Origin: an uncultured delta proteobacterium
Lineage (GTDB): Bacteria > Desulfobacterota > Desulfobacteria > Desulfobacterales > QNYZ01
Length of the DNA stretch: 64,000 bases
Reading direction: 5' to 3'
Assembly (NCBI GenBank): GCA_963845145.1
Contig: CAWJQU010000016.1
Span: 4,329 to 68,328 of the forward strand
The notes under the pieces are model-generated. The model worked only from the letters and a program-made list of their open reading frames with translations, had not been told where the DNA came from and searched no databases. This document shows positions 1 through 64,000 of this stretch, in pieces; position 1 is the stretch's first letter; every line of letters starts with the position of its first letter. Made by a program: the position numbers and the translations under genes.

Positions 1-350
1 TAAGAATGCACGTTAATGATTATAAGCATCCGAATATATGTGGTGTCCAGCTTCCAGTAGCTGGCTTAAAATTATAAAAAATGGTGATTGAGATTATCCT
101 ACTTATACTAAAATTACAGATACCATAGGCAAGAGTCCGAATCAAACATGCCTTACGCTCATTTGCGATTAAAGGCGTTAAATATTTTTCCGAATGGTTT
201 GGCGACTTTTTAATGATGTTTTAAGGGGTGGTATTTTATAAATGATAAAGGTAGTCCAAGATCAATTTGCCGATCCCGCCTTAAAATGCTAATAAATCAA
301 GTTGACTGCGGGATCGAATCTTTCCATCTTGTGAAAAAGGAGGAATCATC

Positions 351-1157
351 GTGTATACCTACCTTCGACAAGGTTACAGGCTCCCAACTGTAGGCGTCCT
401 TCAAGTACTTCTCAACCGTGGAATCACCGGAAAAAAATTGGCTAAGGATGGCCAGTTTGGGCCAAATACCAAGACGGCGGTCCGCGGTTTTCAACGGCCG
501 CGAGGTTTGAAGCCTGATGGGATTGTTGGCATAAAAACATGGCCACGAATAATTAGTGGTACTGGCTTCAGAATCCTCGATGCTGTGGATATCACTGACC
601 CAGAGATTCAGAAAACCGCGGGTGCGTCTATCCGCAGAGCCGGTGGGAAACCGACGCTTATCGGCTATATGAGTAACGGTATCGAACATCTTATCCGCGA
701 GCTTGCCGGTCGATTGAGCCTGGCGGGCGAAGTTGTTCTGTTGCGCTTCCAAGGGCATGGAGCTTCAGGAAATATGGGAATTTCTGATGGAGAGGGATAT
801 ATTAGAATGGGAGGGCGGGATGTTTTTTTAGAGGACGATGATATGTCCGCGCTTACATCTGGCACCATCGCAAAATTCAGACCCCAATTGAGGATGCTGG
901 CTCCCTATTTCGGATCTTACAGCAGCGTCGAACTCCACGGTTGTGAGGTAGCTAAGGGGCCAAATGGCCGACAGTTGGTACAGCAGCTTGCAAATATTTG
1001 GAACGTACCGGTCTCAGCTGCTGTTAAAACTCAGCTCGTCGGTGGTGTATCTACTTTTCGATTTGAAGGCCGCACATATACAGCATGTCCTGGAGGTATC
1101 TCTCTAAAACAATGGACTAAAAAATTGTCTGATATGCCAGGAGTCACAGTCCGTTAG
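351..1157 (+). CDS. Peptidoglycan-binding-domain protein with C-terminal DUF4347-like module
   Basis: 268-aa ORF with a GTG start 6 nt after AAAGGAGGA. N-terminus 'LPTVGVLQVLLNRGITGKKLAKDGQFGPNTKTAVRGFQRPRGLKPDGIVG' fits the PG_binding_1 motif. C-terminal 'LLRFQGHGASGNMGI..VELHGCEVAKGPNGRQLVQQLANIWNVPVSAA' resembles DUF4347 (from memory, not searched). Confidence 0.6.
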   Translation: MYTYLRQGYRLPTVGVLQVLLNRGITGKKLAKDGQFGPNTKTAVRGFQRPRGLKPDGIVGIKTWPRIISGTGFRILDAVDITDPEIQKTAGASIRRAGGKPTLIGYMSNGIEHLIRELAGRLSLAGEVVLLRFQGHGASGNMGISDGEGYIRMGGRDVFLEDDDMSALTSGTIAKFRPQLRMLAPYFGSYSSVELHGCEVAKGPNGRQLVQQLANIWNVPVSAAVKTQLVGGVSTFRFEGRTYTACPGGISLKQWTKKLSDMPGVTVR

Positions 1158-1189
1158 TAAAGGCTAAAAAAGGCAATATCGCCGAAACG

Positions 1190-1388
1190 TCGCTTTTATT
1201 CTCTGCACAAAAATTCAAAACAATACTATTGCCGGACCTGGGAAACAAACCGGCCGTCATTATTTCGCAACGGCCTTATTAACGGACGGAACCGACTTGA
1301 AAACCGTTTCGACCGCAATCGGACACAAAACGCGGCAACCACTCTGAAAATTTATGCCCACACAAAAAGCGGTAAAATAGTTAATTGA
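1190..1388 (+). pseudogene. Tyrosine recombinase (phage-type integrase) C-terminal remnant, frameshifted, N-terminal part absent
   Basis: 1255-1332 translates to 'RHYFATALLTDGTDLKTVSTAIGHKT'. After a 1-nt frame change it continues 'ATTLKIYAHTKSGKIVN*'. This is the box II R-H...GH...Y catalytic-Tyr signature. No upstream catalytic core is present. Confidence 0.6.
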
Positions 1389-1428
1389 AACAATAAGTTA
1401 AATAAAGGAGCAAACCTTCGCAACGCTG

Positions 1429-1461
1429 AGGCCGAGGGTTCGAATCCCTTCATCCCCACCA
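1429..1461 (+). other. tRNA 3'-end fragment (T-arm + acceptor 3' strand + CCA), likely integration-site (att) remnant
   Basis: 'GAGGG TTCGAAT CCCTT CATCCCC A CCA' is a T stem-loop with the canonical TTCGAAT loop, a 7-nt acceptor strand, a discriminator and CCA. No matching 5' acceptor strand (GGGGATG), D-arm or anticodon arm lies upstream. It sits 40 nt after the integrase remnant. Confidence 0.55.
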
Positions 1462-1748
1462 ATCAATGACGCCGTTGGCGGATCAACATTTTTCAAGGTT
1501 CGGTGGAAATTTCAAAACCATCTTTCGGTTGAGTTTATAGCCTGTCCCTACTACAAGCCTCAGGTATCAGCCATCTCGACATTATTCCTCCCAGGCGGAG
1601 CCAGATGATCGGCATTTTATTCAAGTCAATGTGATGAAAATAACTTGATTTCAGTTGTTAATTGCTCTAAGTTTAGAACGTATTGATCAGTCAAGGTTTG
1701 ATCGGTATCCTACCAATTGACACTGCTTTCCATTCACAGGGGGTAAAG

Positions 1749-3053
1749 ATGAGGAGAAACGCGGCAACAATTCTGGGCATCTTCTTATTCATAGGGATTT
1801 TCTTTTCTGGTTCGGTGTTGGCTGGACAGGTCGTCACCCAGGAGTTGAGTCAGTGGGCCAGTCAAGCCATTGCCAATGAACGGACGCTTCAGGGTGTTCT
1901 GCCAACCAGATCCGTAGCGGTTCTTTATTTCCAAAATTTAACTGGAGATGTGTCTTTGAGTCCCCTGCAAAAGGGATTGTCGGTCATGTTGACGACGGAC
2001 CTCGCCAAGGTAAAAGATCTCCAGGTGGTGGAAAGGGCTCGACTGCAGGCCATTTTAGAAGAGATTGAATTGGGGACGACCGGTCTGGTTGATGGTGAAA
2101 CAGCCGCGAGGGTTGGTCAGTTGGTTGGGGCACGGTTCTTATCTGGTGGCGATATCCTCAAAGGGAGTGTTGCGCAATTGCGGATCGATCCAAATTTATT
2201 GAACGTTTCGGATCAAATAATGGTTAACCAGGCGGCGGCAGAAGGGAATCTAAATGACTTGATTGCCATTGAAAAAGAGATCCTCTTTGAAATCATCCAT
2301 ACCATGGACATTGTGCTGACCCCCGACCAAAAAGCCGAATTGGAAAAACCGATCTCCACTAGTATCCCCGCCTTGATGTTGTTGTTTAAAGGAATTGATG
2401 CCAGCGATCACGGGCAATATGCAAAGGCTGCCGATCTATATGAGCAAGCCCTTGTGAAAGACCCCAATCTGACCCCAGCCAAGGATGCGTTAAGCGAAAT
2501 AAATGCGTTGGACCTTGCTTCCCAAAGCGCCAAAACGGCGCCGGGTAAGGAGGCCGCCCCTGAGATTGCGTCCGCACCGAAAAAGTCGGGTGGATTGTTG
2601 AAATATGCCGTTGTGGGCCTCGGAGTAGCGGCTGCCGGTGCTGGCGGATACTATCTTGCTACTGCAGACGATGATGATGATGATGAAGATGATGAGGAGG
2701 AAGTACTACCTCCAGCTGATACGATTCGGCCGACGGTTACACGAACCAATCCCCGGCCGGGAAATATGATTAGCTGTTCTGGCGGCAATATTGAATTTCA
2801 TTTCTCCGAAGCGATGTACCCTTCAGTGGGTGCTGCCTCAGCGGATGATAGTGGATGGGTGATTTCCAGTACGGAGTGGACAGATGGAAATCAAACGCTT
2901 GTTTTGTATTGGGATAACAGTGAATCCAATAGCGCTTGTGACTCATATTCACATGGTTCCTCGGTAACTTTTACCCTTTCAGGGTATACGGATATAGCAG
3001 GCAATGCGTTAGATGGTGAAACTCGGTTTACCTATATTCGAGAAGTATATTAG
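1749..3053 (+). CDS. Envelope protein: signal peptide, CsgG/LpoB-like module, TPR-like helices, TM, poly-acidic run, SbsA-type Ig-like domain (paralogue A1)
   Basis: ATG 1749 follows AGGGGG (the ORF track starts at TTG 1683). Signal peptide 'ILGIFLFIGIFFSGSVLAGQ'. 'SVAVLYFQNLTGD..LQKGLSVMLTTDL..LQVVERARLQAILEEIELG..VGQLVGARFLSGGDI' is the CsgG/LpoB/FlgO-type signature. TM 'YAVVGLGVAAAGAGGYYLA' is followed by DDDDDDEDDEEE. C-terminus 'DTIRPTV..FSEAM..YTDIAGNAL' looks Ig-like. Confidence 0.75.
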   Translation: MRRNAATILGIFLFIGIFFSGSVLAGQVVTQELSQWASQAIANERTLQGVLPTRSVAVLYFQNLTGDVSLSPLQKGLSVMLTTDLAKVKDLQVVERARLQAILEEIELGTTGLVDGETAARVGQLVGARFLSGGDILKGSVAQLRIDPNLLNVSDQIMVNQAAAEGNLNDLIAIEKEILFEIIHTMDIVLTPDQKAELEKPISTSIPALMLLFKGIDASDHGQYAKAADLYEQALVKDPNLTPAKDALSEINALDLASQSAKTAPGKEAAPEIASAPKKSGGLLKYAVVGLGVAAAGAGGYYLATADDDDDDEDDEEEVLPPADTIRPTVTRTNPRPGNMISCSGGNIEFHFSEAMYPSVGAASADDSGWVISSTEWTDGNQTLVLYWDNSESNSACDSYSHGSSVTFTLSGYTDIAGNALDGETRFTYIREVY

Positions 3054-3195
3054 GAGGTTGTACTGATATATATACGGTTATTAACCGTAAAGGTTTAAAC
3101 CCAAAAGACGATATTTTTTCTCTTCTCATTTGTGTTGTCCTGATCTGACAAAAGTGGGTGTTAATATGGCCTCCAAACAAAAATAGGAGACCCAT

Positions 3196-3496
3196 ATGAA
3201 AGATTTTACTATTTTCGAAGATTTTCCCATTCCGAAATTGAATTGATTCGCGTTTCTCTTCCCCTGATGCCTGTTACGATTATCTGTTTGCAACAAAATG
3301 GCCTAATGGTTTCATCTGTAAAAAATGCGACAATCGCAGGTATTAGACCAGCGCAAGACGTCTTTTTATTTGTACCGCCTGCAATCACCAGCATTCATTA
3401 ACGGCCGGTACGATTATGGATAGCACCAAAAAACCGATCACCTATTGGTTTAAAGCCATGTGGATGTTTACGACCACAAAATCAGCCAAAATATAA
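3196..3496 (+). mobile_element. IS1595-family transposase N-terminal (zinc-ribbon) remnant; pseudogene
   Basis: AGGAGA RBS then ATG 3196 'MKDFTIFEDF'. After a frame change it reads 'DACYDYLFATKWPNGFICKKCDNRRY*TSARRLFICTACNHQHSLTAGTIMDSTKKPITYWFKAMWMFTTTKS'. An in-frame TAG at 3344-3346 sits where Trp is expected. The DDE catalytic part is absent. Confidence 0.65.
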
Positions 3497-3711
3497 TACA
3501 ACGAAATCAAATGGGACCTTGATCCAATTTCTGAATTCTTCGCACTTGAGCTTTTTGGATAACCGCTTTTTTTACCACTACGTCCTATAATAAATTCCCA
3601 TACAAGGGAAAATGAAAAAACTGTTTGCCCGTTTTAACAAGGGTTTATTTATTAATAACGATTAATTTACACTAAACCGATATCAAGCCACATAAAACGA
3701 GGGGGTCTGAT

Positions 3712-5001
3712 ATGAGGAAGAGGTCATTAGGTATTTGTGGGTTCATCTTGTTTTATGCTTTCGTATCCGTTTTGCCTGTATCCGCCGGGCAAGTGGTCAC
3801 CAAGGAGTTAAGCGAATGGGCCCAAGGGGCCATTGCAAATGAGCAGACACTAACCACTGAGCCGGCCGCGAAATCGATTGCCGTCTTTTATTATCGCAAC
3901 CAAACAGGCAACCCGACCTTCACCCCCCTGCAAAAGGGGATAACGGTCATGCTGATTACGGACTTGACCAAACTCAGGAGTTTTGAAGAGCATAAAGATC
4001 TTAAAGTGGTGGAACGCGCTCGTCTTCAGGCGCTCTTAGAAGAAATCGAACTGGGCGAATCTGTTTTGGTTGAAATCAATACAGCGCCACGAATGGGCAA
4101 GCTTTTGGGGGCGCGCTACCTGGCCGGCGGTGATATTCTAAAAGGGAGTGTCACTGAGTTGAACATGGACCCCAGTATGATGGATGTCCCCGGCGATAAA
4201 ATGTTCGAGCAGGCCAATGCAGAAGGTGATTTGGCCGATTTGATAGCCATTGAAAAGGCGATCTTATTTGAGATTGTACGAAACATTGGCATAGAACTGA
4301 CGGACGAACAAAAAGAAGCCCTCGAAAAACCTTTGTCCACCAGCGTCCCCGCACTAATGGCCTACTTTAAAGGTATAGAGGCCAGCGATAAAGGTGAATA
4401 TGCCCAAGCTGCCAAGCAATACGCTGATGCCGCGGCCAAGGATCCGGATTTAAGCCTTGCCCAGGAGGGGATTGATGAAATTGAAGCGTTGGACCTTCTG
4501 AAAAAGGGGGCTGAAGCCAAACCGGGTAAGTGGGGTAAAATACTTAAATGGGGGGGAATTGGTGCGGGTGTGATCGCTGTTGGGACCGGTATGTATATAT
4601 ATGGTAAAAAAAAGGGTGAAGACGATGCGGATAGTGATTCCGGGCCTCCCCCAGTGGCGCCGGGAATTGTTTTAACCACTCCGGCAAATGCCGCCACGGA
4701 TGTATCGAGGTCACTTTCGGATGTATATATCGGATTCTCCAAGGAAATGAAAACCGACCAGGGCCAGGTGACATCCTCCCATCCTGTGTTTTGGCAAAGT
4801 CCAACGACGGTTACTAAAATATGGGAAAATAACGGCCAACGGCTCAGAATTCACCGGTCGGATACGAACCTATTGCCGGCCGGTGCCCAAATAGAGTTTA
4901 ATTTAGATGGGTTCGTCGATAAGGATGGACTTGCACTGGATTCCTATTGGTTTTATTTCATCACTTTATCGGGTGAATCGGGAATATCAATTACCTGGTA
5001 G
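3712..5001 (+). CDS. Envelope protein with CsgG/LpoB-like module, TPR-like helices, TM and C-terminal Ig-like domain (paralogue A2)
   Basis: GAGGGGG RBS. Signal peptide 'FILFYAFVSVLPVSAGQ'. 'SIAVFYYRNQTGN..LQKGITVMLITDL..LKVVERARLQALLEEIELG..MGKLLGARYLAGGDI' is collinear with 1749..3053. TM 'WGGIGAGVIAVGTGMYIYG' is followed by an acidic stretch. Confidence 0.8.
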   Translation: MRKRSLGICGFILFYAFVSVLPVSAGQVVTKELSEWAQGAIANEQTLTTEPAAKSIAVFYYRNQTGNPTFTPLQKGITVMLITDLTKLRSFEEHKDLKVVERARLQALLEEIELGESVLVEINTAPRMGKLLGARYLAGGDILKGSVTELNMDPSMMDVPGDKMFEQANAEGDLADLIAIEKAILFEIVRNIGIELTDEQKEALEKPLSTSVPALMAYFKGIEASDKGEYAQAAKQYADAAAKDPDLSLAQEGIDEIEALDLLKKGAEAKPGKWGKILKWGGIGAGVIAVGTGMYIYGKKKGEDDADSDSGPPPVAPGIVLTTPANAATDVSRSLSDVYIGFSKEMKTDQGQVTSSHPVFWQSPTTVTKIWENNGQRLRIHRSDTNLLPAGAQIEFNLDGFVDKDGLALDSYWFYFITLSGESGISITW

Positions 5002-5094
5002 CGTGATGCCGTTTATAAATTAACCCATTGATATCAGAGCAAGCCAACTTAAAGAGGAGATTAAACGCACGCAAACCGGTCATCTCCCAGGAGT

Positions 5095-6129
5095 ATGAAA
5101 ATGGTTATTTATCGGATTTCTTCCAAAATACCCCGACGCCCAATGATAGGGTGGCTTATCATTTTTGTGGTCTGCTGTTTGTTTAATAGCTGTGGTGGTG
5201 GAGAACTCGAAGCAACGGATCAAACCGGTTCACTCTCTTTTCAGGTCCAGTGGGAAAATGCCGGCACATCATCGGTTATTTTGGATAACCCTGATGAAGT
5301 TGCCGATCTGGCTGAACTTAACTGTGAGGAAGAGGGCGTTTTCTGGGTAAACGTGATCCTTTATGACCAGACGAATCAATACATTTACGAGAGCGATCCC
5401 CCGTGGCAGTGTAGTGCCCACGGTGGAACGATAAACGTGCCAGCTGGTTCTGGTCGGAAGGTTGCCATTTTCGGAGAAAACGCTGCCAATGAGATTCTGT
5501 ACCGCGGTATTAAGTCGAATATCAATATTTTCGAGAATAGAATTACCGATGCAGGGTTGATTGTGGCGCGATATTTTGTTCCTACGGGTGGGAATACGAC
5601 AAACTGCGAAACGACTGTTAATCATTCGTGGCAAGCGGTGTACTCGGCCACATCGTATGAGTTTCAACTATCTACGGATGTCACATTTGCGCGTATTGAA
5701 GGGAGCATGATGGTAACCAACCCACAGACCGGTTGCATCCCGCGCCCCAATACTTCTGGCCATTATTGGCGCGTGCGTGCCATTGATTTTGATGGATTAA
5801 TCGGTGCTTGGTCTCAGATTTGGGTTTACGGTACACCATCAGAAGCACCACCTGCACCGATTGGTGGAATTAGTATCGCCTGCGAACCATATCCTTATCA
5901 TTCTTTTGCATGGCAAGCGGTTCAGTCGGCCACATCGTATGAATTTCAATTATCCAGGGATATCGCATTTGCAAGTTTGAGGGTAAATGTGTTTGTCGAT
6001 GCTCCGGGTACAATTTGTTACGACCTTCCGTATGGAGGTAATCCTTATTTTTGGCGAGTTCGTTCCATAGGCGATAATGGATTAACTAGCGGTTGGTCTT
6101 TCATTTGGACACACAACACGCCGGGATAG
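5095..6129 (+). CDS. Putative lipoprotein with two FN3/Ig-like repeat modules (paralogue B1)
   Basis: 'LIIFVVCCLFNSCGGG' is lipobox-like. The start could be ATG 5101, which has better RBS spacing. Two internal repeats are 'WQAVYSATSYEFQLSTDVTF..GHYWRVRAIDFDGLIGAWSQIW' (about 5620-5835) and 'WQAVQSATSYEFQLSRDIAF..NPYFWRVRSIGDNGLTSGWSFIW' (about 5899-6123). Confidence 0.75.
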   Translation: MKMVIYRISSKIPRRPMIGWLIIFVVCCLFNSCGGGELEATDQTGSLSFQVQWENAGTSSVILDNPDEVADLAELNCEEEGVFWVNVILYDQTNQYIYESDPPWQCSAHGGTINVPAGSGRKVAIFGENAANEILYRGIKSNINIFENRITDAGLIVARYFVPTGGNTTNCETTVNHSWQAVYSATSYEFQLSTDVTFARIEGSMMVTNPQTGCIPRPNTSGHYWRVRAIDFDGLIGAWSQIWVYGTPSEAPPAPIGGISIACEPYPYHSFAWQAVQSATSYEFQLSRDIAFASLRVNVFVDAPGTICYDLPYGGNPYFWRVRSIGDNGLTSGWSFIWTHNTPG

Positions 6130-6229
6130 TAAATATTACGTGTCAATTTTGAACGTATGCCTCAGGATTCCGGGCATAGTTCAATTTAAAGCGACGATAT
6201 TATAATAGGACTGATAACGGAGTATCAAG

Positions 6230-6961
6230 ATGATGACCCATCATTGTTCCAATCAACATTTGATTCCTAAAGGACTTATTGGAATGATCTCTTTAATCCT
6301 TATGTCTTTATTTTATAGCTGCGGTGGCAGTGATACGGAGACAACGGATCAAACCGGGGGTCTGGCCTTCAATGTAGAATGGGTGGCACCCGCGGTAACG
6401 ACTGCTGGGGGGAACAGCGAGCCTATTTTCGCGGAGTTGATGGAACTGAATTGCGAGAGCACGGACCTCACCTGGGTTAAGGCGGTTGTTTATAACCGGT
6501 ATGACGAACTCTTGGCTGAGAGCCCGCGATGGGAATGTTCCGCCCATGCCGGGACCATTGAAGGGGTTAAGAAGGGCATGGATCGGTGGGTGATTATTTT
6601 AGGAACAGACGAAACGCATAACCTGTTATACCGAGGCCAGGTGTCGGAAGTTGAAGTTAACGAAAACGAGATCACCGATGTAGGATTAATTATCGCCCAC
6701 TATTTTATACCTACAGGTGGCTCGTATAGCAGCGGCACGGATCGTCTTACATGGCTGCCAGTCATCAAGGCATCATCATATGAGGTTCAGGTGTCAAGTG
6801 ATAGCGCTTTTACTCTCCTGAGTGTTAATATGACGGTTGAAGGCCCCACGAGCGGCCTTTTAGGGTTGGGCAGCGGGCATTATTATTTTCGTATACGAGC
6901 CATAGATTATTACAATTACCAAAGTGTCTGGTCGCAAACGTGGGAATTTGACGTTCCTTAA
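6230..6961 (+). CDS. Putative lipoprotein with one FN3/Ig-like repeat module (paralogue B2)
   Basis: 'ISLILMSLFYSCGGSD' is lipobox-like. 'TDQTGGLAFNVEW..LNCES..W.CSAHAGTI..LYRGQ..ITDVGLIIAHYFIPTGG' is collinear with 5095..6129. One 'ASSYEVQVSSDSAF..GHYYFRIRAIDYYNYQSVWS' module. Confidence 0.8.
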   Translation: MMTHHCSNQHLIPKGLIGMISLILMSLFYSCGGSDTETTDQTGGLAFNVEWVAPAVTTAGGNSEPIFAELMELNCESTDLTWVKAVVYNRYDELLAESPRWECSAHAGTIEGVKKGMDRWVIILGTDETHNLLYRGQVSEVEVNENEITDVGLIIAHYFIPTGGSYSSGTDRLTWLPVIKASSYEVQVSSDSAFTLLSVNMTVEGPTSGLLGLGSGHYYFRIRAIDYYNYQSVWSQTWEFDVP

Positions 6962-6980
6962 GCCTTAAGAGCGGAATTGG

Positions 6981-7502
6981 TTAATCGGTTCTCCCAACGC
7001 ACAACTCCGCCGCTGCCGTCTCGGCGCCCTTTAAACGGGCATCGAGATTTGATGCGGCGACTTCACTTGAAGCGGTATTGGCAACCAATCCACGCTCTAC
7101 TTCCACCAGTCGCAGGTCCAAGCGCACGATATCTCCGATGATCTGGTAGGCACCGAATACCATCAGTTTGGCCCCCAGTATTCTTCCAATTTTTAGCTGA
7201 GTGGCCTCGCTGGCCACAGCACTTGAGCCCAGATTAAGCTCTTCCAAGGCCAGGATTAGCTTCTCCCGTTCGACGATCCTGAATTCGCATTGATTTTCAA
7301 GGGTTTCAATAATCGTCCCAGATATGAATTCTCCCAGATCCGGCTGGCCGGCCTTGATGGGACTCAAATCTTCCATGTCCCAGACTGCCACCACCGCGCC
7401 GGGCCCATAGGCCGGCTTCTCCACGGTGGGTGGGGTGCCGGCACAACCCAAGATAAAAAAAACAAGGGCAATAATGAGGGGTATTCTATTCTTTGGTTGC
7501 AT
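6981..7502 (-). CDS. Small lipoprotein with CsgG/LpoB-like module
   Basis: I place the start at ATG 7502 ('MQPKNRIPLIIALVFFILGCAG', canonical lipobox), not at the track's 7703. It overlaps the upstream gene's end by 17 nt. 'VVAVWDMEDLSP..GEFISGTIIETL..FRIVEREKLILALEELNLGSS..IGRILGAKLMVFGAY'. Confidence 0.75.
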   Translation of the reverse strand: MQPKNRIPLIIALVFFILGCAGTPPTVEKPAYGPGAVVAVWDMEDLSPIKAGQPDLGEFISGTIIETLENQCEFRIVEREKLILALEELNLGSSAVASEATQLKIGRILGAKLMVFGAYQIIGDIVRLDLRLVEVERGLVANTASSEVAASNLDARLKGAETAAAELCVGRTD

Positions 7503-9474
7503 CCTTGCCCTCCCTGGCCACGACATCTTCAAGTTTTTCCCTGATCTTATCATCTTTTCCAAACGCACGATCGGCCTGAAGAACCGTGGCAAAAGCCATA
7601 TCTGGGCCGGTTTCGACGATTTCCAGCTCACCAATGACCTGGGGCAGCCCTTGGAGTTTTTTGCCTTTGTATTTGATGGGTTTACCCGGCTGAACAATCT
7701 CAAATTTGGTGCCCATGACCACGCCCTGGTTCGTTCCCAGATTGACCATGACCCGCTCGTCGGCCATTTGAACCACGTATCCCTGCAGAGGATATTTGGT
7801 GATGACTGTTTTTAAGATATCCTGATCCAGGGCGTTGAGGGCCGTCTCAAAGGGCTCTGATAAACTCATCTTGCGTGTAAATACTTTGGCCACAGCAGAG
7901 GTTTCGGTATCGATTAGCCGAATCGACAGAAGTGTTTTATCCGGCATATGGATGATGGTCCCCGTTCCGATCAATTTAGCCGCCAATACCTTGCCGAGTT
8001 TTAGGGCGGTTTCCGGGTCAGCGAGATCCGAAGAACCGAGGTTGAGTTCTTCCAGAAGGCGTTCTATCAGGACCCGCTCCACCACCTGAACACGGCCGGA
8101 ATCATTTAATTGCCCGGTTAGGTGTGCGCTTAACACAGAGGGAAGCCCATCCCGTCGGGCCAACCCGCCTTTTTCCTGCATGTCGACAAAGGTCAAAATC
8201 ATGGGGCGAGAGGTCCACTGGTCTTTTTTTCCGGAAAAGATCGATTGTTGGCTGCGATAACGTTCGGCCAGATCTTTGACCAGCTTATCAACCCTTGCCC
8301 CTCGTGTGGCATCTTTTTGAAGGGCCAGCATTTCTTCACTCTTTTTGGCGAGAATCGCGGCATACGTATCGTTTTTATTTACGGCCAGCGCGGCTTTAAA
8401 AGTTTCCAGGGCGTTAGCCCAATCACCTTCCTTTTGGTAAGTGATGGCTTTATTGGATGTGGCTTCAATAAAGTAGGGATTAATTTCCACCGCTTGGTCG
8501 TAAAGGGGGCGTGCCCTGTCATAATTACCGCGGTTGGCTTCAATGCGTGCTTTTTGATTCATGGCAATCGCTTTTTGAAAAGGTTCTCCCTCTTGCTTAT
8601 TAACGGCCTTGTCATACTCAGCCAGGGCAGCTTCTTTCTGTCCTTGGCTATACAACACATCGCCTTTGATCACATTGGCATAGACGCGATCCGGCGCTCT
8701 TTTCTCCACTTCGGCGGCCAGAGCCAAAGCTTTTTCGGTTTCACCTTGTTTGGCATGCAGTGCGGATAATCCCTCTATCCCCCGTATTTCACCTTCTCCC
8801 CCTTGGTTGGATAGGGTTTGAAACATCTGTTTCGCTTCGGGATAATTTCCTTGCTTCAACGCCGCATATCCCATGATGGTTTTAGACTCGATGTTTTGAG
8901 GGTTTTTCTTTTCTACTTCTCGGCTGATGGCTTTGGCCAGCTTCGGTTGATCGCGGTCTAGCTGTCGTGCCGCCAAACGGGTTAGCATCACCTCGGTGGT
9001 TTTTCCGCCACCTTGAAAGGCATCAAGCACCTTTAACCCTGGTCCAAGGATAAATATGCTTGGAAGGATAAGCTGGGCCTGGTACGTATCGCTCACCCCT
9101 TTTTCATCGATTAAAACAGGAAATTGAAGATCGACCTTCGTAACGAAATTGTTTACCTGGCTTGCCGGAGATCGGGTAATTCCCCAGACAACGAGCTCTG
9201 CATCTTTATAGGTGCGCGACAGTTGATCAAGATTTTGTAATCCAGTACGGCTAGCCTTGGATGTGGCGTCAAAAAAGTAAAGGACGATCATGGGTCGATC
9301 CTGCATGCTTGCCAAATCATACGGCCGCCCAAAAACATCGCTTAATGTGAAAGTCGGTGCCGGCGATCCAGCTGTGGGTTGGCCGAAAACCGGCGTCGTA
9401 AAGAGCAGCCCTGACCCGATGAGGCAAGTGAGAAGTATACAAGATAAAGGATTTTTAATCATTTTCATGGTCAT
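7486..9474 (-). CDS. Secreted multidomain protein: Cys-less redoxin-like fold, TPR repeats, CsgG/LpoB-like module, C-terminal beta-rich module
   Basis: Signal peptide 'LLTCLIGSGLLFTTPVFGQ'. Redoxin/AhpC-TSA-like 'FTLSDVFGRPYDL..RPMIVLYFFDATSKASR..VVWGIT', with ATSKAS where CxxC is expected. Long TPR region. 'ILTFVDMQEKGG..RVQVVERVLIERLLEELNLGSSDL..LGKVLAAKLIGTG', then 'GYVVQMADERVMVNLGTNQGVVMGTKFEIV'. Confidence 0.8.
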   Translation of the reverse strand: MTMKMIKNPLSCILLTCLIGSGLLFTTPVFGQPTAGSPAPTFTLSDVFGRPYDLASMQDRPMIVLYFFDATSKASRTGLQNLDQLSRTYKDAELVVWGITRSPASQVNNFVTKVDLQFPVLIDEKGVSDTYQAQLILPSIFILGPGLKVLDAFQGGGKTTEVMLTRLAARQLDRDQPKLAKAISREVEKKNPQNIESKTIMGYAALKQGNYPEAKQMFQTLSNQGGEGEIRGIEGLSALHAKQGETEKALALAAEVEKRAPDRVYANVIKGDVLYSQGQKEAALAEYDKAVNKQEGEPFQKAIAMNQKARIEANRGNYDRARPLYDQAVEINPYFIEATSNKAITYQKEGDWANALETFKAALAVNKNDTYAAILAKKSEEMLALQKDATRGARVDKLVKDLAERYRSQQSIFSGKKDQWTSRPMILTFVDMQEKGGLARRDGLPSVLSAHLTGQLNDSGRVQVVERVLIERLLEELNLGSSDLADPETALKLGKVLAAKLIGTGTIIHMPDKTLLSIRLIDTETSAVAKVFTRKMSLSEPFETALNALDQDILKTVITKYPLQGYVVQMADERVMVNLGTNQGVVMGTKFEIVQPGKPIKYKGKKLQGLPQVIGELEIVETGPDMAFATVLQADRAFGKDDKIREKLEDVVAREGKDATKE

Positions 9475-9491
9475 CCTCCTATGTTGAAAGA

Positions 9492-10841
9492 TTAATCTTC
9501 GGGAACCAGTCTAATTCGAAGCGGGATTTCTCCCGGTTTATCAAGATTTAGTTGGGCTTCCCAACCAAAATATTTGTCATGTCGGAGGCCAACTTCATAT
9601 TTGCCGTAAGGTAGTTTCACTTTAATCGGTGTCTTTCCATGATACTTACCATTTACATAGAAACTGGCGCCTGGCGGAGCGCTTTGGACATCCAGCGTTG
9701 ATCGTTTAAGCGCCGGTTTGGGTATAACAGGTTTGGGCTTCGGCGCGGGTGGCACAGGCTTTGGTTCCGGTTTTGGCAAGACCGGTTTCGGCAGGACTGG
9801 TTTCGGCTTTGGCGTTGGGGGGACCGGTTGGGGTGTCGGTGTCGGGTCAGGGGCAGGAACTGGCGTCGGAGTCCCGGATTGTGGAATCGGTGGAGACGGT
9901 GGCGAATATACAGATATGGAGACAACGGCCAAAACACCCATGGCGAGAATGGACAGGCCGGCCAGCACGTACAACCAGGTTCGTTTTTTCTTTTGAACTT
10001 TTTGATAGGTTGCCGCGACCGGTTTGGATGCCAGGCACCCCTTCAATGCTTCAGATAAACTTTGTCCGTTTTGATATCGTTCTCCCGGTGATTTACTTAA
10101 ACACTTCATGATCAATTGGGAAAGCGCTGAAGGAACCTGACGATTTAGCCGGACCGGCGTGGGTGGTATCTCTTTCCCAATGGCATTGAAGAGTGTCGTT
10201 AAATTGTCTCCGGTAAATGGGCGCTGGCCGGTGGTCAATTCGTATAGGACAACCCCCAGCGCATAGATATCGGAGCGACCGTCCACCGGTTGCCCGGCAA
10301 CCTGCTCCGGCGGCATATAGATAGGGGTACCGAGAATCTCACCCATTTGGGTCATCTGGTGTCCCGAAGCGCCTTCTATACGGGCTATTCCGAAATCCGT
10401 TACCTTAACATGCCCCTGGGGGGTAATAATGATGTTACCCGGCTTGATATCCCGGTGGATAATTCCTTGACGATGGGCGTAATCCAAAGCCCCTGCCACT
10501 TGGATGCCCAAGTCGACGATTTGTTCGCTGGTAAAATCTTTTTCCCCGATAAGAAGGTCTAAAGACCGACCTTCGAGGAATTCCATGGCAATATAAATCG
10601 TACCATGGTCTTCACCGACATCAAAGACCGTGACAATATTGGGATGGGACAATCGGCCGATCGCTTGTGCTTCGGCGATGAACCGGCGCACGAATTCCTG
10701 ATCCACGACCCGGTCTTCTCGCAGAACTTTCAGGGCCACCATCCGATCGATCTGAGGGTCATGGGCCTTATAAACCATTCCCATGGCGCCCCTGCCCAGT
10801 TCAGAGACAATCTGATAGCGGCCATATTGCATGGCATTCAT
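9492..10841 (-). CDS. Hanks-type Ser/Thr protein kinase, single TM, Pro-rich linker, C-terminal PEGA-like domain
   Basis: Motifs GRGAMGMVY, VALKVL, HRDIKPGNIII, DFGIAR and GTPIYMPPE. TM 'WLYVLAGLSILAMGVLAVVSISV'. C-terminus 'PPGASFYVNGKYHGKTPIKVKLPYGKYEV'. Confidence 0.92.
   Translation of the reverse strand: MNAMQYGRYQIVSELGRGAMGMVYKAHDPQIDRMVALKVLREDRVVDQEFVRRFIAEAQAIGRLSHPNIVTVFDVGEDHGTIYIAMEFLEGRSLDLLIGEKDFTSEQIVDLGIQVAGALDYAHRQGIIHRDIKPGNIIITPQGHVKVTDFGIARIEGASGHQMTQMGEILGTPIYMPPEQVAGQPVDGRSDIYALGVVLYELTTGQRPFTGDNLTTLFNAIGKEIPPTPVRLNRQVPSALSQLIMKCLSKSPGERYQNGQSLSEALKGCLASKPVAATYQKVQKKKRTWLYVLAGLSILAMGVLAVVSISVYSPPSPPIPQSGTPTPVPAPDPTPTPQPVPPTPKPKPVLPKPVLPKPEPKPVPPAPKPKPVIPKPALKRSTLDVQSAPPGASFYVNGKYHGKTPIKVKLPYGKYEVGLRHDKYFGWEAQLNLDKPGEIPLRIRLVPED
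9705..9902 (-). repeat. Low-complexity coding repeat (Pro-rich PKP/PxP linker of the kinase)
   Basis: Encodes 'PPSPPIPQSGTPTPVPAPDPTPTPQPVPPTPKPKPVLPKPVLPKPEPKPVPPAPKPKPVIPKPALK'. The plus strand shows reiterated ggtttcgg/ggtttggg units, which create spurious Gly-rich antisense ORFs. Confidence 0.7.
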
Positions 10842-10862
10842 AGCTCTATATAGGTCATATTT

Positions 10863-11828
10863 CTATTGCACATAATCAATATTGGCTTTGATGAAAGCGA
10901 TCACCGTTTCCATGGGGATAAGAAAGCCCACTTGCTCTTCCACGCGATGTCGGCCTTTGACCACTGCAACCAGACGCCCCTGGTCGTCAAATACCGGGCT
11001 GCCGCTGTTGCCGGGTAAAACAACCATTTTTACCTGCCACAACAACTGATTGTCAGCCCGGCGGGGGGGGCCGTCAACAAAACCGGAGGTCAGCTTACCA
11101 CGCCCGTTTGCGGAGCAGCCAAGGGTGTACAGCTGGTCACCGAAATTCAAAAGATTACGGCTTTCATTCAACAAAATACCCGCCTCCTGCTTAGATGCGA
11201 CGCGGATAAGGGCTAGGTCGAGCTGCTGATCCAATAGGACAACTTGTCCACTGATTTCACGCCCGCTACGCAGGACAACGATGATATTCTGAAATGCCGC
11301 CAGATCATGGGCTGTCGATAAAATCAGCCCCTCACGGGCTTTTAGGAAAAATCCGGTCACCTGTTTTTCGGTATCACTTGTTATAATCCGCACGCAAACC
11401 ACCGCTTTTTTATAAAAACGTAAGCGTGAAGGGATAGACTTAGTGGACGTATGACGTCTTGGGAGCGTGGCGCCCACCTGTTTTGATATTTGGTACCACA
11501 ACGGTTGATATGGATCATGTATGCCCTGATCTTTTGGACCGGTCCACTGGGCTTTAACATGGCTGGCCAGGGCGGATTGAGGGCGAATAATTATATGCCA
11601 GTGCTCATCATCTTTCTCTGCTCTAAATTCGGTTTTCTGGAGGTTGACATGGGTCCTGTAAATGCGAAACCCAGTGGTTTGCAACCAGACGGTGATGACT
11701 TGTTCAACAGTCGCCTGGGGTATGGGGAATGTTTTTTCGTTTATTCCAGCCTTGATTTGCACCGGGCATAATAGCCAAGGAATAAACAGTAGCCAAATGG
11801 CATGTCGAAAATGGATTCTGCCCTTCAT
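10863..11828 (-). CDS. Secreted trypsin-like (S1/chymotrypsin-fold) serine protease with unrecognised N-terminal domain
   Basis: Signal peptide 'AIWLLFIPWLLCPVQIKAG'. Triad contexts 'LSTAHDL', 'DLALIRV' and 'LPGNSGSPVFDDQGRLVAVV'. Confidence 0.8.
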   Translation of the reverse strand: MKGRIHFRHAIWLLFIPWLLCPVQIKAGINEKTFPIPQATVEQVITVWLQTTGFRIYRTHVNLQKTEFRAEKDDEHWHIIIRPQSALASHVKAQWTGPKDQGIHDPYQPLWYQISKQVGATLPRRHTSTKSIPSRLRFYKKAVVCVRIITSDTEKQVTGFFLKAREGLILSTAHDLAAFQNIIVVLRSGREISGQVVLLDQQLDLALIRVASKQEAGILLNESRNLLNFGDQLYTLGCSANGRGKLTSGFVDGPPRRADNQLLWQVKMVVLPGNSGSPVFDDQGRLVAVVKGRHRVEEQVGFLIPMETVIAFIKANIDYVQ

Positions 11829-11979
11829 GTCTCTAAGTTTGCAAAACCCTCATAAGGAGAATGGTTAAGGCCGCATGCGATTAAATTTTGCCATCATCTT
11901 TTCTTGTTGCAGCATAGCGTAAATACGATGTCATGACAAATTAATTTAATGCATACCCTAAATATTTCCGTAAATAGGC

Positions 11980-12010
11980 TTGACATAATGACCGTGAAAT
12001 AAGCTATACT
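11980..12010 (+). promoter_or_regulatory. Candidate sigma70 promoter for the dual-FHA gene
   Basis: TTGACA (11980-85), a 19-nt spacer, then TATACT (12005-10), 57 nt upstream of ATG 12067. The spacer is longer than optimal. Confidence 0.3.
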
Positions 12011-12066
12011 TCCTGCGGGAATATCAAAATACTTAACTTTGTGTTCCATTTGGATGCCGTTATACG

Positions 12067-13155
12067 ATGCCAGAAAAACCGACCATTGTCGTTCAGCTCA
12101 TACATATCGAAGGCCCTTTGAAAGGAAAAATCGAGGAGTTCGTCGACCCGGTTTTACAGATTGGGCGTCACCCTGATTGTCAGATACGCTTTCCGAAAGA
12201 TGTGACCCTCATTTCAAGAAATCACGCCGAAATTGTCAGAGAAGGGAATCGGTTTAAACTTCTTGATCACAGTGCCAACGGAACGTTTTTAAATGGTAAG
12301 GCTATCAAAGAGGCCATTTTAAAAAACGGCGATGTTCTCATGATTGGCGATGGCGGTCCAAAGGTTAGCTTTCTGACTGAAATAAAATCGAGCGCGGGCG
12401 AAGCTTTCCAAACGTCCCCGACACCTTTAGCCATGCCTCAATCCCCAGGTAGTTCCCAAGAGGTGTCAAAACACAGGCCACCCGTACAACCGGCGCTCTC
12501 TATCCCAAAACCATCGACCCCGTCGGTAGCGCCCCGAGAGCAGATCGCTTCAAAATTTTCAGCACCAAAGCCAGGCCTTAATTCAGCCGATTTACAGGTT
12601 CAGGCACCCCTGGCAATTCAATTCGGCCCGACGATCCAGTCTTTTAAGGTACTTCCGGTAACTGTAGGGAAAAAGAATGATTGCGATTATGTGATCAACC
12701 ATGCTCACATTATAGATCGGCATGTTCAATTTTTTTATTTTGAATCCAATTATTGGGTTAAGGATCTGACCGGGCAAGGCTTGATAACCATTAACGAAAA
12801 TCCTGTCCAGGGCCAAACGCCTCTTCATCCCGGCAGCCGGTTATCATTAAGTCCTCAAGGTCCCGTTTTTCAATTTCTTAACGGCGGACGATTGGTGGAG
12901 GATGCGAATCAACCCATTAGCGCACCTTCCGAATCCCCGCAGGGTACGCCCGAGATGCCCTGGGAGATAGCCCCCAAGGCACCGCGCCGAAAAAAGAAGG
13001 CACTCGTTTTTTTAATCGGATTTTTGGTCATCCTGGTGACAGTAAGTGTATTGTATCTGCTTGTCTCCAACGCTACGGATGGTCCTGGGGCGGGTGGACT
13101 AAAAGAGTGGTGGTACCGTTGGATGGAAACGATTCGACGCGTTGTTGGGTCATAA
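12067..13155 (+). CDS. Membrane-anchored protein with two FHA domains
   Basis: FHA1 is 'LQIGRHPDCQIRFP..ISRNHAEIVREGNRFKLLDHSANGTFLNGKAI'. FHA2 is 'VTVGKKNDCDYVI..IDRHVQFFYFESNYWVKDLTGQGLITINENPV'. C-terminal TM 'ALVFLIGFLVILVTVSVLYLLV'. Confidence 0.88.
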   Translation: MPEKPTIVVQLIHIEGPLKGKIEEFVDPVLQIGRHPDCQIRFPKDVTLISRNHAEIVREGNRFKLLDHSANGTFLNGKAIKEAILKNGDVLMIGDGGPKVSFLTEIKSSAGEAFQTSPTPLAMPQSPGSSQEVSKHRPPVQPALSIPKPSTPSVAPREQIASKFSAPKPGLNSADLQVQAPLAIQFGPTIQSFKVLPVTVGKKNDCDYVINHAHIIDRHVQFFYFESNYWVKDLTGQGLITINENPVQGQTPLHPGSRLSLSPQGPVFQFLNGGRLVEDANQPISAPSESPQGTPEMPWEIAPKAPRRKKKALVFLIGFLVILVTVSVLYLLVSNATDGPGAGGLKEWWYRWMETIRRVVGS

Positions 13156-13358
13156 TAGGACGCTGACTACTTGCGTCTCCCGACGAGAGCGTTGGATTAG
13201 AAAAACCACGTCTATTTGAGCGCCCGACAATGCTTGCAGTCAATGATGGGAATATGTGACGGATAGTCGTCATTTAAGCATGAACGAGCTTTCAGATATT
13301 TGGATTGATAATTGCCAAGTATACGAGTGGAACGCTCGCGTTATATAGAGGGACGGTA

Positions 13359-14123
13359 CTACAGGTGCTCCTCGATGGCATTCTTTAAGGGGTCGGCCAT
13401 TCCTTCCAAACTGCCCAGATCGATAATTTCTTGAAAAGCTGGAATTCCTGATAGCTGCGTGACTTCGGTAATAAATTTATCTGATGGTAGAAATGTCCTT
13501 AGCGGCAGGGATAAAACGGCTACAGACAACCCGCCAAGATCATTTAGTGTTTGAATTTCAACATCGTATCTAAGATCCCTAAGAAGTACGCCAAGCATCG
13601 GGATTTGCTCAAGGAGGACGGTCATGCAAATGTGACAAAGCACTGACTGCTTTATCTCTTCCACTTGGCGAGATTCCGTTCCAGCCACCATCGCCCTGAT
13701 CCGATTAAGACTACACTCATTTTCATATGCTAAAATGAATTGTGTGGGCGAGGTAACCGTCGTTATTTTATCGCCATTTTCACCCAATTGCAGCTTGTAT
13801 TGATATGGGGTGCATATTAGCTGGGGGGATATAGCAGAAAGTGGTATGGATAACTCTTTTCGCAGACCCAAAGGTTTTTCGGCCAAGCTTGCGTAGCGTT
13901 GCTGTAACGTGGCAAAGGCCTTATCCGAACCCGGCACATCCTTTTTTGACGTGCCCTTCATATAGGATCCCAGAAAATTTTGGGGGGCAAATAGCGGTTT
14001 TATTACCGCCAAATGTGTTTTTAAACGTGTGTTAAGGGAGCCGGCAATTTTTTCTGTGGTTTGTCGAAGGCTTAAAAACTCTGCATTATCCAAGTCTTTT
14101 CGCGACACATCTTCATTAGGCAT
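13359..14123 (-). CDS. Hypothetical protein (no family recognised), co-directional downstream of the FHA-SLT gene
   Basis: 254-aa ORF with coding-like composition. No motifs recognised. Confidence 0.5.
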   Translation of the reverse strand: MPNEDVSRKDLDNAEFLSLRQTTEKIAGSLNTRLKTHLAVIKPLFAPQNFLGSYMKGTSKKDVPGSDKAFATLQQRYASLAEKPLGLRKELSIPLSAISPQLICTPYQYKLQLGENGDKITTVTSPTQFILAYENECSLNRIRAMVAGTESRQVEEIKQSVLCHICMTVLLEQIPMLGVLLRDLRYDVEIQTLNDLGGLSVAVLSLPLRTFLPSDKFITEVTQLSGIPAFQEIIDLGSLEGMADPLKNAIEEHL

Positions 14124-14313
14124 TCTAATCCCTCAAATTAATTGAATAATTTAAATCAATCGTAACATGGTTTGAATGATTCTGTCAACGATTGTCCCGA
14201 TTGATTGCCCTGATTGATTGAACCTGTAATTGTTCAAGGCGTACCCGGCCGACGTGGTTATTTATAAATTCATTTCCTTCTTTCAGGTAAGTACCTTTAT
14301 CGAAACCTTATCG

Positions 14314-15762
14314 CTACTTTGGCGAGGTTATTTTTGCTTGAATGGTACCCAAAGGATTGCCGAATGTAAATCCGAACAGCTGCGGATTTTCTCCGATAAC
14401 GGCCGCCGAAAAAATATAAAAAACATAGTCATAGGTTTGCTTAGGGATTTTCTTTTTGTATTTCAGCAACAGATTCCAAAAGTTTCGTTCGCGCGGGTTT
14501 TCAGGAATTGTCCGGATCAACTTGATCACTCTGTTTTCGCCCCAATTATAGGATGCCATGACGAGCAGCCCTGAAGCTTGAGCGTCCGTATCATATATAT
14601 CTCGTAGATATTTAGCTGCTGCCAGCGTGGCTTTTTCCGGGTTATGTCGATCATCTTGCGGGTCGGGTTGATTCTGTTTGACCAACGGACCGGTTTTTAA
14701 TCCGTATCTTCGGGCTGTGTCCGGAATAAATTGCCACATACCCTTGGCAATGCCCCAACGGGTTTTCGGCCCGACGGCATTTTTATTAAAATTACTCTCC
14801 TGAAGTGCGAGGTAAAAAAATTCAGGCGGTAAATCATATGCGGACAATGTTTGACCGATAGTGTCGATATATCCATTTTTTTTGGCTCGCGCGATCGCTC
14901 TAGCCATGCGCTGGCTTGATTTCCACTTGCCCACATACTTTAATACTTCTTTGGCAAAATCAGGCGGTACATCGATTTCGCATTCTCCAAAAATTCTTGC
15001 CGTCTGTAGAATGAGCCGCTCCTGGGGGCTGATGTCTTTTTTGTAAACTTTAAGGGTATTGATAAATTGATCGTAATTTTTTTCCATTTCCCGGCGCTTG
15101 GTCTTATACTGGTCGACTTTTTTAATGATTTTTTTGTCTTTAGTTTCCCGGGCAATCCGCAATAACTCTGAAAATTCCAGCTCCATGGCTTTCATATTGT
15201 AAAAAATATCTTTCGCCAGTTTGCGGTGTTTCTTGAGTTGATAGTGCTTTACTGTGGCAACGCTCCCCACCCCGATAAGCAGGCAGACGATAATACCGAT
15301 AATAGTAAAATATTTTCCTTTTTGTTTTTTTTGTACCTGGGAGAAAACTTGTCGAATCATCATGGTGTGCTCACCGGCCTGAGCATCGTCTTTGCTATCA
15401 AAGTAATGATTACGGTAATAGGTGAGTGATTGAGGGTCGGGCTCGGTTGACGATGGGAGGGTTTCTTCTTCGAGGGAGAGTAAAAGCAAGGGACCATCTG
15501 GGCCGAGCTGAATACGAGCGCTATTCGTTAACGGTTCCTGGTGGATTCGTTTACCGTCGATGTAGGTTCCATTGGCACTTACTAAATCCTTTATCCACCA
15601 TTGATCACCGATAAATAGAATTTCCACATGCTGCCGGCTGACGATACTATCGTGCAGCTTTACCTGGCAAGTGCTTCCCCGTCCGATACGAAATGCTTCG
15701 GAAAAAGAATAATCTACCTGGTCTGAATTACCTTTATCAATATGGACATGGACTTTGTTCAT
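14314..15762 (-). CDS. FHA domain - TM - lytic transglycosylase (SLT/GH23) fusion protein
   Basis: N-terminal FHA 'FRIGRGSTCQVKLHDSIVSRQHVEILFIGDQWWIKDLVSANGTYIDGKRI'. TM 'FTIIGIIVCLLIGVGSVATV'. C-terminal SLT motifs 'YLALQESNFNKNAV', 'GIAKGMWQFIPDTARRYGL' and 'VMASYNWG'. Confidence 0.88.
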   Translation of the reverse strand: MNKVHVHIDKGNSDQVDYSFSEAFRIGRGSTCQVKLHDSIVSRQHVEILFIGDQWWIKDLVSANGTYIDGKRIHQEPLTNSARIQLGPDGPLLLLSLEEETLPSSTEPDPQSLTYYRNHYFDSKDDAQAGEHTMMIRQVFSQVQKKQKGKYFTIIGIIVCLLIGVGSVATVKHYQLKKHRKLAKDIFYNMKAMELEFSELLRIARETKDKKIIKKVDQYKTKRREMEKNYDQFINTLKVYKKDISPQERLILQTARIFGECEIDVPPDFAKEVLKYVGKWKSSQRMARAIARAKKNGYIDTIGQTLSAYDLPPEFFYLALQESNFNKNAVGPKTRWGIAKGMWQFIPDTARRYGLKTGPLVKQNQPDPQDDRHNPEKATLAAAKYLRDIYDTDAQASGLLVMASYNWGENRVIKLIRTIPENPRERNFWNLLLKYKKKIPKQTYDYVFYIFSAAVIGENPQLFGFTFGNPLGTIQAKITSPK

Positions 15763-16040
15763 CTCAAAAGGCCTTTGGGCTAGCAGGTTTTAAACGTTTT
15801 TCCCCAGCGTGAGTAGAGGCTATTTCTACCTGGGGTCAAGGGATCTACCATAATTGTATCAAATATTTGGTGCGTGCCAGAATAGCGTAAATCCAATATC
15901 TGGTCAATCAATTGATCGCAAGGCCTGTTATATTAACGGAAGCCGGTTGACATATTTTGGTTGAGTTAGGTAAAGAATGAACTATTCACCCCTTTTTAAT
16001 CGTTTGTAGCGTTATCCGTTATCAATATAGGGCTTGCTTC

Positions 16041-16967
16041 GTGGAAAAGCCGAATAATTCATTTGATCCTTGTATGAATATTAGCATTTATGAAGCTCAA
16101 TTGACCAATCAAAGCGGTGTTTCCATTGATTGGGATTTAGGGGTTATGCTGCCCGACAAGAAAAGACAACCTGTCTTTTTGCCTGGTAAGGCAAAATGTG
16201 TGATTTGCGGGCGGGGCATCGCGGATCTTGACTGGCGTTTGTACCAAACTTGTGATTTTTGGAAGTGTCGCGTTGAACATCGACGGCAACAGCGCACCCT
16301 GCAAACGAAAATAGACGTACACGAACGCCGACAACGGGAGAAGTTCGAAAAACAGGTTTTCCGGTTACGCAACAAGGCGGCAAGTTTACTTGGGATCGGT
16401 AGGCCGGAGATTTTTGAGCCGGTGGTCGTTCCGGCCACTGAGCGGCCCCTGACGCCCCTTCCTCAAGAGCGGCGATCCGCACTATCCAACCATTTGAAGG
16501 GTTTGCTTAGCGAGACCCAAGCAAACCCGATTTTGGTACGAGATGACGGTCGCGGCGGAACGGTGCCGACGGATATTCCCGATGTCAATGCCAATCCCCT
16601 TCCCATCATTCAGGTCGCTTGCGCGACATGCCGGGGGAGTTGCTGCAATAGCGGTGGCGATCGGGCATATTTGACTGGAGAGACGATTCTTAGTTATTGG
16701 AAAAGGTATACTGAACTTGAGCCCCACGAAATACGTGCTGCGTTCCTGGCGTATACCGCTGAAGACACGGTTGAGGACTCCTGCATTTTTCACGGTATAA
16801 ACGGCTGTTGCCTGCCACGTGAGGCGCGTTCCGCCACCTGCAACGAGTTCAAGTGTGCTGATTTGAACCGATTACCCCAAAAGCTATCAGGGCCAGGACC
16901 CCATCCGGTCTTTCTGATGGCAGTGAGAAAGACCCAGGCGGTTCGATACGCCTTTGTATGCGTTTAG
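16041..16967 (+). CDS. YkgJ/UPF0153-like cysteine-cluster (CxxCxxCC) protein with extra N-terminal Cys pairs
   Basis: GTG start. 'CVICGRG..CDFWKC', then 'CATCRGSCCNSGGDRAYLTGETI' and 'DSCIFHGINGCCLPREARSATCNEFKC'. Confidence 0.65.
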   Translation: MEKPNNSFDPCMNISIYEAQLTNQSGVSIDWDLGVMLPDKKRQPVFLPGKAKCVICGRGIADLDWRLYQTCDFWKCRVEHRRQQRTLQTKIDVHERRQREKFEKQVFRLRNKAASLLGIGRPEIFEPVVVPATERPLTPLPQERRSALSNHLKGLLSETQANPILVRDDGRGGTVPTDIPDVNANPLPIIQVACATCRGSCCNSGGDRAYLTGETILSYWKRYTELEPHEIRAAFLAYTAEDTVEDSCIFHGINGCCLPREARSATCNEFKCADLNRLPQKLSGPGPHPVFLMAVRKTQAVRYAFVCV

Positions 16968-16979
16968 CAAGGTGGTTGA

Positions 16980-18065
16980 TTAGGCGTTTCGTCCTATTGA
17001 CCCTCTCGATATGGCACCGCCGCGTACTTCACCCGTTAAGCTTGCAACTGAACCGCGTACCTCCCCTGCAAACCGTGCTGTTCCCCAGTCTGGGTGGGCG
17101 GAACCGGCACGAGTTGTAGGTGCCGAGGGTGCGACAGAGATCGGTCCAGTGGCCGCACCTAGTGTTTGCTCTGTCTGAAGTGCACGATTCAGGCCGTCCA
17201 CAAGGGGCATAAGCTGACCCATATTTGACTGCATCTGCCGCATCAGCTCCTGGTTTTCCGGAGATCTAAAACAAGGCGCCGCAAGAATCTCCTGGGCCCG
17301 TGCCTCTGTGATTTGTATGCCGTCTGCGGCCAAATCAGCACGAAATGCGGTGGCCCGTTCGGCGCTGCCGCGCGCTGCCATTCCAGGGCCCCGTAAGAGG
17401 AGAGATGTAGCGAGGGCTTTACCGATAATGCTTAGAAATATTGAGAGACTGATTTCAGGGGCACGCCCGATTCCACCAATGCATTTACCTAGAAAGTTGG
17501 CGACATCATTAGCATCCACACCTCTTGCGCCGCTGACCACCGTTTCCCATCCAAGAGAACGTACCAAAAGCCATGAGAGCTGAGGACAACGGTTGGCGAA
17601 AATGCGTATCCCTTCAATGGTAGGAAGAATAAATGTCGAGGCGCGATTCACTTCGGAGCGGTGCGATGTATAAAAAAGCGTTAACCGCGTTAAAAATACG
17701 ACGACCGAGGCAACAATGCCCACCGGGCCCGCTAAAGCGGATATAAATCCCATCAAGAATAAGGCCTCGGCTTCAGCGATGGGAAGCAGCCAAGCTGCTC
17801 GTCCAGCCCCAGTGGACATAGCCAGGGTGTAACGCTCTCTGACGAATTCCCCAACGGGCTGGCGGTAGATGATGGCGTTTTCGGCGAAGATGGCATGACC
17901 ACCAACGACGGTAATATACATTCGGCTACCACCCCATATTTGGCCGGGAGGAACATTGGTTCGATTACCAAACTGGTCGGGATGGTGGAGCGCGTGGGCG
18001 CGAGGCATTAACTCAGCGGCCAATTGGACCGCATTGACGCCTCTGGCAAGCTCTTCCGTGGGCAT
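16980..18065 (-). CDS. Hypothetical membrane protein, visibly GC-rich relative to neighbours
   Basis: 361-aa ORF. Hydrophobic segments 'AAWLLPIAEAEALFLMGFISALAGPVGIVASVVVFLTRLTLF' and 'ISLSIFLSIIGKALATSLLL'. C-terminal 'GEVRGSVASLTGEVRGGAISRGS' repeat. No family recognised. Confidence 0.55.
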   Translation of the reverse strand: MPTEELARGVNAVQLAAELMPRAHALHHPDQFGNRTNVPPGQIWGGSRMYITVVGGHAIFAENAIIYRQPVGEFVRERYTLAMSTGAGRAAWLLPIAEAEALFLMGFISALAGPVGIVASVVVFLTRLTLFYTSHRSEVNRASTFILPTIEGIRIFANRCPQLSWLLVRSLGWETVVSGARGVDANDVANFLGKCIGGIGRAPEISLSIFLSIIGKALATSLLLRGPGMAARGSAERATAFRADLAADGIQITEARAQEILAAPCFRSPENQELMRQMQSNMGQLMPLVDGLNRALQTEQTLGAATGPISVAPSAPTTRAGSAHPDWGTARFAGEVRGSVASLTGEVRGGAISRGSIGRNA

Positions 18066-18572
18066 GACAGGGCTCCCTTCTTCAAAAGCAATCGATACAA
18101 TTTGTGTTTAATAGCAAAATGATTAAAAACATATTGTATCTTGAAGTATCTGCTTCTTATTGTACATTAAAAAAGTCAAACATATTACACGTATAATCAA
18201 CGACAATTGCGGAGTCAACGAGAAATGTTGCCAAAAAATGGCGAATACATGCCGTTTTTGGGTACCATTTTTGTTTGACGCACAATCACATTTTAGTTTA
18301 CGTATCCTAATGTTCTCTTTATGGAGGTACGAGATTTCTCATGAGAATCCTGGCCTGGACAAGCCCCGACTTACCGGTTTTCTAACGAATGCATCAGTGC
18401 GGCTGCCTTGCTGGCGGGGACACGCCGTCACGAGCACAACCACTCTGGGGGAGAAGTCATAAAGAAAACTGTTTAAAGGCCCGCCGCGCTTTAGAAATGG
18501 TGGCATTTCGGCGATACGGAACCAAGCATAAAAAATAATCCAGCTGCCACTTTCAATTGGTTATCAAACATT

Positions 18573-19922
18573 ATGAAGCGAAAATTACGAAGACGAAAAA
18601 CAAGCCGTCCTCGCTCCTCGGAGTACGAGGCTTTGGAGGCTGCGCTGAACCTTCATCGTACCGGTCAATTAGTTGAAGCAAAGCAGGCATATGAGAAAGT
18701 GCTGCAGGATAACCCGGATTGCGTCGACGCTTTATATCTTCTGGGTGTGCTGTCGCATAGGATCGGAAAACCGGATAAAGCAATTACCATGATTTGTAAG
18801 GCGATTGAGCTGCGACCTGAGTTCCCTGAAGCTCAAAACGATCTGGGGAACATGTTGCACGAAGCAGGAAAACTTGAAAAAGCCGCATCGGTCTTCCGTA
18901 AACTCATACAGTTCAAGCCGCAGCATGCAGATGCTTACAACAATCTGGGTGTGGTTTTAAAGGATCAAGGAAAGCACGCAGAAGCGGTTACTGCCTTTAA
19001 AAAAGCGATCGAATTGAACCCAAAAAACGCCGGCCAACACTACAACCTTGGCAACACCCTGAAAAAATTAGACCGATTAGACGAGGCCGTTGAGGCATTC
19101 CGCTGTTCCATTGAGCTGGAACCGAAGCACATCAACGCACATCAAGGTATGGCCGGTACGTTGCGCAGGGCAGGAAGGTTACAAGAAGCCCAAGAGGCTT
19201 TCCGGCATTGGCTGCGGGAAGATCCCGAAAATTCGATCGCCCGACACATGCTAAATGCTTGTTCGGAGGAAAAGCCACCGCCGCGGGCATCCAACGAGTA
19301 CGTGCGTCAGGTCTTCGATCGCTTTGCCAGCACTTTCGACGAGGACTTGCGGGAACTAGGTTATAAGGGGCCCCAGGTGTTGGCGGCCGCGATAACTGAA
19401 GAATTGGGCCATACAGAAAAATCACTCGACATATTAGACGCCGGTTGCGGCACCGGATTATGTGGCCCGCTGCTGCGACGCTATGCCCGCACACTGGTGG
19501 GCGTTGATCTGTCACCCGCCATGCTGGATAGGGCACGACGCTTGAACGTATACGATGAACTGGTGACCGCTGAATTGACCACTTACCTTAATGATGTTGA
19601 TGCGACATTTGATCTGATTGCATCGACTGACACGATGAATTATTTCGGCGTTTTGGAGCCCGTGTTGGTGGCGGTGGCTGGTGCGTTGCGAGACGGTGGC
19701 GCTGTGGTTTTCACCTGTGAAGAAGATGCAAGCGAACATTCACAATTCGGCTATCGTCTGAGTCACCACGGTCGATACTGCCATACAATAGATTATCTGA
19801 AGAAGTGTTTGGCCGAAGCTGGATTGACCATTCACGGGATCACATCAGCCGTTCTTCGACTGGAAGATAGCCTGCCTGTAGAAGGTGTTGTCGTGCGGGC
19901 GCGGAAAGGCGCTACTCGCTAA
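18573..19922 (+). CDS. TPR-repeat protein fused to class I SAM-dependent methyltransferase
   Basis: Five to six TPR units (for example 'ADAYNNLGVVLKDQGKHAEAVTAFKKAIELNPKN'). Methyltransferase motif I 'ILDAGCGTGLCGPLL'. Confidence 0.85.
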   Translation: MKRKLRRRKTSRPRSSEYEALEAALNLHRTGQLVEAKQAYEKVLQDNPDCVDALYLLGVLSHRIGKPDKAITMICKAIELRPEFPEAQNDLGNMLHEAGKLEKAASVFRKLIQFKPQHADAYNNLGVVLKDQGKHAEAVTAFKKAIELNPKNAGQHYNLGNTLKKLDRLDEAVEAFRCSIELEPKHINAHQGMAGTLRRAGRLQEAQEAFRHWLREDPENSIARHMLNACSEEKPPPRASNEYVRQVFDRFASTFDEDLRELGYKGPQVLAAAITEELGHTEKSLDILDAGCGTGLCGPLLRRYARTLVGVDLSPAMLDRARRLNVYDELVTAELTTYLNDVDATFDLIASTDTMNYFGVLEPVLVAVAGALRDGGAVVFTCEEDASEHSQFGYRLSHHGRYCHTIDYLKKCLAEAGLTIHGITSAVLRLEDSLPVEGVVVRARKGATR

Positions 19923-20042
19923 GCTTACGCTATCCTGTTTTTCTAATGGTAACAACCGACTGTGTTCGCCGGAGAGTTCGGGTCGGAAAGAAATACGACA
20001 CGCACAGCCTACAGGCTGAGAGTGGTTACATGCGCATAGGCA

Positions 20043-21143
20043 TCACAACTTTGGGACAAGGATTGTTCCCATATTGGCAGGAACCCCAATCTTGATATTG
20101 TTTTTACATACTTTCTCCGCGAGTTCCTTAAAGTGCTTTGGTAAAGGCGAGTTTTTTAGTTGAACTTCCCATGCCGTCCTTTTATTTGGATCGGCAAGAA
20201 GTAGGTTGTATATAGCTCTATAATATTTTTGGCATAGTTTGGCGTGATGCGCATTAACAAAAAAATTATCCCAACGATAAGTATATCCTAGTCTGTTCTT
20301 GATCCTATCTAAGCGCGTAGCTGAATCACCTTTCTTTACTGATTTTTTGTTTGTAGCTACCCACTTTCCCCCTTTTTTTTCTACGTCGTAGTAATCTCGG
20401 GCAAAACGTTTAAGGACACTGGTTTTTCTAATCGGGCATTTTAGATTTATTTTACAATATGCGTCTAGTAATGCTTTATCCGAGAGTGCTTTTGGAATTT
20501 TGTGTGGGACTCCACACTGATCGAGGAAACGACCTCCAATTATTAATCCCACTTCGCCGATGGGGAATTGTGAGTCGTTTAGGTGCTGTACCGCAGAACC
20601 GTGGGTTCCGGGAAGCGGGAGATAGCACTCCCCCTTACTTCGACCAGGCAATGTTAACCGCTGCAAACCAAAAAACGTTTTACTTGACTCGTTCTTCATT
20701 GCCACACAATAAAATCTTTTAACGTTTTTGTCTATCTTATGTTTCTCTCCTGCTGCCTCCGTTCTGCTGACGGGATCGTATGCCAAAATATTAATCTCAT
20801 CGGGTGATTTCCACCCTCTATGCTTCTTCCAATCACCCTCTTTGATTTTGTCGGATAAATATTTAGAGAATCCGCCTTTATTCATATTGTTTAATTCTCC
20901 AGCAATTATTATACATTCGATAGCACCACGGCTATGGCCTATTAGATTTAATATTTTTGGCTTTTTACTCCAAATTTCCTCCATTGCTTGTTTAACCTTA
21001 TTTTTAACGTTGGTTCCTGCAGTGTTGGGACCATTTACGCGGTATTTACTTCCTTTAATGTATTGGAAAAGTTTGTTTAAAACATAATAGTCATGTTTGT
21101 CTGATTTTCCTGTTCCCAGGAGAATGACAGTTAAATTGGACAT
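20043..21143 (-). CDS. DUF2235/Tle1-like alpha/beta hydrolase (candidate orphan T6SS phospholipase-type effector)
   Basis: I place the start at ATG 21143, 7 nt after AAGGAG (the track starts at 21191). 'LTVILLGTG', nucleophile elbow 'LIGHSRGAIECIIIAGEL', 'ILAYDPVS', 'FYCVAMKNESSKTF' and 'LPLPGTHGSAV' parallel the DUF2235 blocks (DGT.., GFSRGA, wDtV, HAlaiDErR, GvHsdVGG). The gene is visibly AT-rich. Confidence 0.6.
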   Translation of the reverse strand: MSNLTVILLGTGKSDKHDYYVLNKLFQYIKGSKYRVNGPNTAGTNVKNKVKQAMEEIWSKKPKILNLIGHSRGAIECIIIAGELNNMNKGGFSKYLSDKIKEGDWKKHRGWKSPDEINILAYDPVSRTEAAGEKHKIDKNVKRFYCVAMKNESSKTFFGLQRLTLPGRSKGECYLPLPGTHGSAVQHLNDSQFPIGEVGLIIGGRFLDQCGVPHKIPKALSDKALLDAYCKINLKCPIRKTSVLKRFARDYYDVEKKGGKWVATNKKSVKKGDSATRLDRIKNRLGYTYRWDNFFVNAHHAKLCQKYYRAIYNLLLADPNKRTAWEVQLKNSPLPKHFKELAEKVCKNNIKIGVPANMGTILVPKL

Positions 21144-21289
21144 CTGGCTACTCCTTTTATGATTAAAATAAGACGGGTTTATGCCATTCAATCATTTTGG
21201 TATTTGGCGTATACATTGTCGATGCATCAATTCCGTAGGCTCCCAATATTTCCAGATCAATTCGAAATTAATCCGTTTCGCCAAAGTCA

Positions 21290-21847
21290 CTATACCACTG
21301 CAATTCGTTCGATCTTCGATTTTCTAAGACGTGTTCCCACACATATGTCGAACTGGTCGTACATGAGCAACTCCGGAATGGCGTAATTATATTTCAATCC
21401 GAGGTTATGACCAATCTCGTGGGCAACGACCCATTCGAAAGAAGCGCCAAGGGTATCCTCTACCATGCAATTGGTTTTCTCGTTTTTTGACACAGCGATT
21501 TCGGCGACACCATCCGTGTCATTGAATTTCATGGTCTTCTGGCATTCCCAGACAAAAAACACATTGATTTACGCTTTGTAATTTCTATTAGTGACGAGCA
21601 GAGAGAATCTATCCCTGGATGGATTCTTCTGGTCGCGCACGACCATTTTTTTTAAATTTGCGTTGATTTTAAGCTCGCGATCAGCAACCATTTGGAACCT
21701 GACATTTGCATGGGGTAAATAGATGCTATTAATATTGTTTAACAGGAGGCCAGCTGTCTACGGAGATCTCCGAATTTTGTGGTCGGCGGTGTCGGAAACA
21801 TAATTAAAGGCTATATTCACAACGCGTTGCGGCACCACTTGGACCAC
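21290..21847 (-). pseudogene. Zinc metalloprotease (metzincin-like) pseudogene with in-frame stops
   Basis: A single minus-strand reading frame gives '..VVQVVPQRVVNIAFNYVSDTADHKIRRSP*TAGLLLNNINSIYLPHANVRFQMVADRELKIN..LLVTNRNYKA*INVFFVWECQ..EWVVAHEIGHNLGLKYNY..'. It has an HExxHxxG motif, the third metzincin His position reads Tyr, and the frame is interrupted by TAG and TAA. No start codon or signal peptide. Confidence 0.6.
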
Positions 21848-22000
21848 TAACTGGGTGTCCGTTCTGGCCCCTTCTTGGCCCAGATGACAGTTTTGCCCTT
21901 TTTCAGACCCTTTATGATAAATTTACGAGTGGAAGCACGCAATCCTCCTCTTGTTGTTTCCTTCAATTCAATGCCTGTTACCTCTTTTGGCCATCAGCAC

Positions 22001-22645
22001 TCAGCGGATTTGCGGCACATTGATCTTTTGTGGCTGGAGGCCGGCGCGCAGTTTCGCAGGGGTGTGGCTAACCTTTCGGTTTCCATCGTTCAACAAGTGG
22101 CCGATTGCACCAGGTAATTCAGATAACGCGCCACTTGGTTTGCCTGTTTTCGGGTCTCCAGGATTGTGTAGATCAATGTGTACATTGATCACCCCAGGTG
22201 GTTTATGCTTACCGCGGAAGTGAAGCTGCGCCCCTCTGAAGCGGCTGCGCACGCCCCACAGATCGTTTTCCCAATTGGCAAGCCACCACTCGCCGAACCC
22301 GTGGTTGAGAAGGTAGCGGTGGAAGGTTGCCTGTCCTTGTCTGGCGTAAAACAGCATTTCTCCATGTTCACCGGCCCAGTAGACGGATTTAACGTGAGTC
22401 CAAAGGCCGTCTCGGTCCATCTTAGATTTGACGCACAGTAGAGAATTGCGTTCCGCGGATGTGAATTCATGGTTCCAGCGGTACTCAGGGTAGACCTGCT
22501 GCAGTGAAATGTTCTTGCCTGTGTAATACCGTTTGTGCCATTGTTCCAACTTACCGCGTGCCCATCCGAACCGACGCGATTCTATAAGGACCTGCGAAAG
22601 TTCCTGTTGCAATTTCTTCCCGAGTTCACGCCATGGATTAGCCAT
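22001..22645 (-). CDS. Hypothetical Trp-rich protein
   Basis: 214-aa ORF with an ATG start. 'WAGEHGEMLFYARQ..GEWWLANWENDLWG..VINVHIDLHNPGDP'. No family recognised. Confidence 0.5.
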   Translation of the reverse strand: MANPWRELGKKLQQELSQVLIESRRFGWARGKLEQWHKRYYTGKNISLQQVYPEYRWNHEFTSAERNSLLCVKSKMDRDGLWTHVKSVYWAGEHGEMLFYARQGQATFHRYLLNHGFGEWWLANWENDLWGVRSRFRGAQLHFRGKHKPPGVINVHIDLHNPGDPKTGKPSGALSELPGAIGHLLNDGNRKVSHTPAKLRAGLQPQKINVPQIR

Positions 22646-22832
22646 ATGAATCCTTCCTCATTATGTTAATTGTCGAAGTGGTTGGCAGGCTCAACTTTTT
22701 TTTGAGGCGTGCAATCCGTGTGCAACAGTCAAACCCGATGAGGCCTCGGTAACTCAACATCATTTTTACCTTAATACGCGCCATACCTCTTACCCAAGTC
22801 TGCTTACAAGGTAAGATTTTGGTGTATTAGCT

Positions 22833-22841
22833 TGATATAAT
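22833..22841 (+). promoter_or_regulatory. Candidate extended -10 promoter (TGaTATAAT) for the methyltransferase gene
   Basis: 'TGATATAAT' at 22833-22841 in an AT-rich intergenic region, about 137 nt upstream of ATG 22978. No good -35. Confidence 0.3.
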
Positions 22842-22977
22842 AGAGGAAGATATATACAATAGCATACACTATATCAATACAATGTAAAAACAAAAAATAT
22901 ACCAAGTTTACAGATCCAGCGTACAATTATCTGTCAAACATGAATGATCTCTTTGCCGAGAGAAAAATAATTACACC

Positions 22978-24537
22978 ATGCAAACCAGCTACGACGAAAT
23001 CCCCTATAAAAGCAATCCTTTTCCACAGACACATCCAGATCGTCTTGCGACACTCGCCCATTTGTTCGGAATGAAACCCACCCCCGTCACAAAATGTCGG
23101 GTACTTGAATTGGGATGTGCCAGTGGTGGAAATCTCATCCCCATGGCGTTTCATCTTCCGGAAAGTGAATTTGTTGGTGTCGACCTATCGGGTCGACAAG
23201 TGAAGCAGGCATTAAAAACAATTGATGACCTGGAATTAACAAATATTCGCATCGAAAACTCGTCTATCATGGATATCAGCGAGTCTTGGGGAACTTTTGA
23301 CTATATCATCTGTCACGGTGTCTATTCCTGGGTATCCGAAGAAGTCCAGAATAAAATCTTAGCTATTTCATCCAGAAATCTTTCACCCCAAGGTGTATCC
23401 TATGTGAGCTACAACACCTATCCCGGGTGGCATCTTCGAGAGATGATCCGCCATATGATGCGTTATCATGCCGACCAGTTTCAGGACACCACCCAGCGCA
23501 TCGAACAGGCGCGGGCTCTAATTGATTTTTTGGCGGGATCCGTATCAACGGAAAGTTATTTTGGACTTATGCTAAAAAGCGAACTCGAGCTGGTCAGAAA
23601 GAGCCAGAACGCTTACTTATTTCACGAACATCTCGAGGACGTCAATACACCTAATTATTTTCATCAGTTCATCGAGCGGGCGAAGCGATATGGTTTGCAA
23701 TACCTTGCCGAAGCAGAATTTACCACCATGATCAATAGCGGTTTCCCCGATGATGTGGCCGAGACCTTAAATCGAATCAGTTCGAATATTATTCAATCTG
23801 AGCAATATATGGACTTTTTGCGCAACCGTTTCTTCCGACAAACGCTTCTATGTCATAAAGAGCATACCCTCAACCGGAACTTGGATGCGGATAGCTTGGG
23901 TGATCTGCTAATTGCATCCCCAGCATGTCCGGAATCAACTCCCATAGACCTTTCACCCGGCAAAAAACAATCTTTTCGTACGCCCTCAGATTTGGCGTTT
24001 AATACTGAATTACCGCTGACAAAAGCGGTATTAACCGTGTTGAATGAGCATTGGCCAAAGGCAATCGATCTATATAGTTTAATGCAAGAGGCCTGTCACC
24101 GATTAGATATAAACCACACATGCAATGAAATTATTAAGGAGTGTCAGGCAGTGAAGCAGGATCTACTTCACTCTTACTCTTTGAATATTGTTGAATTTCA
24201 CACTTGGCAGGCCGCTTTTGAAAGAAAAGTTAGTGCGCACCCAAAAGTGAGCAGACTGGCAGCCTATCAAACCGCAAGAGGGCAAACCGTCGCCAACCAG
24301 CGTCACGAACGTGTCAGACTGGATGAAATTGGTCAAGAGTTGATACGCCTTCTAGACGGTAAGCGGAATCAAAAGGCGTTATGGGAACATTTGAACAAGT
24401 GTGTGAAAGAGAGGACTTTGGTCATACGGCAGGATGGTGTGCTTCTGACTGACCAAGAGATGGTTCAGCAAACCCTTGATCAGACCTTGGGGCAAACTTT
24501 AGAGAAGTTGGCGGATGCTGCGCTTCTTGTTGGGTAA
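22978..24537 (+). CDS. Class I SAM-dependent methyltransferase with C-terminal methyltransferase-regulatory domain (rickettsial PKMT-like architecture)
   Basis: 'YDEIPYKSNPFPQTHPDRLATLAHLFGM', motif I 'VLELGCASGGNLIPMA' and 'FDYIICHGVYSWV'. The long C-terminal half resembles the MethyTransf_Reg domain (from memory). Confidence 0.8.
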   Translation: MQTSYDEIPYKSNPFPQTHPDRLATLAHLFGMKPTPVTKCRVLELGCASGGNLIPMAFHLPESEFVGVDLSGRQVKQALKTIDDLELTNIRIENSSIMDISESWGTFDYIICHGVYSWVSEEVQNKILAISSRNLSPQGVSYVSYNTYPGWHLREMIRHMMRYHADQFQDTTQRIEQARALIDFLAGSVSTESYFGLMLKSELELVRKSQNAYLFHEHLEDVNTPNYFHQFIERAKRYGLQYLAEAEFTTMINSGFPDDVAETLNRISSNIIQSEQYMDFLRNRFFRQTLLCHKEHTLNRNLDADSLGDLLIASPACPESTPIDLSPGKKQSFRTPSDLAFNTELPLTKAVLTVLNEHWPKAIDLYSLMQEACHRLDINHTCNEIIKECQAVKQDLLHSYSLNIVEFHTWQAAFERKVSAHPKVSRLAAYQTARGQTVANQRHERVRLDEIGQELIRLLDGKRNQKALWEHLNKCVKERTLVIRQDGVLLTDQEMVQQTLDQTLGQTLEKLADAALLVG

Positions 24538-24626
24538 ACTATTCGACAACTACCTTTTGGACGTCCACGCTTTTTAATTCGAATCGCTTTGGCGCCGCCT
24601 TGCTCATATGATATATTATACTACGA

Positions 24627-25526
24627 CTATATTTCCTGCCCTGTTCTGGAATCAATGGTCGGGCCATCTATACCTCGTCGGTATGTAGGCTCACTTCCAG
24701 TAGCATCGGAAGCTTGTCCTGCAAGGTAGGAAACAGCGGGAGTTACCAGTGCACTGATAGCATTGCCAGTACCTCCGCCCGCATCACCACCTAGTCCTGC
24801 CATTGCTGCCGCATTCATTAGCGCGCTTAAAACTGTATCAGCCGGTTGCCCTTGAGAAGGAAGTCTTGATAAAACGTGGTTAATCAGGGCTCCCGATAAT
24901 GCGCCGGCAATTGCTTGAACATTACAATTAGCACCGCCGATTGCTCTGCCTATAACGGCTGTTAATGCGTCGCCAATCATTCCAATACCTCCGGCAAAAA
25001 GGTCCCCAAGGGTAAAGGCGACGTTTCTCGTGCTAACTAACTGAAAGCAAAAGGTGGTCGGGGCAACAAAGGGCCAACCGGAAACATCCTGGCAATTTTG
25101 TGTAGATATTACCCATGCGGGAGTAGAAACAGCTACGGGAGTGTCTCCGCCCGGGGCGGAACCATCCACTGGTTCACGCACTGAAAATGAAGGGAGCCAA
25201 TATTTGGTTGATGAGGCGAGTATGCGAAGCAGGATCGACGGTGATGCAACTATAGGTGGAGACGGTATATGTGTTTGCCCCGGCCCCCAATTGTGTCCCC
25301 AAAGTATATTGCCGATCCCCTCAGTAGTCACCCTTTGCCATGACCACTTTCCGGTCAAGGCAAATCCTGATATTTGACTATTAATTACAACAAACCATGG
25401 AATGCTTGGGATGATGACAGGATTTGGTGGGGCTGGCGGAGGAGGAGGAATACTCGGCGGCGCAACCGAATGGAAGTCCACACCAACGCCGGCTATGGGC
25501 GGATATTTTGCAATTCGTGCCGTCAT
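24627..25526 (-). CDS. Candidate T6SS cargo effector: Pro-rich N-terminal region plus C-terminal glycine-zipper/amphipathic region
   Basis: Last gene of the vgrG operon. ATG 25526 lies 1 nt after the upstream TAA (alternative start 25547). 'VAPPSIPPPPPAPPNPVIIPSIPW'. C-terminus 'GDLFAGGIGMIGDALTAVIGRAIGGANCNVQAIAGALSGALIN..AAMAGLGGDAGGGTGNAISALV'. Confidence 0.6.
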   Translation of the reverse strand: MTARIAKYPPIAGVGVDFHSVAPPSIPPPPPAPPNPVIIPSIPWFVVINSQISGFALTGKWSWQRVTTEGIGNILWGHNWGPGQTHIPSPPIVASPSILLRILASSTKYWLPSFSVREPVDGSAPGGDTPVAVSTPAWVISTQNCQDVSGWPFVAPTTFCFQLVSTRNVAFTLGDLFAGGIGMIGDALTAVIGRAIGGANCNVQAIAGALSGALINHVLSRLPSQGQPADTVLSALMNAAAMAGLGGDAGGGTGNAISALVTPAVSYLAGQASDATGSEPTYRRGIDGPTIDSRTGQEI

Positions 25527-25527
25527 T

Positions 25528-26823
25528 TTAAAACCTATGCATATCAATTATAATTGTTGGCAATAATTTGTCCAACTGACCTTGGCTAATGGGTTTAGTT
25601 AGAACAGTTCGAGCCGACCAGATTAAATTTAAACTTTGTTTATGTAAATCAATGCAAACTAGCATTAGTTGCGTATCGGCAGGTGATGAATCTACATGTG
25701 GAGAATTAAGTGCAAAGATGGGCCTTTCACCTGGTAATTGGACTATATATTCAGATATACGCTTATTCATTCCAATAAGCTGGATTTTTTCATTTCCTCT
25801 TAAAAACGGTAGCCAGAGTCCCAGCGAAGCACAACGGCCGGCCAACGGGTGAATTAAATTTTGTAGTTCGGAAATTGGCGTAGAAAAAACGTTTCCACGG
25901 CAATAATCCTTTGGGATCAATGAGAGAGCCACTTCTTTTACCGGTTCTTGATTAAGTGCTATTGCTGGAGGTAATCCAACCATGGCTGATCGAGGGAAAG
26001 ACTGAACGTCAAAATAATCGAATCCCACTGGAAGAGGCTGCTTATTCCAGGTTAACGGATTATCAACAATGAGCCGCTCCGTAGTCAGCCGGTCATCAAC
26101 TCGCTCAAGATTCGGTAACTCACGCCCTTCTATGAACTTACGATTCCCCTCGATGACATACCCTTTTCCATAACAATTACGTGGATACACGAGTGGAGGG
26201 GAATCTTTCAAATAGGCTTCGGCCACGGGTTTAACTCGGCGGATATGATCTGGAGCCGCGTTCTTACTGATCTCTTTCAGTAATGTCTCTTCGAAACTTA
26301 AATCTCTGCCACCATACGCATTTTCATATCGAAGCGCCATCTCCTCGAAAGGTTCCGGTGGAGTAAAAATAAGCCGCCCCTTTACATAGTCACAGAAACG
26401 TCGACCAATAACGTCCGCAGCATGGCGATAGTCACCGACTTGCACGGCAACAGTCATACTTTTAGTGGGATGAACCGATTGGGCACTAGCTTGCACTACC
26501 AGATCGGTTCCATTCTTAACCCCTATTATTTCCGGTAGTGACTTATACGAAAAAGGCTCGGTATCCGGTGTCGTTTTGTCATCATCATATCGGATACCTT
26601 GTTCATCAAGCGGAATCTGTTCATCAGCCGGCACACTGGGGCGATCATGGCTGAAATCATAAGTTCTTTTGTGAATGACGGTTAATTCCTCCACACCCTT
26701 AATATTCACTACCGTTAACTTAGTTTGCCCTGGGGATTGGATGTGGATATGGGAAGGAATACCTGTTTTGGATGCCTGTTCAAATGGTATCGGCTGGGGA
26801 ATTGTTTTTTTAATATCAACCAT
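25528..26823 (-). CDS. DUF2169-family T6SS-associated protein (second copy)
   Basis: ATG 26823 overlaps the upstream stop by 8 nt. 'LTVIHKRTYDF..GTDLVVQASAQS..MTVAVQVGDYRHAADVIGRRFC..PEPFEEMALRYENAYGG' follows the DUF2169 block order. Confidence 0.7.
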   Translation of the reverse strand: MVDIKKTIPQPIPFEQASKTGIPSHIHIQSPGQTKLTVVNIKGVEELTVIHKRTYDFSHDRPSVPADEQIPLDEQGIRYDDDKTTPDTEPFSYKSLPEIIGVKNGTDLVVQASAQSVHPTKSMTVAVQVGDYRHAADVIGRRFCDYVKGRLIFTPPEPFEEMALRYENAYGGRDLSFEETLLKEISKNAAPDHIRRVKPVAEAYLKDSPPLVYPRNCYGKGYVIEGNRKFIEGRELPNLERVDDRLTTERLIVDNPLTWNKQPLPVGFDYFDVQSFPRSAMVGLPPAIALNQEPVKEVALSLIPKDYCRGNVFSTPISELQNLIHPLAGRCASLGLWLPFLRGNEKIQLIGMNKRISEYIVQLPGERPIFALNSPHVDSSPADTQLMLVCIDLHKQSLNLIWSARTVLTKPISQGQLDKLLPTIIIDMHRF

Positions 26824-27838
26824 AATGGTCTTCCGGCCGGGTGCGTGGTCTGACTATAGGATCGTCAAACCCTTCAAGTTTAACGCAGCGTTTTTCCAAT
26901 GGACTAAAAAGGTAACGAAAAAGGCACAAATAACCGGCAATCAACACTCTTTCATCGGCAAGGATAACGAGCGATGATAATGTGGAGGGAAAGCGGCTAT
27001 GAAGAGAACCCACTGTAACAATAGCCGTCGGCCCAATAGAGGGAGGGGTAGGGAAGATGATATCTCCTGTGGTAGATAATCCGGATAATCGTATATTTGC
27101 CCCAATTTCCCCATTTTTTATTACCAGTTCAGGTACAGTTTGATTGAATACGGACTCAATCAGAGGAATCATCAGATCCTCAGGGTCGGCTGATTCTTTT
27201 TCATTAAAATACATCCCTTTAGGTTTGAAGAAGCAGGCCGGAGGAGGTTGATCGCTCCATCTCCGGATCAGAGAGTCCTGCTGCTCCAGGTTAGGGAGCG
27301 GTTGGCCCTCAGCCTGGCTCTTGGACAAGTAAAAACCACGACCATCTGGATTTACGGAGTGGGCAAGCTCACTATCCTCCCATACCGCCTTGCCACCATA
27401 AGCGTAATTGTTTGAAAGATCCATTTCCAAAAAAGGTAAAGGTTCGGAAGCGACGAGTTCACCATTGGACACCCTCCAAGTCCGATCACCAAATACCTCT
27501 ATTTTATGTGAAACATTACCGCATTCCACAGCAACATACATTCTTTTAACGGGTTCTGCTTTTAATGCAATCGCCTTACCGAAAACAATAATATCAATAC
27601 CTTTTTTTCGATAATCCAATTCCGGTGCCAAACTTATGTCTCTGAATACAAAGGGTTTTTCGAATACTGGCCAACCTTCTTCGGGATCAACCGGTATCAA
27701 AGATTCTCGGTCGAGGGAATAGGTGATTTTACTAGCCACAATACCGAGCATTTCCGTATCACCCATGGAGCCGGAAAGAAAGTCGGCCGGGAACCTTGTC
27801 GAATTGATAAACTTCATCAGATAGTCACTAATCCTCAC
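26816..27838 (-). CDS. DUF2169-family T6SS-associated protein (first copy)
   Basis: 'MKFINSTRFPADFL..MLGIVASKITYSL..LDYRKKGIDIIVFGKA..VAVECGNVSHKIEVFGDRTWRV..PFLEMDLSNNYAYGG'. The likely true start is ATG 27817 ('MKFINST') rather than GTG 27838. Confidence 0.75.
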   Translation of the reverse strand: MRISDYLMKFINSTRFPADFLSGSMGDTEMLGIVASKITYSLDRESLIPVDPEEGWPVFEKPFVFRDISLAPELDYRKKGIDIIVFGKAIALKAEPVKRMYVAVECGNVSHKIEVFGDRTWRVSNGELVASEPLPFLEMDLSNNYAYGGKAVWEDSELAHSVNPDGRGFYLSKSQAEGQPLPNLEQQDSLIRRWSDQPPPACFFKPKGMYFNEKESADPEDLMIPLIESVFNQTVPELVIKNGEIGANIRLSGLSTTGDIIFPTPPSIGPTAIVTVGSLHSRFPSTLSSLVILADERVLIAGYLCLFRYLFSPLEKRCVKLEGFDDPIVRPRTRPEDHYG

Positions 27839-28163
27839 TAAAGTCAGGGTGGCCTACACAAGGAATTTCCTGTAACCTTTTATGGTTTTTAAAAACGGCA
27901 AGCTCCATGAATTTCTGTGAGCGATTATTAAAATCTTCATCATCATCAATATCTTTATTGTGATCGGTCTCAATTAATTGTCGTAACTTAGAATTATAAA
28001 ATTCATGTTTGAAGTTCTCCATAACAGCATCTTCGCGTGAAGCCCAGTCTTCCATATCAGGAGAATTTCCGGCAACTATCAGGTTTAAGAATTCTTCACG
28101 TAAGAGCCCCAGCTTGTTTTCTAAAAAAAGAACTGCAGCAACGTCTCGTATGGATTTCAGCAT
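27828..28163 (-). CDS. Small acidic hypothetical protein in vgrG operon (possible chaperone or immunity protein; unassigned)
   Basis: 111-aa ORF, helix-rich by eye, with an acidic patch 'DHNKDIDDDEDFNN'. No signal peptide or TM. Confidence 0.55.
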   Translation of the reverse strand: MLKSIRDVAAVLFLENKLGLLREEFLNLIVAGNSPDMEDWASREDAVMENFKHEFYNSKLRQLIETDHNKDIDDDEDFNNRSQKFMELAVFKNHKRLQEIPCVGHPDFSED

Positions 28164-28284
28164 TTTAATAACCTTGATGCTGATAATTTGTAGTTAGATG
28201 ATCGTTTCATAAAAGGCCTGCGTGGAACTTTATTTTCTATCTAATTGAGTTAGTGGTATAATTTTACATATTTCAGGAAAATTT

Positions 28285-28713
28285 TCAGCAATTTAAACGA
28301 ATCCGTTCGCCATCCAGTTTAACATCGTCATTTGCTTTGATATCAATGTCTCCAAGATCGGCAGTAATCATTTGGCCCCGAGCCTTGCTGTACAGGTCAC
28401 CCTCTGCCTCAATATGAATGTTTCCATCTGTTGTCAGAGCCATATCTTTTCGGCTGTGAATAGATACTCTTTCAGCATCAATAGCTAAATTCCCCTCAGC
28501 CTGGATCGTTAGAGTCCCTCCACCGATTTTCAACACCGGCCCAGCTGTAGTGATTTGAATCGATAGACTCAAATTACCATCTGAACCAACGATATTTAAG
28601 ACATTGCTGAGCTGATGGTTCTCAATTACGAGTTTTTGTTTTGCAACAAGAGCCACCGTTTTTGTATTTGTCGCTTTTGTAAGTGCTTGGCTCTTTTTCA
28701 TAAAGTATTCCAA
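28285..28713 (-). CDS. Free-standing beta-helix-repeat protein resembling a VgrG C-terminal spike extension
   Basis: Starts 4-16 nt after the vgrG stop (TTG 28713 or ATG 28701). Reiterated alternating pattern 'LSLSIQITTAG..LKIGGGTLTIQAEGNLAIDAERVSIHSRKDMALTTDGNIHIEAEGDLY..DIDIKANDDVKLDGERIRLN'. Confidence 0.65.
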   Translation of the reverse strand: MEYFMKKSQALTKATNTKTVALVAKQKLVIENHQLSNVLNIVGSDGNLSLSIQITTAGPVLKIGGGTLTIQAEGNLAIDAERVSIHSRKDMALTTDGNIHIEAEGDLYSKARGQMITADLGDIDIKANDDVKLDGERIRLNC

Positions 28714-28716
28714 TCT

Positions 28717-30684
28717 TTAAGCATTATGTTTTATTAGAGAAGCTGTTTCGGTAATGATTCCACCCGTACTGATATTAACGCCACTGCCATCGGCTTTTGT
28801 TATGGAACCACCGCCGGAAAGGATGGACGTAGGCGCTTCGATTTTAGCCTCGGCAGGACTGCTCATAAAGGCATTGGCATCCAAGGTAATGCTGGAACCT
28901 CCCCCCGCACTGATGGTTATCTTGGCGGGTTCAATGGTTACCGAGCTTCCCCCACAAGTCAGCTTGATCTTGGCCGGGGCCTGCATGTTAATTTCACTTG
29001 TGGTATCGAGCTGGTAATTACCGGTCACATTTACCGTTCGGTTGCCAGCCTCTACCGTCAGGCTGGTATCCCCTTTGACTGTAACAGATCGGGTTCCCGC
29101 CTGAACTCCGATGGTATCGTTTCCTCCAACGATAGTTGTTGTGCGATCGTTTTCGATGGTTGATCCCATATCCTTCTGCGCATGGATGGTTACACCCTCT
29201 TTTCCTTTGGTATCATTTAACGAGAATTCATTGTACCCACCGCTGCCGGGAGTGCTGTTGGATTTCATACCACTGACAACTTTTTGGCCGGGAAGCCCGA
29301 AAGGCGGCATTAGTTCGGCGTTGTAAACGCGGCCGGTGATGAGGGGTCGGTCAGGATCGCCTTCCATGAAGCTGACTATCACCTCTTCGCCGATACGGGG
29401 AATATCGATTCCGCCAAACCCTTTTCCGGCATGAACCTGGGATACTCGGATCCAGCAGGAGGTGTTTTCATCGTACTTTCCTTCCCGGTCCCAGTGGAAC
29501 TGCACCTTGACCTGTCCGTTTTTATCCGTAAAGATCTCTTCTCCGGGAGGGCCGGTAACCACAGCGGTCTGGGTGCCTTGGATTATCGGTTTGGGTGTTG
29601 TGCGCGCCGGTCGGAATTGGACGGAGCTGGGTATAGTGGTAAAGGCACATGAACAGATCTCACCCTGCCCGCCGGAGGTTTCATAATCTTCGGCCGCAGC
29701 TTGATAATCGGTGGACAAAATCAAATACTCACGGTTCTGGTCTCTACGTGTATGCTGGGCCATGGTAAAGAGATAACCCGCGCAAATGCCCCGGGAATCC
29801 GCCTGACCGCTGCAGACCTCATGGGATTGGGCCAACTCTTCCATGCGGATTTTGGCATATTTGTCGCCATCGGCTTTTTCCGAATATTCGCCCGGATAGT
29901 CATAAATTTCATATTCAGCCTCGGCATGCTCCTTTATATCCTCTTCCGTGCTCATCAAAGAGGTACTCGGTTTTTCAAAATTGTAATCGGTATGGGCGAC
30001 TTTCCCAGGCTGGACGCATTTTTCGACCGTCCATGTACTGATTCGTTCCTGGATCGACGAGCTGCGGGTATCGGGCGTAAAGTCAATCTCATCGTAATCC
30101 CCGAAAGGATCATGCTTGCTGCGCGAATCGCAAAGCACAATGGTGCATTTACCCTGCTCGTGCAGAAAATAATAATAGATGCCCTCTTGTTCCATCAGTC
30201 GGCTGACGAAGTTGAAATCCGTTTCCCGATATTGGACACAATAATTCCATGTTTGGTATCCGCCGGAAAGCCGATCCTCGATGTCGCTGAAACCCAAATC
30301 ATTAAAGACTTGTTTGATAATATCCGGGACCGTCTTTTCCTGGAAGATGCGGCAGTCTGACGTGCGGGTTAAAAACCATAACCAGGGCACCATCGTTGCG
30401 CGGTATTGGGCAAACTGGGTACTGGTCGACACACCTTGCACAAAACGGTTGATATACCCATTCCAGTAGCGCTTGCCTCCTTCGGGTAATTCCATGCTAA
30501 TCGTTACATTCTGTCCGATGATATCGTCGAAGTTGATTTCGTAGTCTTCGCTTAACAGGTTGAGATCAAACTCAAATAAGCGACTGATCTCTTCATGCGC
30601 AGAGAAACTCTGTAGCAACAGCACATCTTCGCCCAAAGATGTTTCTATAGCGATATGTCGGGTTGCCTGGGTTGGTTGAGGCAT
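28717..30684 (-). CDS. vgrG: T6SS spike protein VgrG (TssI), no C-terminal effector extension
   Basis: 'FEFDLNLLSED..YRATMVPWLWFLTRTSDCRIFQEKTVPDIIKQVF..YCVQYRETDFNFVSRLMEQEGIYYYF..WIRVSQVHAGKGFG..PRIGEEVIVSFMEGDPDRPLITG'. Confidence 0.96.
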   Translation of the reverse strand: MPQPTQATRHIAIETSLGEDVLLLQSFSAHEEISRLFEFDLNLLSEDYEINFDDIIGQNVTISMELPEGGKRYWNGYINRFVQGVSTSTQFAQYRATMVPWLWFLTRTSDCRIFQEKTVPDIIKQVFNDLGFSDIEDRLSGGYQTWNYCVQYRETDFNFVSRLMEQEGIYYYFLHEQGKCTIVLCDSRSKHDPFGDYDEIDFTPDTRSSSIQERISTWTVEKCVQPGKVAHTDYNFEKPSTSLMSTEEDIKEHAEAEYEIYDYPGEYSEKADGDKYAKIRMEELAQSHEVCSGQADSRGICAGYLFTMAQHTRRDQNREYLILSTDYQAAAEDYETSGGQGEICSCAFTTIPSSVQFRPARTTPKPIIQGTQTAVVTGPPGEEIFTDKNGQVKVQFHWDREGKYDENTSCWIRVSQVHAGKGFGGIDIPRIGEEVIVSFMEGDPDRPLITGRVYNAELMPPFGLPGQKVVSGMKSNSTPGSGGYNEFSLNDTKGKEGVTIHAQKDMGSTIENDRTTTIVGGNDTIGVQAGTRSVTVKGDTSLTVEAGNRTVNVTGNYQLDTTSEINMQAPAKIKLTCGGSSVTIEPAKITISAGGGSSITLDANAFMSSPAEAKIEAPTSILSGGGSITKADGSGVNISTGGIITETASLIKHNA

Positions 30685-30908
30685 GATGCACTCCTCTTGC
30701 TACAGGTTAGTCTACAAAAAAACCGCTTTAAATGCAACGAAAGGGCTTCCAGAGTATCCCACTTTTTCACGTTAGCGGATACTCTGGTCTCAGGTACCAT
30801 TATCTGCGAGAGAGCCTTGATACTGGTCACGGAATAATAGTTGTCGATTCGTAAGTTGAAGGGTCTGTATGAAAACCCTGGCAGACACCAAAAACCTCGG
30901 GCCTCCGA

Positions 30909-31388
30909 TTACTCGCCCGATTCCACTTTCCAGGTATACTCAACGTTTCCTTTCTTCTTACCTGTGTTGTCGTTTTCGGTGTAGGTCACTTTGATTTCTT
31001 CAAAGTTCAACGACATTTGTTCGGTCGGCACATCTTCCGCCTGCCCGCTACCACCAACGTTATAGCTCGTGACTAAAACGTTTTTCAGTTCATAGGCATA
31101 GTAAGTCACCCGTCCGGCATCGGTGGTTGAGGCCGTCAGGTGAATCTCTACCTTTGGAAAAACTTTTCCTTTGCACATGGACTCGGCAATCTTCGGGCTT
31201 GCCTTGTCCAACTCCTTTACTATCGTGACATCTTCCATTACGACGTCACCCCGACGACGGGTCGGCCCGGTGGCGGCGCCTCCCGGCTGCATAATCCCCT
31301 GGCTAAATGAAAGGATATCACTCCAGCCTTTGTGATCCTTATCCTGGGCCTCACCCTCCACGCCATCATACTTGATGTAAGCCGCCAT
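30909..31388 (-). CDS. hcp: T6SS tube protein Hcp (TssD)
   Basis: 'MAAYIKYDGVEGEAQDKDHKGWSDILSFSQGI', 159 aa, AAGGAGG RBS. Confidence 0.95.
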   Translation of the reverse strand: MAAYIKYDGVEGEAQDKDHKGWSDILSFSQGIMQPGGAATGPTRRRGDVVMEDVTIVKELDKASPKIAESMCKGKVFPKVEIHLTASTTDAGRVTYYAYELKNVLVTSYNVGGSGQAEDVPTEQMSLNFEEIKVTYTENDNTGKKKGNVEYTWKVESGE

Positions 31389-31545
31389 TGTTGCCTCCTT
31401 TTTTGATGTTAATGGTATCTTCCGAGGTCATCGTATGGAAGACACTGTTTAAAATCTCATTCAGATTGAAAAACCTGAAGTCCCGAATGCTAATTTATTC
31501 ACCTCCCTTCGACTTTCTTTCTGAGCCGTAAACCTGCCTCACAGA

Positions 31546-34311
31546 TCAGGAAAATGAATAGTCAAAACTGCCATCCTTTACTCCGATGTGAATCCTGCTC
31601 AGTTCTTTTCCCTCCATCATTCGTGAGAGGATATCACTGCTGATTGCAGGCAGCAAGGTGTTGGTTAAAATAGCATCCACCACCCGTGCGCCACTTTCTA
31701 ACTCCGTACAGCGATTATTGATTAACTCGACGACATCGTCGTCATAGGTAAATGGGATGCGGTGGTTTTCAAGAATCCGTTCTTCAATACGACCCAATTG
31801 CAGGCGCACGATTTTACGCAGGACCTCGTCGCCAAGGGGATAATACGGTACCACCACCAGGCGTCCCAAAAAGGCCGCGGGAAAGGCCTTAAGCAGGGGC
31901 TCCCTCAGTGCTTTGCCAATACCTTCGGGACCCGGCATGAGTTCGGGATCTTTACACATGTTCATGATCAGATCGCTCCCCACATTACTGGTAAGGAGAA
32001 TAATCGTATTCTTAAAATCGATCATTCGGCCTTCACCATCTTCCATCTTCCCTTTGTCAAAGACCTGGAAGAAAATTTCGTGCACATCTTTGTGGGCCTT
32101 CTCTACCTCATCCAGCAAAACAATACTATACGGCCGTCTGCGGACCGCCTCAGTGAGCACCCCCCCTTCACCGTATCCGACATAGCCGGGAGGCGCCCCC
32201 TTGAGGGTTGAGACCGTGTGGGCCTCCTGGAATTCGCTCATGTTAATGGTGATAACATTTTGTTCGCCACCGTAAAGGGCTTCCGCCAGGGCCAGGGCAG
32301 ACTCCGTTTTACCGACACCACTCGGACCCACTAACATAAAGACACCGATTGGCCGTCCCGGGTTCTCCAATTTGGCCCGCGAGGTTCGCATGCGCATGGC
32401 AATTGCATCCAAGGCATGGCGTTGCCCGATGACCCGTTTCTCCAACGTATCGGCCAGGTTCATAACAGCTTCGATCTCGTTTTTAACCATCCGGCCAACC
32501 GGGACGCCTGTCCAGTCGGCGACGACGGAGGCTACGGCTTGGGCATCAACACTGGGCAAAATCAATGGTGTTTCGCCCTGGATCTCACCAAGCTTGGCCA
32601 TAAAACCCTTGAGCTTTGTCACCATGGCCTCGCGGTCTTCTTCGGATAAGGTGACTTTGTCTCCGGCTTCTTGCTCCGATTCGTTGTCATCCGAGGCCGC
32701 CTGAATCTCTTTTTCTGCGGAATCATTGTCTTCCAATTTATCATCAATCGGTTCGCCTGTTGTGGCGCGAAGGCTACCTCGTAGCGTTAGGACCTGGTCG
32801 ACGATTTCCTTTTCCTTTTGCCAGTCCGCTTCCAGCTGCTTTAATTCATCGGCCTCAGTTGACAACTGCGCTTCAATTTCGGCCCGACGTTCATGACGCG
32901 CCATGCCTATGGCTTCTTCTCTTTTTAGAATTTCTTTTTCTGTTTCGAGGGCGGAGATGCGTCGGCGGCAAGCTTCGACCGTTGCCGGGGTGGCATGTAG
33001 ACTGACGGCCACACGCGCACATGCCGTGTCGAGCAGGCTAACCGCTTTATCAGGCAGGTGACGCGCGGGAATATAACGGTGGGAAAGTTGAACGGCCGCC
33101 ACCAGGGCTTCGTCTAAAATTTGGACACGATGGTGTTTCTCACTGACTCCCGCCAGACCTCGCATCATGATGGTCGCCTTTTCTTCGGAAGGCTCATCGA
33201 TTTTCACGACCTGGAACCGCCGCGTAAGGGCAGCGTCTTTTTCAAAATATTTTTTGTATTCTGCCCAGGTTGTTGCTGCAATCGTGCGCAGTGTTCCCCG
33301 TGCAAGGGCCGGTTTGAGCAGGTTGGCCGCATCCCCGGAGCCTGCCGCGCCTCCGGCACCGATCAAGGTATGGGCCTCGTCAATAAAGAGAATGATCGGT
33401 TTGGGTGACGCCTGGACCTCTTCGATGACCTGGCGAAGCCGGTTCTCGAATTCTCCCTTCATACTCGCGCCGGCCTGCAACAGGCCTAGATCAAGTGTGC
33501 GCAGGGTTACGTCTCGAAGGGGGGGCGGGATATCCCCTGAAACGATACGCTGGGCAAATCCTTCGACAACGGCGGTCTTACCGACGCCGGCCTCTCCCGT
33601 AAGAATCGGATTGTTCTGACGCCGGCGCATCAGAATATCAACAATCTGTCTGATCTCGTCATCGCGCCCCAGAATCGGGTCGAGGCCACCCTCTCGAGCG
33701 GTTTTTGTTAAATCCACAGAAAATTGGGCTAAGGCTTCCTGTTTTCCCAAGGCCGCCGGCGCCAGGGCGCTGCTGGCCTCGCCGGGAGCCACACCGCCTC
33801 CTACCTGGGACCCATCTTGGGCCGCCAATGTATCCTCAGGAGAGCTACCGACAATTGAGAGGAAATTATCCGAAAGGTCTTCGACCTTGATTTTCCTGAA
33901 CTCTGACGAAATTCCGGGTAGTAAAGATCTCAGGCTGGGCGCTTTTAATAGCCCAATGATCATTTGGCCGGAACGAACCTGTGATTGTCCAAAAAGCAAT
34001 GTACAGAAAACCCACGCTCTTTCGACGGCTTCTTCCAAATGGGGCGAAAAGTCGGAGATTGAGGTTGCACCGCGTGGAAGATTGTCAAGCGACGAAGTCA
34101 AGTCCGACGCCAGGTGGGACATGTTCAGATCATAGTGTTTCACAATGTGATGCAGATCCGAATCCTGCAACTGGAGCACTTGATGTAACCAGTGCACCAG
34201 CTCTACGTAGGGATTACCTCGCATTTTGCAGAATACCGTGGCACTTTCTACCGATTTGTAGCAAAGACTGTTAAGTTTTCCGAACAATGCAGTGCGACTT
34301 ATATCCGCCAT
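31546..34311 (-). CDS. clpV: T6SS AAA+ ATPase ClpV (TssH)
   Basis: Clp N-domain. Walker A 'GEAGVGKTA' and 'GPSGVGKTE'. Coiled-coil middle domain. 921 aa. Confidence 0.96.
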   Translation of the reverse strand: MADISRTALFGKLNSLCYKSVESATVFCKMRGNPYVELVHWLHQVLQLQDSDLHHIVKHYDLNMSHLASDLTSSLDNLPRGATSISDFSPHLEEAVERAWVFCTLLFGQSQVRSGQMIIGLLKAPSLRSLLPGISSEFRKIKVEDLSDNFLSIVGSSPEDTLAAQDGSQVGGGVAPGEASSALAPAALGKQEALAQFSVDLTKTAREGGLDPILGRDDEIRQIVDILMRRRQNNPILTGEAGVGKTAVVEGFAQRIVSGDIPPPLRDVTLRTLDLGLLQAGASMKGEFENRLRQVIEEVQASPKPIILFIDEAHTLIGAGGAAGSGDAANLLKPALARGTLRTIAATTWAEYKKYFEKDAALTRRFQVVKIDEPSEEKATIMMRGLAGVSEKHHRVQILDEALVAAVQLSHRYIPARHLPDKAVSLLDTACARVAVSLHATPATVEACRRRISALETEKEILKREEAIGMARHERRAEIEAQLSTEADELKQLEADWQKEKEIVDQVLTLRGSLRATTGEPIDDKLEDNDSAEKEIQAASDDNESEQEAGDKVTLSEEDREAMVTKLKGFMAKLGEIQGETPLILPSVDAQAVASVVADWTGVPVGRMVKNEIEAVMNLADTLEKRVIGQRHALDAIAMRMRTSRAKLENPGRPIGVFMLVGPSGVGKTESALALAEALYGGEQNVITINMSEFQEAHTVSTLKGAPPGYVGYGEGGVLTEAVRRRPYSIVLLDEVEKAHKDVHEIFFQVFDKGKMEDGEGRMIDFKNTIILLTSNVGSDLIMNMCKDPELMPGPEGIGKALREPLLKAFPAAFLGRLVVVPYYPLGDEVLRKIVRLQLGRIEERILENHRIPFTYDDDVVELINNRCTELESGARVVDAILTNTLLPAISSDILSRMMEGKELSRIHIGVKDGSFDYSFS

Positions 34312-34349
34312 GGTGTTATCCTTTTTTCAGTTCAATGGATTATCATTTT

Positions 34350-35369
34350 CTACACTGCGTCAGCCACCAGAATCAAGTCATCGGTGTCCTTTTCAAATGG
34401 TTGGCTTTGAAGCCACGTGGTCCAACCAAGACATCCCGTTTGACCGAGCCGCACCGCCGGTACCTCACCCGCCTTGAGGATCAGTTGCAGTTCCCAGCTC
34501 AGTTCGTCGCCCACATAATTTCGGACCCAAGCCTTCAGTCTTGTAAAGCTATCGCCCCCTGGTAGCATACGCTCATAGTTTTTTAATGTCATGGGGCCCA
34601 TAATGATCCTGAATTTTTGCTGGCAGTCCCAAACCCGCGATCCAACAATGGCATTGACACCCATCGTCGCTGCATCTTCCGATCGACCCAATCGGCACCA
34701 GTACACTTCGGGTAATTTGATCCATTGGCCGATAAATTCTTTGATTGAGGCCTTAATGCCGAAGTACTTCTCTAAAATAGCACGCAGCCCTTCGGCATGG
34801 CGAGTCTGGCAGGCAAGATGCCCCGAAAAATGGAGTTTGGCGACATCGGGGACTTCATCACGATTACGCAAAGAATCTTCACCGATACCGAACAAACTTC
34901 CAATATACGCAGAAAACCGGTCTTGATCATGGCGATCGTAACTTACCGTTTGCCGATTGCAGGCCCAGGCCCGATAAAACAGGCTGATCATGCGGTGATT
35001 AAAAATGTCAAAAAATCGGGCCAGGGTATGGTCATCGTGATTCAATTCACGATTGTGAACATATTCGGTGATATGCAAGGGCATCGGACCGTGGGGGCCG
35101 AGAAGACCGAAGAAATTAACCATAAGACGTGGTTTTTTGGCCTGTTTGGGCTGTTCAAAACGCTGAAGTGTTGATGGCGCAAAGCCTAAGGACGGTTCCT
35201 GACAGAATTGAATGGGATCATCCGACGAACGGGTTGAATAACCCAGACGGGGGTTATTCTTAAACGCGCATTCCAGCCGTCGGGCAGCCTGGTAGAAGCT
35301 GGTCCCGGCAGGATTTTCAAGAAATCGTAGATCTAAAGAATGTGTCTGGTTCCCGATCTTGCCGGCCAT
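34350..35369 (-). CDS. tssG: T6SS baseplate protein TssG
   Basis: 'FYQAARRLE..PRLGYS..DPIQFCQEPSLGFAPS' and position after tssF. Confidence 0.9.
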   Translation of the reverse strand: MAGKIGNQTHSLDLRFLENPAGTSFYQAARRLECAFKNNPRLGYSTRSSDDPIQFCQEPSLGFAPSTLQRFEQPKQAKKPRLMVNFFGLLGPHGPMPLHITEYVHNRELNHDDHTLARFFDIFNHRMISLFYRAWACNRQTVSYDRHDQDRFSAYIGSLFGIGEDSLRNRDEVPDVAKLHFSGHLACQTRHAEGLRAILEKYFGIKASIKEFIGQWIKLPEVYWCRLGRSEDAATMGVNAIVGSRVWDCQQKFRIIMGPMTLKNYERMLPGGDSFTRLKAWVRNYVGDELSWELQLILKAGEVPAVRLGQTGCLGWTTWLQSQPFEKDTDDLILVADAV

Positions 35370-37207
35370 CGCATTATTTCTCCGCGTTCTTTTGATTTGA
35401 TCACGGTTTCTGTAAAAGCGTTAATGGATACATATTTGGACAGAAAAACTTCCATGACGGCGCCCAGAAGAAAGGCACCACTCCCTTCAAAGGCCATTTC
35501 GTCAAATGTCAGAGAGATTTCAAGACCACGGACAAAAGCGACGTGGCTGCCATCGTAAATACGGCGTCTGACTGGGCGGCTTTCGGCCGATAGTACGCCT
35601 TCAATTTGTCTTTTGGTCTGGAGATCATTGGCATCGCTATACAACTTAAGCAGGTCACGAATAGCGGTCGCGCCCTTTCCATTGGGGCTATCCATCAAAG
35701 AGAGGTAGTTAAGGCATAAGTGATTTATAATGCGCCAGTTGGTTTCCCCCTCGGCATGGGAAGGGCGGGGGGGGGTTGGCCCGGACACACAACGGATCGA
35801 AACGACTGGCGCACTGATATCCAAATTAAAATCCGTATCGCCTCTTCCGATGCCCATCTGGATCGGAAGATCACGGTTGGTACATAGTGTTTCCACGGCA
35901 AGCTGGCGTAAATCAGACCGGTAGGGGGCTGCTTTACCATCGACCAGCGATATAAATACTTCACTGCCCCCATAGCTGGAACGACGGCCTTGCTGTTTCT
36001 CCCGGTTCGACATTAGCCGCGAAATACGGTTGACTGTAAAGTAGGCCCCGAGACCATTTGTTTCCCCGAAATCTGTTGCCGCATAGAAAGGGCTGAAAGG
36101 CTGTTCATCATCGGCCCGAACGCCAAAACCGGTTACCCTATTGACCTGGTAGACCTCATAGTCCGTTGGGCGCGTCCGGTTTGGAACAATATGAAATTCA
36201 GCAACTTTGTCGGACAGATGGATGCGATCGGCGCGTTTTGGAAACAGGTTGACTATCGGCGTGCAATGCAAGGCAAAATTGGCTGCATCTAATCGTCCAT
36301 CAAGCTCGGGATTCTCGTTGTTAAGAAGAATAAAAATATCCAAAGTGTTGCTGTCACAGCGTTTAACGCTGTTGATAAGTCCGCTGAGACGAAAAAAAAG
36401 GAAACGTTGGGGAAAAGCAAAATATTCATGAAGCAATCGGTAGCCTGAAAAGGATCGGGCTCCTACGGGTAGAAGGGCCTCTTCATCACTAAACCCGACC
36501 GGTTCAATTTTCGAAGGCGGTAAGACGTTTTGCCAATGAAAAGGTTTCTCCGTTGGTTGGACAACGACGTTTTTACTTTGGGCGAAGATTTGCTCATAAA
36601 TATGCATCGGAAAAGCTTCTGTGCCACGGATGAAAAAGGTAAGGGCGTCCAAATTTAGATTGGAAAATACTAAATCTGCACGTGTTTCCAGGCGAATTTG
36701 AATACATGCCCTGGCCGATGCCGCTGAAGCGGGGAGATTCAGGCTGCTGAGATCACGTGCACGATACTCTGCGTGAACAATCTTTAGCGGCCAGAGGGTA
36801 ACTGAATGGCCTGGATGATATTCACAGGCAGTGCGGTCTCCCTTGCCGATGATTGAGCGCAATACGGTGTCTCGTTGAATTTTATATCCGTTTTCGAAAC
36901 CGCTCTGTGCCATGTCCGGCGTGAATTCTACGACTGCCATAGAGGGTGTCGGCGATAGGTAGTGAGGGTAAACGGTCTCCAGTATGGACTGTGTAAACTG
37001 GGGAAACTCCGCATCCAGTTTTAGCTGAACGCGTGCCGCAAGAAAGGCGAATCCCTCCAGCAGCCGTTCGACATACGGATCACCGCAGGCAAAATCGTCT
37101 AATGAGAGACGGCTTGCAATCTTTGGAAACTCTTTTGCAAACTCGCCGGCGGTGCCCCGCAAGTGTTGCAATTCATGATTGTAGTACCGTAAAAGGCGCC
37201 TATCCAT
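35333..37207 (-). CDS. tssF: T6SS baseplate protein TssF
   Basis: 'LLRYYNHELQHLRGTAGEFAKEFPKIASRL', 624 aa. Overlaps tssE by 8 nt. Confidence 0.93.
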   Translation of the reverse strand: MDRRLLRYYNHELQHLRGTAGEFAKEFPKIASRLSLDDFACGDPYVERLLEGFAFLAARVQLKLDAEFPQFTQSILETVYPHYLSPTPSMAVVEFTPDMAQSGFENGYKIQRDTVLRSIIGKGDRTACEYHPGHSVTLWPLKIVHAEYRARDLSSLNLPASAASARACIQIRLETRADLVFSNLNLDALTFFIRGTEAFPMHIYEQIFAQSKNVVVQPTEKPFHWQNVLPPSKIEPVGFSDEEALLPVGARSFSGYRLLHEYFAFPQRFLFFRLSGLINSVKRCDSNTLDIFILLNNENPELDGRLDAANFALHCTPIVNLFPKRADRIHLSDKVAEFHIVPNRTRPTDYEVYQVNRVTGFGVRADDEQPFSPFYAATDFGETNGLGAYFTVNRISRLMSNREKQQGRRSSYGGSEVFISLVDGKAAPYRSDLRQLAVETLCTNRDLPIQMGIGRGDTDFNLDISAPVVSIRCVSGPTPPRPSHAEGETNWRIINHLCLNYLSLMDSPNGKGATAIRDLLKLYSDANDLQTKRQIEGVLSAESRPVRRRIYDGSHVAFVRGLEISLTFDEMAFEGSGAFLLGAVMEVFLSKYVSINAFTETVIKSKERGEIMRWPARSGTRHIL

Positions 37208-37706
37208 TGCTTCCCCGGTTTAGCTGACACCTGCCTGTTTCTAAATCCATTTCAGTTTTAATAAAAAGTGACTCAGGGATGGGTTCACTCCAGAGATCCC
37301 CTTGAATTTCAAAACGGATTGAACGGTTATTCATTGCTTCCCGATCCTCAGTAATTTTAATCGATATCGTATTGGGGATTATTCGTGGTTCGAAATAACG
37401 AAGGGCCTCTATCATTTGATAACGCAAACCATCCGTGTTTCGACTGGAGGCCGTCATTCCCGCCATATTCACGACACCAAAATTTACGACCGATGACGGT
37501 ACTTCCTCGAATTCGTCCAGACCGTCTTGATCGATATGGGCGCAAGTATTCAGTAGCCATGCCAGATCGCGAAGAACCGCCTGGCGGTAGCGCCGCATGC
37601 TCATCACGCGTTGATTCCGGCCCTCCTTCTTATTGTGGGGGTCGTCATCCGTCAGTCGATCTAAAAGACACGGCTGGAGCTTCTCTGATGGCATCAATTC
37701 AGCCAT
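37200..37706 (-). CDS. tssE: T6SS baseplate protein TssE (gp25-like)
   Basis: 'LQPCLLDRLTDDDP..AVLRDLAWLLNT..VVNFGV'. Confidence 0.9.
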   Translation of the reverse strand: MAELMPSEKLQPCLLDRLTDDDPHNKKEGRNQRVMSMRRYRQAVLRDLAWLLNTCAHIDQDGLDEFEEVPSSVVNFGVVNMAGMTASSRNTDGLRYQMIEALRYFEPRIIPNTISIKITEDREAMNNRSIRFEIQGDLWSEPIPESLFIKTEMDLETGRCQLNRGSNG

Positions 37707-38526
37707 TCAGATCTGCTCCATGGGAAGTCTGATCGGAAGGATGGTCGAGGTGTACTTCTCGAATCTCCATCAGCGGGTATTCTCCCTGATCCGTGGCCAG
37801 CATGCGTTGACCGGTTCCAAGAAAAAAATCATTTCCGGCATCTGTCCAATTTGTTTTTCGACCCATACGAAAAGAGCTATCCGTGTTTTCTTCCGAACCG
37901 GAGTACCGGCTCGGGATCAGGCCAACCGCTTCGCCATGGTTGGCCCAGGTGAAGTTTGCCGTTGCCCATACGGCATCTCGAAGGTTGGTTGGTTTGTCAA
38001 TTTGAATCTTTCGAATCCGCTCAAAGGGAATCCAATAATATTTACCATTGACGATTGCCTCAAGGGTCGGCCCAAGCCTTGAGTCTGCATCGGCAATCCA
38101 TGTAAACGCCTGCCCGTCAATTTGTCCCGCTATTTCCGGCGCAGCCTCAAATGCCTGATCGCGTAAGTTGGCGGCCGCATCAAGGTTGCCGGCAGTTAAA
38201 AGACCGGGAATCTGGGTAAGCCAAACCATCCAATCCAGGGGTTCACCTAAAATCAACGGCGTCCGTTGGCCTTTAAAAATATCGGTACGTAAAGCTTCAC
38301 AATTTAGGGCGGGACGATATACCTGCGCCATCAACAGGGCGTCGGAATCCATGTCTGCGGCTACATTTAGCTGTGTAAGCGCACGATCCCACTGACCGAG
38401 GACACTGAGCAACTGAAAAAGAAATATTCGAAGTTCTACTTTGGCCGGATTGTTGCGGATATCTTCCTGAAGGGCGTTCAGTGCTTGTTCAAGGTCGCCG
38501 GTTTGGAGGTATGTTTCGGCACGCAT
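37699..38526 (-). CDS. tagJ: T6SS accessory protein TagJ (ImpE family)
   Basis: 'MRAETYLQTGDLEQALNALQEDIRNNPAKVELRIFLFQLLSVLGQWDRALTQL'. I prefer ATG 38526 (after GGGGAG) to the track's TTG 38562. Confidence 0.85.
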   Translation of the reverse strand: MRAETYLQTGDLEQALNALQEDIRNNPAKVELRIFLFQLLSVLGQWDRALTQLNVAADMDSDALLMAQVYRPALNCEALRTDIFKGQRTPLILGEPLDWMVWLTQIPGLLTAGNLDAAANLRDQAFEAAPEIAGQIDGQAFTWIADADSRLGPTLEAIVNGKYYWIPFERIRKIQIDKPTNLRDAVWATANFTWANHGEAVGLIPSRYSGSEENTDSSFRMGRKTNWTDAGNDFFLGTGQRMLATDQGEYPLMEIREVHLDHPSDQTSHGADLNG

Positions 38527-38710
38527 AGGCTCCCCGCTTTCTATTGTAGAGGTGAGGATCAATTCCTACTTTTCATCTTTTGAGGTATGCCAGATCGTAT
38601 TTATAATCCTTCGCATCCGTACGGATGTCTCTTACGATCTGGCCTGCCCCAGTCCTGGCCAACACCAGAGAAGCCGGTATTTTTCTGCGGGCGCAAACAG
38701 ATTGAAGGGG

Positions 38711-40216
38711 TTACGCTCCGCCTTTGGCCGATGGTAGCTTAGAGACCAACCGCAGCGATACCGTTAAGCCCTCGAGTTGATAGTGTGGGCGCAGAAAAAA
38801 CTTGGCGCTATAGTATCCTGGATTGCCCTCGATATCTTCCACCACAACCTCTGCCGCCGCTAAGGGATATCTGGCCTTGACATCATCTGAAGCCGTCGGA
38901 TCAGTGGTGACATAATTTGTGATCCAGTTATTTAGCCAGGTCTCTACACCGGCGCGTTCTTTAAAGGAACCCACTTTGTCACGGACGATACACTTTAAAT
39001 AGTGGGCAAAGCGGCAAGTCGCAAAGAGGTAGGGGAGCCGTGCCCCTAGATTTGCATTGGCGGTGGCATCGGGATCATCAAATTCGGCAGGGTTGTGTAG
39101 TGACTGGGCTCCCACGAAAACCGCGTAATCCGTATTTTTCCAGTGTGAAAGCGGAATGAGGCCGTTTTTGGCCAGCTCGGCTTCCCGGCGATCCGTGACG
39201 GCAATTTCTGTTGGACATTTCATATCAACGCCGCCATCATCCGTCGGAAACGTATGGGTGGGCAAGCCTTCCACCATACCACCACTCTCGGCACCCCGAA
39301 TCTGCGAACACCAGCCGTACATTTTAAATGCCCGGTTGATATTAACGGCCATGGCATAGGCTGCGTTAGACCAGCAGTATTTTGAATGATCCGCACCCTC
39401 GGTGTCCTCTTCAAAGTCAAACTCTTCCACTGGTTCTGTTTTGGCGCCGTAGGGAAGGCGGGACAGGAATCTGGGCATCGTCAGTCCGAGATACTTGGAA
39501 TCTTCCGAGTCCCTTAAAGATCGCCAGGGCGCATATTCGGCGGTTTGAAATATCTTGGTTAAATCGCGGGGATTTCCTAGTTCCTGCCACGTTTCCATAT
39601 TCATTAGCCCCGGATCGGCGGCGGAAATAAAAGGTGCGTGGGCGGCCGCGGCAATCTCCGCCATTCCTTTTAACATTTCAACATTTTGGGGTGTATGATC
39701 AAAGGCATAATCGCCGATGAGGCAACCGTAGGGTTCACCGCCGGGGGTGCCATATTCGTCTTCGTACATTTTTCTAAACAATGGGCTTTGATCCCAGGCC
39801 GTGCCTTTAAACTTTTTAATCGTTTTGCCAAGGTCTTTTTTGGTCAAGTTTAACACCCTGATCTTGAGATTCTCGTCCGTCTCGGTGTTATTCACAAGGT
39901 GAGATAATCCACGCCATGTTCCCTCCAGTTGTTGAAAGTCTTCATGGTGCATGATTAAATTGATCTGCTCAGTCAGTTTTTTATCGATTTGGGCCACAAT
40001 TGATTCGATCGTCTTGACCGCATCATCTGAAATCAAGGTTGTCTTTTCCAAGGCTTCCGCCGCCAATGTCTGGACAGCGTTTTGTACTGCCTCGCGGGCT
40101 CTATCGGTCTTGGGCTTAAATTCTTTCTTGAGGAGCCACTCAAACTCATTCATCTCCATGGGTTGGGCTTCTGCCGCTTCCGGGGCAGTGTCTTTTTTTG
40201 TATCTGCCATGATCAA
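38711..40216 (-). CDS. tssC: T6SS contractile sheath large subunit TssC (VipB)
   Basis: 501 aa. 'LTMPRFLSRLPYG..CWSNAAYAMAVNINRAF..GWCSQIRG..FLRPHYQLEGL'. ATGA overlap with tssB. Confidence 0.96.
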   Translation of the reverse strand: MIMADTKKDTAPEAAEAQPMEMNEFEWLLKKEFKPKTDRAREAVQNAVQTLAAEALEKTTLISDDAVKTIESIVAQIDKKLTEQINLIMHHEDFQQLEGTWRGLSHLVNNTETDENLKIRVLNLTKKDLGKTIKKFKGTAWDQSPLFRKMYEDEYGTPGGEPYGCLIGDYAFDHTPQNVEMLKGMAEIAAAAHAPFISAADPGLMNMETWQELGNPRDLTKIFQTAEYAPWRSLRDSEDSKYLGLTMPRFLSRLPYGAKTEPVEEFDFEEDTEGADHSKYCWSNAAYAMAVNINRAFKMYGWCSQIRGAESGGMVEGLPTHTFPTDDGGVDMKCPTEIAVTDRREAELAKNGLIPLSHWKNTDYAVFVGAQSLHNPAEFDDPDATANANLGARLPYLFATCRFAHYLKCIVRDKVGSFKERAGVETWLNNWITNYVTTDPTASDDVKARYPLAAAEVVVEDIEGNPGYYSAKFFLRPHYQLEGLTVSLRLVSKLPSAKGGA

Positions 40217-40746
40217 CCTTCCTCTTTAGTCTCTTCTGATTTATCATTTGGATTGGGGGTCGATGACAATGACTGCATGAGAGCCGGATCATTCAAGAGC
40301 TTGGCAACGAGATCCTCGGCGCCTCCCTTGCCGTCCATGTAAGTTAATAAATTTGACAATTGGGTGCGGGCGGTCATCAGTTTGTCCAGCGCCTCGACCT
40401 TTTTAGCCACTGCCGCCGGCGAAAAGTCATCCATGCTCTCAAAAGTCAAGTCCACACTGATATTACCCTCTCCGGTTAAACTGTTGGGCACCTGAAAGGC
40501 GACACGCGGTTTTGATGACTTCATGCGGTCGTCGAAATTATCCACATCGATTTCCAGGAATTTACGTTCTGTCACCGCAGGAAGCGCCTCTTCCGGCTTC
40601 CCCGATAGATCTGCCATAACGCCCATTACAAAGGGTAGATTGATCTTCTGCTCCGCCCCGTAAGTCTCCAGATCATACTCTATCTGGACTCGCGGCGCTC
40701 TATTTCGTGCGATAAACTTCTGACTGCTTGCCTTCCGTTTAGCCAT
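40213..40746 (-). CDS. tssB: T6SS contractile sheath small subunit TssB (VipA)
   Basis: 'RAPRVQIEYDLETYGAEQKINLPFVMGVMADLSG'. Confidence 0.95.
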   Translation of the reverse strand: MAKRKASSQKFIARNRAPRVQIEYDLETYGAEQKINLPFVMGVMADLSGKPEEALPAVTERKFLEIDVDNFDDRMKSSKPRVAFQVPNSLTGEGNISVDLTFESMDDFSPAAVAKKVEALDKLMTARTQLSNLLTYMDGKGGAEDLVAKLLNDPALMQSLSSTPNPNDKSEETKEEG

Positions 40747-40839
40747 AACTTTTCCTCCCCTATTTTTGAAGATAAGACCTCAGCGTACCAAGGCTTTGCA
40801 AACAGTTGCGCTTTCTTTATTCGATGCAAGTAAAATGTC

Positions 40840-41990
40840 TCACTCTTCAGATGTTTCCTCCTGCTGACCGCTAACCATGATCACCTGAGACATCGCGTCA
40901 GGTGATATATCGCGAATGATGTCTACGAAGCTGCTACCAACCAGACGTTTGGCCCGTTTAATCAGCAAAGGCACCGGGCTGGATGGTTCGTTTTGCTCGT
41001 AATAAGTCACAATCATATCCAGTGCTTTGATTACTTCCTGCTTCGAAGTGATCTGTCCGGACAACATCTGATCGGGTGCTCCACCAGTGGACATCACAGA
41101 ATCCTCCGTGTCCGTCTGTGGCTTTTTTGAATTGGATCGCTTACGATCCAAATAGGTTCCCATTTTTGACTGGATCTGTTTCAATACCGATACATCAGGT
41201 CCATACCCTCTTCGCTCCAGATACATGCCCGTTTTCGATTGAAGCTGTTTTAACAGATTCTCCAGCCGGGTAAAATTGGGTGCCACTGCCGTTCCAACAT
41301 GTTCAATGAGCAGGGTATCCAGGGCATTAATATGCTCAAGACACTCATGTAAGACCTGATCGGTAGTTTGCAGCGATTTGATTTCCGTCTGTTCAAAGGC
41401 AGCATCGATGATTTGCGTTGTCGGCACGCTACTGCCTTCCATATCTGGTGCCGATAGTTCGCCCGATGCGATAAGGATGTGACGCAGGCTCGGGTGTGGT
41501 AGACGACTATCCTCTGGTGCGCAAAGGGGGACGTCCATCAGCCGGGATCTGAACTTCATGGGATCTTGGTCACTCATCACCGTATTGGGGGGGAAAGGGC
41601 GCTGATGATATTCATCCGTTCGAGAGGGTCATTGTTGTCGTCGGGGTCTAATTGCGGGTATACATGGTCCCAGTATTGCTCAATGACACCTCGCAGTAAG
41701 GCAAGGCCCGCGCAAAAGCCCAACAATCCATTCTTACAAAGCGCCGAGAGCGTCAGAAAGAGGATCAGCCTCAAATCCTTGCTACGTTCAAGCAACTCAA
41801 GGCTGCGGCGATAGACTTTATCCCAGTCAGGTTCCTGGCTCTCCTGGATATGGTCGCCCACCTGTGTCTCGGCGGTACCTTGAACAAGCCCTTCAAGCTC
41901 TAGAAAAGGGACTTCGTAAGAAAGGTCCTCGCCACAGGGTGACTCAGGCGAAATCTCCGTTAGGAGTGCGTCCACATCAAAAGCGGTCAC
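40840..41990 (-). CDS. tssA: T6SS protein TssA (ImpA family), read as two ORFs because of a frameshift in a C7 run
   Basis: ORF 41577..41990 contains ImpA_N ('SPESPCGEDLSYEVPFLELEG'). ORF 40840..41580 carries the middle and C-terminal part ('SSPVPLLIKRAKRLVGSSFVDIIRDISPDA'). A +1 nt change in the G7/C7 tract (41587-41593) fuses them as '..ALSPPNTVMSDQDPMKFRSRLMDVPL..'. Confidence 0.85.
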
Positions 41991-42100
41991 AGCGCGCCCC
42001 CCATTTCCGGATTTTCACGGATTAAATCTTCCAGGTACATTTTTGAAATCTTTCCTTAGACGTTCGTGTAAAAATCAGTTCACCGTTTTAGGTGTTGAGG

Positions 42101-42135
42101 CGTTTAAAATGTGAAATTATTTTTGCGCGCGCCCT
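42101..42135. repeat. Dispersed 35-nt repeat, copy 1 (partner at 63194..63228)
   Basis: 'cgTttaaaatgtgaaattatttttgcgcgCgccct' versus 'cgCttaaaatgtgaaattatttttgcgcgAgccct'. A 26-nt core is identical, with 2 mismatches overall, in the same orientation. Confidence 0.85.
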
Positions 42136-42155
42136 TTGCCTGAAAATAATAAAGT

Positions 42156-42184
42156 ATTGTACCACACAAGCGGCGCATTGTGAA
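42156..42184 (-). promoter_or_regulatory. Candidate sigma70 promoter in the tagF-tssA intergenic region (drives tssA-tssBC...)
   Basis: On the minus strand: TTCACA (42184-42179), a 17-nt spacer, then TGg-TACAAT (hexamer 42161-42156). It lies about 160 nt upstream of the tssA GTG at 41990. Confidence 0.45.
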
Positions 42185-42235
42185 TCGTTTTTTCCTGTCA
42201 ATCAGCGACCTTATATTCCTATTGCTTTTGTTGAA

Positions 42236-42997
42236 TTATTCCGTTTTTCCCAGCGTCCACAAACGAACGAAATCCGATGGAGACAAAGGGCGGTTAAACA
42301 CAGCTAAATAAGGTTTTTCCACGGGTCCCCCCATAAAGAGCGCGTTGGGGCACTGATTTTGATCCTCTGCGCGACGTTGCCACTGCATCATCGCGGCCTC
42401 GATAGGATCACCTCTTAATGGGACAATTTGGTCGCTTTCAATCGTCAGTCTATCGGCTTGCTTAAAGTCACTACGGCGCAGTCGTTCTGTCTCGGGTAGT
42501 GAGGTTATCGTTGTGTTGGTTAATATTGATCGTTTCAATTTTATGTCAGACCAATCCACAACGGGTGGTTGGAATTTACCTAAAGCCCGCTCGAGTTCAC
42601 TGAATTTTTCGGCACGGGAAGCAGTAAGTTCTTCCATCCTGCGCCAAGTAAGTTCTAATCCTACTGACAGATATTCCCAATAGCGTTCCCATCCTTTTAA
42701 TTTGCCAGTGCCCATGACCAGTAGGGGATAGGGCCGGCCTAGCCGATCACAACTATTGGTAATAACGCCACAGGCGAGGGCATGATTACCCGTCGCCTGA
42801 GTCCAAAACCGCCACGTGCAGGGTTTTCGGGCATCGCTTTCCTCGACGCTTAATTGGCTGTAGCCCTTCTGGATCCAGTTGGATAAAGCCAGTTCAACGC
42901 GAGTTTTTAGGCCCCAATTCAGGTAGTCACTAGCTGAAGGGTGTTTACCCCAAATAGTCCATTGCCACCGTAATTTGTCGATTATTGATCCCAGCAC
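42236..42997 (-). CDS. tagF: T6SS-associated protein TagF (ImpM/DUF2094)
   Basis: 'WTIWGKHPSASDYLNWGL..SNWIQKGY..WRFWTQA..ACGVITNSCDRLGRPYPLLV'. Confidence 0.85.
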   Translation of the reverse strand: MLGSIIDKLRWQWTIWGKHPSASDYLNWGLKTRVELALSNWIQKGYSQLSVEESDARKPCTWRFWTQATGNHALACGVITNSCDRLGRPYPLLVMGTGKLKGWERYWEYLSVGLELTWRRMEELTASRAEKFSELERALGKFQPPVVDWSDIKLKRSILTNTTITSLPETERLRRSDFKQADRLTIESDQIVPLRGDPIEAAMMQWQRRAEDQNQCPNALFMGGPVEKPYLAVFNRPLSPSDFVRLWTLGKTE

Positions 42998-45900
42998 GCT
43001 ACAATGTCCCGCGGCACATCAGGAATTCTAGACTCCCAAGCTTGTTTTACTTTCTGGGCCAAAAGTTTCTTTTGTTTTTTTAAACGATCCTTAGCCTGTT
43101 GTTCTTTAAGTTCTTTTAAGGCCTGTTTGGCTTCCATGTGCGCCAGCATTTGTCCGATATTCATCGTCTGGTTTGATTTTTCAATTTTTTGGCGTGCATC
43201 ACGCGCCTGGGATGCATTTTTGGCTGCCGCGGCGATTCGCAGTGTCTCTTTTCTCTTTTTTTCACGTTCTTCTTGATCGGAAATAATCGCTACTATCGGC
43301 TGATGCCCATCAAATTGATAGTTTACCTTGATATACTTAACGCCTTGGTGTTTAAGGACATCCGTCTTCTCGGCAAATTCACTAAGGGCAAATGTACGTT
43401 TACCTCCGGGAAAGTCATTAAAAAACTGGGGGAAAGCCAGTTGTCCCGAATATTTTTTGGTTAATACCTGGCTACCGATTTCGATTTTAAGGGTAACATC
43501 AGTACATATCTCAGGGACCCAGACAAAGGTTTTATCGACTGGAAAATTCATGTTTACCAGGCTGGTCTTCCGGTCACCACAATGGAGCATCAGCGTTGCC
43601 GCATGGGGTTCAATGCGGGCATTGGAATTCACATCGGTGGGCAGTCCCTTTATGGATACAACATACTTGTCTTTTAACATTAGCGGCGGTGGTTCCGGTT
43701 CCGGCGATATCGGTTCCGGCAATTGCATCGGCGTCTTTTGATAATCCCGTAAAAATAATAGTTCAAGCAAGGCATCGGTTTCACCGGCGGATTCCAAAGA
43801 GGCCTCCAATCCGGAATCTAAATCAATCGCTTGTTTGTGTTTTATCATCTCCATGCCACGGGTGACGAAATCCAGAAAATCAGTTTTAAATGGCAAGCGC
43901 CGACCGAGCGACAACCGGGGGAAAATTCCTTTTTCAAGATTGCGGCTGAGAAACGGGGCGGCCGGGCCATTAATGAACTTAACGGCATAACCATCCGATG
44001 CAAACAGGAGTTCGTGGATACGCGTTTTGTCACCAATCCCTTTAATCTCAAACAGGACATCCTTTTCCCAAAGCTGGTTTAAATAACAGGCGCTTTCCAA
44101 ATTCACATAGTCTCGCATGAAATAAAGGGGACCCGAGGTGAGGTTCCAAAATGCTTTTTGGTAAATCGGGTCTTGGATCTCAAGGGCATTTTGTAGCTTT
44201 TTCAGTGCTTTATGGGCAACAAAAAATGGAGATTCACTGGTTGCCGGATCGTCTTTAAAATAATCGACGGTCAACTGATAAGAGACTTGTCTAGATTCCG
44301 CGGTCAAAGCGATATCGCTCAAAGCCTTTCGATAAGTTTGATAAGCTTTGGCGGCAATCATTTGAACTTCAAGCGGGCTGCCTACTCCGGTTTTGCTCAC
44401 TTTTTTTTCAATTTTTTCAATCTTATTGAGCAGGTTTTTTCCCTTTCGGGTCGCTTTGGCGATGACACCTAATTTCTCTATTGAATCACCACTGTTCGCC
44501 TGTGTTTTGGCGGCCTGCAGACCTTTCACCAGATGAATCCAGGGAATCAGGGTTTTATCCTCATCAGGATCTGCTCGTTGACTGTCGATGGCTGCCAGCT
44601 GGATGGCAAGGGTGTCGAGAAATGCAAAATAGGGGCTATGATCGGTGGTAATTCTTCTGGCCACCTGTTGCCAGGCGGTTTTGTCGGCCAGCCAGTACTC
44701 TCCCTTGGGAAAGGCAATCGTAAAATCGTTCCAAATCTTGGCAAAGGCGGCAGGGTACCATTGATTGAAATCGGGCTTTTTATCAGTGAAGATCGTGGGG
44801 TCAGGCAGGGCAGACTCAATCTCACCCATTAGTAGATCGATATGTTTTTTCCCTTCTACCGTAAAGGCAGGTGGAATGGTGATATTATCGGGATTTCGTC
44901 AACCGGTCGCCCCAATAATCTTCGAGCGTAATGTATTCCAGGTCGGGCTGGATATTGGCCCAAGCCACCAGCCAGTTAATATTATCGGGTTTTGTGGCCA
45001 GGATATATTTTAGCCAACTTTGCAATTGTTGCATTTCCCCGGTCAATTTAGCGGTTTGCCCCTGCCAGGCTAAATATTGGTCATTCAAAAGGTTAAATTG
45101 GGAGGTGATCTCCGACTCCAGAGTCGCGTCGGCCATGACCAGATCGGGATCATATAGTGGGTGGGAACGATTCTGGAGGGCGTCAAATCCATCTCCGGAA
45201 AACCGTGCTTTTAACAGGTTAATTCGTCGGGCCAAATGGGCCGCATAGCGGCCGATCAGTGTATCGGGGATTTCTTTGCCGGCGGCGGCCAAAGTCTCTT
45301 CCAGACGAAGATCATAGGCCGCGGATAAAGACTCGGAAAAGGTGCGGCAATAGCTATTTTTAAGCTGCATTTCCACTTCATTGCTTTCGATTAAACCGAA
45401 TCGTGGGAGCCACCAGCTGTTGTTTTTCTTTTCGACATCAAGAACCACTTGTCGGAATCGGTCCATCTGGGATAAGTCAGACAGTAATTTGCCCTCAAGG
45501 ACAGGGGGTTTGAAAAATTCGTTCGGTATGCCTCGAATAATGCTTAAGTTTTTGACAAATGAAAAACTCAAAAGACCGCATAAGGCGATTATCACCGTTA
45601 CCCATGCGGTTAACCCGATATTACGCGTGAGGCGTCCCCATCGAATGGTTCGTGTGGTCGGGACAAACAGCCGTCGGTCATGGGGGAGAATTTTGGTGAA
45701 TAAATTGTGGAGAAAAAGGCCCCGGTCGGAGTTAGGGAGAACATCCCCGGTTTCGATGACGCCCAAAGCCTTTAAAAAGTGGGAGTAGGGCGTCCCCTCT
45801 TGGTGTCCACTGCTAAAATACAAACCTCTAAAGATCGGTGTTTCCTGGTAGGGGTTGGGTAGGAAAGCGCCCTTCAAAAAAGCCGTTAAACCTGGTTTAA

Positions 45901-46931
45901 CTTGTTCGAATTCGTCCGGGAAAAGAATAAGGGCGGGGTCAGCTCCGTCACCGGTAACCCGTCCATGAACGCTGGCCGAGGATTTATGCAGCAAGACGAG
46001 GCGAAGATCCCGAAGCCGTTCGGCAATCGTGCCCACGGCCTGGTTTACAAAAGCGGAAACCTCGGCCATGGGGTCGGGATTAACGACACCCATGGCCTGT
46101 TGCAGCGCTTTGTCGTCTAGTTGGTCGCAAAATTGGGTCATCCCCTTAATCAGATCACATTTGGTGATGAGAATGTAGACCGGAAATTTTGTCCCCAGTA
46201 TCCGCATGAGCTCGTCGATACGCTTGCGGATACTCCGGCCGGTTTCTTCCAGTTGTTCGGCACCTAATTGGAGTAGGTTGTCTGCCGCTACCGTTACGAC
46301 TAATCCATTTAAGGGCTCTTTCTTTCTAAACTTGGCCAGGAGGGATAAGAATTGGTGCCATTCATCCCGATCACGGCCTTCGTCTACGGGGACGGCATAT
46401 CGACCGGCCGTATCGAGTAACACCGCCTGTTCAAAAAACCACCAATCACAATTTCGGGTGCCGGAAATCCCGGATATTCGGCTGACTTCGGCAAACGAGG
46501 ATGAGAGGCCCGCATTTTTAATGGCTGTGGTTTTGCCAGAGCCGCTTTCGCCGATGACCAGATACCATGGTAGGACGTACAGCGGATTACCGTATTGTTT
46601 TAGATGCGAGGCTTTAAGGGTTTCGACAGCCTCTTTCCAACGTGACTGAAGATCGCGAAGACGTTCGGTATCGCCCACATCCGCATGTTTTAGCGAGGCT
46701 TCATCTTGGGCAATGACCTGGTTGACAAAATGTTTCTCCCTTCGTCGCAAAAAAAGCCTTCGAATAAACCAAAGGATCAATATAAACCCTATGAGTGCCG
46801 GCCAGGATGAACCCGCCCATCCACCAGGGCCATCCCAAGGTCAATACAAGGCCGAATACGACTAGACCGATGAGTAGTATCAGCGTAATCAACAAAAAGA
46901 TTTTTAGTAATTTAATCAAGAGCGCTTTCAT
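42982..46931 (-). CDS. tssM: T6SS membrane complex protein TssM (IcmF), read as three ORFs (two apparent frameshifts)
   Basis: ORF 46701..46931 encodes TM1 and part of TM2 ('LLITLILLIGLVVFGLVLTLGWPWWMGGFILAG'). ORF 44885..46780 holds the P-loop 'GESGSGKTT' and TM3 'LTAWVTVIIALCGLLSF'. ORF 42982..44829 is the periplasmic C-terminal part. ATG 44829 has no RBS, and its frame is open back to 44898. Confidence 0.85.
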
Positions 46932-46940
46932 CTCGGATAC

Positions 46941-47618
46941 CTATAAAACAAATCCCTGACCAACATTGTTTAAAATAAATCGATAGATAAAGAAAAGTAC
47001 ACCGAAAAGAATGACCGGGAAACCGACACAAAAAAGGGTAAAAAAGGAGAACAGGCCACTTTTTGTATGCGATGCCATCGGCATTTCGGTTGCGGTGGGA
47101 TACGCTTCGGAAAATAAAAGGGTACCATTGACAGATGGCGGCCCCACGGCGCTTCCGGTTAACAGTTTCAGATTTGATGTTTGAAGTTGATCAAGTAGAT
47201 ATTCATCACCGTCGTGGCAATAGCGGCCCATGAATCCGAGGGCCAGACAAAGATAGTAGACCTCGCGAACATCCCGCTGATGGGGACCTAACGTGTTTAA
47301 ACGTTCGAAAAAAAGTTCGCCGGCATCGGTGGTCTGAAAATAAATCCGTTGGAGTTGTTCGCTCTGCCACCGGTTTTTATGGGACCAATTTGAGCTTAAA
47401 ATCACCTCATCCACCCAGGCAAAGACGGCAAAACGGGCCTGGTCGTAGTCATCTGCCGATGACCTGCTTTGAGCGACCCGGTTTTGGCTCACAGCAATGA
47501 ACCGCTCAATATCATTTTTGACTTGATCGTATGGGGGTTGGCGTTCGCCGGCCGACCTTTTAAAGTAAGCGACATAAGCCACCAGCTCGATAAAACAGTC
47601 CATCAAGCGCATGATCAA
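46941..47618 (-). CDS. tssL: T6SS membrane complex protein TssL (DotU family), no peptidoglycan-binding extension
   Basis: 'FIELVAYVAYF..ARFAVFAWVDEVILSS..LQRIYFQTTDAGELFFERL..REVYYLCLALGFMGRY' plus a C-terminal TM. Confidence 0.92.
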   Translation of the reverse strand: MIMRLMDCFIELVAYVAYFKRSAGERQPPYDQVKNDIERFIAVSQNRVAQSRSSADDYDQARFAVFAWVDEVILSSNWSHKNRWQSEQLQRIYFQTTDAGELFFERLNTLGPHQRDVREVYYLCLALGFMGRYCHDGDEYLLDQLQTSNLKLLTGSAVGPPSVNGTLLFSEAYPTATEMPMASHTKSGLFSFFTLFCVGFPVILFGVLFFIYRFILNNVGQGFVL

Positions 47619-49000
47619 TCTCTCCCTGATACCATTAACTCGATTTTTAAATCTTCCGGCGCAGTATCCCAGAATAGGGCAATGTTATTAAATCGGGTAA
47701 CGTTTTGCCATTGATCACCATGCAAATCGACTTGCAGATAGGTGGCCCTTGACCGGCGTGGGAGTTCCTGAGGTGGTGCGGGTAAATGGGTTAGCTGGAT
47801 TCCCGGCAGCGCCCTGGCAATCAGTATCGGTAAGGATTCTTTGGCGCTCAGTTTTCCCGTTGTGGACAAGGATTTTGTTAACGAGGCCTGTTCCATTTCG
47901 GTATCCAGAACCAGGTAGAACCGGTTCCGTCCCTCAAACATCTTGGGATTTAAATCTGCCGCAAAGTATGTGCCATCATAGATTAGCTGGATGATATACT
48001 CCGGCCCGGCGGTGATTTCATCCAATAACCGAATAATGACCGATCGGGCCGCCGAGAAACATTCCCACAGGCGACGATGGTCATAAGCGGGTATCTCGAA
48101 TGAACCATCGGCCATGTCTCCCATGGCGCTGACCTGATTGGAAAATGACGACAATTCGCCGATCGCCTGGCGTAAAAGGCCGTAAACCGCCCACGGATGG
48201 ACATGGGGGGTGTCGGTGACATGAAAAAGGAACGGCGCATAACGATTGAGTGTTCGCAATGCCAGGAGGTAGACCATGTCCCGGGCGCCGAATTCCGCGG
48301 TATGAATTCCCCGTTCCTGTTTGTATGCCTCAAGCTGGCGACCGCGCGCGGCAATTTGGTCCCGGATTTCTTTGATCAAATTGATCAGTGTCGGCGTTGT
48401 ATCCAGCGTTAAAGCAGGTGGGATGTATGCTTCGGATAGCCCAATGCTATCACCCGTGCGTATCAGTTTCGCTACTGGCAGAGTGACGTAGTCATCGGCT
48501 TGATCTATTTCCGTTTCCCAGAATAGCTTCAATACATAGTAGAGGCGTTTTACGTTAGCTGGCGGGCTCTCTTCATATAGGCTTTGAATCTCCTCAGGGT
48601 CTGTGGTTGTGACATAACGGGTCCCGATATCGGAAATATTGTCCAGACTGGGAATGACCGTGACATTTTCGCCAGCCCGATCTAGTTTCCTTAAACCGAG
48701 ATAGACGGTAAATGGTTTGCTCCCGTCGATCCACCCTTCCTCAAAAGATCTGGACTCAAAAAGCGTATTCCCCGGATAAACCAGATGGGTGTTGTCCGAA
48801 AGAACCAGTTCACAACTGTTGATGTCAAATAAAAAATTCCCGAGTCCGGCGTTGGCGATTTGGATCCCGCCAATCCCCCAAAAATGGGGCGCCATGAATC
48901 GATGAATGGGGGAAAGCAGAGAACGAAAAAATTGATTCTCCAATTGGAGGTGCTGGGGCTGAAGAAAGAGCCCTTCATGCCAGAAGACTGGTTTGTCCAT
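47615..49000 (-). CDS. tssK: T6SS baseplate protein TssK
   Basis: 'MDKPVFWHEGLFLQPQHLQLENQFF', 461 aa. ATGA overlap with tssL. Confidence 0.93.
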   Translation of the reverse strand: MDKPVFWHEGLFLQPQHLQLENQFFRSLLSPIHRFMAPHFWGIGGIQIANAGLGNFLFDINSCELVLSDNTHLVYPGNTLFESRSFEEGWIDGSKPFTVYLGLRKLDRAGENVTVIPSLDNISDIGTRYVTTTDPEEIQSLYEESPPANVKRLYYVLKLFWETEIDQADDYVTLPVAKLIRTGDSIGLSEAYIPPALTLDTTPTLINLIKEIRDQIAARGRQLEAYKQERGIHTAEFGARDMVYLLALRTLNRYAPFLFHVTDTPHVHPWAVYGLLRQAIGELSSFSNQVSAMGDMADGSFEIPAYDHRRLWECFSAARSVIIRLLDEITAGPEYIIQLIYDGTYFAADLNPKMFEGRNRFYLVLDTEMEQASLTKSLSTTGKLSAKESLPILIARALPGIQLTHLPAPPQELPRRSRATYLQVDLHGDQWQNVTRFNNIALFWDTAPEDLKIELMVSGRD

Positions 49001-49003
49001 TGG

Positions 49004-49555
49004 TTATTGCGCTCCTTTGGATTTAATTTCGATACCCTTTATTTGTTGATCACCGAAAATGATCCCCAGATTAAGCTTTCCGACGCGAGTGGTGGTTTTG
49101 CTTCCCATAAATCCATGCTTTTCCGTTATAACGGGAAAATCCACAACCCGGATGATTCGTTTTTTCTGCAGCAAATAATAGCCCGCCACGATAGCCAGAT
49201 GGCGGGCCCCCTCTATGCGGTCAATCAACAGGTTTAAATTATCGCCCGGGTGGATGATAAGCCTTTTGGTGTCTGCGACGGTTGCATCAAACGGCCGACA
49301 TTCAAGCAATTTGTAACGCCCCTCGATTTCTTCGGCCAAAGAGTTAAAAGCCGTTTTTCGCCTGAGTTGGTAAATACAGATCATTAGCGTATGGGCTTTA
49401 CCGGCATGTAGATTTAATTTGGCATCGGCGTGGATCTGTAAGTGGATGGCTTCGCGTTCATATCTCCATTGGGGGACGGGCGGCGGTTGGTGTGCGCAGG
49501 AAAGGATTAAAATCGGCAGAATCATCATACTCAGGAGATAAACGCCTTTTTTCAA
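49004..49555 (-). CDS. tssJ: T6SS outer-membrane lipoprotein TssJ (SciN/VasD)
   Basis: I place the start at TTG 49555, 6 nt after AAGGAGG. '(M)KKGVYLLSMMILPILILSCA' is a lipobox. 'IHLQIHADAKLNLHAGKAHTLMICIYQL'. Confidence 0.85.
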   Translation of the reverse strand: MKKGVYLLSMMILPILILSCAHQPPPVPQWRYEREAIHLQIHADAKLNLHAGKAHTLMICIYQLRRKTAFNSLAEEIEGRYKLLECRPFDATVADTKRLIIHPGDNLNLLIDRIEGARHLAIVAGYYLLQKKRIIRVVDFPVITEKHGFMGSKTTTRVGKLNLGIIFGDQQIKGIEIKSKGAQ

Positions 49556-49626
49556 TGGGAGCCTCCTTAAAGGTAAATGGTGGAATATAAATGAAATGTT
49601 TATCAAAAAATGAAGATATCTGTCAA

Positions 49627-50367
49627 TCAGATCCTAAAATGCCGACTACAGCTTTTTTCAAATGCCCTTAACAACTTTTTCTCAAATTGGTCTGACTCAA
49701 ACCAACGACGGCAACGATCATGTTTTTCTTTAATGGCATTAAGTATCTTTTTTTTCCGTAAAGGCCCCATATAGCTGTTTTCAAGGGTATTTGGGTCCAA
49801 CTCGGCCAAAACCTCATCCATCACGTCTCGAACGGCCGTTTTCATCGCCTCCTGAGAAGTTAAAAATGCCTGCTCGATCTGCCCCAGATACGCAACCATT
49901 GAAGACGACGATGACTGGTTTGCGACACTCTGGCCGATAAATCCCCGGATGGTTTCCTCTTGGGAGGATGTGCCCGTAAGGGTTGTGTTGATAACCGTGA
50001 TAATTCGGTTTAAAGTATCAAAGATTGTATTTAAAGCCTGGACCAGTGATTCTAACTGGGCTTTCGATTCAAGGTCTGTGGTGGTGGCCTTTTTCCCCAG
50101 AAGCAAGGGGAACAGTTTGGTAATGATATCGTTTTGAATTCCGGTTTCATCGGGCGATTTGTCCTGTGGTCGCTGATGGGGGGAGTGGTCGTTTTCCGCC
50201 AATTGTGATGCGACCTGCTGGACACGTTCTATTCGTGCCGGCCACGAAAGTTGTTCTAGTCGGTTATTTAAAAACGATTCTATCCGTTGGTCTGCATCGG
50301 CGGGATAGGTTGCGTAAATCTGCCTGATTGCCATGGCGAGACTATATGGGGACGTATCGGCCGGCAC
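49627..50367 (-). CDS. Hypothetical T6SS-operon protein occupying the usual tagH position but lacking an FHA domain
   Basis: GTG 50367 lies 1 nt after the upstream TAA, with AAGGA 9 nt upstream. 246 aa. The C-terminus 'GPLRKKKILNAIKEKHDRCRRWFESDQFEKKLLRAFEKSC' vaguely recalls the TagH C-terminal region (weak, from memory). Confidence 0.6.
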   Translation of the reverse strand: MPADTSPYSLAMAIRQIYATYPADADQRIESFLNNRLEQLSWPARIERVQQVASQLAENDHSPHQRPQDKSPDETGIQNDIITKLFPLLLGKKATTTDLESKAQLESLVQALNTIFDTLNRIITVINTTLTGTSSQEETIRGFIGQSVANQSSSSSMVAYLGQIEQAFLTSQEAMKTAVRDVMDEVLAELDPNTLENSYMGPLRKKKILNAIKEKHDRCRRWFESDQFEKKLLRAFEKSCSRHFRI

Positions 50368-50368
50368 C

Positions 50369-52000
50369 TTATTTTTCCTTTTTTTGGTTCGGTTTTGGTT
50401 TGACGATAATGGTTTCGGCTAAATGGTCATCGGTTTTGTTGAAGGTAAAGCGTTTGCCTACCGAACCATCCGGTATCTTTTCGGGCCATATCGATTGCGC
50501 GGGCTTTGCCGAGGGTGCCTTTCTGGATTCCGGTTGGCTGTTTTCGCCCGGTCGAACGATAATGGTTTCCGGGAGGATGGCAGCTTTGTCTCCCCGTGGA
50601 CGCTTTTGATCCAAGTCCTTGTTTTTGAGCGCAGAGAGGCTCGAATGATTAATTGCATTCTCATTTGCTTTGGGCCAAATATCATCTTGGGCTAATGATC
50701 TGGTATTCACGATGATGGTCTCAGGTATTTGCGGGTCCTTTTGAATGCCATCGGAAATGTTCGTTGGGATACCTGGTTGTATTAAGGAAGATCGATCCGC
50801 CCCTTCGGGCTTTGGAATTCCATCAGAATGAACGATGATGGTTTCATCCATATCTGGATTATCCGCAATGTCATTTTGAGCCGAGGGGACCGTTGGCGCA
50901 ACGAATCTTGGCTCAGGCGTTTTCGTTTGATAAGGCGTGTTGGAGATGTCGTCGGTTTCAGACGCTTTTGAGGCCTCAAACCGCCATTTGGAAAGAAGCC
51001 CGTTAAGAATTAATCGTATCGATTCGTTGGGGGCTGGTTGTGGGTCTTTTTTTATAACCGTTTTTGGCGTGGGGGGGCACGCCTCATTTGCCAATGTGTA
51101 AAGGGCGAGGTGATCGGTATCAAACGAATCAGCCCTGAAAATGAATAGCTGAAACGGGTAAAAAGCAAATGATGCTATGCGGTTCCCCACAGGTCCATCG
51201 GAAGCATGACAACCCTGGGCCTCAGAGCAAGCACGGCATGGGAACTGTTGGGTAGGCGTCGTTGAAGTGACGAGGTTCTTAAGATTAAGTATCAAGTCTG
51301 TGACGGTTTTCACGCTGTTTTTCGTTTTTATGGATGACTCACTTGTATAAAAGTCGGTCTCACCCGCTAGTTGATAGCAGGTCGGACAGAACAGATAACG
51401 TTTTAGTGATCGGGTATAGGCGTCCAAACCGGTGGTTGTCAGCATGTCGTCATCATGGCACAGGTCGAGCAATCCACCACATAAAGGACAGGGCGGGTGA
51501 AAAAATTGTTTTTTAAAGGTACAATATAAGAGTGACCGAAATGGGATGAGGCGGCCACCTGTCGTCTTTTGTGCACTTAACGGGTGAAAAATTTTATCAA
51601 AAGCGCTGTCCTGAGATAAGCGATCAAACGCCTGTTTCCAGAGTTGTTCAACCGCTGGGTTGGTCGATTCAGGCAACAGATCTTTTGGGGGATGGGGGCG
51701 ATCATTTTGAAGCAATACCAAAAGATCCACAATCTTACTACCGGCGTCGGTCTTAAGAGATGCTTTAATCGCATGGGTCAAGGGGTCCTGGAGATCAAGG
51801 GTTTCGAATGGAAAGGCGGAATTGCCCTTTTCAGAAACCTTCGGTTGTGGCATGAAGTCAATGTGGATTCCGCTCCTGCCCGAAGGAAGATAGGGCAGAA
51901 ACGTTGGGTACGCATGGGCGGGTGTGGTTTCAGAAATCGTCATGGTCCTAGCCATAAGGGGTAAGCTTTGAAAACCAAAAGAAGTAATCATCCAATACAT
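50369..52000 (-). CDS. Hypothetical zinc-ribbon protein with four C-terminal ETIIV motifs; first gene of the tssJ-side T6SS operon
   Basis: 543-aa ORF with an uncertain start (alternatives 'MARTM', 'MTISE'). 'FFHPPCPLCGG..FCPTCY' and 'FPCRACSEAQGC'. ETIIV is encoded at 50831-45, 50708-22, 50555-69 and 50402-16. Confidence 0.65.
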   Translation of the reverse strand: MYWMITSFGFQSLPLMARTMTISETTPAHAYPTFLPYLPSGRSGIHIDFMPQPKVSEKGNSAFPFETLDLQDPLTHAIKASLKTDAGSKIVDLLVLLQNDRPHPPKDLLPESTNPAVEQLWKQAFDRLSQDSAFDKIFHPLSAQKTTGGRLIPFRSLLYCTFKKQFFHPPCPLCGGLLDLCHDDDMLTTTGLDAYTRSLKRYLFCPTCYQLAGETDFYTSESSIKTKNSVKTVTDLILNLKNLVTSTTPTQQFPCRACSEAQGCHASDGPVGNRIASFAFYPFQLFIFRADSFDTDHLALYTLANEACPPTPKTVIKKDPQPAPNESIRLILNGLLSKWRFEASKASETDDISNTPYQTKTPEPRFVAPTVPSAQNDIADNPDMDETIIVHSDGIPKPEGADRSSLIQPGIPTNISDGIQKDPQIPETIIVNTRSLAQDDIWPKANENAINHSSLSALKNKDLDQKRPRGDKAAILPETIIVRPGENSQPESRKAPSAKPAQSIWPEKIPDGSVGKRFTFNKTDDHLAETIIVKPKPNQKKEK

Positions 52001-52190
52001 AAGCTTTTTTTCCTTTCAAGGCAATACGCAAACAAATGGGGTGGCTTTGGCGGAGAGGCTTGGGGTTGATCCCCGAAAGGTGGCGCTATCCTGTGCGCGG
52101 CAATTTTTAATACGGCCATTCTTGACTTGCCAGATATGATGAAGTACATCCTTGCCTAACCTTAATATACAAAATGGGCTGAAAATAGAG

Positions 52191-52778
52191 ATGAAACGTA
52201 CCGCGACAATCACACGTCAGACCAAAGAGACCGACATCCGCCTTGAGTTTAATTTAGATGGTGCCGGTAAGGCCGATATCGATACCGGCATCCCCTTCTT
52301 CGATCACATGCTGACGCTTTTTACCGCCCATGGCTTTTTTGATTTAACGATTGCCGGAAAGGGTGATATCGAGGTTGATTTCCATCATATGGTGGAAGAT
52401 GTTGGACTGGTTTTAGGCGACGCTCTGGCCGAGGCCGTAGGGACTAAAAAAGGAATTCGGCGTTTCGGTCATGCCGTAACCCCCATGGATGAAGCCTTAA
52501 GCGATGTTACGATCGATTTGTCCAATCGTCCCTATATGGTTTTTGATGTACCGATTGAGGGGCGGTCCGGCCAATTTTTTGATACGGCCCTGGCCAAGGA
52601 GTTTTTTAAAAGTTTTGCCTCCCGGGCGACCATGAATCTTCATATCAGACTGCCCTATGGCGAAAACGAGCATCATATCGTTGAGTCGATTTTTAAATCG
52701 GTTGGTCGAGCCCTGGATCAGGCCACCCAGCCTGATGAACGTGTCATCGGGGTTCGTTCTACCAAGGGCGCCTTATGA
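52191..52778 (+). CDS. hisB: Imidazoleglycerol-phosphate dehydratase
   Basis: 'MKRTATITRQTKETDIRLEFNLDG..IPFFDHMLTLFTAHGFFDL..DFHHMVEDVGLVLG'. I prefer ATG 52191 to the track's TTG 52152. Confidence 0.93.
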   Translation: MKRTATITRQTKETDIRLEFNLDGAGKADIDTGIPFFDHMLTLFTAHGFFDLTIAGKGDIEVDFHHMVEDVGLVLGDALAEAVGTKKGIRRFGHAVTPMDEALSDVTIDLSNRPYMVFDVPIEGRSGQFFDTALAKEFFKSFASRATMNLHIRLPYGENEHHIVESIFKSVGRALDQATQPDERVIGVRSTKGAL

Positions 52779-52869
52779 TATTTGCCGCCGACCTTTTTTT
52801 GGGGGACCCATTCGGGACGATTTTAATCGGTGGGATCACGCTAATAATAAGAAATGGAAGTTGCCATAA

Positions 52870-53601
52870 ATGATTATCATCCCTGCTGTTGATATTCGTC
52901 AGGGTAAATGTGTGCGTCTGCGCCAGGGGCGCCAGGATCAAGAAACGGTTTTTTCAGATGATCCGGCGGCGATGGCCCTGCGTTGGGCCGATGCCGGTGC
53001 CCGTCTTATTCATGTTATCGATCTGGATGGGGCTTTCAATCAGCGGCCCCAAAATCTCGAGGCGATTAAAAAAATTGTTAGCAGCATCGATACGCCCATT
53101 CAGGTCGGCGGTGGCATTCGGGACGCCCGGACCATCGAAACCTACATGACCCTGGGTGTGGCCAAAGTGATCATCGGGACGGAAGCGATTCGCAATCCCG
53201 ATATGATTAAAAAAGCGGCTTTGGACTATCCGGGCCGTATTGTTGTGGCCATTGATGCGCGTGACGGCAAAGTCGCCATTGAAGGGTGGACTGAAACCAC
53301 ACAGGCATCGGCCATCGACCTGGCCAAAAAATTTGAAGATTGCGGCGTGGCCGCCATTAATTTTACGGATATTCATCGGGATGGCATGCAGACCGGGCCG
53401 AATATCGAGCAAACCCGCCACCTGGCCGAATCCATCAACGTGCCTGTGGTTGCCTCCGGAGGCGTGGCGACTTTAAACGATATAAAAAACCTTTTGCCCC
53501 TTGAAGCTGTGGGTGTTACCGGCGTTATTACTGGCAATGCCCTGTATAGCGGCTCTCTGGATTTGAAGGCGGCGATTGCCCTTGCTGAAACAGGGGGCTG
53601 A
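52870..53601 (+). CDS. hisA: ProFAR isomerase HisA
   Basis: 'MIIIPAVDIRQGKCVRLRQG..IHVIDLDGA..VGGGIR..ASGGV'. Confidence 0.93.
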   Translation: MIIIPAVDIRQGKCVRLRQGRQDQETVFSDDPAAMALRWADAGARLIHVIDLDGAFNQRPQNLEAIKKIVSSIDTPIQVGGGIRDARTIETYMTLGVAKVIIGTEAIRNPDMIKKAALDYPGRIVVAIDARDGKVAIEGWTETTQASAIDLAKKFEDCGVAAINFTDIHRDGMQTGPNIEQTRHLAESINVPVVASGGVATLNDIKNLLPLEAVGVTGVITGNALYSGSLDLKAAIALAETGG

Positions 53602-53718
53602 TCTGTTACCGTTATCCGGTGCATCCATTCTTGTAAACTGAACTTATGGACCGATCTTATGAACTGGTCTAATGGGCTGGGCCCCCGGTTTTTTGCGATT
53701 GAAGATCACAATCGATCC

Positions 53719-53747
53719 TTGACAAGTATGATTAAAATTATTATTAT
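53719..53747 (+). promoter_or_regulatory. Candidate sigma70 promoter upstream of dnaG-rpoD
   Basis: TTGACA (53719-24), a 17-nt spacer, then TATTAT (53742-47). Confidence 0.45.
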
Positions 53748-53874
53748 TAAGGTTTAGCTTTATAGCATTTAAGCAGTTGAAATCATACGAATTTGTTAAG
53801 GTATTTGGAGATTGTGCGGATAGGGCCGGTACCCTTATTGTTTTCGTCTATCGGCCAAATCAGTCGGCAATCAG

Positions 53875-55722
53875 TTGCATTCCTCATTTCCCGTTCTAAG
53901 GAAAAGTCTTTTGCCATTGGTGAATTATATTCCCGATGAAAAAGTAATCGAGATCCGGAACCGTGCCGATATTGTTGAAATCGTATCGGATTCGGTTCGA
54001 CTTAAAAGAACGGGAAAAAATTACCTTGGGCTATGCCCGTTTCATACCGAAAAGACCCCTTCATTTACCGTTAGTCCCGACAAACAGATATTTCATTGTT
54101 TTGGGTGTGGTGAGGGTGGTGACGCTTTCAGTTTCTTAATGAAACAGATGGGGTTATCGTTCCCGGAGGCAATGCGCCTGATTGCCCGGAGATACGGTAT
54201 TGAGATTCCGCAGCGCGCAATGACGCCGGAACAGCAAAAAAATATAGACCGCAGGCAACGTCTACTGGCGGCCAATCAGAAAGCCAAGGAATATTATCAA
54301 CAGACATTAAAGAATACTGCTGCCGGCCAACAAGCCCAGACGTATCTTAAAAAACGGGGTGTCACGTCTGAAACGATTGACAATTTTGCCCTTGGTTTAG
54401 CACCGGACGGATGGCAGGGGGTAAACGACCACTTAAAGGCGGCGGGTTTCTCTGCTGATGAGGGCCAGGCCGCTGGCCTGATCGTGTCGAACAGGCGCGA
54501 AACCGGTTATTATGATCGTTTTCGCAACCGCGTTGTTTTTCCTATTTTCGATTTGGGGGAGCGTGTTGTCGGCTTTGGTGGAAGGGTCATGGGCGATGGG
54601 GAGCCGAAATATTTAAATTCCCCGGAGTCTCCCATCTATAATAAGCGGCGGATCTTGTATGGGTTGAATCGATCCCGTCAGGCATGCCGACGTACAGGTA
54701 TCATTCACATCGTTGAAGGCTATTTCGATCTGTTGACCCTTTACCAGAATGGGATTGAAAATGTCGCCGCCACGCTCGGTACGGCGTTGACCGATGAGCA
54801 TATTCGATTGATAAAGGGGCATGCCGAGCAAACGATTCTCATCTTCGATGCCGACGAGGCTGGAGTGAAGGCGGCCTTGCGTAGCTGCAATCTGTTTTTG
54901 GCGGCTGGGATTGAGGCACGTGTGCTCGTATTGCCCGATGGGCATGATCCGGATTCGTTTGTTCGCCAATCCGGGGCGGCCGCGTTTGAAAAAGCCACAA
55001 AAAATGCACCGGGCATCATCGGATTTATAATCGATTCGGCGATTAACCGAATCGGTCTATCCGTTGAAGGTCGAATTCGTATCATTTCCGAACTGCAACC
55101 GGTTTTGACGACCATTGTCGATCCGGTGGCGCGGTCACTATATATCCGTGAACTGGCCGACCGTATCGGTGTGGAGGAAAAGGCGATACGGGAAAAGATG
55201 CGTCAGACGGCTCCGGGAAATAGGCATCCCGACATGCTTTCAAAAGGCAACCCTGTTTCGAAAAAGAGAAACGATGCTTTCACCGGGCCTGCTTTCAAGC
55301 TGGAGCGTTTGATCGTGGCCATGCTGCTTCAATATCCGAAGATGATTCCACAAATCGAAGAAAGTGGGATTGTGGCGCAATTCACGGATCCACGGCTGCA
55401 GACGATTGGGCGTCAAATTATTGAAAATAAAGAAATAGCTGAAACGGGTATCCCCGAATTAATTGAAATGACTAAAGATCCGGATCTCAAACGGATTATT
55501 ACATCGTTGGCCATGGGCGATGGTGATAAATGGTCCGAAAAAGATTGTTTGCGAACGATCAACCAATATAAAAAAAGGATCAGTGACGGCGGGCGGCATC
55601 AATTAATGGCAAAAATCAAAATCGCCGAGGCTGCCGGAGACCATGAAACCGTTGCCCGGCTTTCGCGGCAATTGCTTTTGGATATAAAAGATAACACTCG
55701 CAAATCGGCGAGTATGGAATAA
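53875..55722 (+). CDS. dnaG: DNA primase
   Basis: Zinc finger 'CPFHTEKTPSFTVSPDKQIFHCFGCGEGGDAFSFLM' and TOPRIM 'IVEGYFDLL..IFDADEAG'. The start is uncertain (TTG 53875 or GTG 53920 'VNYIPDEK'). Confidence 0.93.
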   Translation: MHSSFPVLRKSLLPLVNYIPDEKVIEIRNRADIVEIVSDSVRLKRTGKNYLGLCPFHTEKTPSFTVSPDKQIFHCFGCGEGGDAFSFLMKQMGLSFPEAMRLIARRYGIEIPQRAMTPEQQKNIDRRQRLLAANQKAKEYYQQTLKNTAAGQQAQTYLKKRGVTSETIDNFALGLAPDGWQGVNDHLKAAGFSADEGQAAGLIVSNRRETGYYDRFRNRVVFPIFDLGERVVGFGGRVMGDGEPKYLNSPESPIYNKRRILYGLNRSRQACRRTGIIHIVEGYFDLLTLYQNGIENVAATLGTALTDEHIRLIKGHAEQTILIFDADEAGVKAALRSCNLFLAAGIEARVLVLPDGHDPDSFVRQSGAAAFEKATKNAPGIIGFIIDSAINRIGLSVEGRIRIISELQPVLTTIVDPVARSLYIRELADRIGVEEKAIREKMRQTAPGNRHPDMLSKGNPVSKKRNDAFTGPAFKLERLIVAMLLQYPKMIPQIEESGIVAQFTDPRLQTIGRQIIENKEIAETGIPELIEMTKDPDLKRIITSLAMGDGDKWSEKDCLRTINQYKKRISDGGRHQLMAKIKIAEAAGDHETVARLSRQLLLDIKDNTRKSASME

Positions 55723-55760
55723 TTAGACTCTTATTTCGGTGATGTAGGAGGCAGGTTCAT

Positions 55761-57548
55761 ATGGCAAAAGCGTCAACCCCCAAAAAAAATGTCGGTTCTA
55801 AAGGCAAGCCTGCGGTCAAGGAGAGCGCTGCAGTATTGGAAAAAACGATCAAAGCTCTCCTAACGAAAGGTAAAAAGAAAAAAAAGATCGCGGTAGATGA
55901 TATTGCCGCCAAACTACCTCAGAAAGAATATACATCTGAACAACTGGATGAAATCATTCTGCGGTTGAATGAGGCGGGTATTCAGATTGTCGATCCTCAA
56001 AAAGCGCTGGTAAAAAAAGCGGATACCAAAAAGCCGGTAAAAGCCAAAACAAGCGTAACGCCTGATTACGGGCGTGTTAATGATCCGGTAAAGCTGTACC
56101 TGCGCGAAATGGGCATGGTGACCCTGTTAAGCCGCGAAGGTGAAGTCGAAATTGCCAAAAAAATCGAAAACGGCGAGCGGGAGGTTTTAAAAGCCTTAAT
56201 CGATACCCAGACCGGGGTGGAGGCGATCCTCGATTTGAGTGATAAAATGGAAAACGGCCTCGTTCGGCCTAGATATATTTTAAAAGACCTGGAAGAGGGC
56301 GATAATTATGTCGAGGAAGCCGTTCAAATTGATAAATTTCTCGTTGTTGCCCGATCCATACGTGAGATTCACGATGAAAACAAAGCGTTAAGAGAATCAT
56401 TATTTAACGAAAAAATGTCTTCCCAGGAACAACGTCGGGTCAGACGTTCCATTAATCGTCGGAACCGTAAAATTTTTAATTTTTTAAAAACCTGGCGTTT
56501 TGAGGGTGCCATCGTCCACAAGATTGAAAAGCTTATTCGGCGTCAGGGCCAATGGTTTGATCATATGAACGATCTGTTTGCCTTAAGCGCCCGATCCTGT
56601 GCGGTATCTCCGACCAAACTGCGGGAGAAGCTCAATAACAAGAAGGGGTTTGTGAAATGGCTGACTGCAGGAAGCGATTTAAATAAAAGTGACATCGAGG
56701 GGCTTTGGTCCGAGCTGTCCACCTTTGACGACGAGGTGTTGAAAAAGGAAAATGCGATTAAGGTGAGGTATCGGAACATGCATCGCGTCATGACCAATAT
56801 CGATAGCGGTCATATACGCGCCAAAAAGGCGAAAAGTGAGCTGACGCGGGCCAACCTCCGTCTCGTGGTCAGCATCGCCAAAAAATACACAAACCGTGGG
56901 TTGCAGTTTCTCGATTTGATTCAGGAAGGAAATATCGGGCTGATGAAGGCCGTGGATAAGTTTGAATACCGACGGGGTTACAAGTTCAGCACCTATGCCA
57001 CTTGGTGGATTCGGCAGGCAATTACCCGGGCCATTGCCGACCAGGCCCGAACCATTCGCATACCGGTCCATATGATTGAAACCATCAACAAGCTGATTCG
57101 AACCTCCCGCTATTTGGTTCAGGAACTGGGCCGTGAACCCGACCCGGAAGAGATCGCCGAGAAAATGGAAATACCACTGAACAAAGTTCGTAAAGTGCTC
57201 AAGATTGCCCGAGAGCCAATTTCCCTGGAAACACCCATTGGTGAAGAGGAAGACAGCCATCTGGGCGATTTCATTGAGGATAAAAAATTTATGCTGCCTT
57301 CCGATGCGTCGGTCAATTTGAACCTGGCCGAACAGACGCGAAAAGTTTTGGCAACATTGACCCCCAGGGAAGAAAAAGTGTTGCGCATGCGCTTCGGCAT
57401 AGGAGAAAAATCAGATCACACATTGGAGGAGGTAGGGCAGGATTTTTCCGTGACGCGGGAGCGGATTCGCCAAATTGAAGCCAAGGCCTTGCGTAAATTG
57501 CGTCATCCCACGCGAAGTCGAAAATTAAAAAATTTTATTGATAATTGA
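55761..57548 (+). CDS. rpoD: RNA polymerase primary sigma factor (sigma70)
   Basis: '[11 protein letters not shown]', '[75 protein letters not shown]', '[30 protein letters not shown]'. Confidence 0.97.
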
Positions 57549-57605
57549 AGGGTCAGTTCTTGACAAATCATCGAGCCGTGAGTACGTACCAGCGGCGAGG
57601 TATTA

Positions 57606-57678
57606 GGGCCCATAGCTCAGCTGGCAGAGCCACCGGCTCATAACCGGTCGGTCCCTGGTTCGAATCCAGGTGGGCCCA
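57606..57678 (+). tRNA. tRNA with CAT anticodon (elongator tRNA-Met; lysidine-modified tRNA-Ile2 not excluded)
   Basis: The cloverleaf folds by hand as GGGCCCA/TA/GCTC-AGCTGGCA-GAGC/C/ACCGG-CTCATAA-CCGGT/CGGTC/CCTGG-TTCGAAT-CCAGG/TGGGCCC/A. The 1:72 pair is G:C, so it is not an initiator. CCA is not encoded. Confidence 0.9.
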
Positions 57679-57744
57679 CTTTTCACATGAACCTTTGGTT
57701 GTCTGTACACAACCCCTAAACCGCACCTATATTTATAGAAAACT

Positions 57745-58584
57745 ATGGACTTGAAGGTCACAGATGTCATTCGAATCATGGAATCCATCGCACCGTCATC
57801 TTTGGCCGAAGAGTGGGACAATGTCGGCTTACAAGTGGGGCGGGGCGACTGGCCGGTTCGAAGTATATGGGTCGCTTTAGATCCAACGCCCGACGTCATG
57901 GAGGCGGCCTGTAACGCGGGAGCGGATCTTCTAATCACCCACCACCCATTGATTTTTAAAGCACTTGATCGAATTGACTTTGATACGCCTACCGGAAAGG
58001 TTATTCGGCGCGCAGCATCGAACAAGACGGCTATATTTGCGGCACACACCAATTTAGACAGTGTCCATGGGGGCTTAAACGATCTGCTTGCCCGAAAACT
58101 CGGGCTGAAAAAATGCATGTCACTATCGCCACTTTCTCACGGACTTGAGCTTCAGGATAAATCCGTCCTATCGAATGATTCGCCCACCGGCCTGGGTCGA
58201 ATCGGGATGCTTCCAAAAGAAACCGTTTTGGCCCGGCTGGTATCCGATATTAAAAAAAAACTTGGCCTGGCATCGATTCGGTTGGTGGGGGATCGCGATC
58301 TACCGGTTCGAAAGGTGGCCATCTGCACAGGTAGCGGCGGCAGCCTTATCCCGGCCTTTTTAGCCTCTGACGCCCAGGTGTTTGTCAGCGGGGATTTGTC
58401 CTATCATAACGGACGGGTGGTGGAATCAATGGGGCGGGCGATGATCGACATCGGTCATTTTGCTTCCGAACATCTGATGGTGGAAGATTTAACCCGTCGA
58501 CTGAAAGACACGCTAAAACAGATGGGTGAAAAGGCAATCGTAACCGGATGCCCTATTGAACAAGATCCTTTTTCGATCATTTGA
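57745..58584 (+). CDS. NIF3-family dinuclear metal-centre protein (YbgI-like)
   Basis: 'IMESIAPSSLAEEWDNVGLQVG..LITHHPLIF..AIFAAHTNLD..SGDLSYH'. Confidence 0.88.
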   Translation: MDLKVTDVIRIMESIAPSSLAEEWDNVGLQVGRGDWPVRSIWVALDPTPDVMEAACNAGADLLITHHPLIFKALDRIDFDTPTGKVIRRAASNKTAIFAAHTNLDSVHGGLNDLLARKLGLKKCMSLSPLSHGLELQDKSVLSNDSPTGLGRIGMLPKETVLARLVSDIKKKLGLASIRLVGDRDLPVRKVAICTGSGGSLIPAFLASDAQVFVSGDLSYHNGRVVESMGRAMIDIGHFASEHLMVEDLTRRLKDTLKQMGEKAIVTGCPIEQDPFSII

Positions 58585-58691
58585 AAAGTGTTTGATTATT
58601 TAATGGATTTGCTCGTAAAGAAGAGGAAAACCCCCATATGGGGTTTATCGAAATTTGAACCGGCCGTGATCATTCGCACCTGAAGGAGACC

Positions 58692-59424
58692 ATGTCGATA
58701 AAATTACAGATTCAACGCCTGGCGGAATTGCAAACCGTGGAGAATGACATTAGTGGAATTATCCACTTGCTGACCAAGATCCCGGAAGAGTTGGAAACAT
58801 TGGACAGTCAACTATTAGAATTTAAATTAAAAATAGAACGGGTAGAAAATAAAAGCGTCACCCTAGAAAAGCAATATCGGGACTGGGAAGGGGATAGCCA
58901 AGGCCTCTCGTCCAAGATTGAAAAGGAAAATAACAAACTCAATTCCGTAAAAAATAACAAGGAATATCAGGCGTTGCTGGCGGGAATTGAGCATTTGAAA
59001 ACCGAGAGATCCGTCATTGAGGATAAAATGATCGAATCGTTGGAAATGATGGATGAAGCCAAAGCGGATCTCTCCGCGCAAAAAGGTGGAATTTAAACAG
59101 TTCGAAGCACAGCTGAACAGGCAGCGGGAAGTCATCCGTCAACAATCTGAAAAAAAAGGGCGGGAACGTGAAAAGTTAGAGAATGTCAAGGCGAATCTCG
59201 TCGGTGAAATTGAGCCCGCTGTGATAGAACGATACCAGCACGTTAAAACCCTTAAAGGACAAGGCCTGGCCATAGCCGCCGTCCAGGACGAAGTTTGCAA
59301 GGGTTGCAATATGAATATTCCCCCCCAATTGTATAATGACTTGCAACGCTATGAAAGCCTTCTGGTGTGCCCCAATTGCCAGCGGATTATCTACCATGAT
59401 CCACCGGCCGATTCCGATGGCTGA
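58692..59424 (+). CDS. Coiled-coil protein with C4 zinc-ribbon (DUF164/zf-RING_7 family), interrupted by an apparent frameshift
   Basis: ORFs 58692..59096 and 59053..59424. The C-terminus reads 'CKGCNMNIPPQLYNDL..LLVCPNCQRI'. Removing one A from the A5 run (59080-59084) gives a continuous '..ADLSAQKVEFKQFEAQLNRQ..'. This is the typical partner gene of NIF3. Confidence 0.8.
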
Positions 59425-59546
59425 TCCATTCTCAGCTTGAGGCTCATTGTTAAATCTTCCAGGCCATATCCGATGGATAAACAACGATTGGGATTCCGGC
59501 TGTGGCTTGAATCCCAATGTATTTAGCGTTATATTCGGCCGACGGT

Positions 59547-59938
<392 letters not shown>

Positions 59939-60052
59939 CCGTGAGTACCGTAAAAGAGGTCTTTTAGGGTGAGCCTGATGCCAAAACTTAAAAAATATGT
60001 CCATCGGGGAAGGAATCACCGTTGTCGTTCTGAAGGGAGCGTTCTTTAATGG

Positions 60053-61370
60053 ATGTCATCGAACCCGGGCAAGAGGCTTGTGAAACATTCATTTAAGGCC
60101 AAAGTACGGGTATTGTCCTGCGATTTTTTGCGATGCTGTCGCTACGTTTCGCAGCTGCGCAATGATCGCGATTATTTTACCAAGAAGCTCTATTCCCGAC
60201 TGATCAGTACCTCTCAGGTTTTAGAAGATTTTCTCGATTTCCATGGGGCGAAAAATAGCACCGTCTGGTTTTTTTACCGGGAGCTATCGTCAGCCGTTCG
60301 ACATCTGAGCTTAGGCGGTTACTCTCAGAAGCATATCTGTAATCGCCTGGGATTTTATACTCTACCCGATGTCGAATTATTTGAAAAAAATGGATTCAAA
60401 ACCATCGATTTTATCAATGGGTGCCTCATTCGCCTTGCTCCGGTGGCCATTAAGAAGCCCGCCGTTTAAACATCGACATGCCTAAACACTCCTTTTCATC
60501 GGCTGATTTTCCGGGAATCACCACAGGTGAGATGTTAGCCTTTGACATTAATGATGAAGCCCGGGATGAACAAAGGCGTCATGTCGTAATCATTGCCAAC
60601 GAATTTTTAAAAATTGCGGAACAATTTGATAAACTGGAATTTTATAATCCCTATACACCGGCGCAGATCCGTGAGATCGTTCCAAACAAAATTAACGAAG
60701 TTGAAATTCGACGTTTTGAAATGCTGGTTCACAACCTGCAATCCTCATTTGATACCTATGTGATCTACGGCGGGTTGCGCTTTGCGGAGGTTAAATTAAA
60801 ACAGCTCCGCAGTTTTTTTTCTGTCGGGTTTCATCTTCCTTCAGATGGTGGGACGATTGCTGCATTTATATGAGCGCCATCTTCATGATGCCGGATATAA
60901 AAACATCTATAAAGATGTCCAGGACCGCTTGAGTGACATTATTGATCCAATGGACCTTGCTGGATCACAGCATCAACTACGGCATCTACTTTGTTTGTCA
61001 TTATATGAACAAAGGACGGAATCTCTCTCTGGATATTTTAAAAGAGAATATGGCCCGATCTCAAATTCGCGTTGGGATACCGGTTAAACTTGGGTTTCAT
61101 TCCCGTCCCAGTCTTTTGGTGGCCAAAATCGTGCAGCACTACGGCGGGCAGGTGGAATTACTGGTTAAAGAAGATCGCTTCGATGCCGGCAGTGTCCTTG
61201 ATATTCAATGGGCCGGTGGAAAAATCAACAAGGAAAACATCTCCGAAGTGGTATTCGAGGGTGATTCCCGCGCCCTGCGGGATATAGAGATTTTGGCCAA
61301 TGTCAATTACGGCGAAGATACCATGGGGAAGGGGGTCCCTTTGCCCAAAGAACTCGAATACTTGAGATAG
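60053..61370 (+). CDS. Uncharacterised ~350-aa domain fused to a C-terminal HPr (PTS phosphocarrier) domain; read as four ORFs (three apparent frameshifts)
   Basis: C-terminus 'VKLGFHSRPSLLVAKIVQHYGG..DAGSVLDIQ' is HPr with the His15- and Ser46-equivalent residues. The ORF joins lack RBSs. A T8 run (60813-20) corrected to T7 gives 'LRSFFLSGFIFLQMVGRLLHLYERHL'. The other joins are at about 60454-66 and about 60955-63. Confidence 0.65.
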
Positions 61371-61380
61371 GTCTCTTGAC

Positions 61381-62089
61381 ATGAATACGACTGCCGTTAT
61401 CGTTGCCGCCGGAAAGGGCGTGCGCATGGGAAAAACGATCGGCAAACAGTTCCTCCCCCTGGGCGGGCGGGCGATTCTGGCCCACACCCTATCTGTTTTT
61501 GATAAATCCGCAATGATCGATCGAATGATTCTGGTCCTATCTCCCGATGAACGGGTGTATTGCAAAACCGAAGTGTTGTCCAAGATGACTTTGGACACCC
61601 CCCTCTCCCTGGTAAGCGGAGGCCCCACGCGACAGGAATCTGTCTACAATGGTTTAAACGCTATTCAAGAAAAAGATTCCATCGTGATTATCCATGATGG
61701 TGTGAGGCCCTTTGTTCGGCCCCACCATATTGTTGAAACCGTCGAAAAAGCACGGGAAACAGGCGCCTGCATCCTGGCCCTGCCTGTAACGGATACATTA
61801 AAGGCAGTGGATAGTGCCCATTGCATTCAAGCAACATTGGCACGGAGCACCGTCTGGATGGCCCAAACGCCCCAGACATTTCGTTTAGAGGTTATTCGGC
61901 GGGCACATCAGTCGGCGCGCGACACCGAATACAAGGGTACCGATGATGCCCAATTGGTTGAAAGAATGGGTCTGCCGGTGACGGTTATTTCCGGAAGTCC
62001 CTGACAATATCAAAATTACCACTCCCAATGACCTGCCTCTGGCCGAGGCGATTTTGAAGCTGCGTCAAAGTTCAGCACTGCACGATTGA
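61381..62089 (+). CDS. ispD: 2-C-methyl-D-erythritol 4-phosphate cytidylyltransferase, apparent frameshift near the 3' end
   Basis: 'AVIVAAGKGVRMG..KQFLPLGGRAILAHTL'. The ORF stops at 62004, but removing one C from CCC (61999-62001) continues it as 'ISGSPDNIKITTPNDLPLAEAIL', the conserved IspD C-terminus, ending TGA 62087-89. Confidence 0.88.
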
Positions 62090-62232
62090 GACCGTTTGTT
62101 CGGTGAAAGTCACAATCGTGAATATCGAATATCGAACAAGGAATATTGAATGTTGAAGTATGGAATCGCTTCGCGCTTTCATTTAGGAGACTTCATGGGG
62201 TTTGGTAAATAACGATGGATGGAGAGTTTGAA

Positions 62233-63207
62233 ATGAAAAGCGATATGCCCACTTTGGCCGATGTTATGGCCGCTCGACCGAATGTTTACCGTTACTTAAA
62301 GCCGACCCCTTTGTACCATTATTCAACGCTCAGCCATTTGCTGGGGGCGGATATCTGGATTAAACATGAAAACCATCAGCCGATCGGCGCGTTTAAAGTG
62401 CGTGGCGGTTTGAATCTGGCAGCCAATATGGATGCTGACACCCGCCGCTCCGGTCTGTATACGGCATCAACCGGCAATCATGGCCAGAGTATCGCTTTTG
62501 CTGCCCGAGCATACGGCATTGAGGCGACGATCGCTGTTCCCGAAGGCGCTAACCCCGGCAAGGTAGAGGCGATGAAAGGTCTTGGCGGGAAAGTCGTTTT
62601 TCACGGGCCGGACTTTGACACGGCCCGAGAATGGATTATGACCGAGGCGAAAGACGCCGGAGGCTATTTTGTAGGCCCCACGGATGCCCCGCTCATTTGC
62701 GGCGTGGGCACCTATGCCCTCGAAATCGTGGAAGACCTGCCCGATGTCGAGACCATTATCGTTCCGGTGGGGGGTGGTAGCGGCGCCTGCGGTACTGCCA
62801 TCGTAGCCAAAAGCATTAATCCCAAGATTGAAGTCATCGGCGCACAATCCGCACAGGCGCCGGCCATGCAGATGAGCTGGTCTTCAGGGGAAATGAAGAC
62901 CGCTCCCATGAAGACCTTTGCCGAAGGTGTTGCCACCCGGGTTCCCTTTGAAAACACCCAAGCGATCATGCGAAAGTACCTGGACGATTTTCTCCTCGTA
63001 GACGATGATGAGATTAAAAAAGCCGTTGTTATGTTGCTTCATCACACGCATAACCTGGCCGAGGGTGCCGGCGCTATACCGCTGGCGGCCGCTTGGCGTT
63101 ATCGTGAAAGACTGGCTGGTAAAAAAGTGGTCCTGGTTTTAAGCGGCGGCAATATGGCCCTTGATCAACTACAACAGATCTTGTCTACTTCGACGCTTAA
63201 AATGTGA
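62233..63207 (+). CDS. PLP-dependent threonine/serine dehydratase-like enzyme (fold-type II)
   Basis: 'TPLYHYSTLSHLLGADIWIKHENHQPIGAFKVRGGLN' (PLP Lys in FKVRG) and 'VPVGGGSGACG'. I prefer ATG 62233 (GGAGAG 6 nt upstream) to 62215. Confidence 0.85.
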   Translation: MKSDMPTLADVMAARPNVYRYLKPTPLYHYSTLSHLLGADIWIKHENHQPIGAFKVRGGLNLAANMDADTRRSGLYTASTGNHGQSIAFAARAYGIEATIAVPEGANPGKVEAMKGLGGKVVFHGPDFDTAREWIMTEAKDAGGYFVGPTDAPLICGVGTYALEIVEDLPDVETIIVPVGGGSGACGTAIVAKSINPKIEVIGAQSAQAPAMQMSWSSGEMKTAPMKTFAEGVATRVPFENTQAIMRKYLDDFLLVDDDEIKKAVVMLLHHTHNLAEGAGAIPLAAAWRYRERLAGKKVVLVLSGGNMALDQLQQILSTSTLKM

Positions 63208-63228
63208 AATTATTTTTGCGCGAGCCCT
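63194..63228. repeat. Dispersed 35-nt repeat, copy 2 (partner at 42101..42135); supplies the last codons and stop of the dehydratase gene
   Basis: See copy 1. The TGA stop (63205-07) lies inside the identical 26-nt core. Confidence 0.85.
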
Positions 63229-63247
63229 CAGACATAATGGAAATAAA

Positions 63248-63509
63248 ATGAGTAACGATTATATTGAAGCGATCCTGATCTGGTCGGAAAAAGGGCCCTC
63301 GCCTGATGTTGATATTTGGTTCACGCAACGGGGTTTAAAAGTCGCGCCCATGCGTCAAGGGCTGCTAATCAGCGGTGGCAGTATCCCGATTTAAAGAAGT
63401 GTTTCAAGTTAAACAACTTCTACCTGAAAGGCCGTTGACGTTATCGGTACCAGCTGAATTATCGGATTATGTGATGGATATATCCATTCCGAAGCCGCGA
63501 CGGTTTTAA
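63248..63509 (+). CDS. Small hypothetical protein, apparent frameshift at a CCC run
   Basis: 'MSNDYIEAILIWSEKGPSPDVDIWFTQRGLKVAPMRQGLLISGGSI'. Removing one C (63385-87) continues it as 'RFKEVFQVKQLLPERPLTLSVPAELSDYVMDISIPKPRRF*'. It resembles the N-terminus of the next ORF. Confidence 0.45.
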
Positions 63510-63547
63510 GTTCCTCAAACCTTTTTCAGCAAAGGGAGGTGTCATCC

Positions 63548-64000
63548 ATGAGCCCGAGAATACCGTATCAAATAGAGACCGACCAAATACTCCCTGAGGT
63601 GCTCCAAGGGTATGTTTCGGTTAACTCCAGGGGTAAAAAAAATATTTTTGCCAGAAGGTCCTACCCTAAATCGGCCAAGGCCTATCAGGCCACACTTACG
63701 GATTTAAAACAAAGCCAACAAGCACTTGAGTCCATTGGATTCCATATTGTGGCCGAAAGCAGGCTGGGATTTGCTATTGCGGGGCCGCCCCGGGCGTTTG
63801 AAGAACTTTGCGGGGGGCAAGTGGTGACGGTCGATCGTCTCATGCATGCCGAAGGGGGTCGTGAACGGTACGTCACGCACCTCGATATTGTGGGAAATAA
63901 ACAGCCACCGATGCTTGGTCATGGTAGAGCGAAATCCTCGAAAATGAAAATTGAAGGCGTTTTAATCGAGCGCCCAAGATTTCTTCAATCGGTTTTCCCA
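63548..64000 (+). CDS. Hypothetical protein, 5' part (open to window end)
   Basis: AAGGGAGGTG RBS then ATG 63548. 151 codons run without a stop to the window edge. It is missing from the ORF track because no stop is present. 'GFHIVAESRLGFAIAGPPRAFEELCGG'. Confidence 0.6.
   Translation, partial: MSPRIPYQIETDQILPEVLQGYVSVNSRGKKNIFARRSYPKSAKAYQATLTDLKQSQQALESIGFHIVAESRLGFAIAGPPRAFEELCGGQVVTVDRLMHAEGGRERYVTHLDIVGNKQPPMLGHGRAKSSKMKIEGVLIERPRFLQSVFP

Follow-up and report, generated by a model that had tools for sequence, protein, structure and literature searches.

The window analysed here (the whole stretch of 64,000 nucleotides, from an uncultured delta proteobacterium) carries a T6SS cluster and, outside it, a gene whose product joins an FHA domain to a lytic transglycosylase through a single transmembrane (TM) helix. 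The question raised by this locus is whether such a fusion ties a wall cutter to phospho-Thr (pThr) signalling in the service of the T6SS, or whether it has a more general role in the envelope. The relevant features are listed below by window position and strand.

14314-15762, minus strand: FHA-TM-lytic transglycosylase fusion gene; 482 aa open reading frame with Pfam FHA and SLT matches and an AlphaFold2 model
15469-15756, minus strand: FHA domain, predicted cytoplasmic, residues 3-98; pThr-binding residues G27-R28, S42-R43-x-H45, N64-G65
15346-15378, minus strand: juxtamembrane motif AGEHTMMIRQV with invariant T133 (codon 15364-15366)
15250-15306, minus strand: single TM helix, residues 153-171; hydropathy peak 2.52, within model helix 131-207
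14326-15027, minus strand: MltD-type (family 1D) lytic transglycosylase domain, predicted periplasmic, residues 246-479; catalytic E322-S323 at 14794-14799
13359-14123, minus strand: u254, conserved protein of unknown fold, predicted cytoplasmic; 190 nt downstream of the fusion on the same strand
12067-13155, plus strand: dual-FHA single-TM protein, partly TagH-like; two Pfam FHA matches, TM 313-331
10863-11828, minus strand: trypsin-like protease (Pfam)
9492-10841, minus strand: Hanks-type Ser/Thr kinase with TM 292-310 and a C-terminal PEGA domain (Pfam)
6981-9474, minus strand: AhpC-like/TPR/CsgG-like protein and CsgG-like lipoprotein (Pfam); downstream part of the kinase module
24627-52000, minus strand: T6SS cluster (Pfam; TssA-like match from NCBIfam)
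50369-52000, minus strand: first gene of the T6SS cluster; four ETIIV repeats in the C-terminal tail of its product, starting at residues 386, 427, 478 and 529

Architecture of the fusion protein

The combination of an FHA domain, one TM helix and an SLT/GH23 domain in one polypeptide, proposed in the sequence-only reading, was confirmed by the open reading frame, Pfam, hydropathy and the AlphaFold2 model. The Pfam matches to FHA (residues 25-87, E 3e-17) and SLT (residues 311-418, E 1.7e-19) are both far over the cut-offs; the latter (PF01464) scored 70 bits against a gathering score of 21.3, which places the domain in SLT/GH23 family 1. Only one hydrophobic segment was found, at residues 153-171 (Kyte-Doolittle mean 2.52). 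The model (mean pLDDT 86.9) consists of an FHA beta-sandwich (residues 3-98), a disordered linker (101-130), a long helix with the TM segment inside it (131-207) and a globular domain (246-479). The protein is probably oriented N-in/C-out, because it has no signal peptide and because of the compartments that both domains need. Promoter and terminator scans around the gene returned nothing above chance level.

Conservation was assessed over 70 sequences from several phyla. Within the FHA domain, five residues do not vary (G27, S42, H45, N64, G65), and R28 and R43 reach at least 90% conservation. T133 of the juxtamembrane motif is likewise invariant, with G130, H132 and R137 at least 90% conserved, and is a candidate phospho-acceptor or FHA-docking site. 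The intact catalytic Glu context and the GMWQF and SYNWG motifs reported earlier are indeed present, in LALQES (E322 at 14797-14799) and at residues 341-345 and 404-408, and both E322 and S323 are invariant.

The closest relative of the catalytic part is MltD (family 1D), which is the best fold match for residues ~246-479 as well as the best NCBIfam match. Foldseek matched 8rhe, 8rhf and 8rhi over 226-243 columns, and alignment to Pseudomonas aeruginosa MltD (8rhe) showed that ES, G[LM]WQFIP, [AS]YNxGE and TxDYV are all conserved; the two proteins share one catalytic module. The overall architectures differ, however. MltD is anchored as a lipoprotein and carries LysM domains at its C terminus, whereas the fusion has an N-terminal TM anchor, a predicted cytoplasmic FHA domain and no LysM domain by Pfam; against the MltD equivalog NF008050 it scored 59 bits (cut-off 508), covering model positions 102-253 only. 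Judged from its sequence, the fusion is predicted to be an inner-membrane-anchored MltD-type lytic transglycosylase, with a putatively active catalytic domain in the periplasm.

The closest folds to the FHA domain are found in the mycobacterial FhaA-MviN and Rv1747 systems (3po8, 3oun, 6ccd), with target-normalised TM scores of 0.86-0.87 to Mycobacterium tuberculosis FhaA (3po8) and Rv1747 (6ccd) in Foldseek. The FHA profile also detects PDB chain 6c4u, labelled 'Forkhead-associated 1', which Foldseek titles as an engineered FHA and which we therefore assign to no species. In the mycobacterial systems an FHA domain reads a kinase mark on a membrane protein and thereby controls cell-envelope biogenesis, and FHA-mediated control of wall synthesis is established for FhaA-MviN. 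There, the FHA protein acts on another protein, a transporter or flippase, whereas in the fusion the reader and the wall enzyme form one membrane-spanning polypeptide of a diderm.

The kinase module and the T6SS cluster

The fusion gene lies inside a module comprising the Hanks-type kinase (~3.5 kb away), the dual-FHA protein, the protease and the CsgG-like genes. The order of the kinase and protease module is repeated beside the fusion in two other loci (L004, L023) and much of it in two more (L030, L036), and the AhpC-like/TPR/CsgG-like and CsgG-like genes are kept after the kinase in all four. The window's module (fusion, u254, dual-FHA protein, protease, kinase, CsgG-like) is found again beside VgrG/ClpV in L023, L030 and L036. 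No PP2C gene lies near the window kinase; both PP2C genes of the genome are on other contigs. Eleven loci carry the dual-FHA protein beside the fusion, ten of these with the two genes on opposite strands, and u254 adjoins the fusion in nine. The AlphaFold2 model of u254 has pLDDT 86.4 and pTM 0.84; searches with u254 gave no Pfam, NCBIfam or Atlas match and no Foldseek match at E <= 0.001, the best VIA Z being 4.3.

The T6SS cluster contains a vgrG operon, hcp, clpV, tssGFE, a tagJ-like gene, tssCB, a tssA-like gene, tagF, tssM, tssL, tssK and tssJ, together with two unknown genes; tssM is one open frame in independent public contigs. The cluster ends on this side with the last gene of the vgrG operon (24627), and 8.9 kb with six genes of mixed orientation separate it from the fusion gene; the distance to vgrG itself is 13 kb. 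At the head of the cluster, the ETIIV-repeat protein is a candidate multi-pThr docking platform: repeats of the form [E/Q]-T-hydrophobic-x3 are present in three to four copies in four of five homologues. The idea that this protein is specific to fusion-bearing genomes was rejected, as homologues head the T6SS clusters of two fusion-negative genomes (G152, G090). The window TssL is the short DotU-only form (225 aa), and TssL is short throughout the T6SS clusters examined (219-302 aa). The first 80 residues of the window TssL contain no Thr, which makes an N-terminal phospho-Thr of the Agrobacterium type improbable.

The earlier claim that the cluster holds neither a wall enzyme nor a TagL-type anchor stands for the families searched (SLT, OmpA, VanY). 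On the window's contig the SLT search matched the fusion alone and the search for OmpA/TagL-type domains matched nothing, and no VanY/TagX-type domain was found in the whole genome (93% complete). Six further SLT genes are located elsewhere in the genome and could serve the T6SS.

Local opening of peptidoglycan for the T6SS is known in other bacteria. In enteroaggregative E. coli, TssM recruits MltE, a housekeeping lipoprotein encoded elsewhere, via a periplasmic contact, while TagX of Acinetobacter and Burkholderia is a T6SS-encoded L,D-endopeptidase with a VanY peptidase fold (PMC13584744). The fusion may share with both the job of opening the wall to the T6SS membrane complex. It resembles TagX in having an inner-membrane anchor, a predicted periplasmic catalytic domain and, often in relatives, a location in T6SS loci, although its catalytic domain is SLT and not a VanY L,D-endopeptidase. 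Unlike the fusion, neither MltE nor TagX has a cytoplasmic signalling domain; recruitment of the fusion would come from the cytoplasmic side, via pThr.

A second comparison is with the T6SS threonine phosphorylation pathway, in which TagH/Fha1 acts with PpkA (TagE) and PppA (TagG) (PMC13584744). The fusion resembles TagH/Fha1 in that the pThr pocket of its FHA domain is intact. In the window its gene shares a module with a Hanks-type kinase and lies outside the T6SS cluster; in relatives a kinase or PP2C gene may lie beside it, often in T6SS loci. TagH, however, is soluble and has no enzymatic domain, and the fusion scored only 35.6 bits against the TagH model TIGR03354 (cut-off 120.25), over the FHA domain only. 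The dual-FHA neighbour scored higher (69 bits), also under the cut-off. We compared 10 fusion-positive with 10 fusion-negative genomes for replacement of TagH by the fusion in T6SS clusters and found no support for it; the other FHA proteins near the T6SS were not cleanly different between the two sets.

Distribution of the family and its genomic partners

The fusion family is present in at least 564 species genomes from Desulfobacterota, Acidobacteriota, Nitrospirota and other phyla. Full-length identity is 47-60%, more than 100 full-length homologues share the FHA-TM-SLT architecture, and the family includes the cultured Desulfocapsa sulfexigens DSM 10523 and Desulfopila sp. IMCC35008. The literature search, which had most subscription journals outside its reach, found no study of an FHA-transglycosylase fusion.

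Eighty loci were compared. They were picked as those most closely related to a query that is itself T6SS-linked, and they lack phylogenetic independence; 51 of them are at least 12 kb in length. T6SS core genes were found within 10 kb of the fusion in 20 of these 51 large loci, in several phyla, compared with a chance of ~1% for a random gene by our own rough estimate; the other 31 have no T6SS gene within that distance. Adjacency to the T6SS is scattered over both major clades of the family tree. In L005, the nearest informative relative of the window protein, the fusion directly follows tagF in a TssJKLM-TagF-fusion arrangement with a 51-nt gap. A 41-nt gap separates TssK from the fusion in L064 (with identical gene order in L075 and L078), and other arrangements are fusion-PP2C-TssM-L-K (L065) and TssC-TssB-x-fusion (L061). 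A kinase or PP2C gene flanks the fusion in 27 of the 51 large loci (kinase in 24, PP2C in 13), often at operon-tight spacing. Read at locus level, one clade (L028, L032, L041) has the fusion in a TolC-HlyD-ABC-MacB-PP2C operon: L041 reads OEP-HlyD-ABC-MacB-PP2C-fusion with gaps below 20 nt, and L028 and L032 have ABC- and MacB-type genes beside PP2C-fusion, together with OEP in L032. In L034, PEGA proteins follow fusion-PP2C-kinase.

At the level of whole genomes, a T6SS is encoded in 40/45 close-ortholog genomes (~89%), against a background of 9-12% as measured by TssC (35/301 genomes in the window's phylum, 22/251 in Acidobacteriota). Among fusion genomes with no T6SS gene nearby, 17/20 have TssC elsewhere in the genome (the 17 include the unpublished genome G569). 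The fusion is carried by only 2/35 TssC-positive genomes in the sample of the window's phylum, so that most T6SS-bearing genomes are without it, and its overall prevalence there is 2/301 genomes. In the random Acidobacteriota sample (9/251 genomes by profile matches), TssC co-occurs with 3/9 of the matches, and among more divergent FHA-TM-SLT relatives the T6SS is mostly absent.

TssC was not found in five close-ortholog genomes (G313, G315, G566, G415, G412), and TssF is absent from the four of these that were searched for it (all except G566). All five are MAGs, and because the two markers share a cluster, one gap in an assembly could be enough to conceal them together. Where the context can be read in genomes without a detectable T6SS, the kinase still adjoins the fusion (3/3: L123 from G415, L080, L081). 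The check proposed in the sequence-only reading, co-occurrence of FHA-SLT fusions with T6SS or kinases, showed frequent co-occurrence with both. Conservation of the fusion in genomes without a T6SS, which had been named there as grounds for dropping a T6SS role, was seen in a minority, namely the five close-ortholog genomes; some other members sit in pump operons. The sequence-only interpretation is thus supported in part: gene neighbourhood gives genuine backing to a link with Thr phosphorylation, through the kinase and PP2C neighbours, and also to one with the T6SS, and phospho-Thr control of the cutter is a proposal. Of the links seen, that to the kinase is the steadiest; that to the T6SS is common without being obligate.

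Competing explanations and biological meaning

As the family is usually found with a kinase and often with T6SS genes, a kinase signal may set where the wall opens. The reading we favour, to which we would give an even chance, is that the FHA domain ties a wall cutter to a Hanks-kinase pThr pathway, with or without PP2C, that serves the neighbouring T6SS in this lineage. Under such a scheme the PEGA-domain kinase would be activated and would phosphorylate Thr on membrane or T6SS proteins, with the ETIIV-repeat protein and the fusion's own T133 as candidates. The FHA domain of the fusion would dock on the pThr, and docking would position the catalytic domain in the periplasm, or switch it on, at the point where the TssJLM complex has to pass through the peptidoglycan. 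Both the identity of the phospho-target and a role in T6SS assembly are presumptive.

A possible but doubtful alternative is that the fusion, under kinase control, remodels the wall generally, be it for growth, division or shape or under envelope stress, and has no role specific to the T6SS. The Hanks kinase/PP2C/FHA module would then have several outputs, T6SS regulation and the transglycosylase among them, and the genes would for that reason often lie close together. The steadier partnership with the kinase, including the three genomes without a detectable T6SS, is consistent with this, as are the 31/51 large loci with no T6SS gene within 10 kb, the low TssC count in the random Acidobacteriota sample, the position of the window fusion in a kinase module outside the T6SS cluster, and an FHA fold closest to FhaA and Rv1747. 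However, general remodelling does not account well for T6SS in ~89% of close-ortholog genomes or for repeated operon-tight insertions among T6SS structural genes in different phyla, and the patchy spread of the family (2/301 and 9/251 genomes) would be unexpected for a housekeeping wall enzyme.

Broader still is the proposal that the fusion makes space for envelope-spanning machines generally, its FHA domain directing the enzyme towards any machine that carries the mark of the local kinase. In many genomes that machine would be the T6SS; elsewhere it would be a tripartite pump of MacB-TolC type, and the window module's own CsgG-like or PEGA-containing envelope proteins are possible further cases. 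We consider this improbable. The pump-type operons of L041, L028 and L032 do carry the fusion with PP2C, the CsgG-like and AhpC/TPR/CsgG proteins are conserved in the module (window, L004, L023, L030, L036), and PEGA proteins follow the fusion in L034; but the ABC/MacB genes might encode sensors of the TagS/TagT type that act upstream of the kinase, and the T6SS is by far the commonest machine nearby. MacB-type pumps are not known to need wall cutting. Very improbable, finally, is a role for the SLT domain mainly as a peptidoglycan-binding anchor, a stand-in for TagL or the evolved TssL that would hold a phospho-marked complex of the inner membrane to the wall. The short TssL of all these clusters and the lack of an OmpA-type anchor on the window's contig would fit, but across the 70 sequences little or no variation is seen in the catalytic Glu-Ser or in any of the four family-1 motifs, which argues for retained catalysis.

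A further reading, which we regard as unlikely, makes the fusion the effector arm of a split Fha1-type switch. The ET-repeat T6SS protein would be a multi-pThr platform written by the PEGA kinase and read in trans by the dual-FHA protein and the FHA-transglycosylase, so that one phosphorylation would both pick the assembly site and open the wall; the same principle might be reused for further envelope machines (MacB-TolC pumps, for instance) in genomes without a T6SS.

Passage of the T6SS membrane complex through the wall is known for few model systems (MltE in E. coli, TagX in Acinetobacter), and the choice of T6SS assembly sites is an open question in the field. A single polypeptide with a cytoplasmic reader of kinase marks and a wall cutter across the membrane would link the two in a testable way, and experiments are feasible since the family includes cultured strains. 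If this is true, the fusion would be a rare diderm peptidoglycan hydrolase wired to Ser/Thr phosphorylation, in a large family that spans hundreds of species from sediment and soil phyla.

Domain architecture and distribution of the fusion

The FHA-TM-lytic transglycosylase gene predicted in the sequence-only reading was confirmed at 14314-15762 on the minus strand (482 aa), and the motifs quoted for it were found in the protein and placed on window coordinates. Pfam searches identified an FHA domain at residues 25-87 (E 3e-17) and an SLT domain at residues 311-418 (E 1.7e-19), with one hydrophobic helix at residues 153-171. The AlphaFold2 model, for which a 70-sequence alignment was the input, was confident (mean pLDDT 86.9).

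Parts of the fusion in the AlphaFold2 model
Residues 3-98, FHA beta-sandwich
Residues 101-130, disordered linker
Residues 131-207, long helix with the TM segment inside
Residues 210-237, second helix
Residues 246-479, globular domain

In Foldseek searches the N-terminal domain matched FHA domains that bind pThr, those of Mycobacterium tuberculosis FhaA and Rv1747 (target-normalised TM 0.86-0.87), and the C-terminal domain matched Pseudomonas aeruginosa MltD (8rhe, 8rhf and 8rhi; 226-243 aligned columns). In the sequence alignment with MltD, LALQES is paired with LPVIES, GMWQFIP with GLWQFIP, SYNWGE with AYNAGE and QTYDYV with ETQDYV; thus all four family-1 transglycosylase motifs are intact. 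As the protein lacks a signal peptide and the two domains require these compartments, the FHA domain is predicted to be cytoplasmic and the enzyme periplasmic.

The protein belongs to a family and is not an isolated case. The best 120 matches in the protein collection all contain FHA and SLT domains and align over the full length at 53-82% identity, with named sources including Desulfocapsa sulfexigens, Desulfobulbus, Candidatus Electrothrix and Desulfopila. When one genome per species was scanned, at least 564 carried a member of the family; the taxa listed include Desulfobacterota, Acidobacteriota (Bryobacterales, Terriglobia), Aminicenantes, Nitrospirota, Calditrichota and KSB1. Within phyla the distribution is patchy (2/301 sampled genomes in the phylum of the window and 9/251 in Acidobacteriota), and the family was not found in any of the nine other sampled genomes of the window's order. 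The family tree (quick IQ-TREE) broadly follows taxonomy. In an alignment of 70 sequences, G27, S42, H45, N64 and G65 of the FHA pocket and the catalytic E322-S323 are invariant, and R28 and R43, also in the pocket, are conserved in at least 90%. T133, in the juxtamembrane motif AGEHTMM[I/V]R on the cytoplasmic side, is likewise invariant, and a second motif, FGECE, is conserved on the periplasmic side.

Gene neighbourhood in the window and in related loci

The fusion gene lies outside the T6SS cluster of the window, in a kinase module.

Gene order around the fusion
52000 to 24627, minus strand, T6SS array, reading downward
24537-16041, mixed orientation, six genes between the T6SS array and the fusion
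13359-14123, minus strand, conserved ORF u254, 190 nt beyond the fusion
Past u254, opposite strand, dual-FHA membrane protein
Past the dual-FHA gene, trypsin-like protease, then Hanks kinase with a TM helix and PEGA domain
End of the series, after the kinase, CsgG-like proteins

u254 is a conserved cytoplasmic protein adjoining the fusion in nine loci; its AlphaFold2 model was confident (pLDDT 86.4, pTM 0.84), but the protein has neither a family nor a fold match. A second unknown protein, u240 (e.g. L007:10850-11569), often precedes u254 in related loci and is absent from the window. Both PP2C genes of the window's genome are on other contigs. In the related locus L023, a PP2C gene separates the dual-FHA gene from the protease; in the corresponding region of the window (10863-12067) these two genes have only a 240-nt gap between them. 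PP2C seems to have been lost from the module in this lineage.

The earlier premise that the T6SS cluster has no wall enzyme or anchor of its own held for the families searched: no SLT gene besides the fusion and no OmpA-type domain were found on the contig, no VanY-type domain was found in the genome, and TssL is the short form (DotU only). Within the cluster, tssM (42982-46780, minus strand) is split into two ORFs (631 and 615 aa), against a single ORF of about 1,160 aa in relatives. The frame breaks within 44830-44900, and independent public contigs of a strain at least 99% identical and of a relative about 93% identical have one base fewer at 44898/44899, which yields a single continuous frame like that of the relatives. 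Either an assembly error or a lesion particular to the strain probably accounts for the split. A 246-aa protein (40840-41580, minus strand) aligns with the TssA model TIGR03363 over the model's C-terminal part alone (95 bits, cut-off 161) and is probably a short TssA-like cap protein.

Eighty related loci, with flanks of up to 10 kb, were collected around fusion homologues; all ORFs were clustered de novo and recurrent clusters annotated. Recurrent neighbours were Hanks kinases, PP2C phosphatase, the dual-FHA protein, u254 and u240, together with VgrG, TssC, TssK, ClpV, TssG, TssF and TssM/L of the T6SS. The PP2C gene was on the same strand in every case, often directly adjoining the fusion.

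Genes in the flanks of the 51 loci that span 12 kb or more
T6SS core gene, 20/51
Kinase, 24/51 (19 of them within 3 kb)
PP2C, 13/51
Kinase or PP2C, 27/51
Kinase, PP2C or T6SS, 34/51

Operon-tight arrangements in related loci
L005, TssJ-K-L-M-TagF-fusion, 51-nt gap, then u254; vgrG operon convergent
L064, TssF-G-ClpV-VgrG-TssK-TssK-fusion, 41-nt gap, with kinase (same gene order in L075 and L078)
L065, fusion-PP2C-TssM-L-K
L061, TssC-TssB-x-fusion
L034, fusion stop overlapping PP2C start

On the family tree, the closest informative relative of the window's fusion is L005, and adjacency to T6SS occurs in both major clades. The module order of the window is found again beside VgrG/ClpV in L023, L030 and L036.

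Several other arrangements were seen in these loci. An adenylate/guanylate cyclase-FHA fusion lies between PP2C and the FHA-transglycosylase in L009 (8901-9794, plus strand) and L019 (9071-9964, plus strand), giving the order STK-PP2C-cyclase/FHA-fusion. A divergent TssB-TssC-like fusion of 450-550 aa, matching VipA and VipB (PF05943, E about 1e-25), recurs in many genomes close to the FHA-transglycosylase and to canonical T6SS clusters (L006:6691-8163, minus strand; L009, L014, L021, L030, L047, L060, L071; G302:C3:582592-583368); the sole PF05943 match reported in the window's genome is the canonical TssC. Fusion-carrying T6SS clusters of Acidobacteriota have two tssK genes, which are in tandem in L064, L075 and L078, whereas one or two genes lie between them in the genomes G302, G304, G309 and G312.

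Association with T6SS and with kinases

TssC was found in 17/20 fusion-bearing genomes whose flanks hold no T6SS gene (one of the 17, G569, which holds L038, is an unpublished genome, affecting that single count). Co-occurrence with T6SS or kinases had been proposed as a check in the sequence-only reading. T6SS was present in 40/45 genomes with close orthologues (the 20 searched for TssC, 20 loci with nearby T6SS genes, and G000, G212, G461, G415 and G412), against a TssC background of 35/301 in the window's phylum and 22/251 in Acidobacteriota, and five of the 45 (G313, G315, G566, G415, G412) had no detected TssC. All 80 loci come from the nearest relatives of a query that is itself linked to T6SS, and they are not mutually independent. 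In a random Acidobacteriota sample only 3/9 fusion-profile matches had TssC, and the more divergent matches (E 1e-53 to 1e-117) were mostly T6SS-negative.

TssF was likewise not found in G313, G315, G415 and G412, the four of the five searched for it. Absence of T6SS from these five is not proven, since the genomes are MAGs and TssC and TssF share one cluster. In three of the TssC-negative cases (G415, L080, L081) the fusion still has a Hanks kinase as its immediate neighbour. In the clade of L028, L032 and L041, PP2C-fusion stands at the end or start of a TolC-HlyD-ABC-MacB pump operon. L041 (4218-11401, plus strand) reads OEP(TolC)-HlyD-ABC-MacB/FtsX-PP2C-fusion with gaps below 20 nt; ABC- and MacB-type genes adjoin PP2C-fusion in L028 and L032, and L032 has an OEP-type gene. 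Either the fusion is coupled here to a different envelope machine, or the operon encodes a TagS/TagT-like sensor. Kinase/PP2C is therefore the steadiest association seen, though missing from the flanks of 24/51 large loci, and the T6SS link is strong yet not obligate.

Candidate docking sites and relation to known systems

There are two candidate phosphothreonine docking sites for the FHA domain. One candidate is the fusion's own T133; the other is the protein whose gene heads the T6SS cluster (50369-52000, minus strand), two genes upstream of tssJ. In the H1 cluster of P. aeruginosa, tssJ is closely preceded by fha1. The protein that heads the window's cluster contains Cys-rich motifs of zinc-ribbon type and four ETIIV repeats in the tail, and has no match in Pfam or NCBIfam. 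Three to four [E/Q]-T-hydrophobic-x3 repeats per protein occur in 4/5 homologues, whose tails are otherwise unalignable; those in L005, G152 and G306 have three similar repeats each. Many FHA domains prefer pT-x-x-[I/V/L], and both T133 and the ETIIV repeats fit this preference. The ET-repeat protein also occurs in fusion-negative genomes with a kinase near the T6SS, and therefore tracks the phosphorylation pathway, not the fusion. Agrobacterium-type phospho-TssL seems unlikely, because the window's TssL lacks Thr in its first 80 residues.

In its catalytic domain the fusion resembles MltD, but it fails the MltD equivalog test (59 vs 508 bits) and has no LysM domain. It also fails the TagH model (35.6 vs 120 bits), on which the dual-FHA neighbour scores higher (69 bits) but still under the cut-off. 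MltE and TagX are the nearest functional precedents. MltE, TagX, TagH, TagE and TagG are all listed in a 2026 review on accessory genes of the T6SS (PMC13584744), which does not mention an FHA-transglycosylase fusion, nor was a description found in the literature searched. The fusion is therefore rated a new form within known kinds, namely the wall enzymes of secretion systems and the threonine phosphorylation pathway. In the best-supported reading, it would be a kinase-addressed wall cutter which, in the lineage of the window, may work for the T6SS.

Follow-up and report, generated by a model that had tools for sequence, protein, structure and literature searches.

A candidate PAAR-like spike tip with a Gly/Ala-rich tail at the end of a vgrG operon with two DUF2169 genes

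DUF2169 genes are reported to occur strictly together with VgrG and with DUF4150 'PIPY' PAAR-like domains, for which the DUF2169 protein acts as chaperone, and recent papers have sorted these DUF2169/PIPY systems into three classes (PMC11883445, PMC13373197). The 64-kb stretch of DNA analysed here (the window) contains a vgrG operon with two DUF2169 genes whose last gene, referred to below as X, occupies the position in which a PAAR-like protein is expected from the DUF2169 literature. The initial annotation had regarded X as a candidate glycine-zipper effector, possibly PAAR-like at its N-terminus. We asked whether X is a spike tip, a membrane toxin or something of both.

A vgrG module with two DUF2169 genes

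X closes a tight operon in the order Hcp, VgrG, p142 (142 aa), p111 (111 aa, acidic), two DUF2169 genes and X (Table 1), and on the same strand lies a complete T6SS cluster (TssJ, K, L, M, TagF, TssA, B, C, E, F, G, ClpV, Hcp, VgrG). The coordinates and context first given for X, as the terminal vgrG-operon gene followed by an 89-nt gap and a convergent methyltransferase gene, proved correct: the gap (24538..24626) separates the X stop from the end of the methyltransferase gene (22978..24537), and a search of this gap 3' of X found no terminator-like site. We assigned the start of X to the ATG at 25526, 1 nt beyond the stop of the second DUF2169 gene (DUF2169b), and homologues share the same M-x-A-R-I-A-K-Y-P-P beginning; in the mechanical ORF list X begins at a TTG 21 nt further upstream. 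The methyltransferase gene was rejected as part of the module, as it adjoins X nowhere but in the window and a single Desulfobacterales lineage, in opposite orientations; we regard it as neighbourhood, outside the system.

Table 1. Positions of X, its two regions and the other genes of the operon in the window
Feature	Position	Strand	Length	Description and basis
X	24627..25526	(-)	299 aa	Last gene of the vgrG operon; predicted layout of a PAAR-like N-domain followed by a Gly/Ala-rich helical C-region; ORF and translation, homologue alignment, AlphaFold2 model
X N-domain, residues 1-172	25011..25526	(-)		Beta-rich, strongly conserved; alignments, hhalign to family Y, shuffle control
X C-region, residues 173-276	24699..25010	(-)		Four predicted helices; secondary structure of the model, composition
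DUF2169b	25528..26823	(-)	431 aa	TvpA-like; PF09937 E 1.2e-36, full-length match
DUF2169a	26816..27838	(-)	340 aa	TvpA-like; PF09937 E 4e-34
p111	27828..28163	(-)	111 aa	Acidic soluble protein without family match
p142	28285..28713	(-)	142 aa	TvpC-like small protein, beta-prism similar to that at the C-terminus of VgrG
VgrG	28717..30684	(-)	655 aa	Phage_GPD 6e-106, Phage_base_V, Gp5_trimer_C
Hcp	30909..31388	(-)		T6SS_HCP E 3.6e-35

The VgrG of this operon has no C-terminal effector domain. The two DUF2169 genes are syntenic at every locus compared, and DUF2169a covers only positions 7-180 of the 294 in the PF09937 profile, i.e., the N-terminal ~180. Pfam matches of p142 are sub-threshold (DUF3540 at E 1.7e-4, with 22 bits against a cutoff of 27.9, and DUF2345 at E 6.9e-4); p142 also matches a Francisella VgrG model weakly and, by BLASTP, residues 492-593 of VgrG at E 0.003, and homologues of it occur in two distant modules (L025 at E 8e-50, L026 at E 3e-31). 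Pentapeptide-repeat and thiolase-like Pfam domains were sought in all module proteins and not found, and the 64-kb window contains neither a DUF4150 HMM match nor an ORF with repeated PAAR motifs.

The order VgrG-p142-p111-DUF2169a-DUF2169b-X is kept in all 12 of the distinct metagenome-assembled contigs with enough flank, which come from four phylum-level groups (Gemmatimonadota, Planctomycetota, Desulfobacterales and Terriglobia), and in none of the 12 does a PAAR or DUF4150 gene adjoin the module. Distant relatives of X (~22% identity over a full-length alignment) likewise have VgrG, two DUF2169 genes and a homologue of p142 as their neighbours. The acidic p111 is present solely in close X modules; its absence from the distant ones led us to reject it as an accessory common to all two-DUF2169 modules, and a ~130-aa protein from the modules of a second family, Y (see below), was rejected as its counterpart, being unrelated to p111 and membrane-anchored. 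The X family comprises ~114 sequence clusters, all without annotation; none of the 63 homologue clusters in our search carries a relevant Pfam domain, and tblastn of X against the PLSDB plasmids gave no match.

Among 15 loci, no ORF downstream of X is conserved between lineages as an immunity gene would be, so that X proteins lack such a partner as a family. The observation that X has no adjacent immunity gene was thus borne out and extends across the family, and such an absence in every lineage counts equally against an antibacterial toxin of the classical sort and for an odd one. The earlier suggestion that p111 might provide immunity is unlikely: p111 is a fixed internal member of the operon, shares 11 nt with the beginning of DUF2169a and carries no hydrophobic segment, which argues for an accessory factor rather than for immunity to a membrane toxin.

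The N-domain of X and its relation to PAAR-like proteins

Direct searches and HMM comparison gave no significant connection of X to DUF4150. X matched no Pfam or NCBIfam model (none to DUF4150/PF13665 at E <= 1), DUF4150 was found neither in 54 close relatives (E <= 10) nor in 58 distant ones (E <= 0.01), and a Pfam scan of both sets returned scattered unrelated matches only. The initial annotation had likened the N-terminus to DUF4150, and in the hhalign comparison of the X N-domain (Neff 5.4) with ~120 DUF4150 sequences X did not match directly (probability 0.6%, P 0.095), the alignment being collinear only at low stringency. The Pro-rich N-terminus that had suggested this likeness is real and conserved in 54 homologues, with the consensus GxGxDxHxVxPPSxPPPPPAPPNPxPIP and an invariant P40. 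Most of the Pro-rich run is inserted when compared with the closest PAAR-like relatives. The stretch compared with the P(I/V)P(Y/F) motif, which makes up the hydrophobic core of PIPY domains, reads P-V-I-I-P-S-I-P-W in X and NPxPIPxxxW in the family consensus, and the hhalign pairing of PAPPNPVIIP in X with PATPPGVPVP in DUF4150 is not significant.

Solved PAAR structures are expected to be present in the PDB. A sequence search of the PDB with the X family profile gave noise only, e.g., SHV beta-lactamase at E 0.8. The full-length AlphaFold2 model of X is confident and compact (pLDDT 85, pTM 0.82), and Foldseek with this model against the PDB returned a best E of 0.4 and none <= 0.001, with no PAAR entry among the best 50 PDB matches listed, which we regard as a weak negative; against the viral structures of BFVD the best E was 0.2, again with none <= 0.001. 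A model of the N-domain only, made from 18 trimmed sequences, reached a pLDDT of 32 and was therefore of no use in a fold search.

The connection to PAAR runs instead through family Y, whose genes follow VgrG and two DUF2169 genes and precede PAAR-less Rhs toxins. Members of Y are labelled by JGI as 'uncharacterized Zn-binding protein involved in type VI secretion', and 18 of the 28 members match PAAR_motif below threshold (14-17 bits where the cutoff is 27; best E 0.005), while 4 of the 28 match Tox-PAAR-like. It is sub-threshold matches and the source label that tie Y to PAAR. Compared by hhalign with DUF4150, Y gave a P of about 1e-3. A PDB search with the Y profile yielded an invasin at E 0.08 as its sole match, which was discarded as noise.

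Judged by profile comparison, the X N-domain is homologous to family Y. The unmodified hhalign comparison gave 46% (P 2e-4), and this rose to 92% (E 6e-7, 131 collinear columns) when a Y-specific insert was removed, a figure that hinges on this post hoc removal; the hhalign score of 45.9 compares with 12.7 ± 2.3 (maximum 20.8) in 100 column shuffles. The invariant or near-invariant residues of the N-domain include H19, H86 and C145, which are among the few residues conserved superfamily-wide; in Y, the aligned residues are H19, H67 and C197. The positions equivalent to the PAAR motifs are R4-I-A-K7, G70-I-G-N-I and P130-V-A-V in X. The idea of a PAAR-like X thus found no support in the direct DUF4150 tests and gains it from the homology of the N-domain to PAAR-like Y, with its two DUF2169 genes and the shared His-His-Cys positions.

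The Gly/Ala-rich C-region and the role of X

The C-terminal 124 aa of X contain 17.7% Gly and 17.7% Ala (35% Gly+Ala), and the density of small-xxx-small pairs that had been read as a glycine zipper is indeed high, at 0.16 per residue compared with an N-domain value of 0.03. With 20 such pairs, however, the region does not exceed composition-preserving shuffles (21.7 ± 2.7, p = 0.79), so that the 'zipper' density follows composition, without extra order in the spacing. In the AlphaFold2 model the region forms four helices (173-197, 202-219, 227-245 and 253-276) that pack onto the beta domain as one globule. The first helix is conserved like the N-domain, has a counterpart in family Y and carries a conserved i+4 ladder (G174-A178-G182-D186-A190) with D175 and D186 invariant. 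Hydrophobicity is marginal in X itself, with a maximum Kyte-Doolittle 19-residue window of 1.35; 37% of the 54 relatives reach >= 1.6, enough for a membrane helix, and some homologues, with values up to 2.4, have clearly membrane-like helices. Every member of the family retains the Gly/Ala-rich C-region. Longer homologues append low-complexity Gly/Ser/Pro/Asp tails and not enzymatic domains, and one distant relative, P0127, has a C-terminal extension containing HExxH, which shows that the scaffold is able to carry cargo.

We propose that X is probably a divergent PAAR-like spike tip of a DUF2169-dependent VgrG module, with a tail that is possibly membrane-active. The N-terminal ~172 residues would be a strongly diverged PAAR-like domain with its three PAAR motifs degenerated into RIAK, IGNI and PVAV, and the retained His19/His86/Cys145 set may make a metal site. 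Most likely X caps the spike, its PAAR-like domain sitting on the blunt end of the VgrG beta-prism, and, if Tvp systems are a guide, capping of p142, the small mimic of the VgrG prism, may come first and give a pre-complex. Until firing, hydrophobic surfaces of X would be covered by the two DUF2169 paralogues. The C-terminal ~125 residues, as four Gly/Ala-rich helices on the N-domain, would then form a membrane-interacting module at the very tip, and this tail may act on the target membrane, the helices inserting on firing as a penetration aid or an ion leak. It is thus predicted that X binds VgrG or p142, that both DUF2169 proteins chaperone it and that it binds metal, and membrane activity or toxicity of X is putative. 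A membrane-active helical tail without an immunity partner would be relevant to the passage of T6SS tips through membranes and to the ways in which kin avoid self-harm.

The first alternative, which we consider rather unlikely, is that X is a classical membrane-depolarising antibacterial effector of the Tse4/Ssp6 type, its N-domain a mere delivery handle and its immunity provided by p111 or encoded elsewhere in the genome. A conserved N-domain followed by a fast-evolving C-region is the layout typical of specialised PAAR effectors, and the Gly/Ala-rich helices with their GxxxAxxxGxxxDxxxA ladder and two invariant Asp, the membrane-like helices of some homologues and the cargo-like extension of P0127 would all suit such a toxin. 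The 15 loci without a conserved downstream gene argue against it, as do the low-complexity tails gained by longer homologues in place of enzymatic domains and the lack of any match of the 54 family members to known glycine-zipper Pfam families. The non-hydrophobic p111 lies between p142 and DUF2169a and is missing where distant modules keep the Gly-rich C-region. Moreover, the vgrG of this operon is the sole one among the window ORFs scanned and lies inside the core cluster, so that sister cells would be struck at each firing.

At the other extreme, X might be a purely structural cap or sharpening protein whose helices serve as part of the fold or as a chaperone-binding surface, without action on the target membrane. 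X is always found in the core module and never with an immunity gene, its hydrophobicity is marginal, its helices and beta domain are modelled as a single globule, and the conservation of the first helix, shared with Y, would fit a structural role. We nevertheless hold this to be improbable: the ~125 extra Gly/Ala-rich residues are kept family-wide and are membrane-like in some members, which calls for an explanation, when canonical PAAR and PIPY caps require only about 95-137 residues (PMC11883445 for the PIPY size). That X is a further accessory chaperone, functionally like TvpB or TvpD, with the true PAAR/PIPY tip elsewhere in a genome of which 64 kb are in view, would agree with the missing direct PAAR, DUF4150 and Foldseek matches, but is highly improbable given the homology to PAAR-like Y across the entire N-domain, the 12 contigs with no PAAR or DUF4150 gene beside the module, published reports that nearly all genomes encode the DUF4150 client of a DUF2169 protein close to or beside the DUF2169 gene, and the dissimilarity of X to pentapeptide-repeat and thiolase-like proteins.

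Returning to the spike-tip proposal, it is tempting to speculate further that X combines a PAAR-derived cone with a helical bundle that is kept soluble by the DUF2169 pair and driven into the membrane, where it would act as a leak or conduit. X would then define a fourth, immunity-less class of DUF2169/Tvp systems, forming the core T6SS spike in several uncultured phyla (Gemmatimonadota, Planctomycetota, Desulfobacterota-like and Acidobacteriota), with kin protected otherwise than by cognate immunity. In this complete form the idea is unlikely to hold.

Relation to known systems

Like the DUF4150 PIPY proteins, examples of which are A. tumefaciens Tde2/Tap2, P. aeruginosa Tse7/PA0097 and V. 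parahaemolyticus VP1415 (Sachar et al. 2025, PMC11883445), X ends a vgrG-DUF2169 operon, adjoining DUF2169 and vgrG, and has a Pro-rich stretch near its N-terminus; C-terminal extensions are possible in both, and a PAAR-like role is what we infer for X. In contrast to them, X has no DUF4150 match by Pfam or hhalign, keeps His/His/Cys positions where PIPY domains are described as having no zinc site, is accompanied by two DUF2169 paralogues rather than one, has an N-domain of ~172 aa against ~137 and has no immunity gene downstream.

The module also resembles Tvp classes I-III (Monlezun, Earl and Coulthurst 2026, PMC13373197) in uniting VgrG, a TvpC-like protein (p142), DUF2169 (TvpA) and a terminal tip in one operon. 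It differs from them in having neither the pentapeptide-repeat TvpB of class III nor the thiolase-like TvpD of class II, in its second DUF2169 paralogue and acidic 111-aa protein, and in a client that is not DUF4150. The TvpC families are DUF6484 or DUF3540, and p142 is shorter than DUF3540 TvpC and matches DUF3540 weakly; Tvp-linked VgrGs are described as usually 700-800 aa (PMC13373197), compared with 655 aa here.

The locus thus represents a module that is conserved and widespread among little-studied phyla and lies outside the three published DUF2169 classes. Its marks are a pair of DUF2169 paralogues, the small mimic of the VgrG prism, the acidic p111 and, as tip, an unannotated protein that is probably PAAR-derived but not DUF4150. 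An unannotated family of ~114 sequence clusters hereby gains a name and a testable role, and families X and Y suggest a general rule in which a second DUF2169 goes with a tip protein that has extra hydrophobic helices.

With canonical PAAR proteins (PF05488 / COG4104; V. cholerae VCA0105, PDB 4JIV, cited in PMC11883445) X would share the three motif positions, His/Cys positions compatible with a metal site and a tip role, the homology being transitive through Y. It departs from them in its decayed motifs, in lacking a Pfam or Foldseek match and in its presumed dependence on DUF2169, which is reportedly rare for canonical PAAR.

Tse4 and Ssp6 are glycine-zipper membrane-depolarising T6SS toxins that have an immunity gene next to them and carry no fused PAAR-like domain. 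X shares their Gly/Ala-rich helical composition and possibly an action on membranes, whereas it has no conserved immunity gene and carries a domain that appears PAAR-like.

The helices of X follow its PAAR-like domain, unlike those of prePAAR effectors, which precede it, and X comes with neither an Eag (DUF1795) chaperone gene nor a subsequent toxin domain; X resembles prePAAR effectors, which have transmembrane domains and Eag chaperones (bioRxiv 10.1101/2020.10.28.356139), in joining a PAAR-type tip to hydrophobic helices, which would have to be shielded until secretion.

The T6SS cluster and its terminal gene

X, the 299-aa product of the last gene in the vgrG operon, marks the end of a complete type VI secretion (T6SS) cluster encoded entirely on one strand. 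The reading frame runs on the minus strand from an ATG at 25526 to 24627 (299 codons), and this ATG is the likely start, rather than a TTG upstream at 25547, because homologues in the alignment begin with the same M-x-A-R-I-A-K-Y-P-P. One base separates this start from the stop of the preceding gene, and 89 nt lie between the X stop and the end of a methyltransferase gene that converges on X; the gene proposed in the initial annotation is real and terminal in its operon. Four genes fill the interval between VgrG and X, with neighbours overlapping or almost abutting. The first product, p142, resembles the beta-prism of the neighbouring VgrG by BLASTP. Neither DUF4150 (local HMM) nor repeated PAAR motifs were detected in the six frames of the 64-kb window.

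Features of the T6SS cluster and its surroundings
Feature	Coordinates	Strand	Length (aa)	Assignment
543-aa ORF	50369-52000	-	543	no significant Pfam match
246-aa ORF	49627-50367	-	246	no significant Pfam match; weak T6SS_FHA_C match (E 0.007)
TssJ	49004-49606	-		Pfam
TssK	47615-49000	-		Pfam
TssL	46941-47618	-		Pfam
TssM, N-terminal part	44885-46780	-		Pfam
615-aa ORF	42982-44829	-	615	no significant Pfam match
TagF	42236-42997	-		Pfam
TssA N-domain	41577-41990	-	137	Pfam (ImpA_N)
ORF adjacent to TssA N-domain	40840-41580	-	246	no Pfam match
TssB	40213-40746	-		Pfam
TssC	38711-40216	-		Pfam
ImpE	37699-38562	-		Pfam
TssE	37200-37706	-		Pfam
TssF	35333-37207	-		Pfam
TssG	34350-35369	-		Pfam
ClpV	31546-34311	-		Pfam
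Hcp	30909-31388	-		Pfam
VgrG	28717-30684	-		Pfam
p142	28285-28713		142	sub-threshold DUF3540 and DUF2345 matches; weak match to small Francisella VgrG model
p111 (acidic)	27828-28163		111	no family match
DUF2169a	26816-27838			Pfam
DUF2169b	25528-26823			Pfam
X	24627-25526	-	299	no Pfam or NCBIfam match
Methyltransferase	22978-24537	+	519	MethyTransf_Reg and PKMT winged-helix domains
214-aa ORF	22001-22645	-	214	no Pfam match
382-aa ORF	20043-21191	-	382	no Pfam match
Kinase, peptidase and FHA-SLT genes	9492-15762	-

Within the cluster, TssA is seemingly split into two adjacent ORFs with a 4-nt overlap; the cluster also includes three large ORFs (615, 246 and 543 aa) without a significant Pfam match. 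Genes upstream of the cluster encode a PEGA-domain Ser/Thr kinase, a trypsin-like peptidase and an FHA-SLT fusion, which may take part in controlling the T6SS by threonine phosphorylation. The methyltransferase has a protein-lysine methyltransferase layout; in two other cases, a Desulfobacterales MAG and a microbial-mat contig (L002 11328-12920; L003 5216-6808), a homologue adjoins X and shares its strand, and the other lineages lack it. The 52% identity to these homologues represents a divergence about equal to that of the spike module.

Conservation of the spike module

Scanning a single genome for each species yielded 16 X loci, every one from metagenome-assembled genomes, belonging to Gemmatimonadota, Planctomycetota (Phycisphaerales, Brocadiaceae), Desulfobacterales or 'delta proteobacterium', and Terriglobia; this X variant is so far confined to uncultured lineages. 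The window proteins were compared with every ORF in these loci and in three more obtained by exact protein look-up. The order VgrG-p142-p111-DUF2169a-DUF2169b-X was constant in every locus with enough upstream sequence, amounting to 12 distinct contigs, some contigs being present twice under separate locus ids. In the closest locus, a 'delta proteobacterium' MAG, identity to the window was 85% for ClpV and 66% for X. One MAG (L009 4970..6337) carries ~1.3 kb of additional sequence separating the p142 and p111 homologues in an otherwise contiguous module.

No gene conserved across lineages was found downstream of X in the compared loci: depending on lineage, the next gene encodes Tex, a helicase or a second VgrG, and in one Desulfobacterales lineage, as in the window, it is a methyltransferase gene. 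The missing immunity gene remarked on in the initial annotation is therefore a property of the family and not peculiar to the window. The annotation had also put forward p111 as a possible immunity protein, a role that the following features make distinctly improbable. p111 is a fixed internal member of close X modules, with an 11-nt overlap with the DUF2169a start, and its sequence has no hydrophobic segment and no signal-like start. It is also missing from the modules of the distant X relatives, X', though these keep the Gly-rich region, and an accessory role is more likely.

The modules that encode X' proteins (~22% identity in a full-length alignment) consist of VgrG, a clear p142 homologue, DUF2169, X' and DUF2169. 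Together with the modules of a second tip-protein family, Y, described below, this shows that three related tip families have in common a pair of DUF2169 genes and additional helices that are hydrophobic or Gly-rich. By analogy, the second DUF2169 might serve these additional helices, much as Eag chaperones do for the transmembrane domains in prePAAR effectors.

Relationship of X to PAAR-like tip proteins

Sachar et al. report strict co-occurrence of DUF2169 genes with VgrG and DUF4150 domains, the latter renamed PIPY domains; in their description these are PAAR-shaped cones without PAAR motifs or a zinc site, and require DUF2169 for a functional tip (PMC11883445). Monlezun et al. named DUF2169 TvpA, defined three classes of such systems and showed a pre-complex in which the PAAR-like protein and its chaperones are held by TvpC, a small VgrG mimic (DUF6484 or DUF3540), until VgrG replaces it (PMC13373197). 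The window module likewise has TvpA, in two copies, and a TvpC-like p142, but is without a pentapeptide-repeat or thiolase-like partner, and X occupies the slot expected for the DUF4150 protein. We found the two-DUF2169 arrangement described in neither PMC11883445 nor PMC13373197.

A word-indexed search gave 63 clusters of ~300 aa related to X, none with a relevant Pfam domain, and a profile search run exhaustively over 1.84 billion representatives gave 114 clusters, 47 of them at E below 1e-30; almost all share one layout and a length of 250-400 aa. The initial annotation had suggested that X may be DUF4150/PAAR-like. Direct kinship was not borne out: X and 112 relatives contained no DUF4150 or PAAR match, and hhalign of the X N-domain against a DUF4150 set (drawn from annotated plasmids, with ~120 further sequences added by a protein search) gave a probability of 0.6% and P 0.095. 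The broader PAAR-like assignment gained support transitively, through family Y.

On one Gemmatimonadales contig (L022 10260..15343), two spike modules stand in tandem: immediately after X come VgrG, a pair of DUF2169 genes and a 260-aa member of the PAAR-like family Y with a hydrophobic insert, which points to alternative tips within one genome. Family Y comprises more than 700 clusters and has no Pfam model. Several members are labelled by JGI 'uncharacterized Zn-binding protein involved in type VI secretion', sub-threshold matches to PAAR_motif occur in 18 of 28 members and to Tox-PAAR-like in 4 of 28, and hhalign against DUF4150 gave P about 1e-3 across the PIPY-motif region. In two other genomes (L027 9001..13258; L029 9001..13266), the genes preceding Y encode VgrG, two DUF2169 proteins and a small membrane protein (~130 aa, N-terminal membrane helix), and Y lies directly upstream of PAAR-less Rhs toxins (DUF6531 and RHS repeats).

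By hhalign the X N-domain matched Y at a probability of 46% (P 2e-4), and at lower stringency the alignment was collinear over 146 columns. Removal of Y residues 82-157, a hydrophobic insert without counterpart in X, raised the probability to 92% (E 6e-7, 131 columns). Column-shuffled Y profiles (n=100) scored 12.7 ± 2.3, with a maximum of 20.8, against 45.9 observed, and reversed and unrelated profiles also scored low. The Y PAAR-like motifs P-A-A-K, G-M-P-A-C and G-P-L-A-F lie opposite R-I-A-K, G-I-G-N-I and P-V-A-V of X, and X carries most of its long proline stretch as an insertion that Y lacks. H19, H86 and C145, the top-conserved residues over the whole X superfamily, lie opposite H19, H67 and C197 of Y. 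Judging from these alignments, we conclude that the X N-domain probably belongs to the PAAR-like superfamily as a diverged member, a link made solely transitively; the assignment falls short of proof because Foldseek with the X model gave no similar structure in either PDB or BFVD. X may keep a putative His/His/Cys metal site, which would put it nearer PAAR than PIPY.

The C-terminal region and the role of X

In the X alignment, ~175 strongly conserved N-terminal residues precede a variable, Gly/Ala-rich part. The AlphaFold2 model built from it is confident and compact (pLDDT 85, pTM 0.82), with a beta-rich domain to about residue 170 followed by helices 173-197, 202-219, 227-245 and 253-276. 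The last 124 residues contain 17.7% Gly and 17.7% Ala (family median Gly+Ala 39%). The small-xxx-small repeats noted earlier are accurate as composition, with pairs five times as dense as in the N-domain, but are not a spacing signal, because their count is what composition predicts (20 versus 21.7 ± 2.7 in 2000 shuffles). The exception is helix 1, where an i+4 ladder (G174, A178, G182, D186, A190) is kept family-wide; D175 and D186 are invariant. Hydrophobicity of X is marginal (best 19-residue window 1.35), and 37% of relatives reach 1.6, some 2.4.

We favour X as a tip protein with a possibly membrane-active tail, a reading we regard as probable. Following the published DUF2169/Tvp work, X would cap VgrG, perhaps p142 beforehand, with the DUF2169 proteins as its chaperones; composition and model suggest that the four helices form a membrane-interacting tail. 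A classical depolarising toxin, to which the Gly/Ala-rich helices might belong, would have its immunity gene distant or unrecognised, and we consider it unlikely. A purely structural cap would fit the marginal hydrophobicity of X itself and sits less easily with the values reached by its relatives; it appears quite unlikely. That X, with its N-domain homologous to Y, is a mere chaperone is highly improbable. A PAAR-like spike tip chaperoned by DUF2169 is an already known kind; new in the window module are the unannotated tip family, the second DUF2169, p111 and the lack of an immunity gene.

Longer X relatives have added low-complexity Gly/Ser/Pro/Asp tails and no enzymatic domains. One distant relative (P0127, 548 aa) has a long C-terminal extension with HENAHHYQHE, an HExxH-type motif, which hints that the X scaffold may be able to carry metallopeptidase-like cargo. 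Just past the T6SS operon, the 382- and 214-aa ORFs sit where the GC content of the window is lowest (0.41); the 382-aa protein has a GHSRGA motif, like a lipase or alpha/beta-hydrolase nucleophile elbow, and could be a candidate orphan effector.
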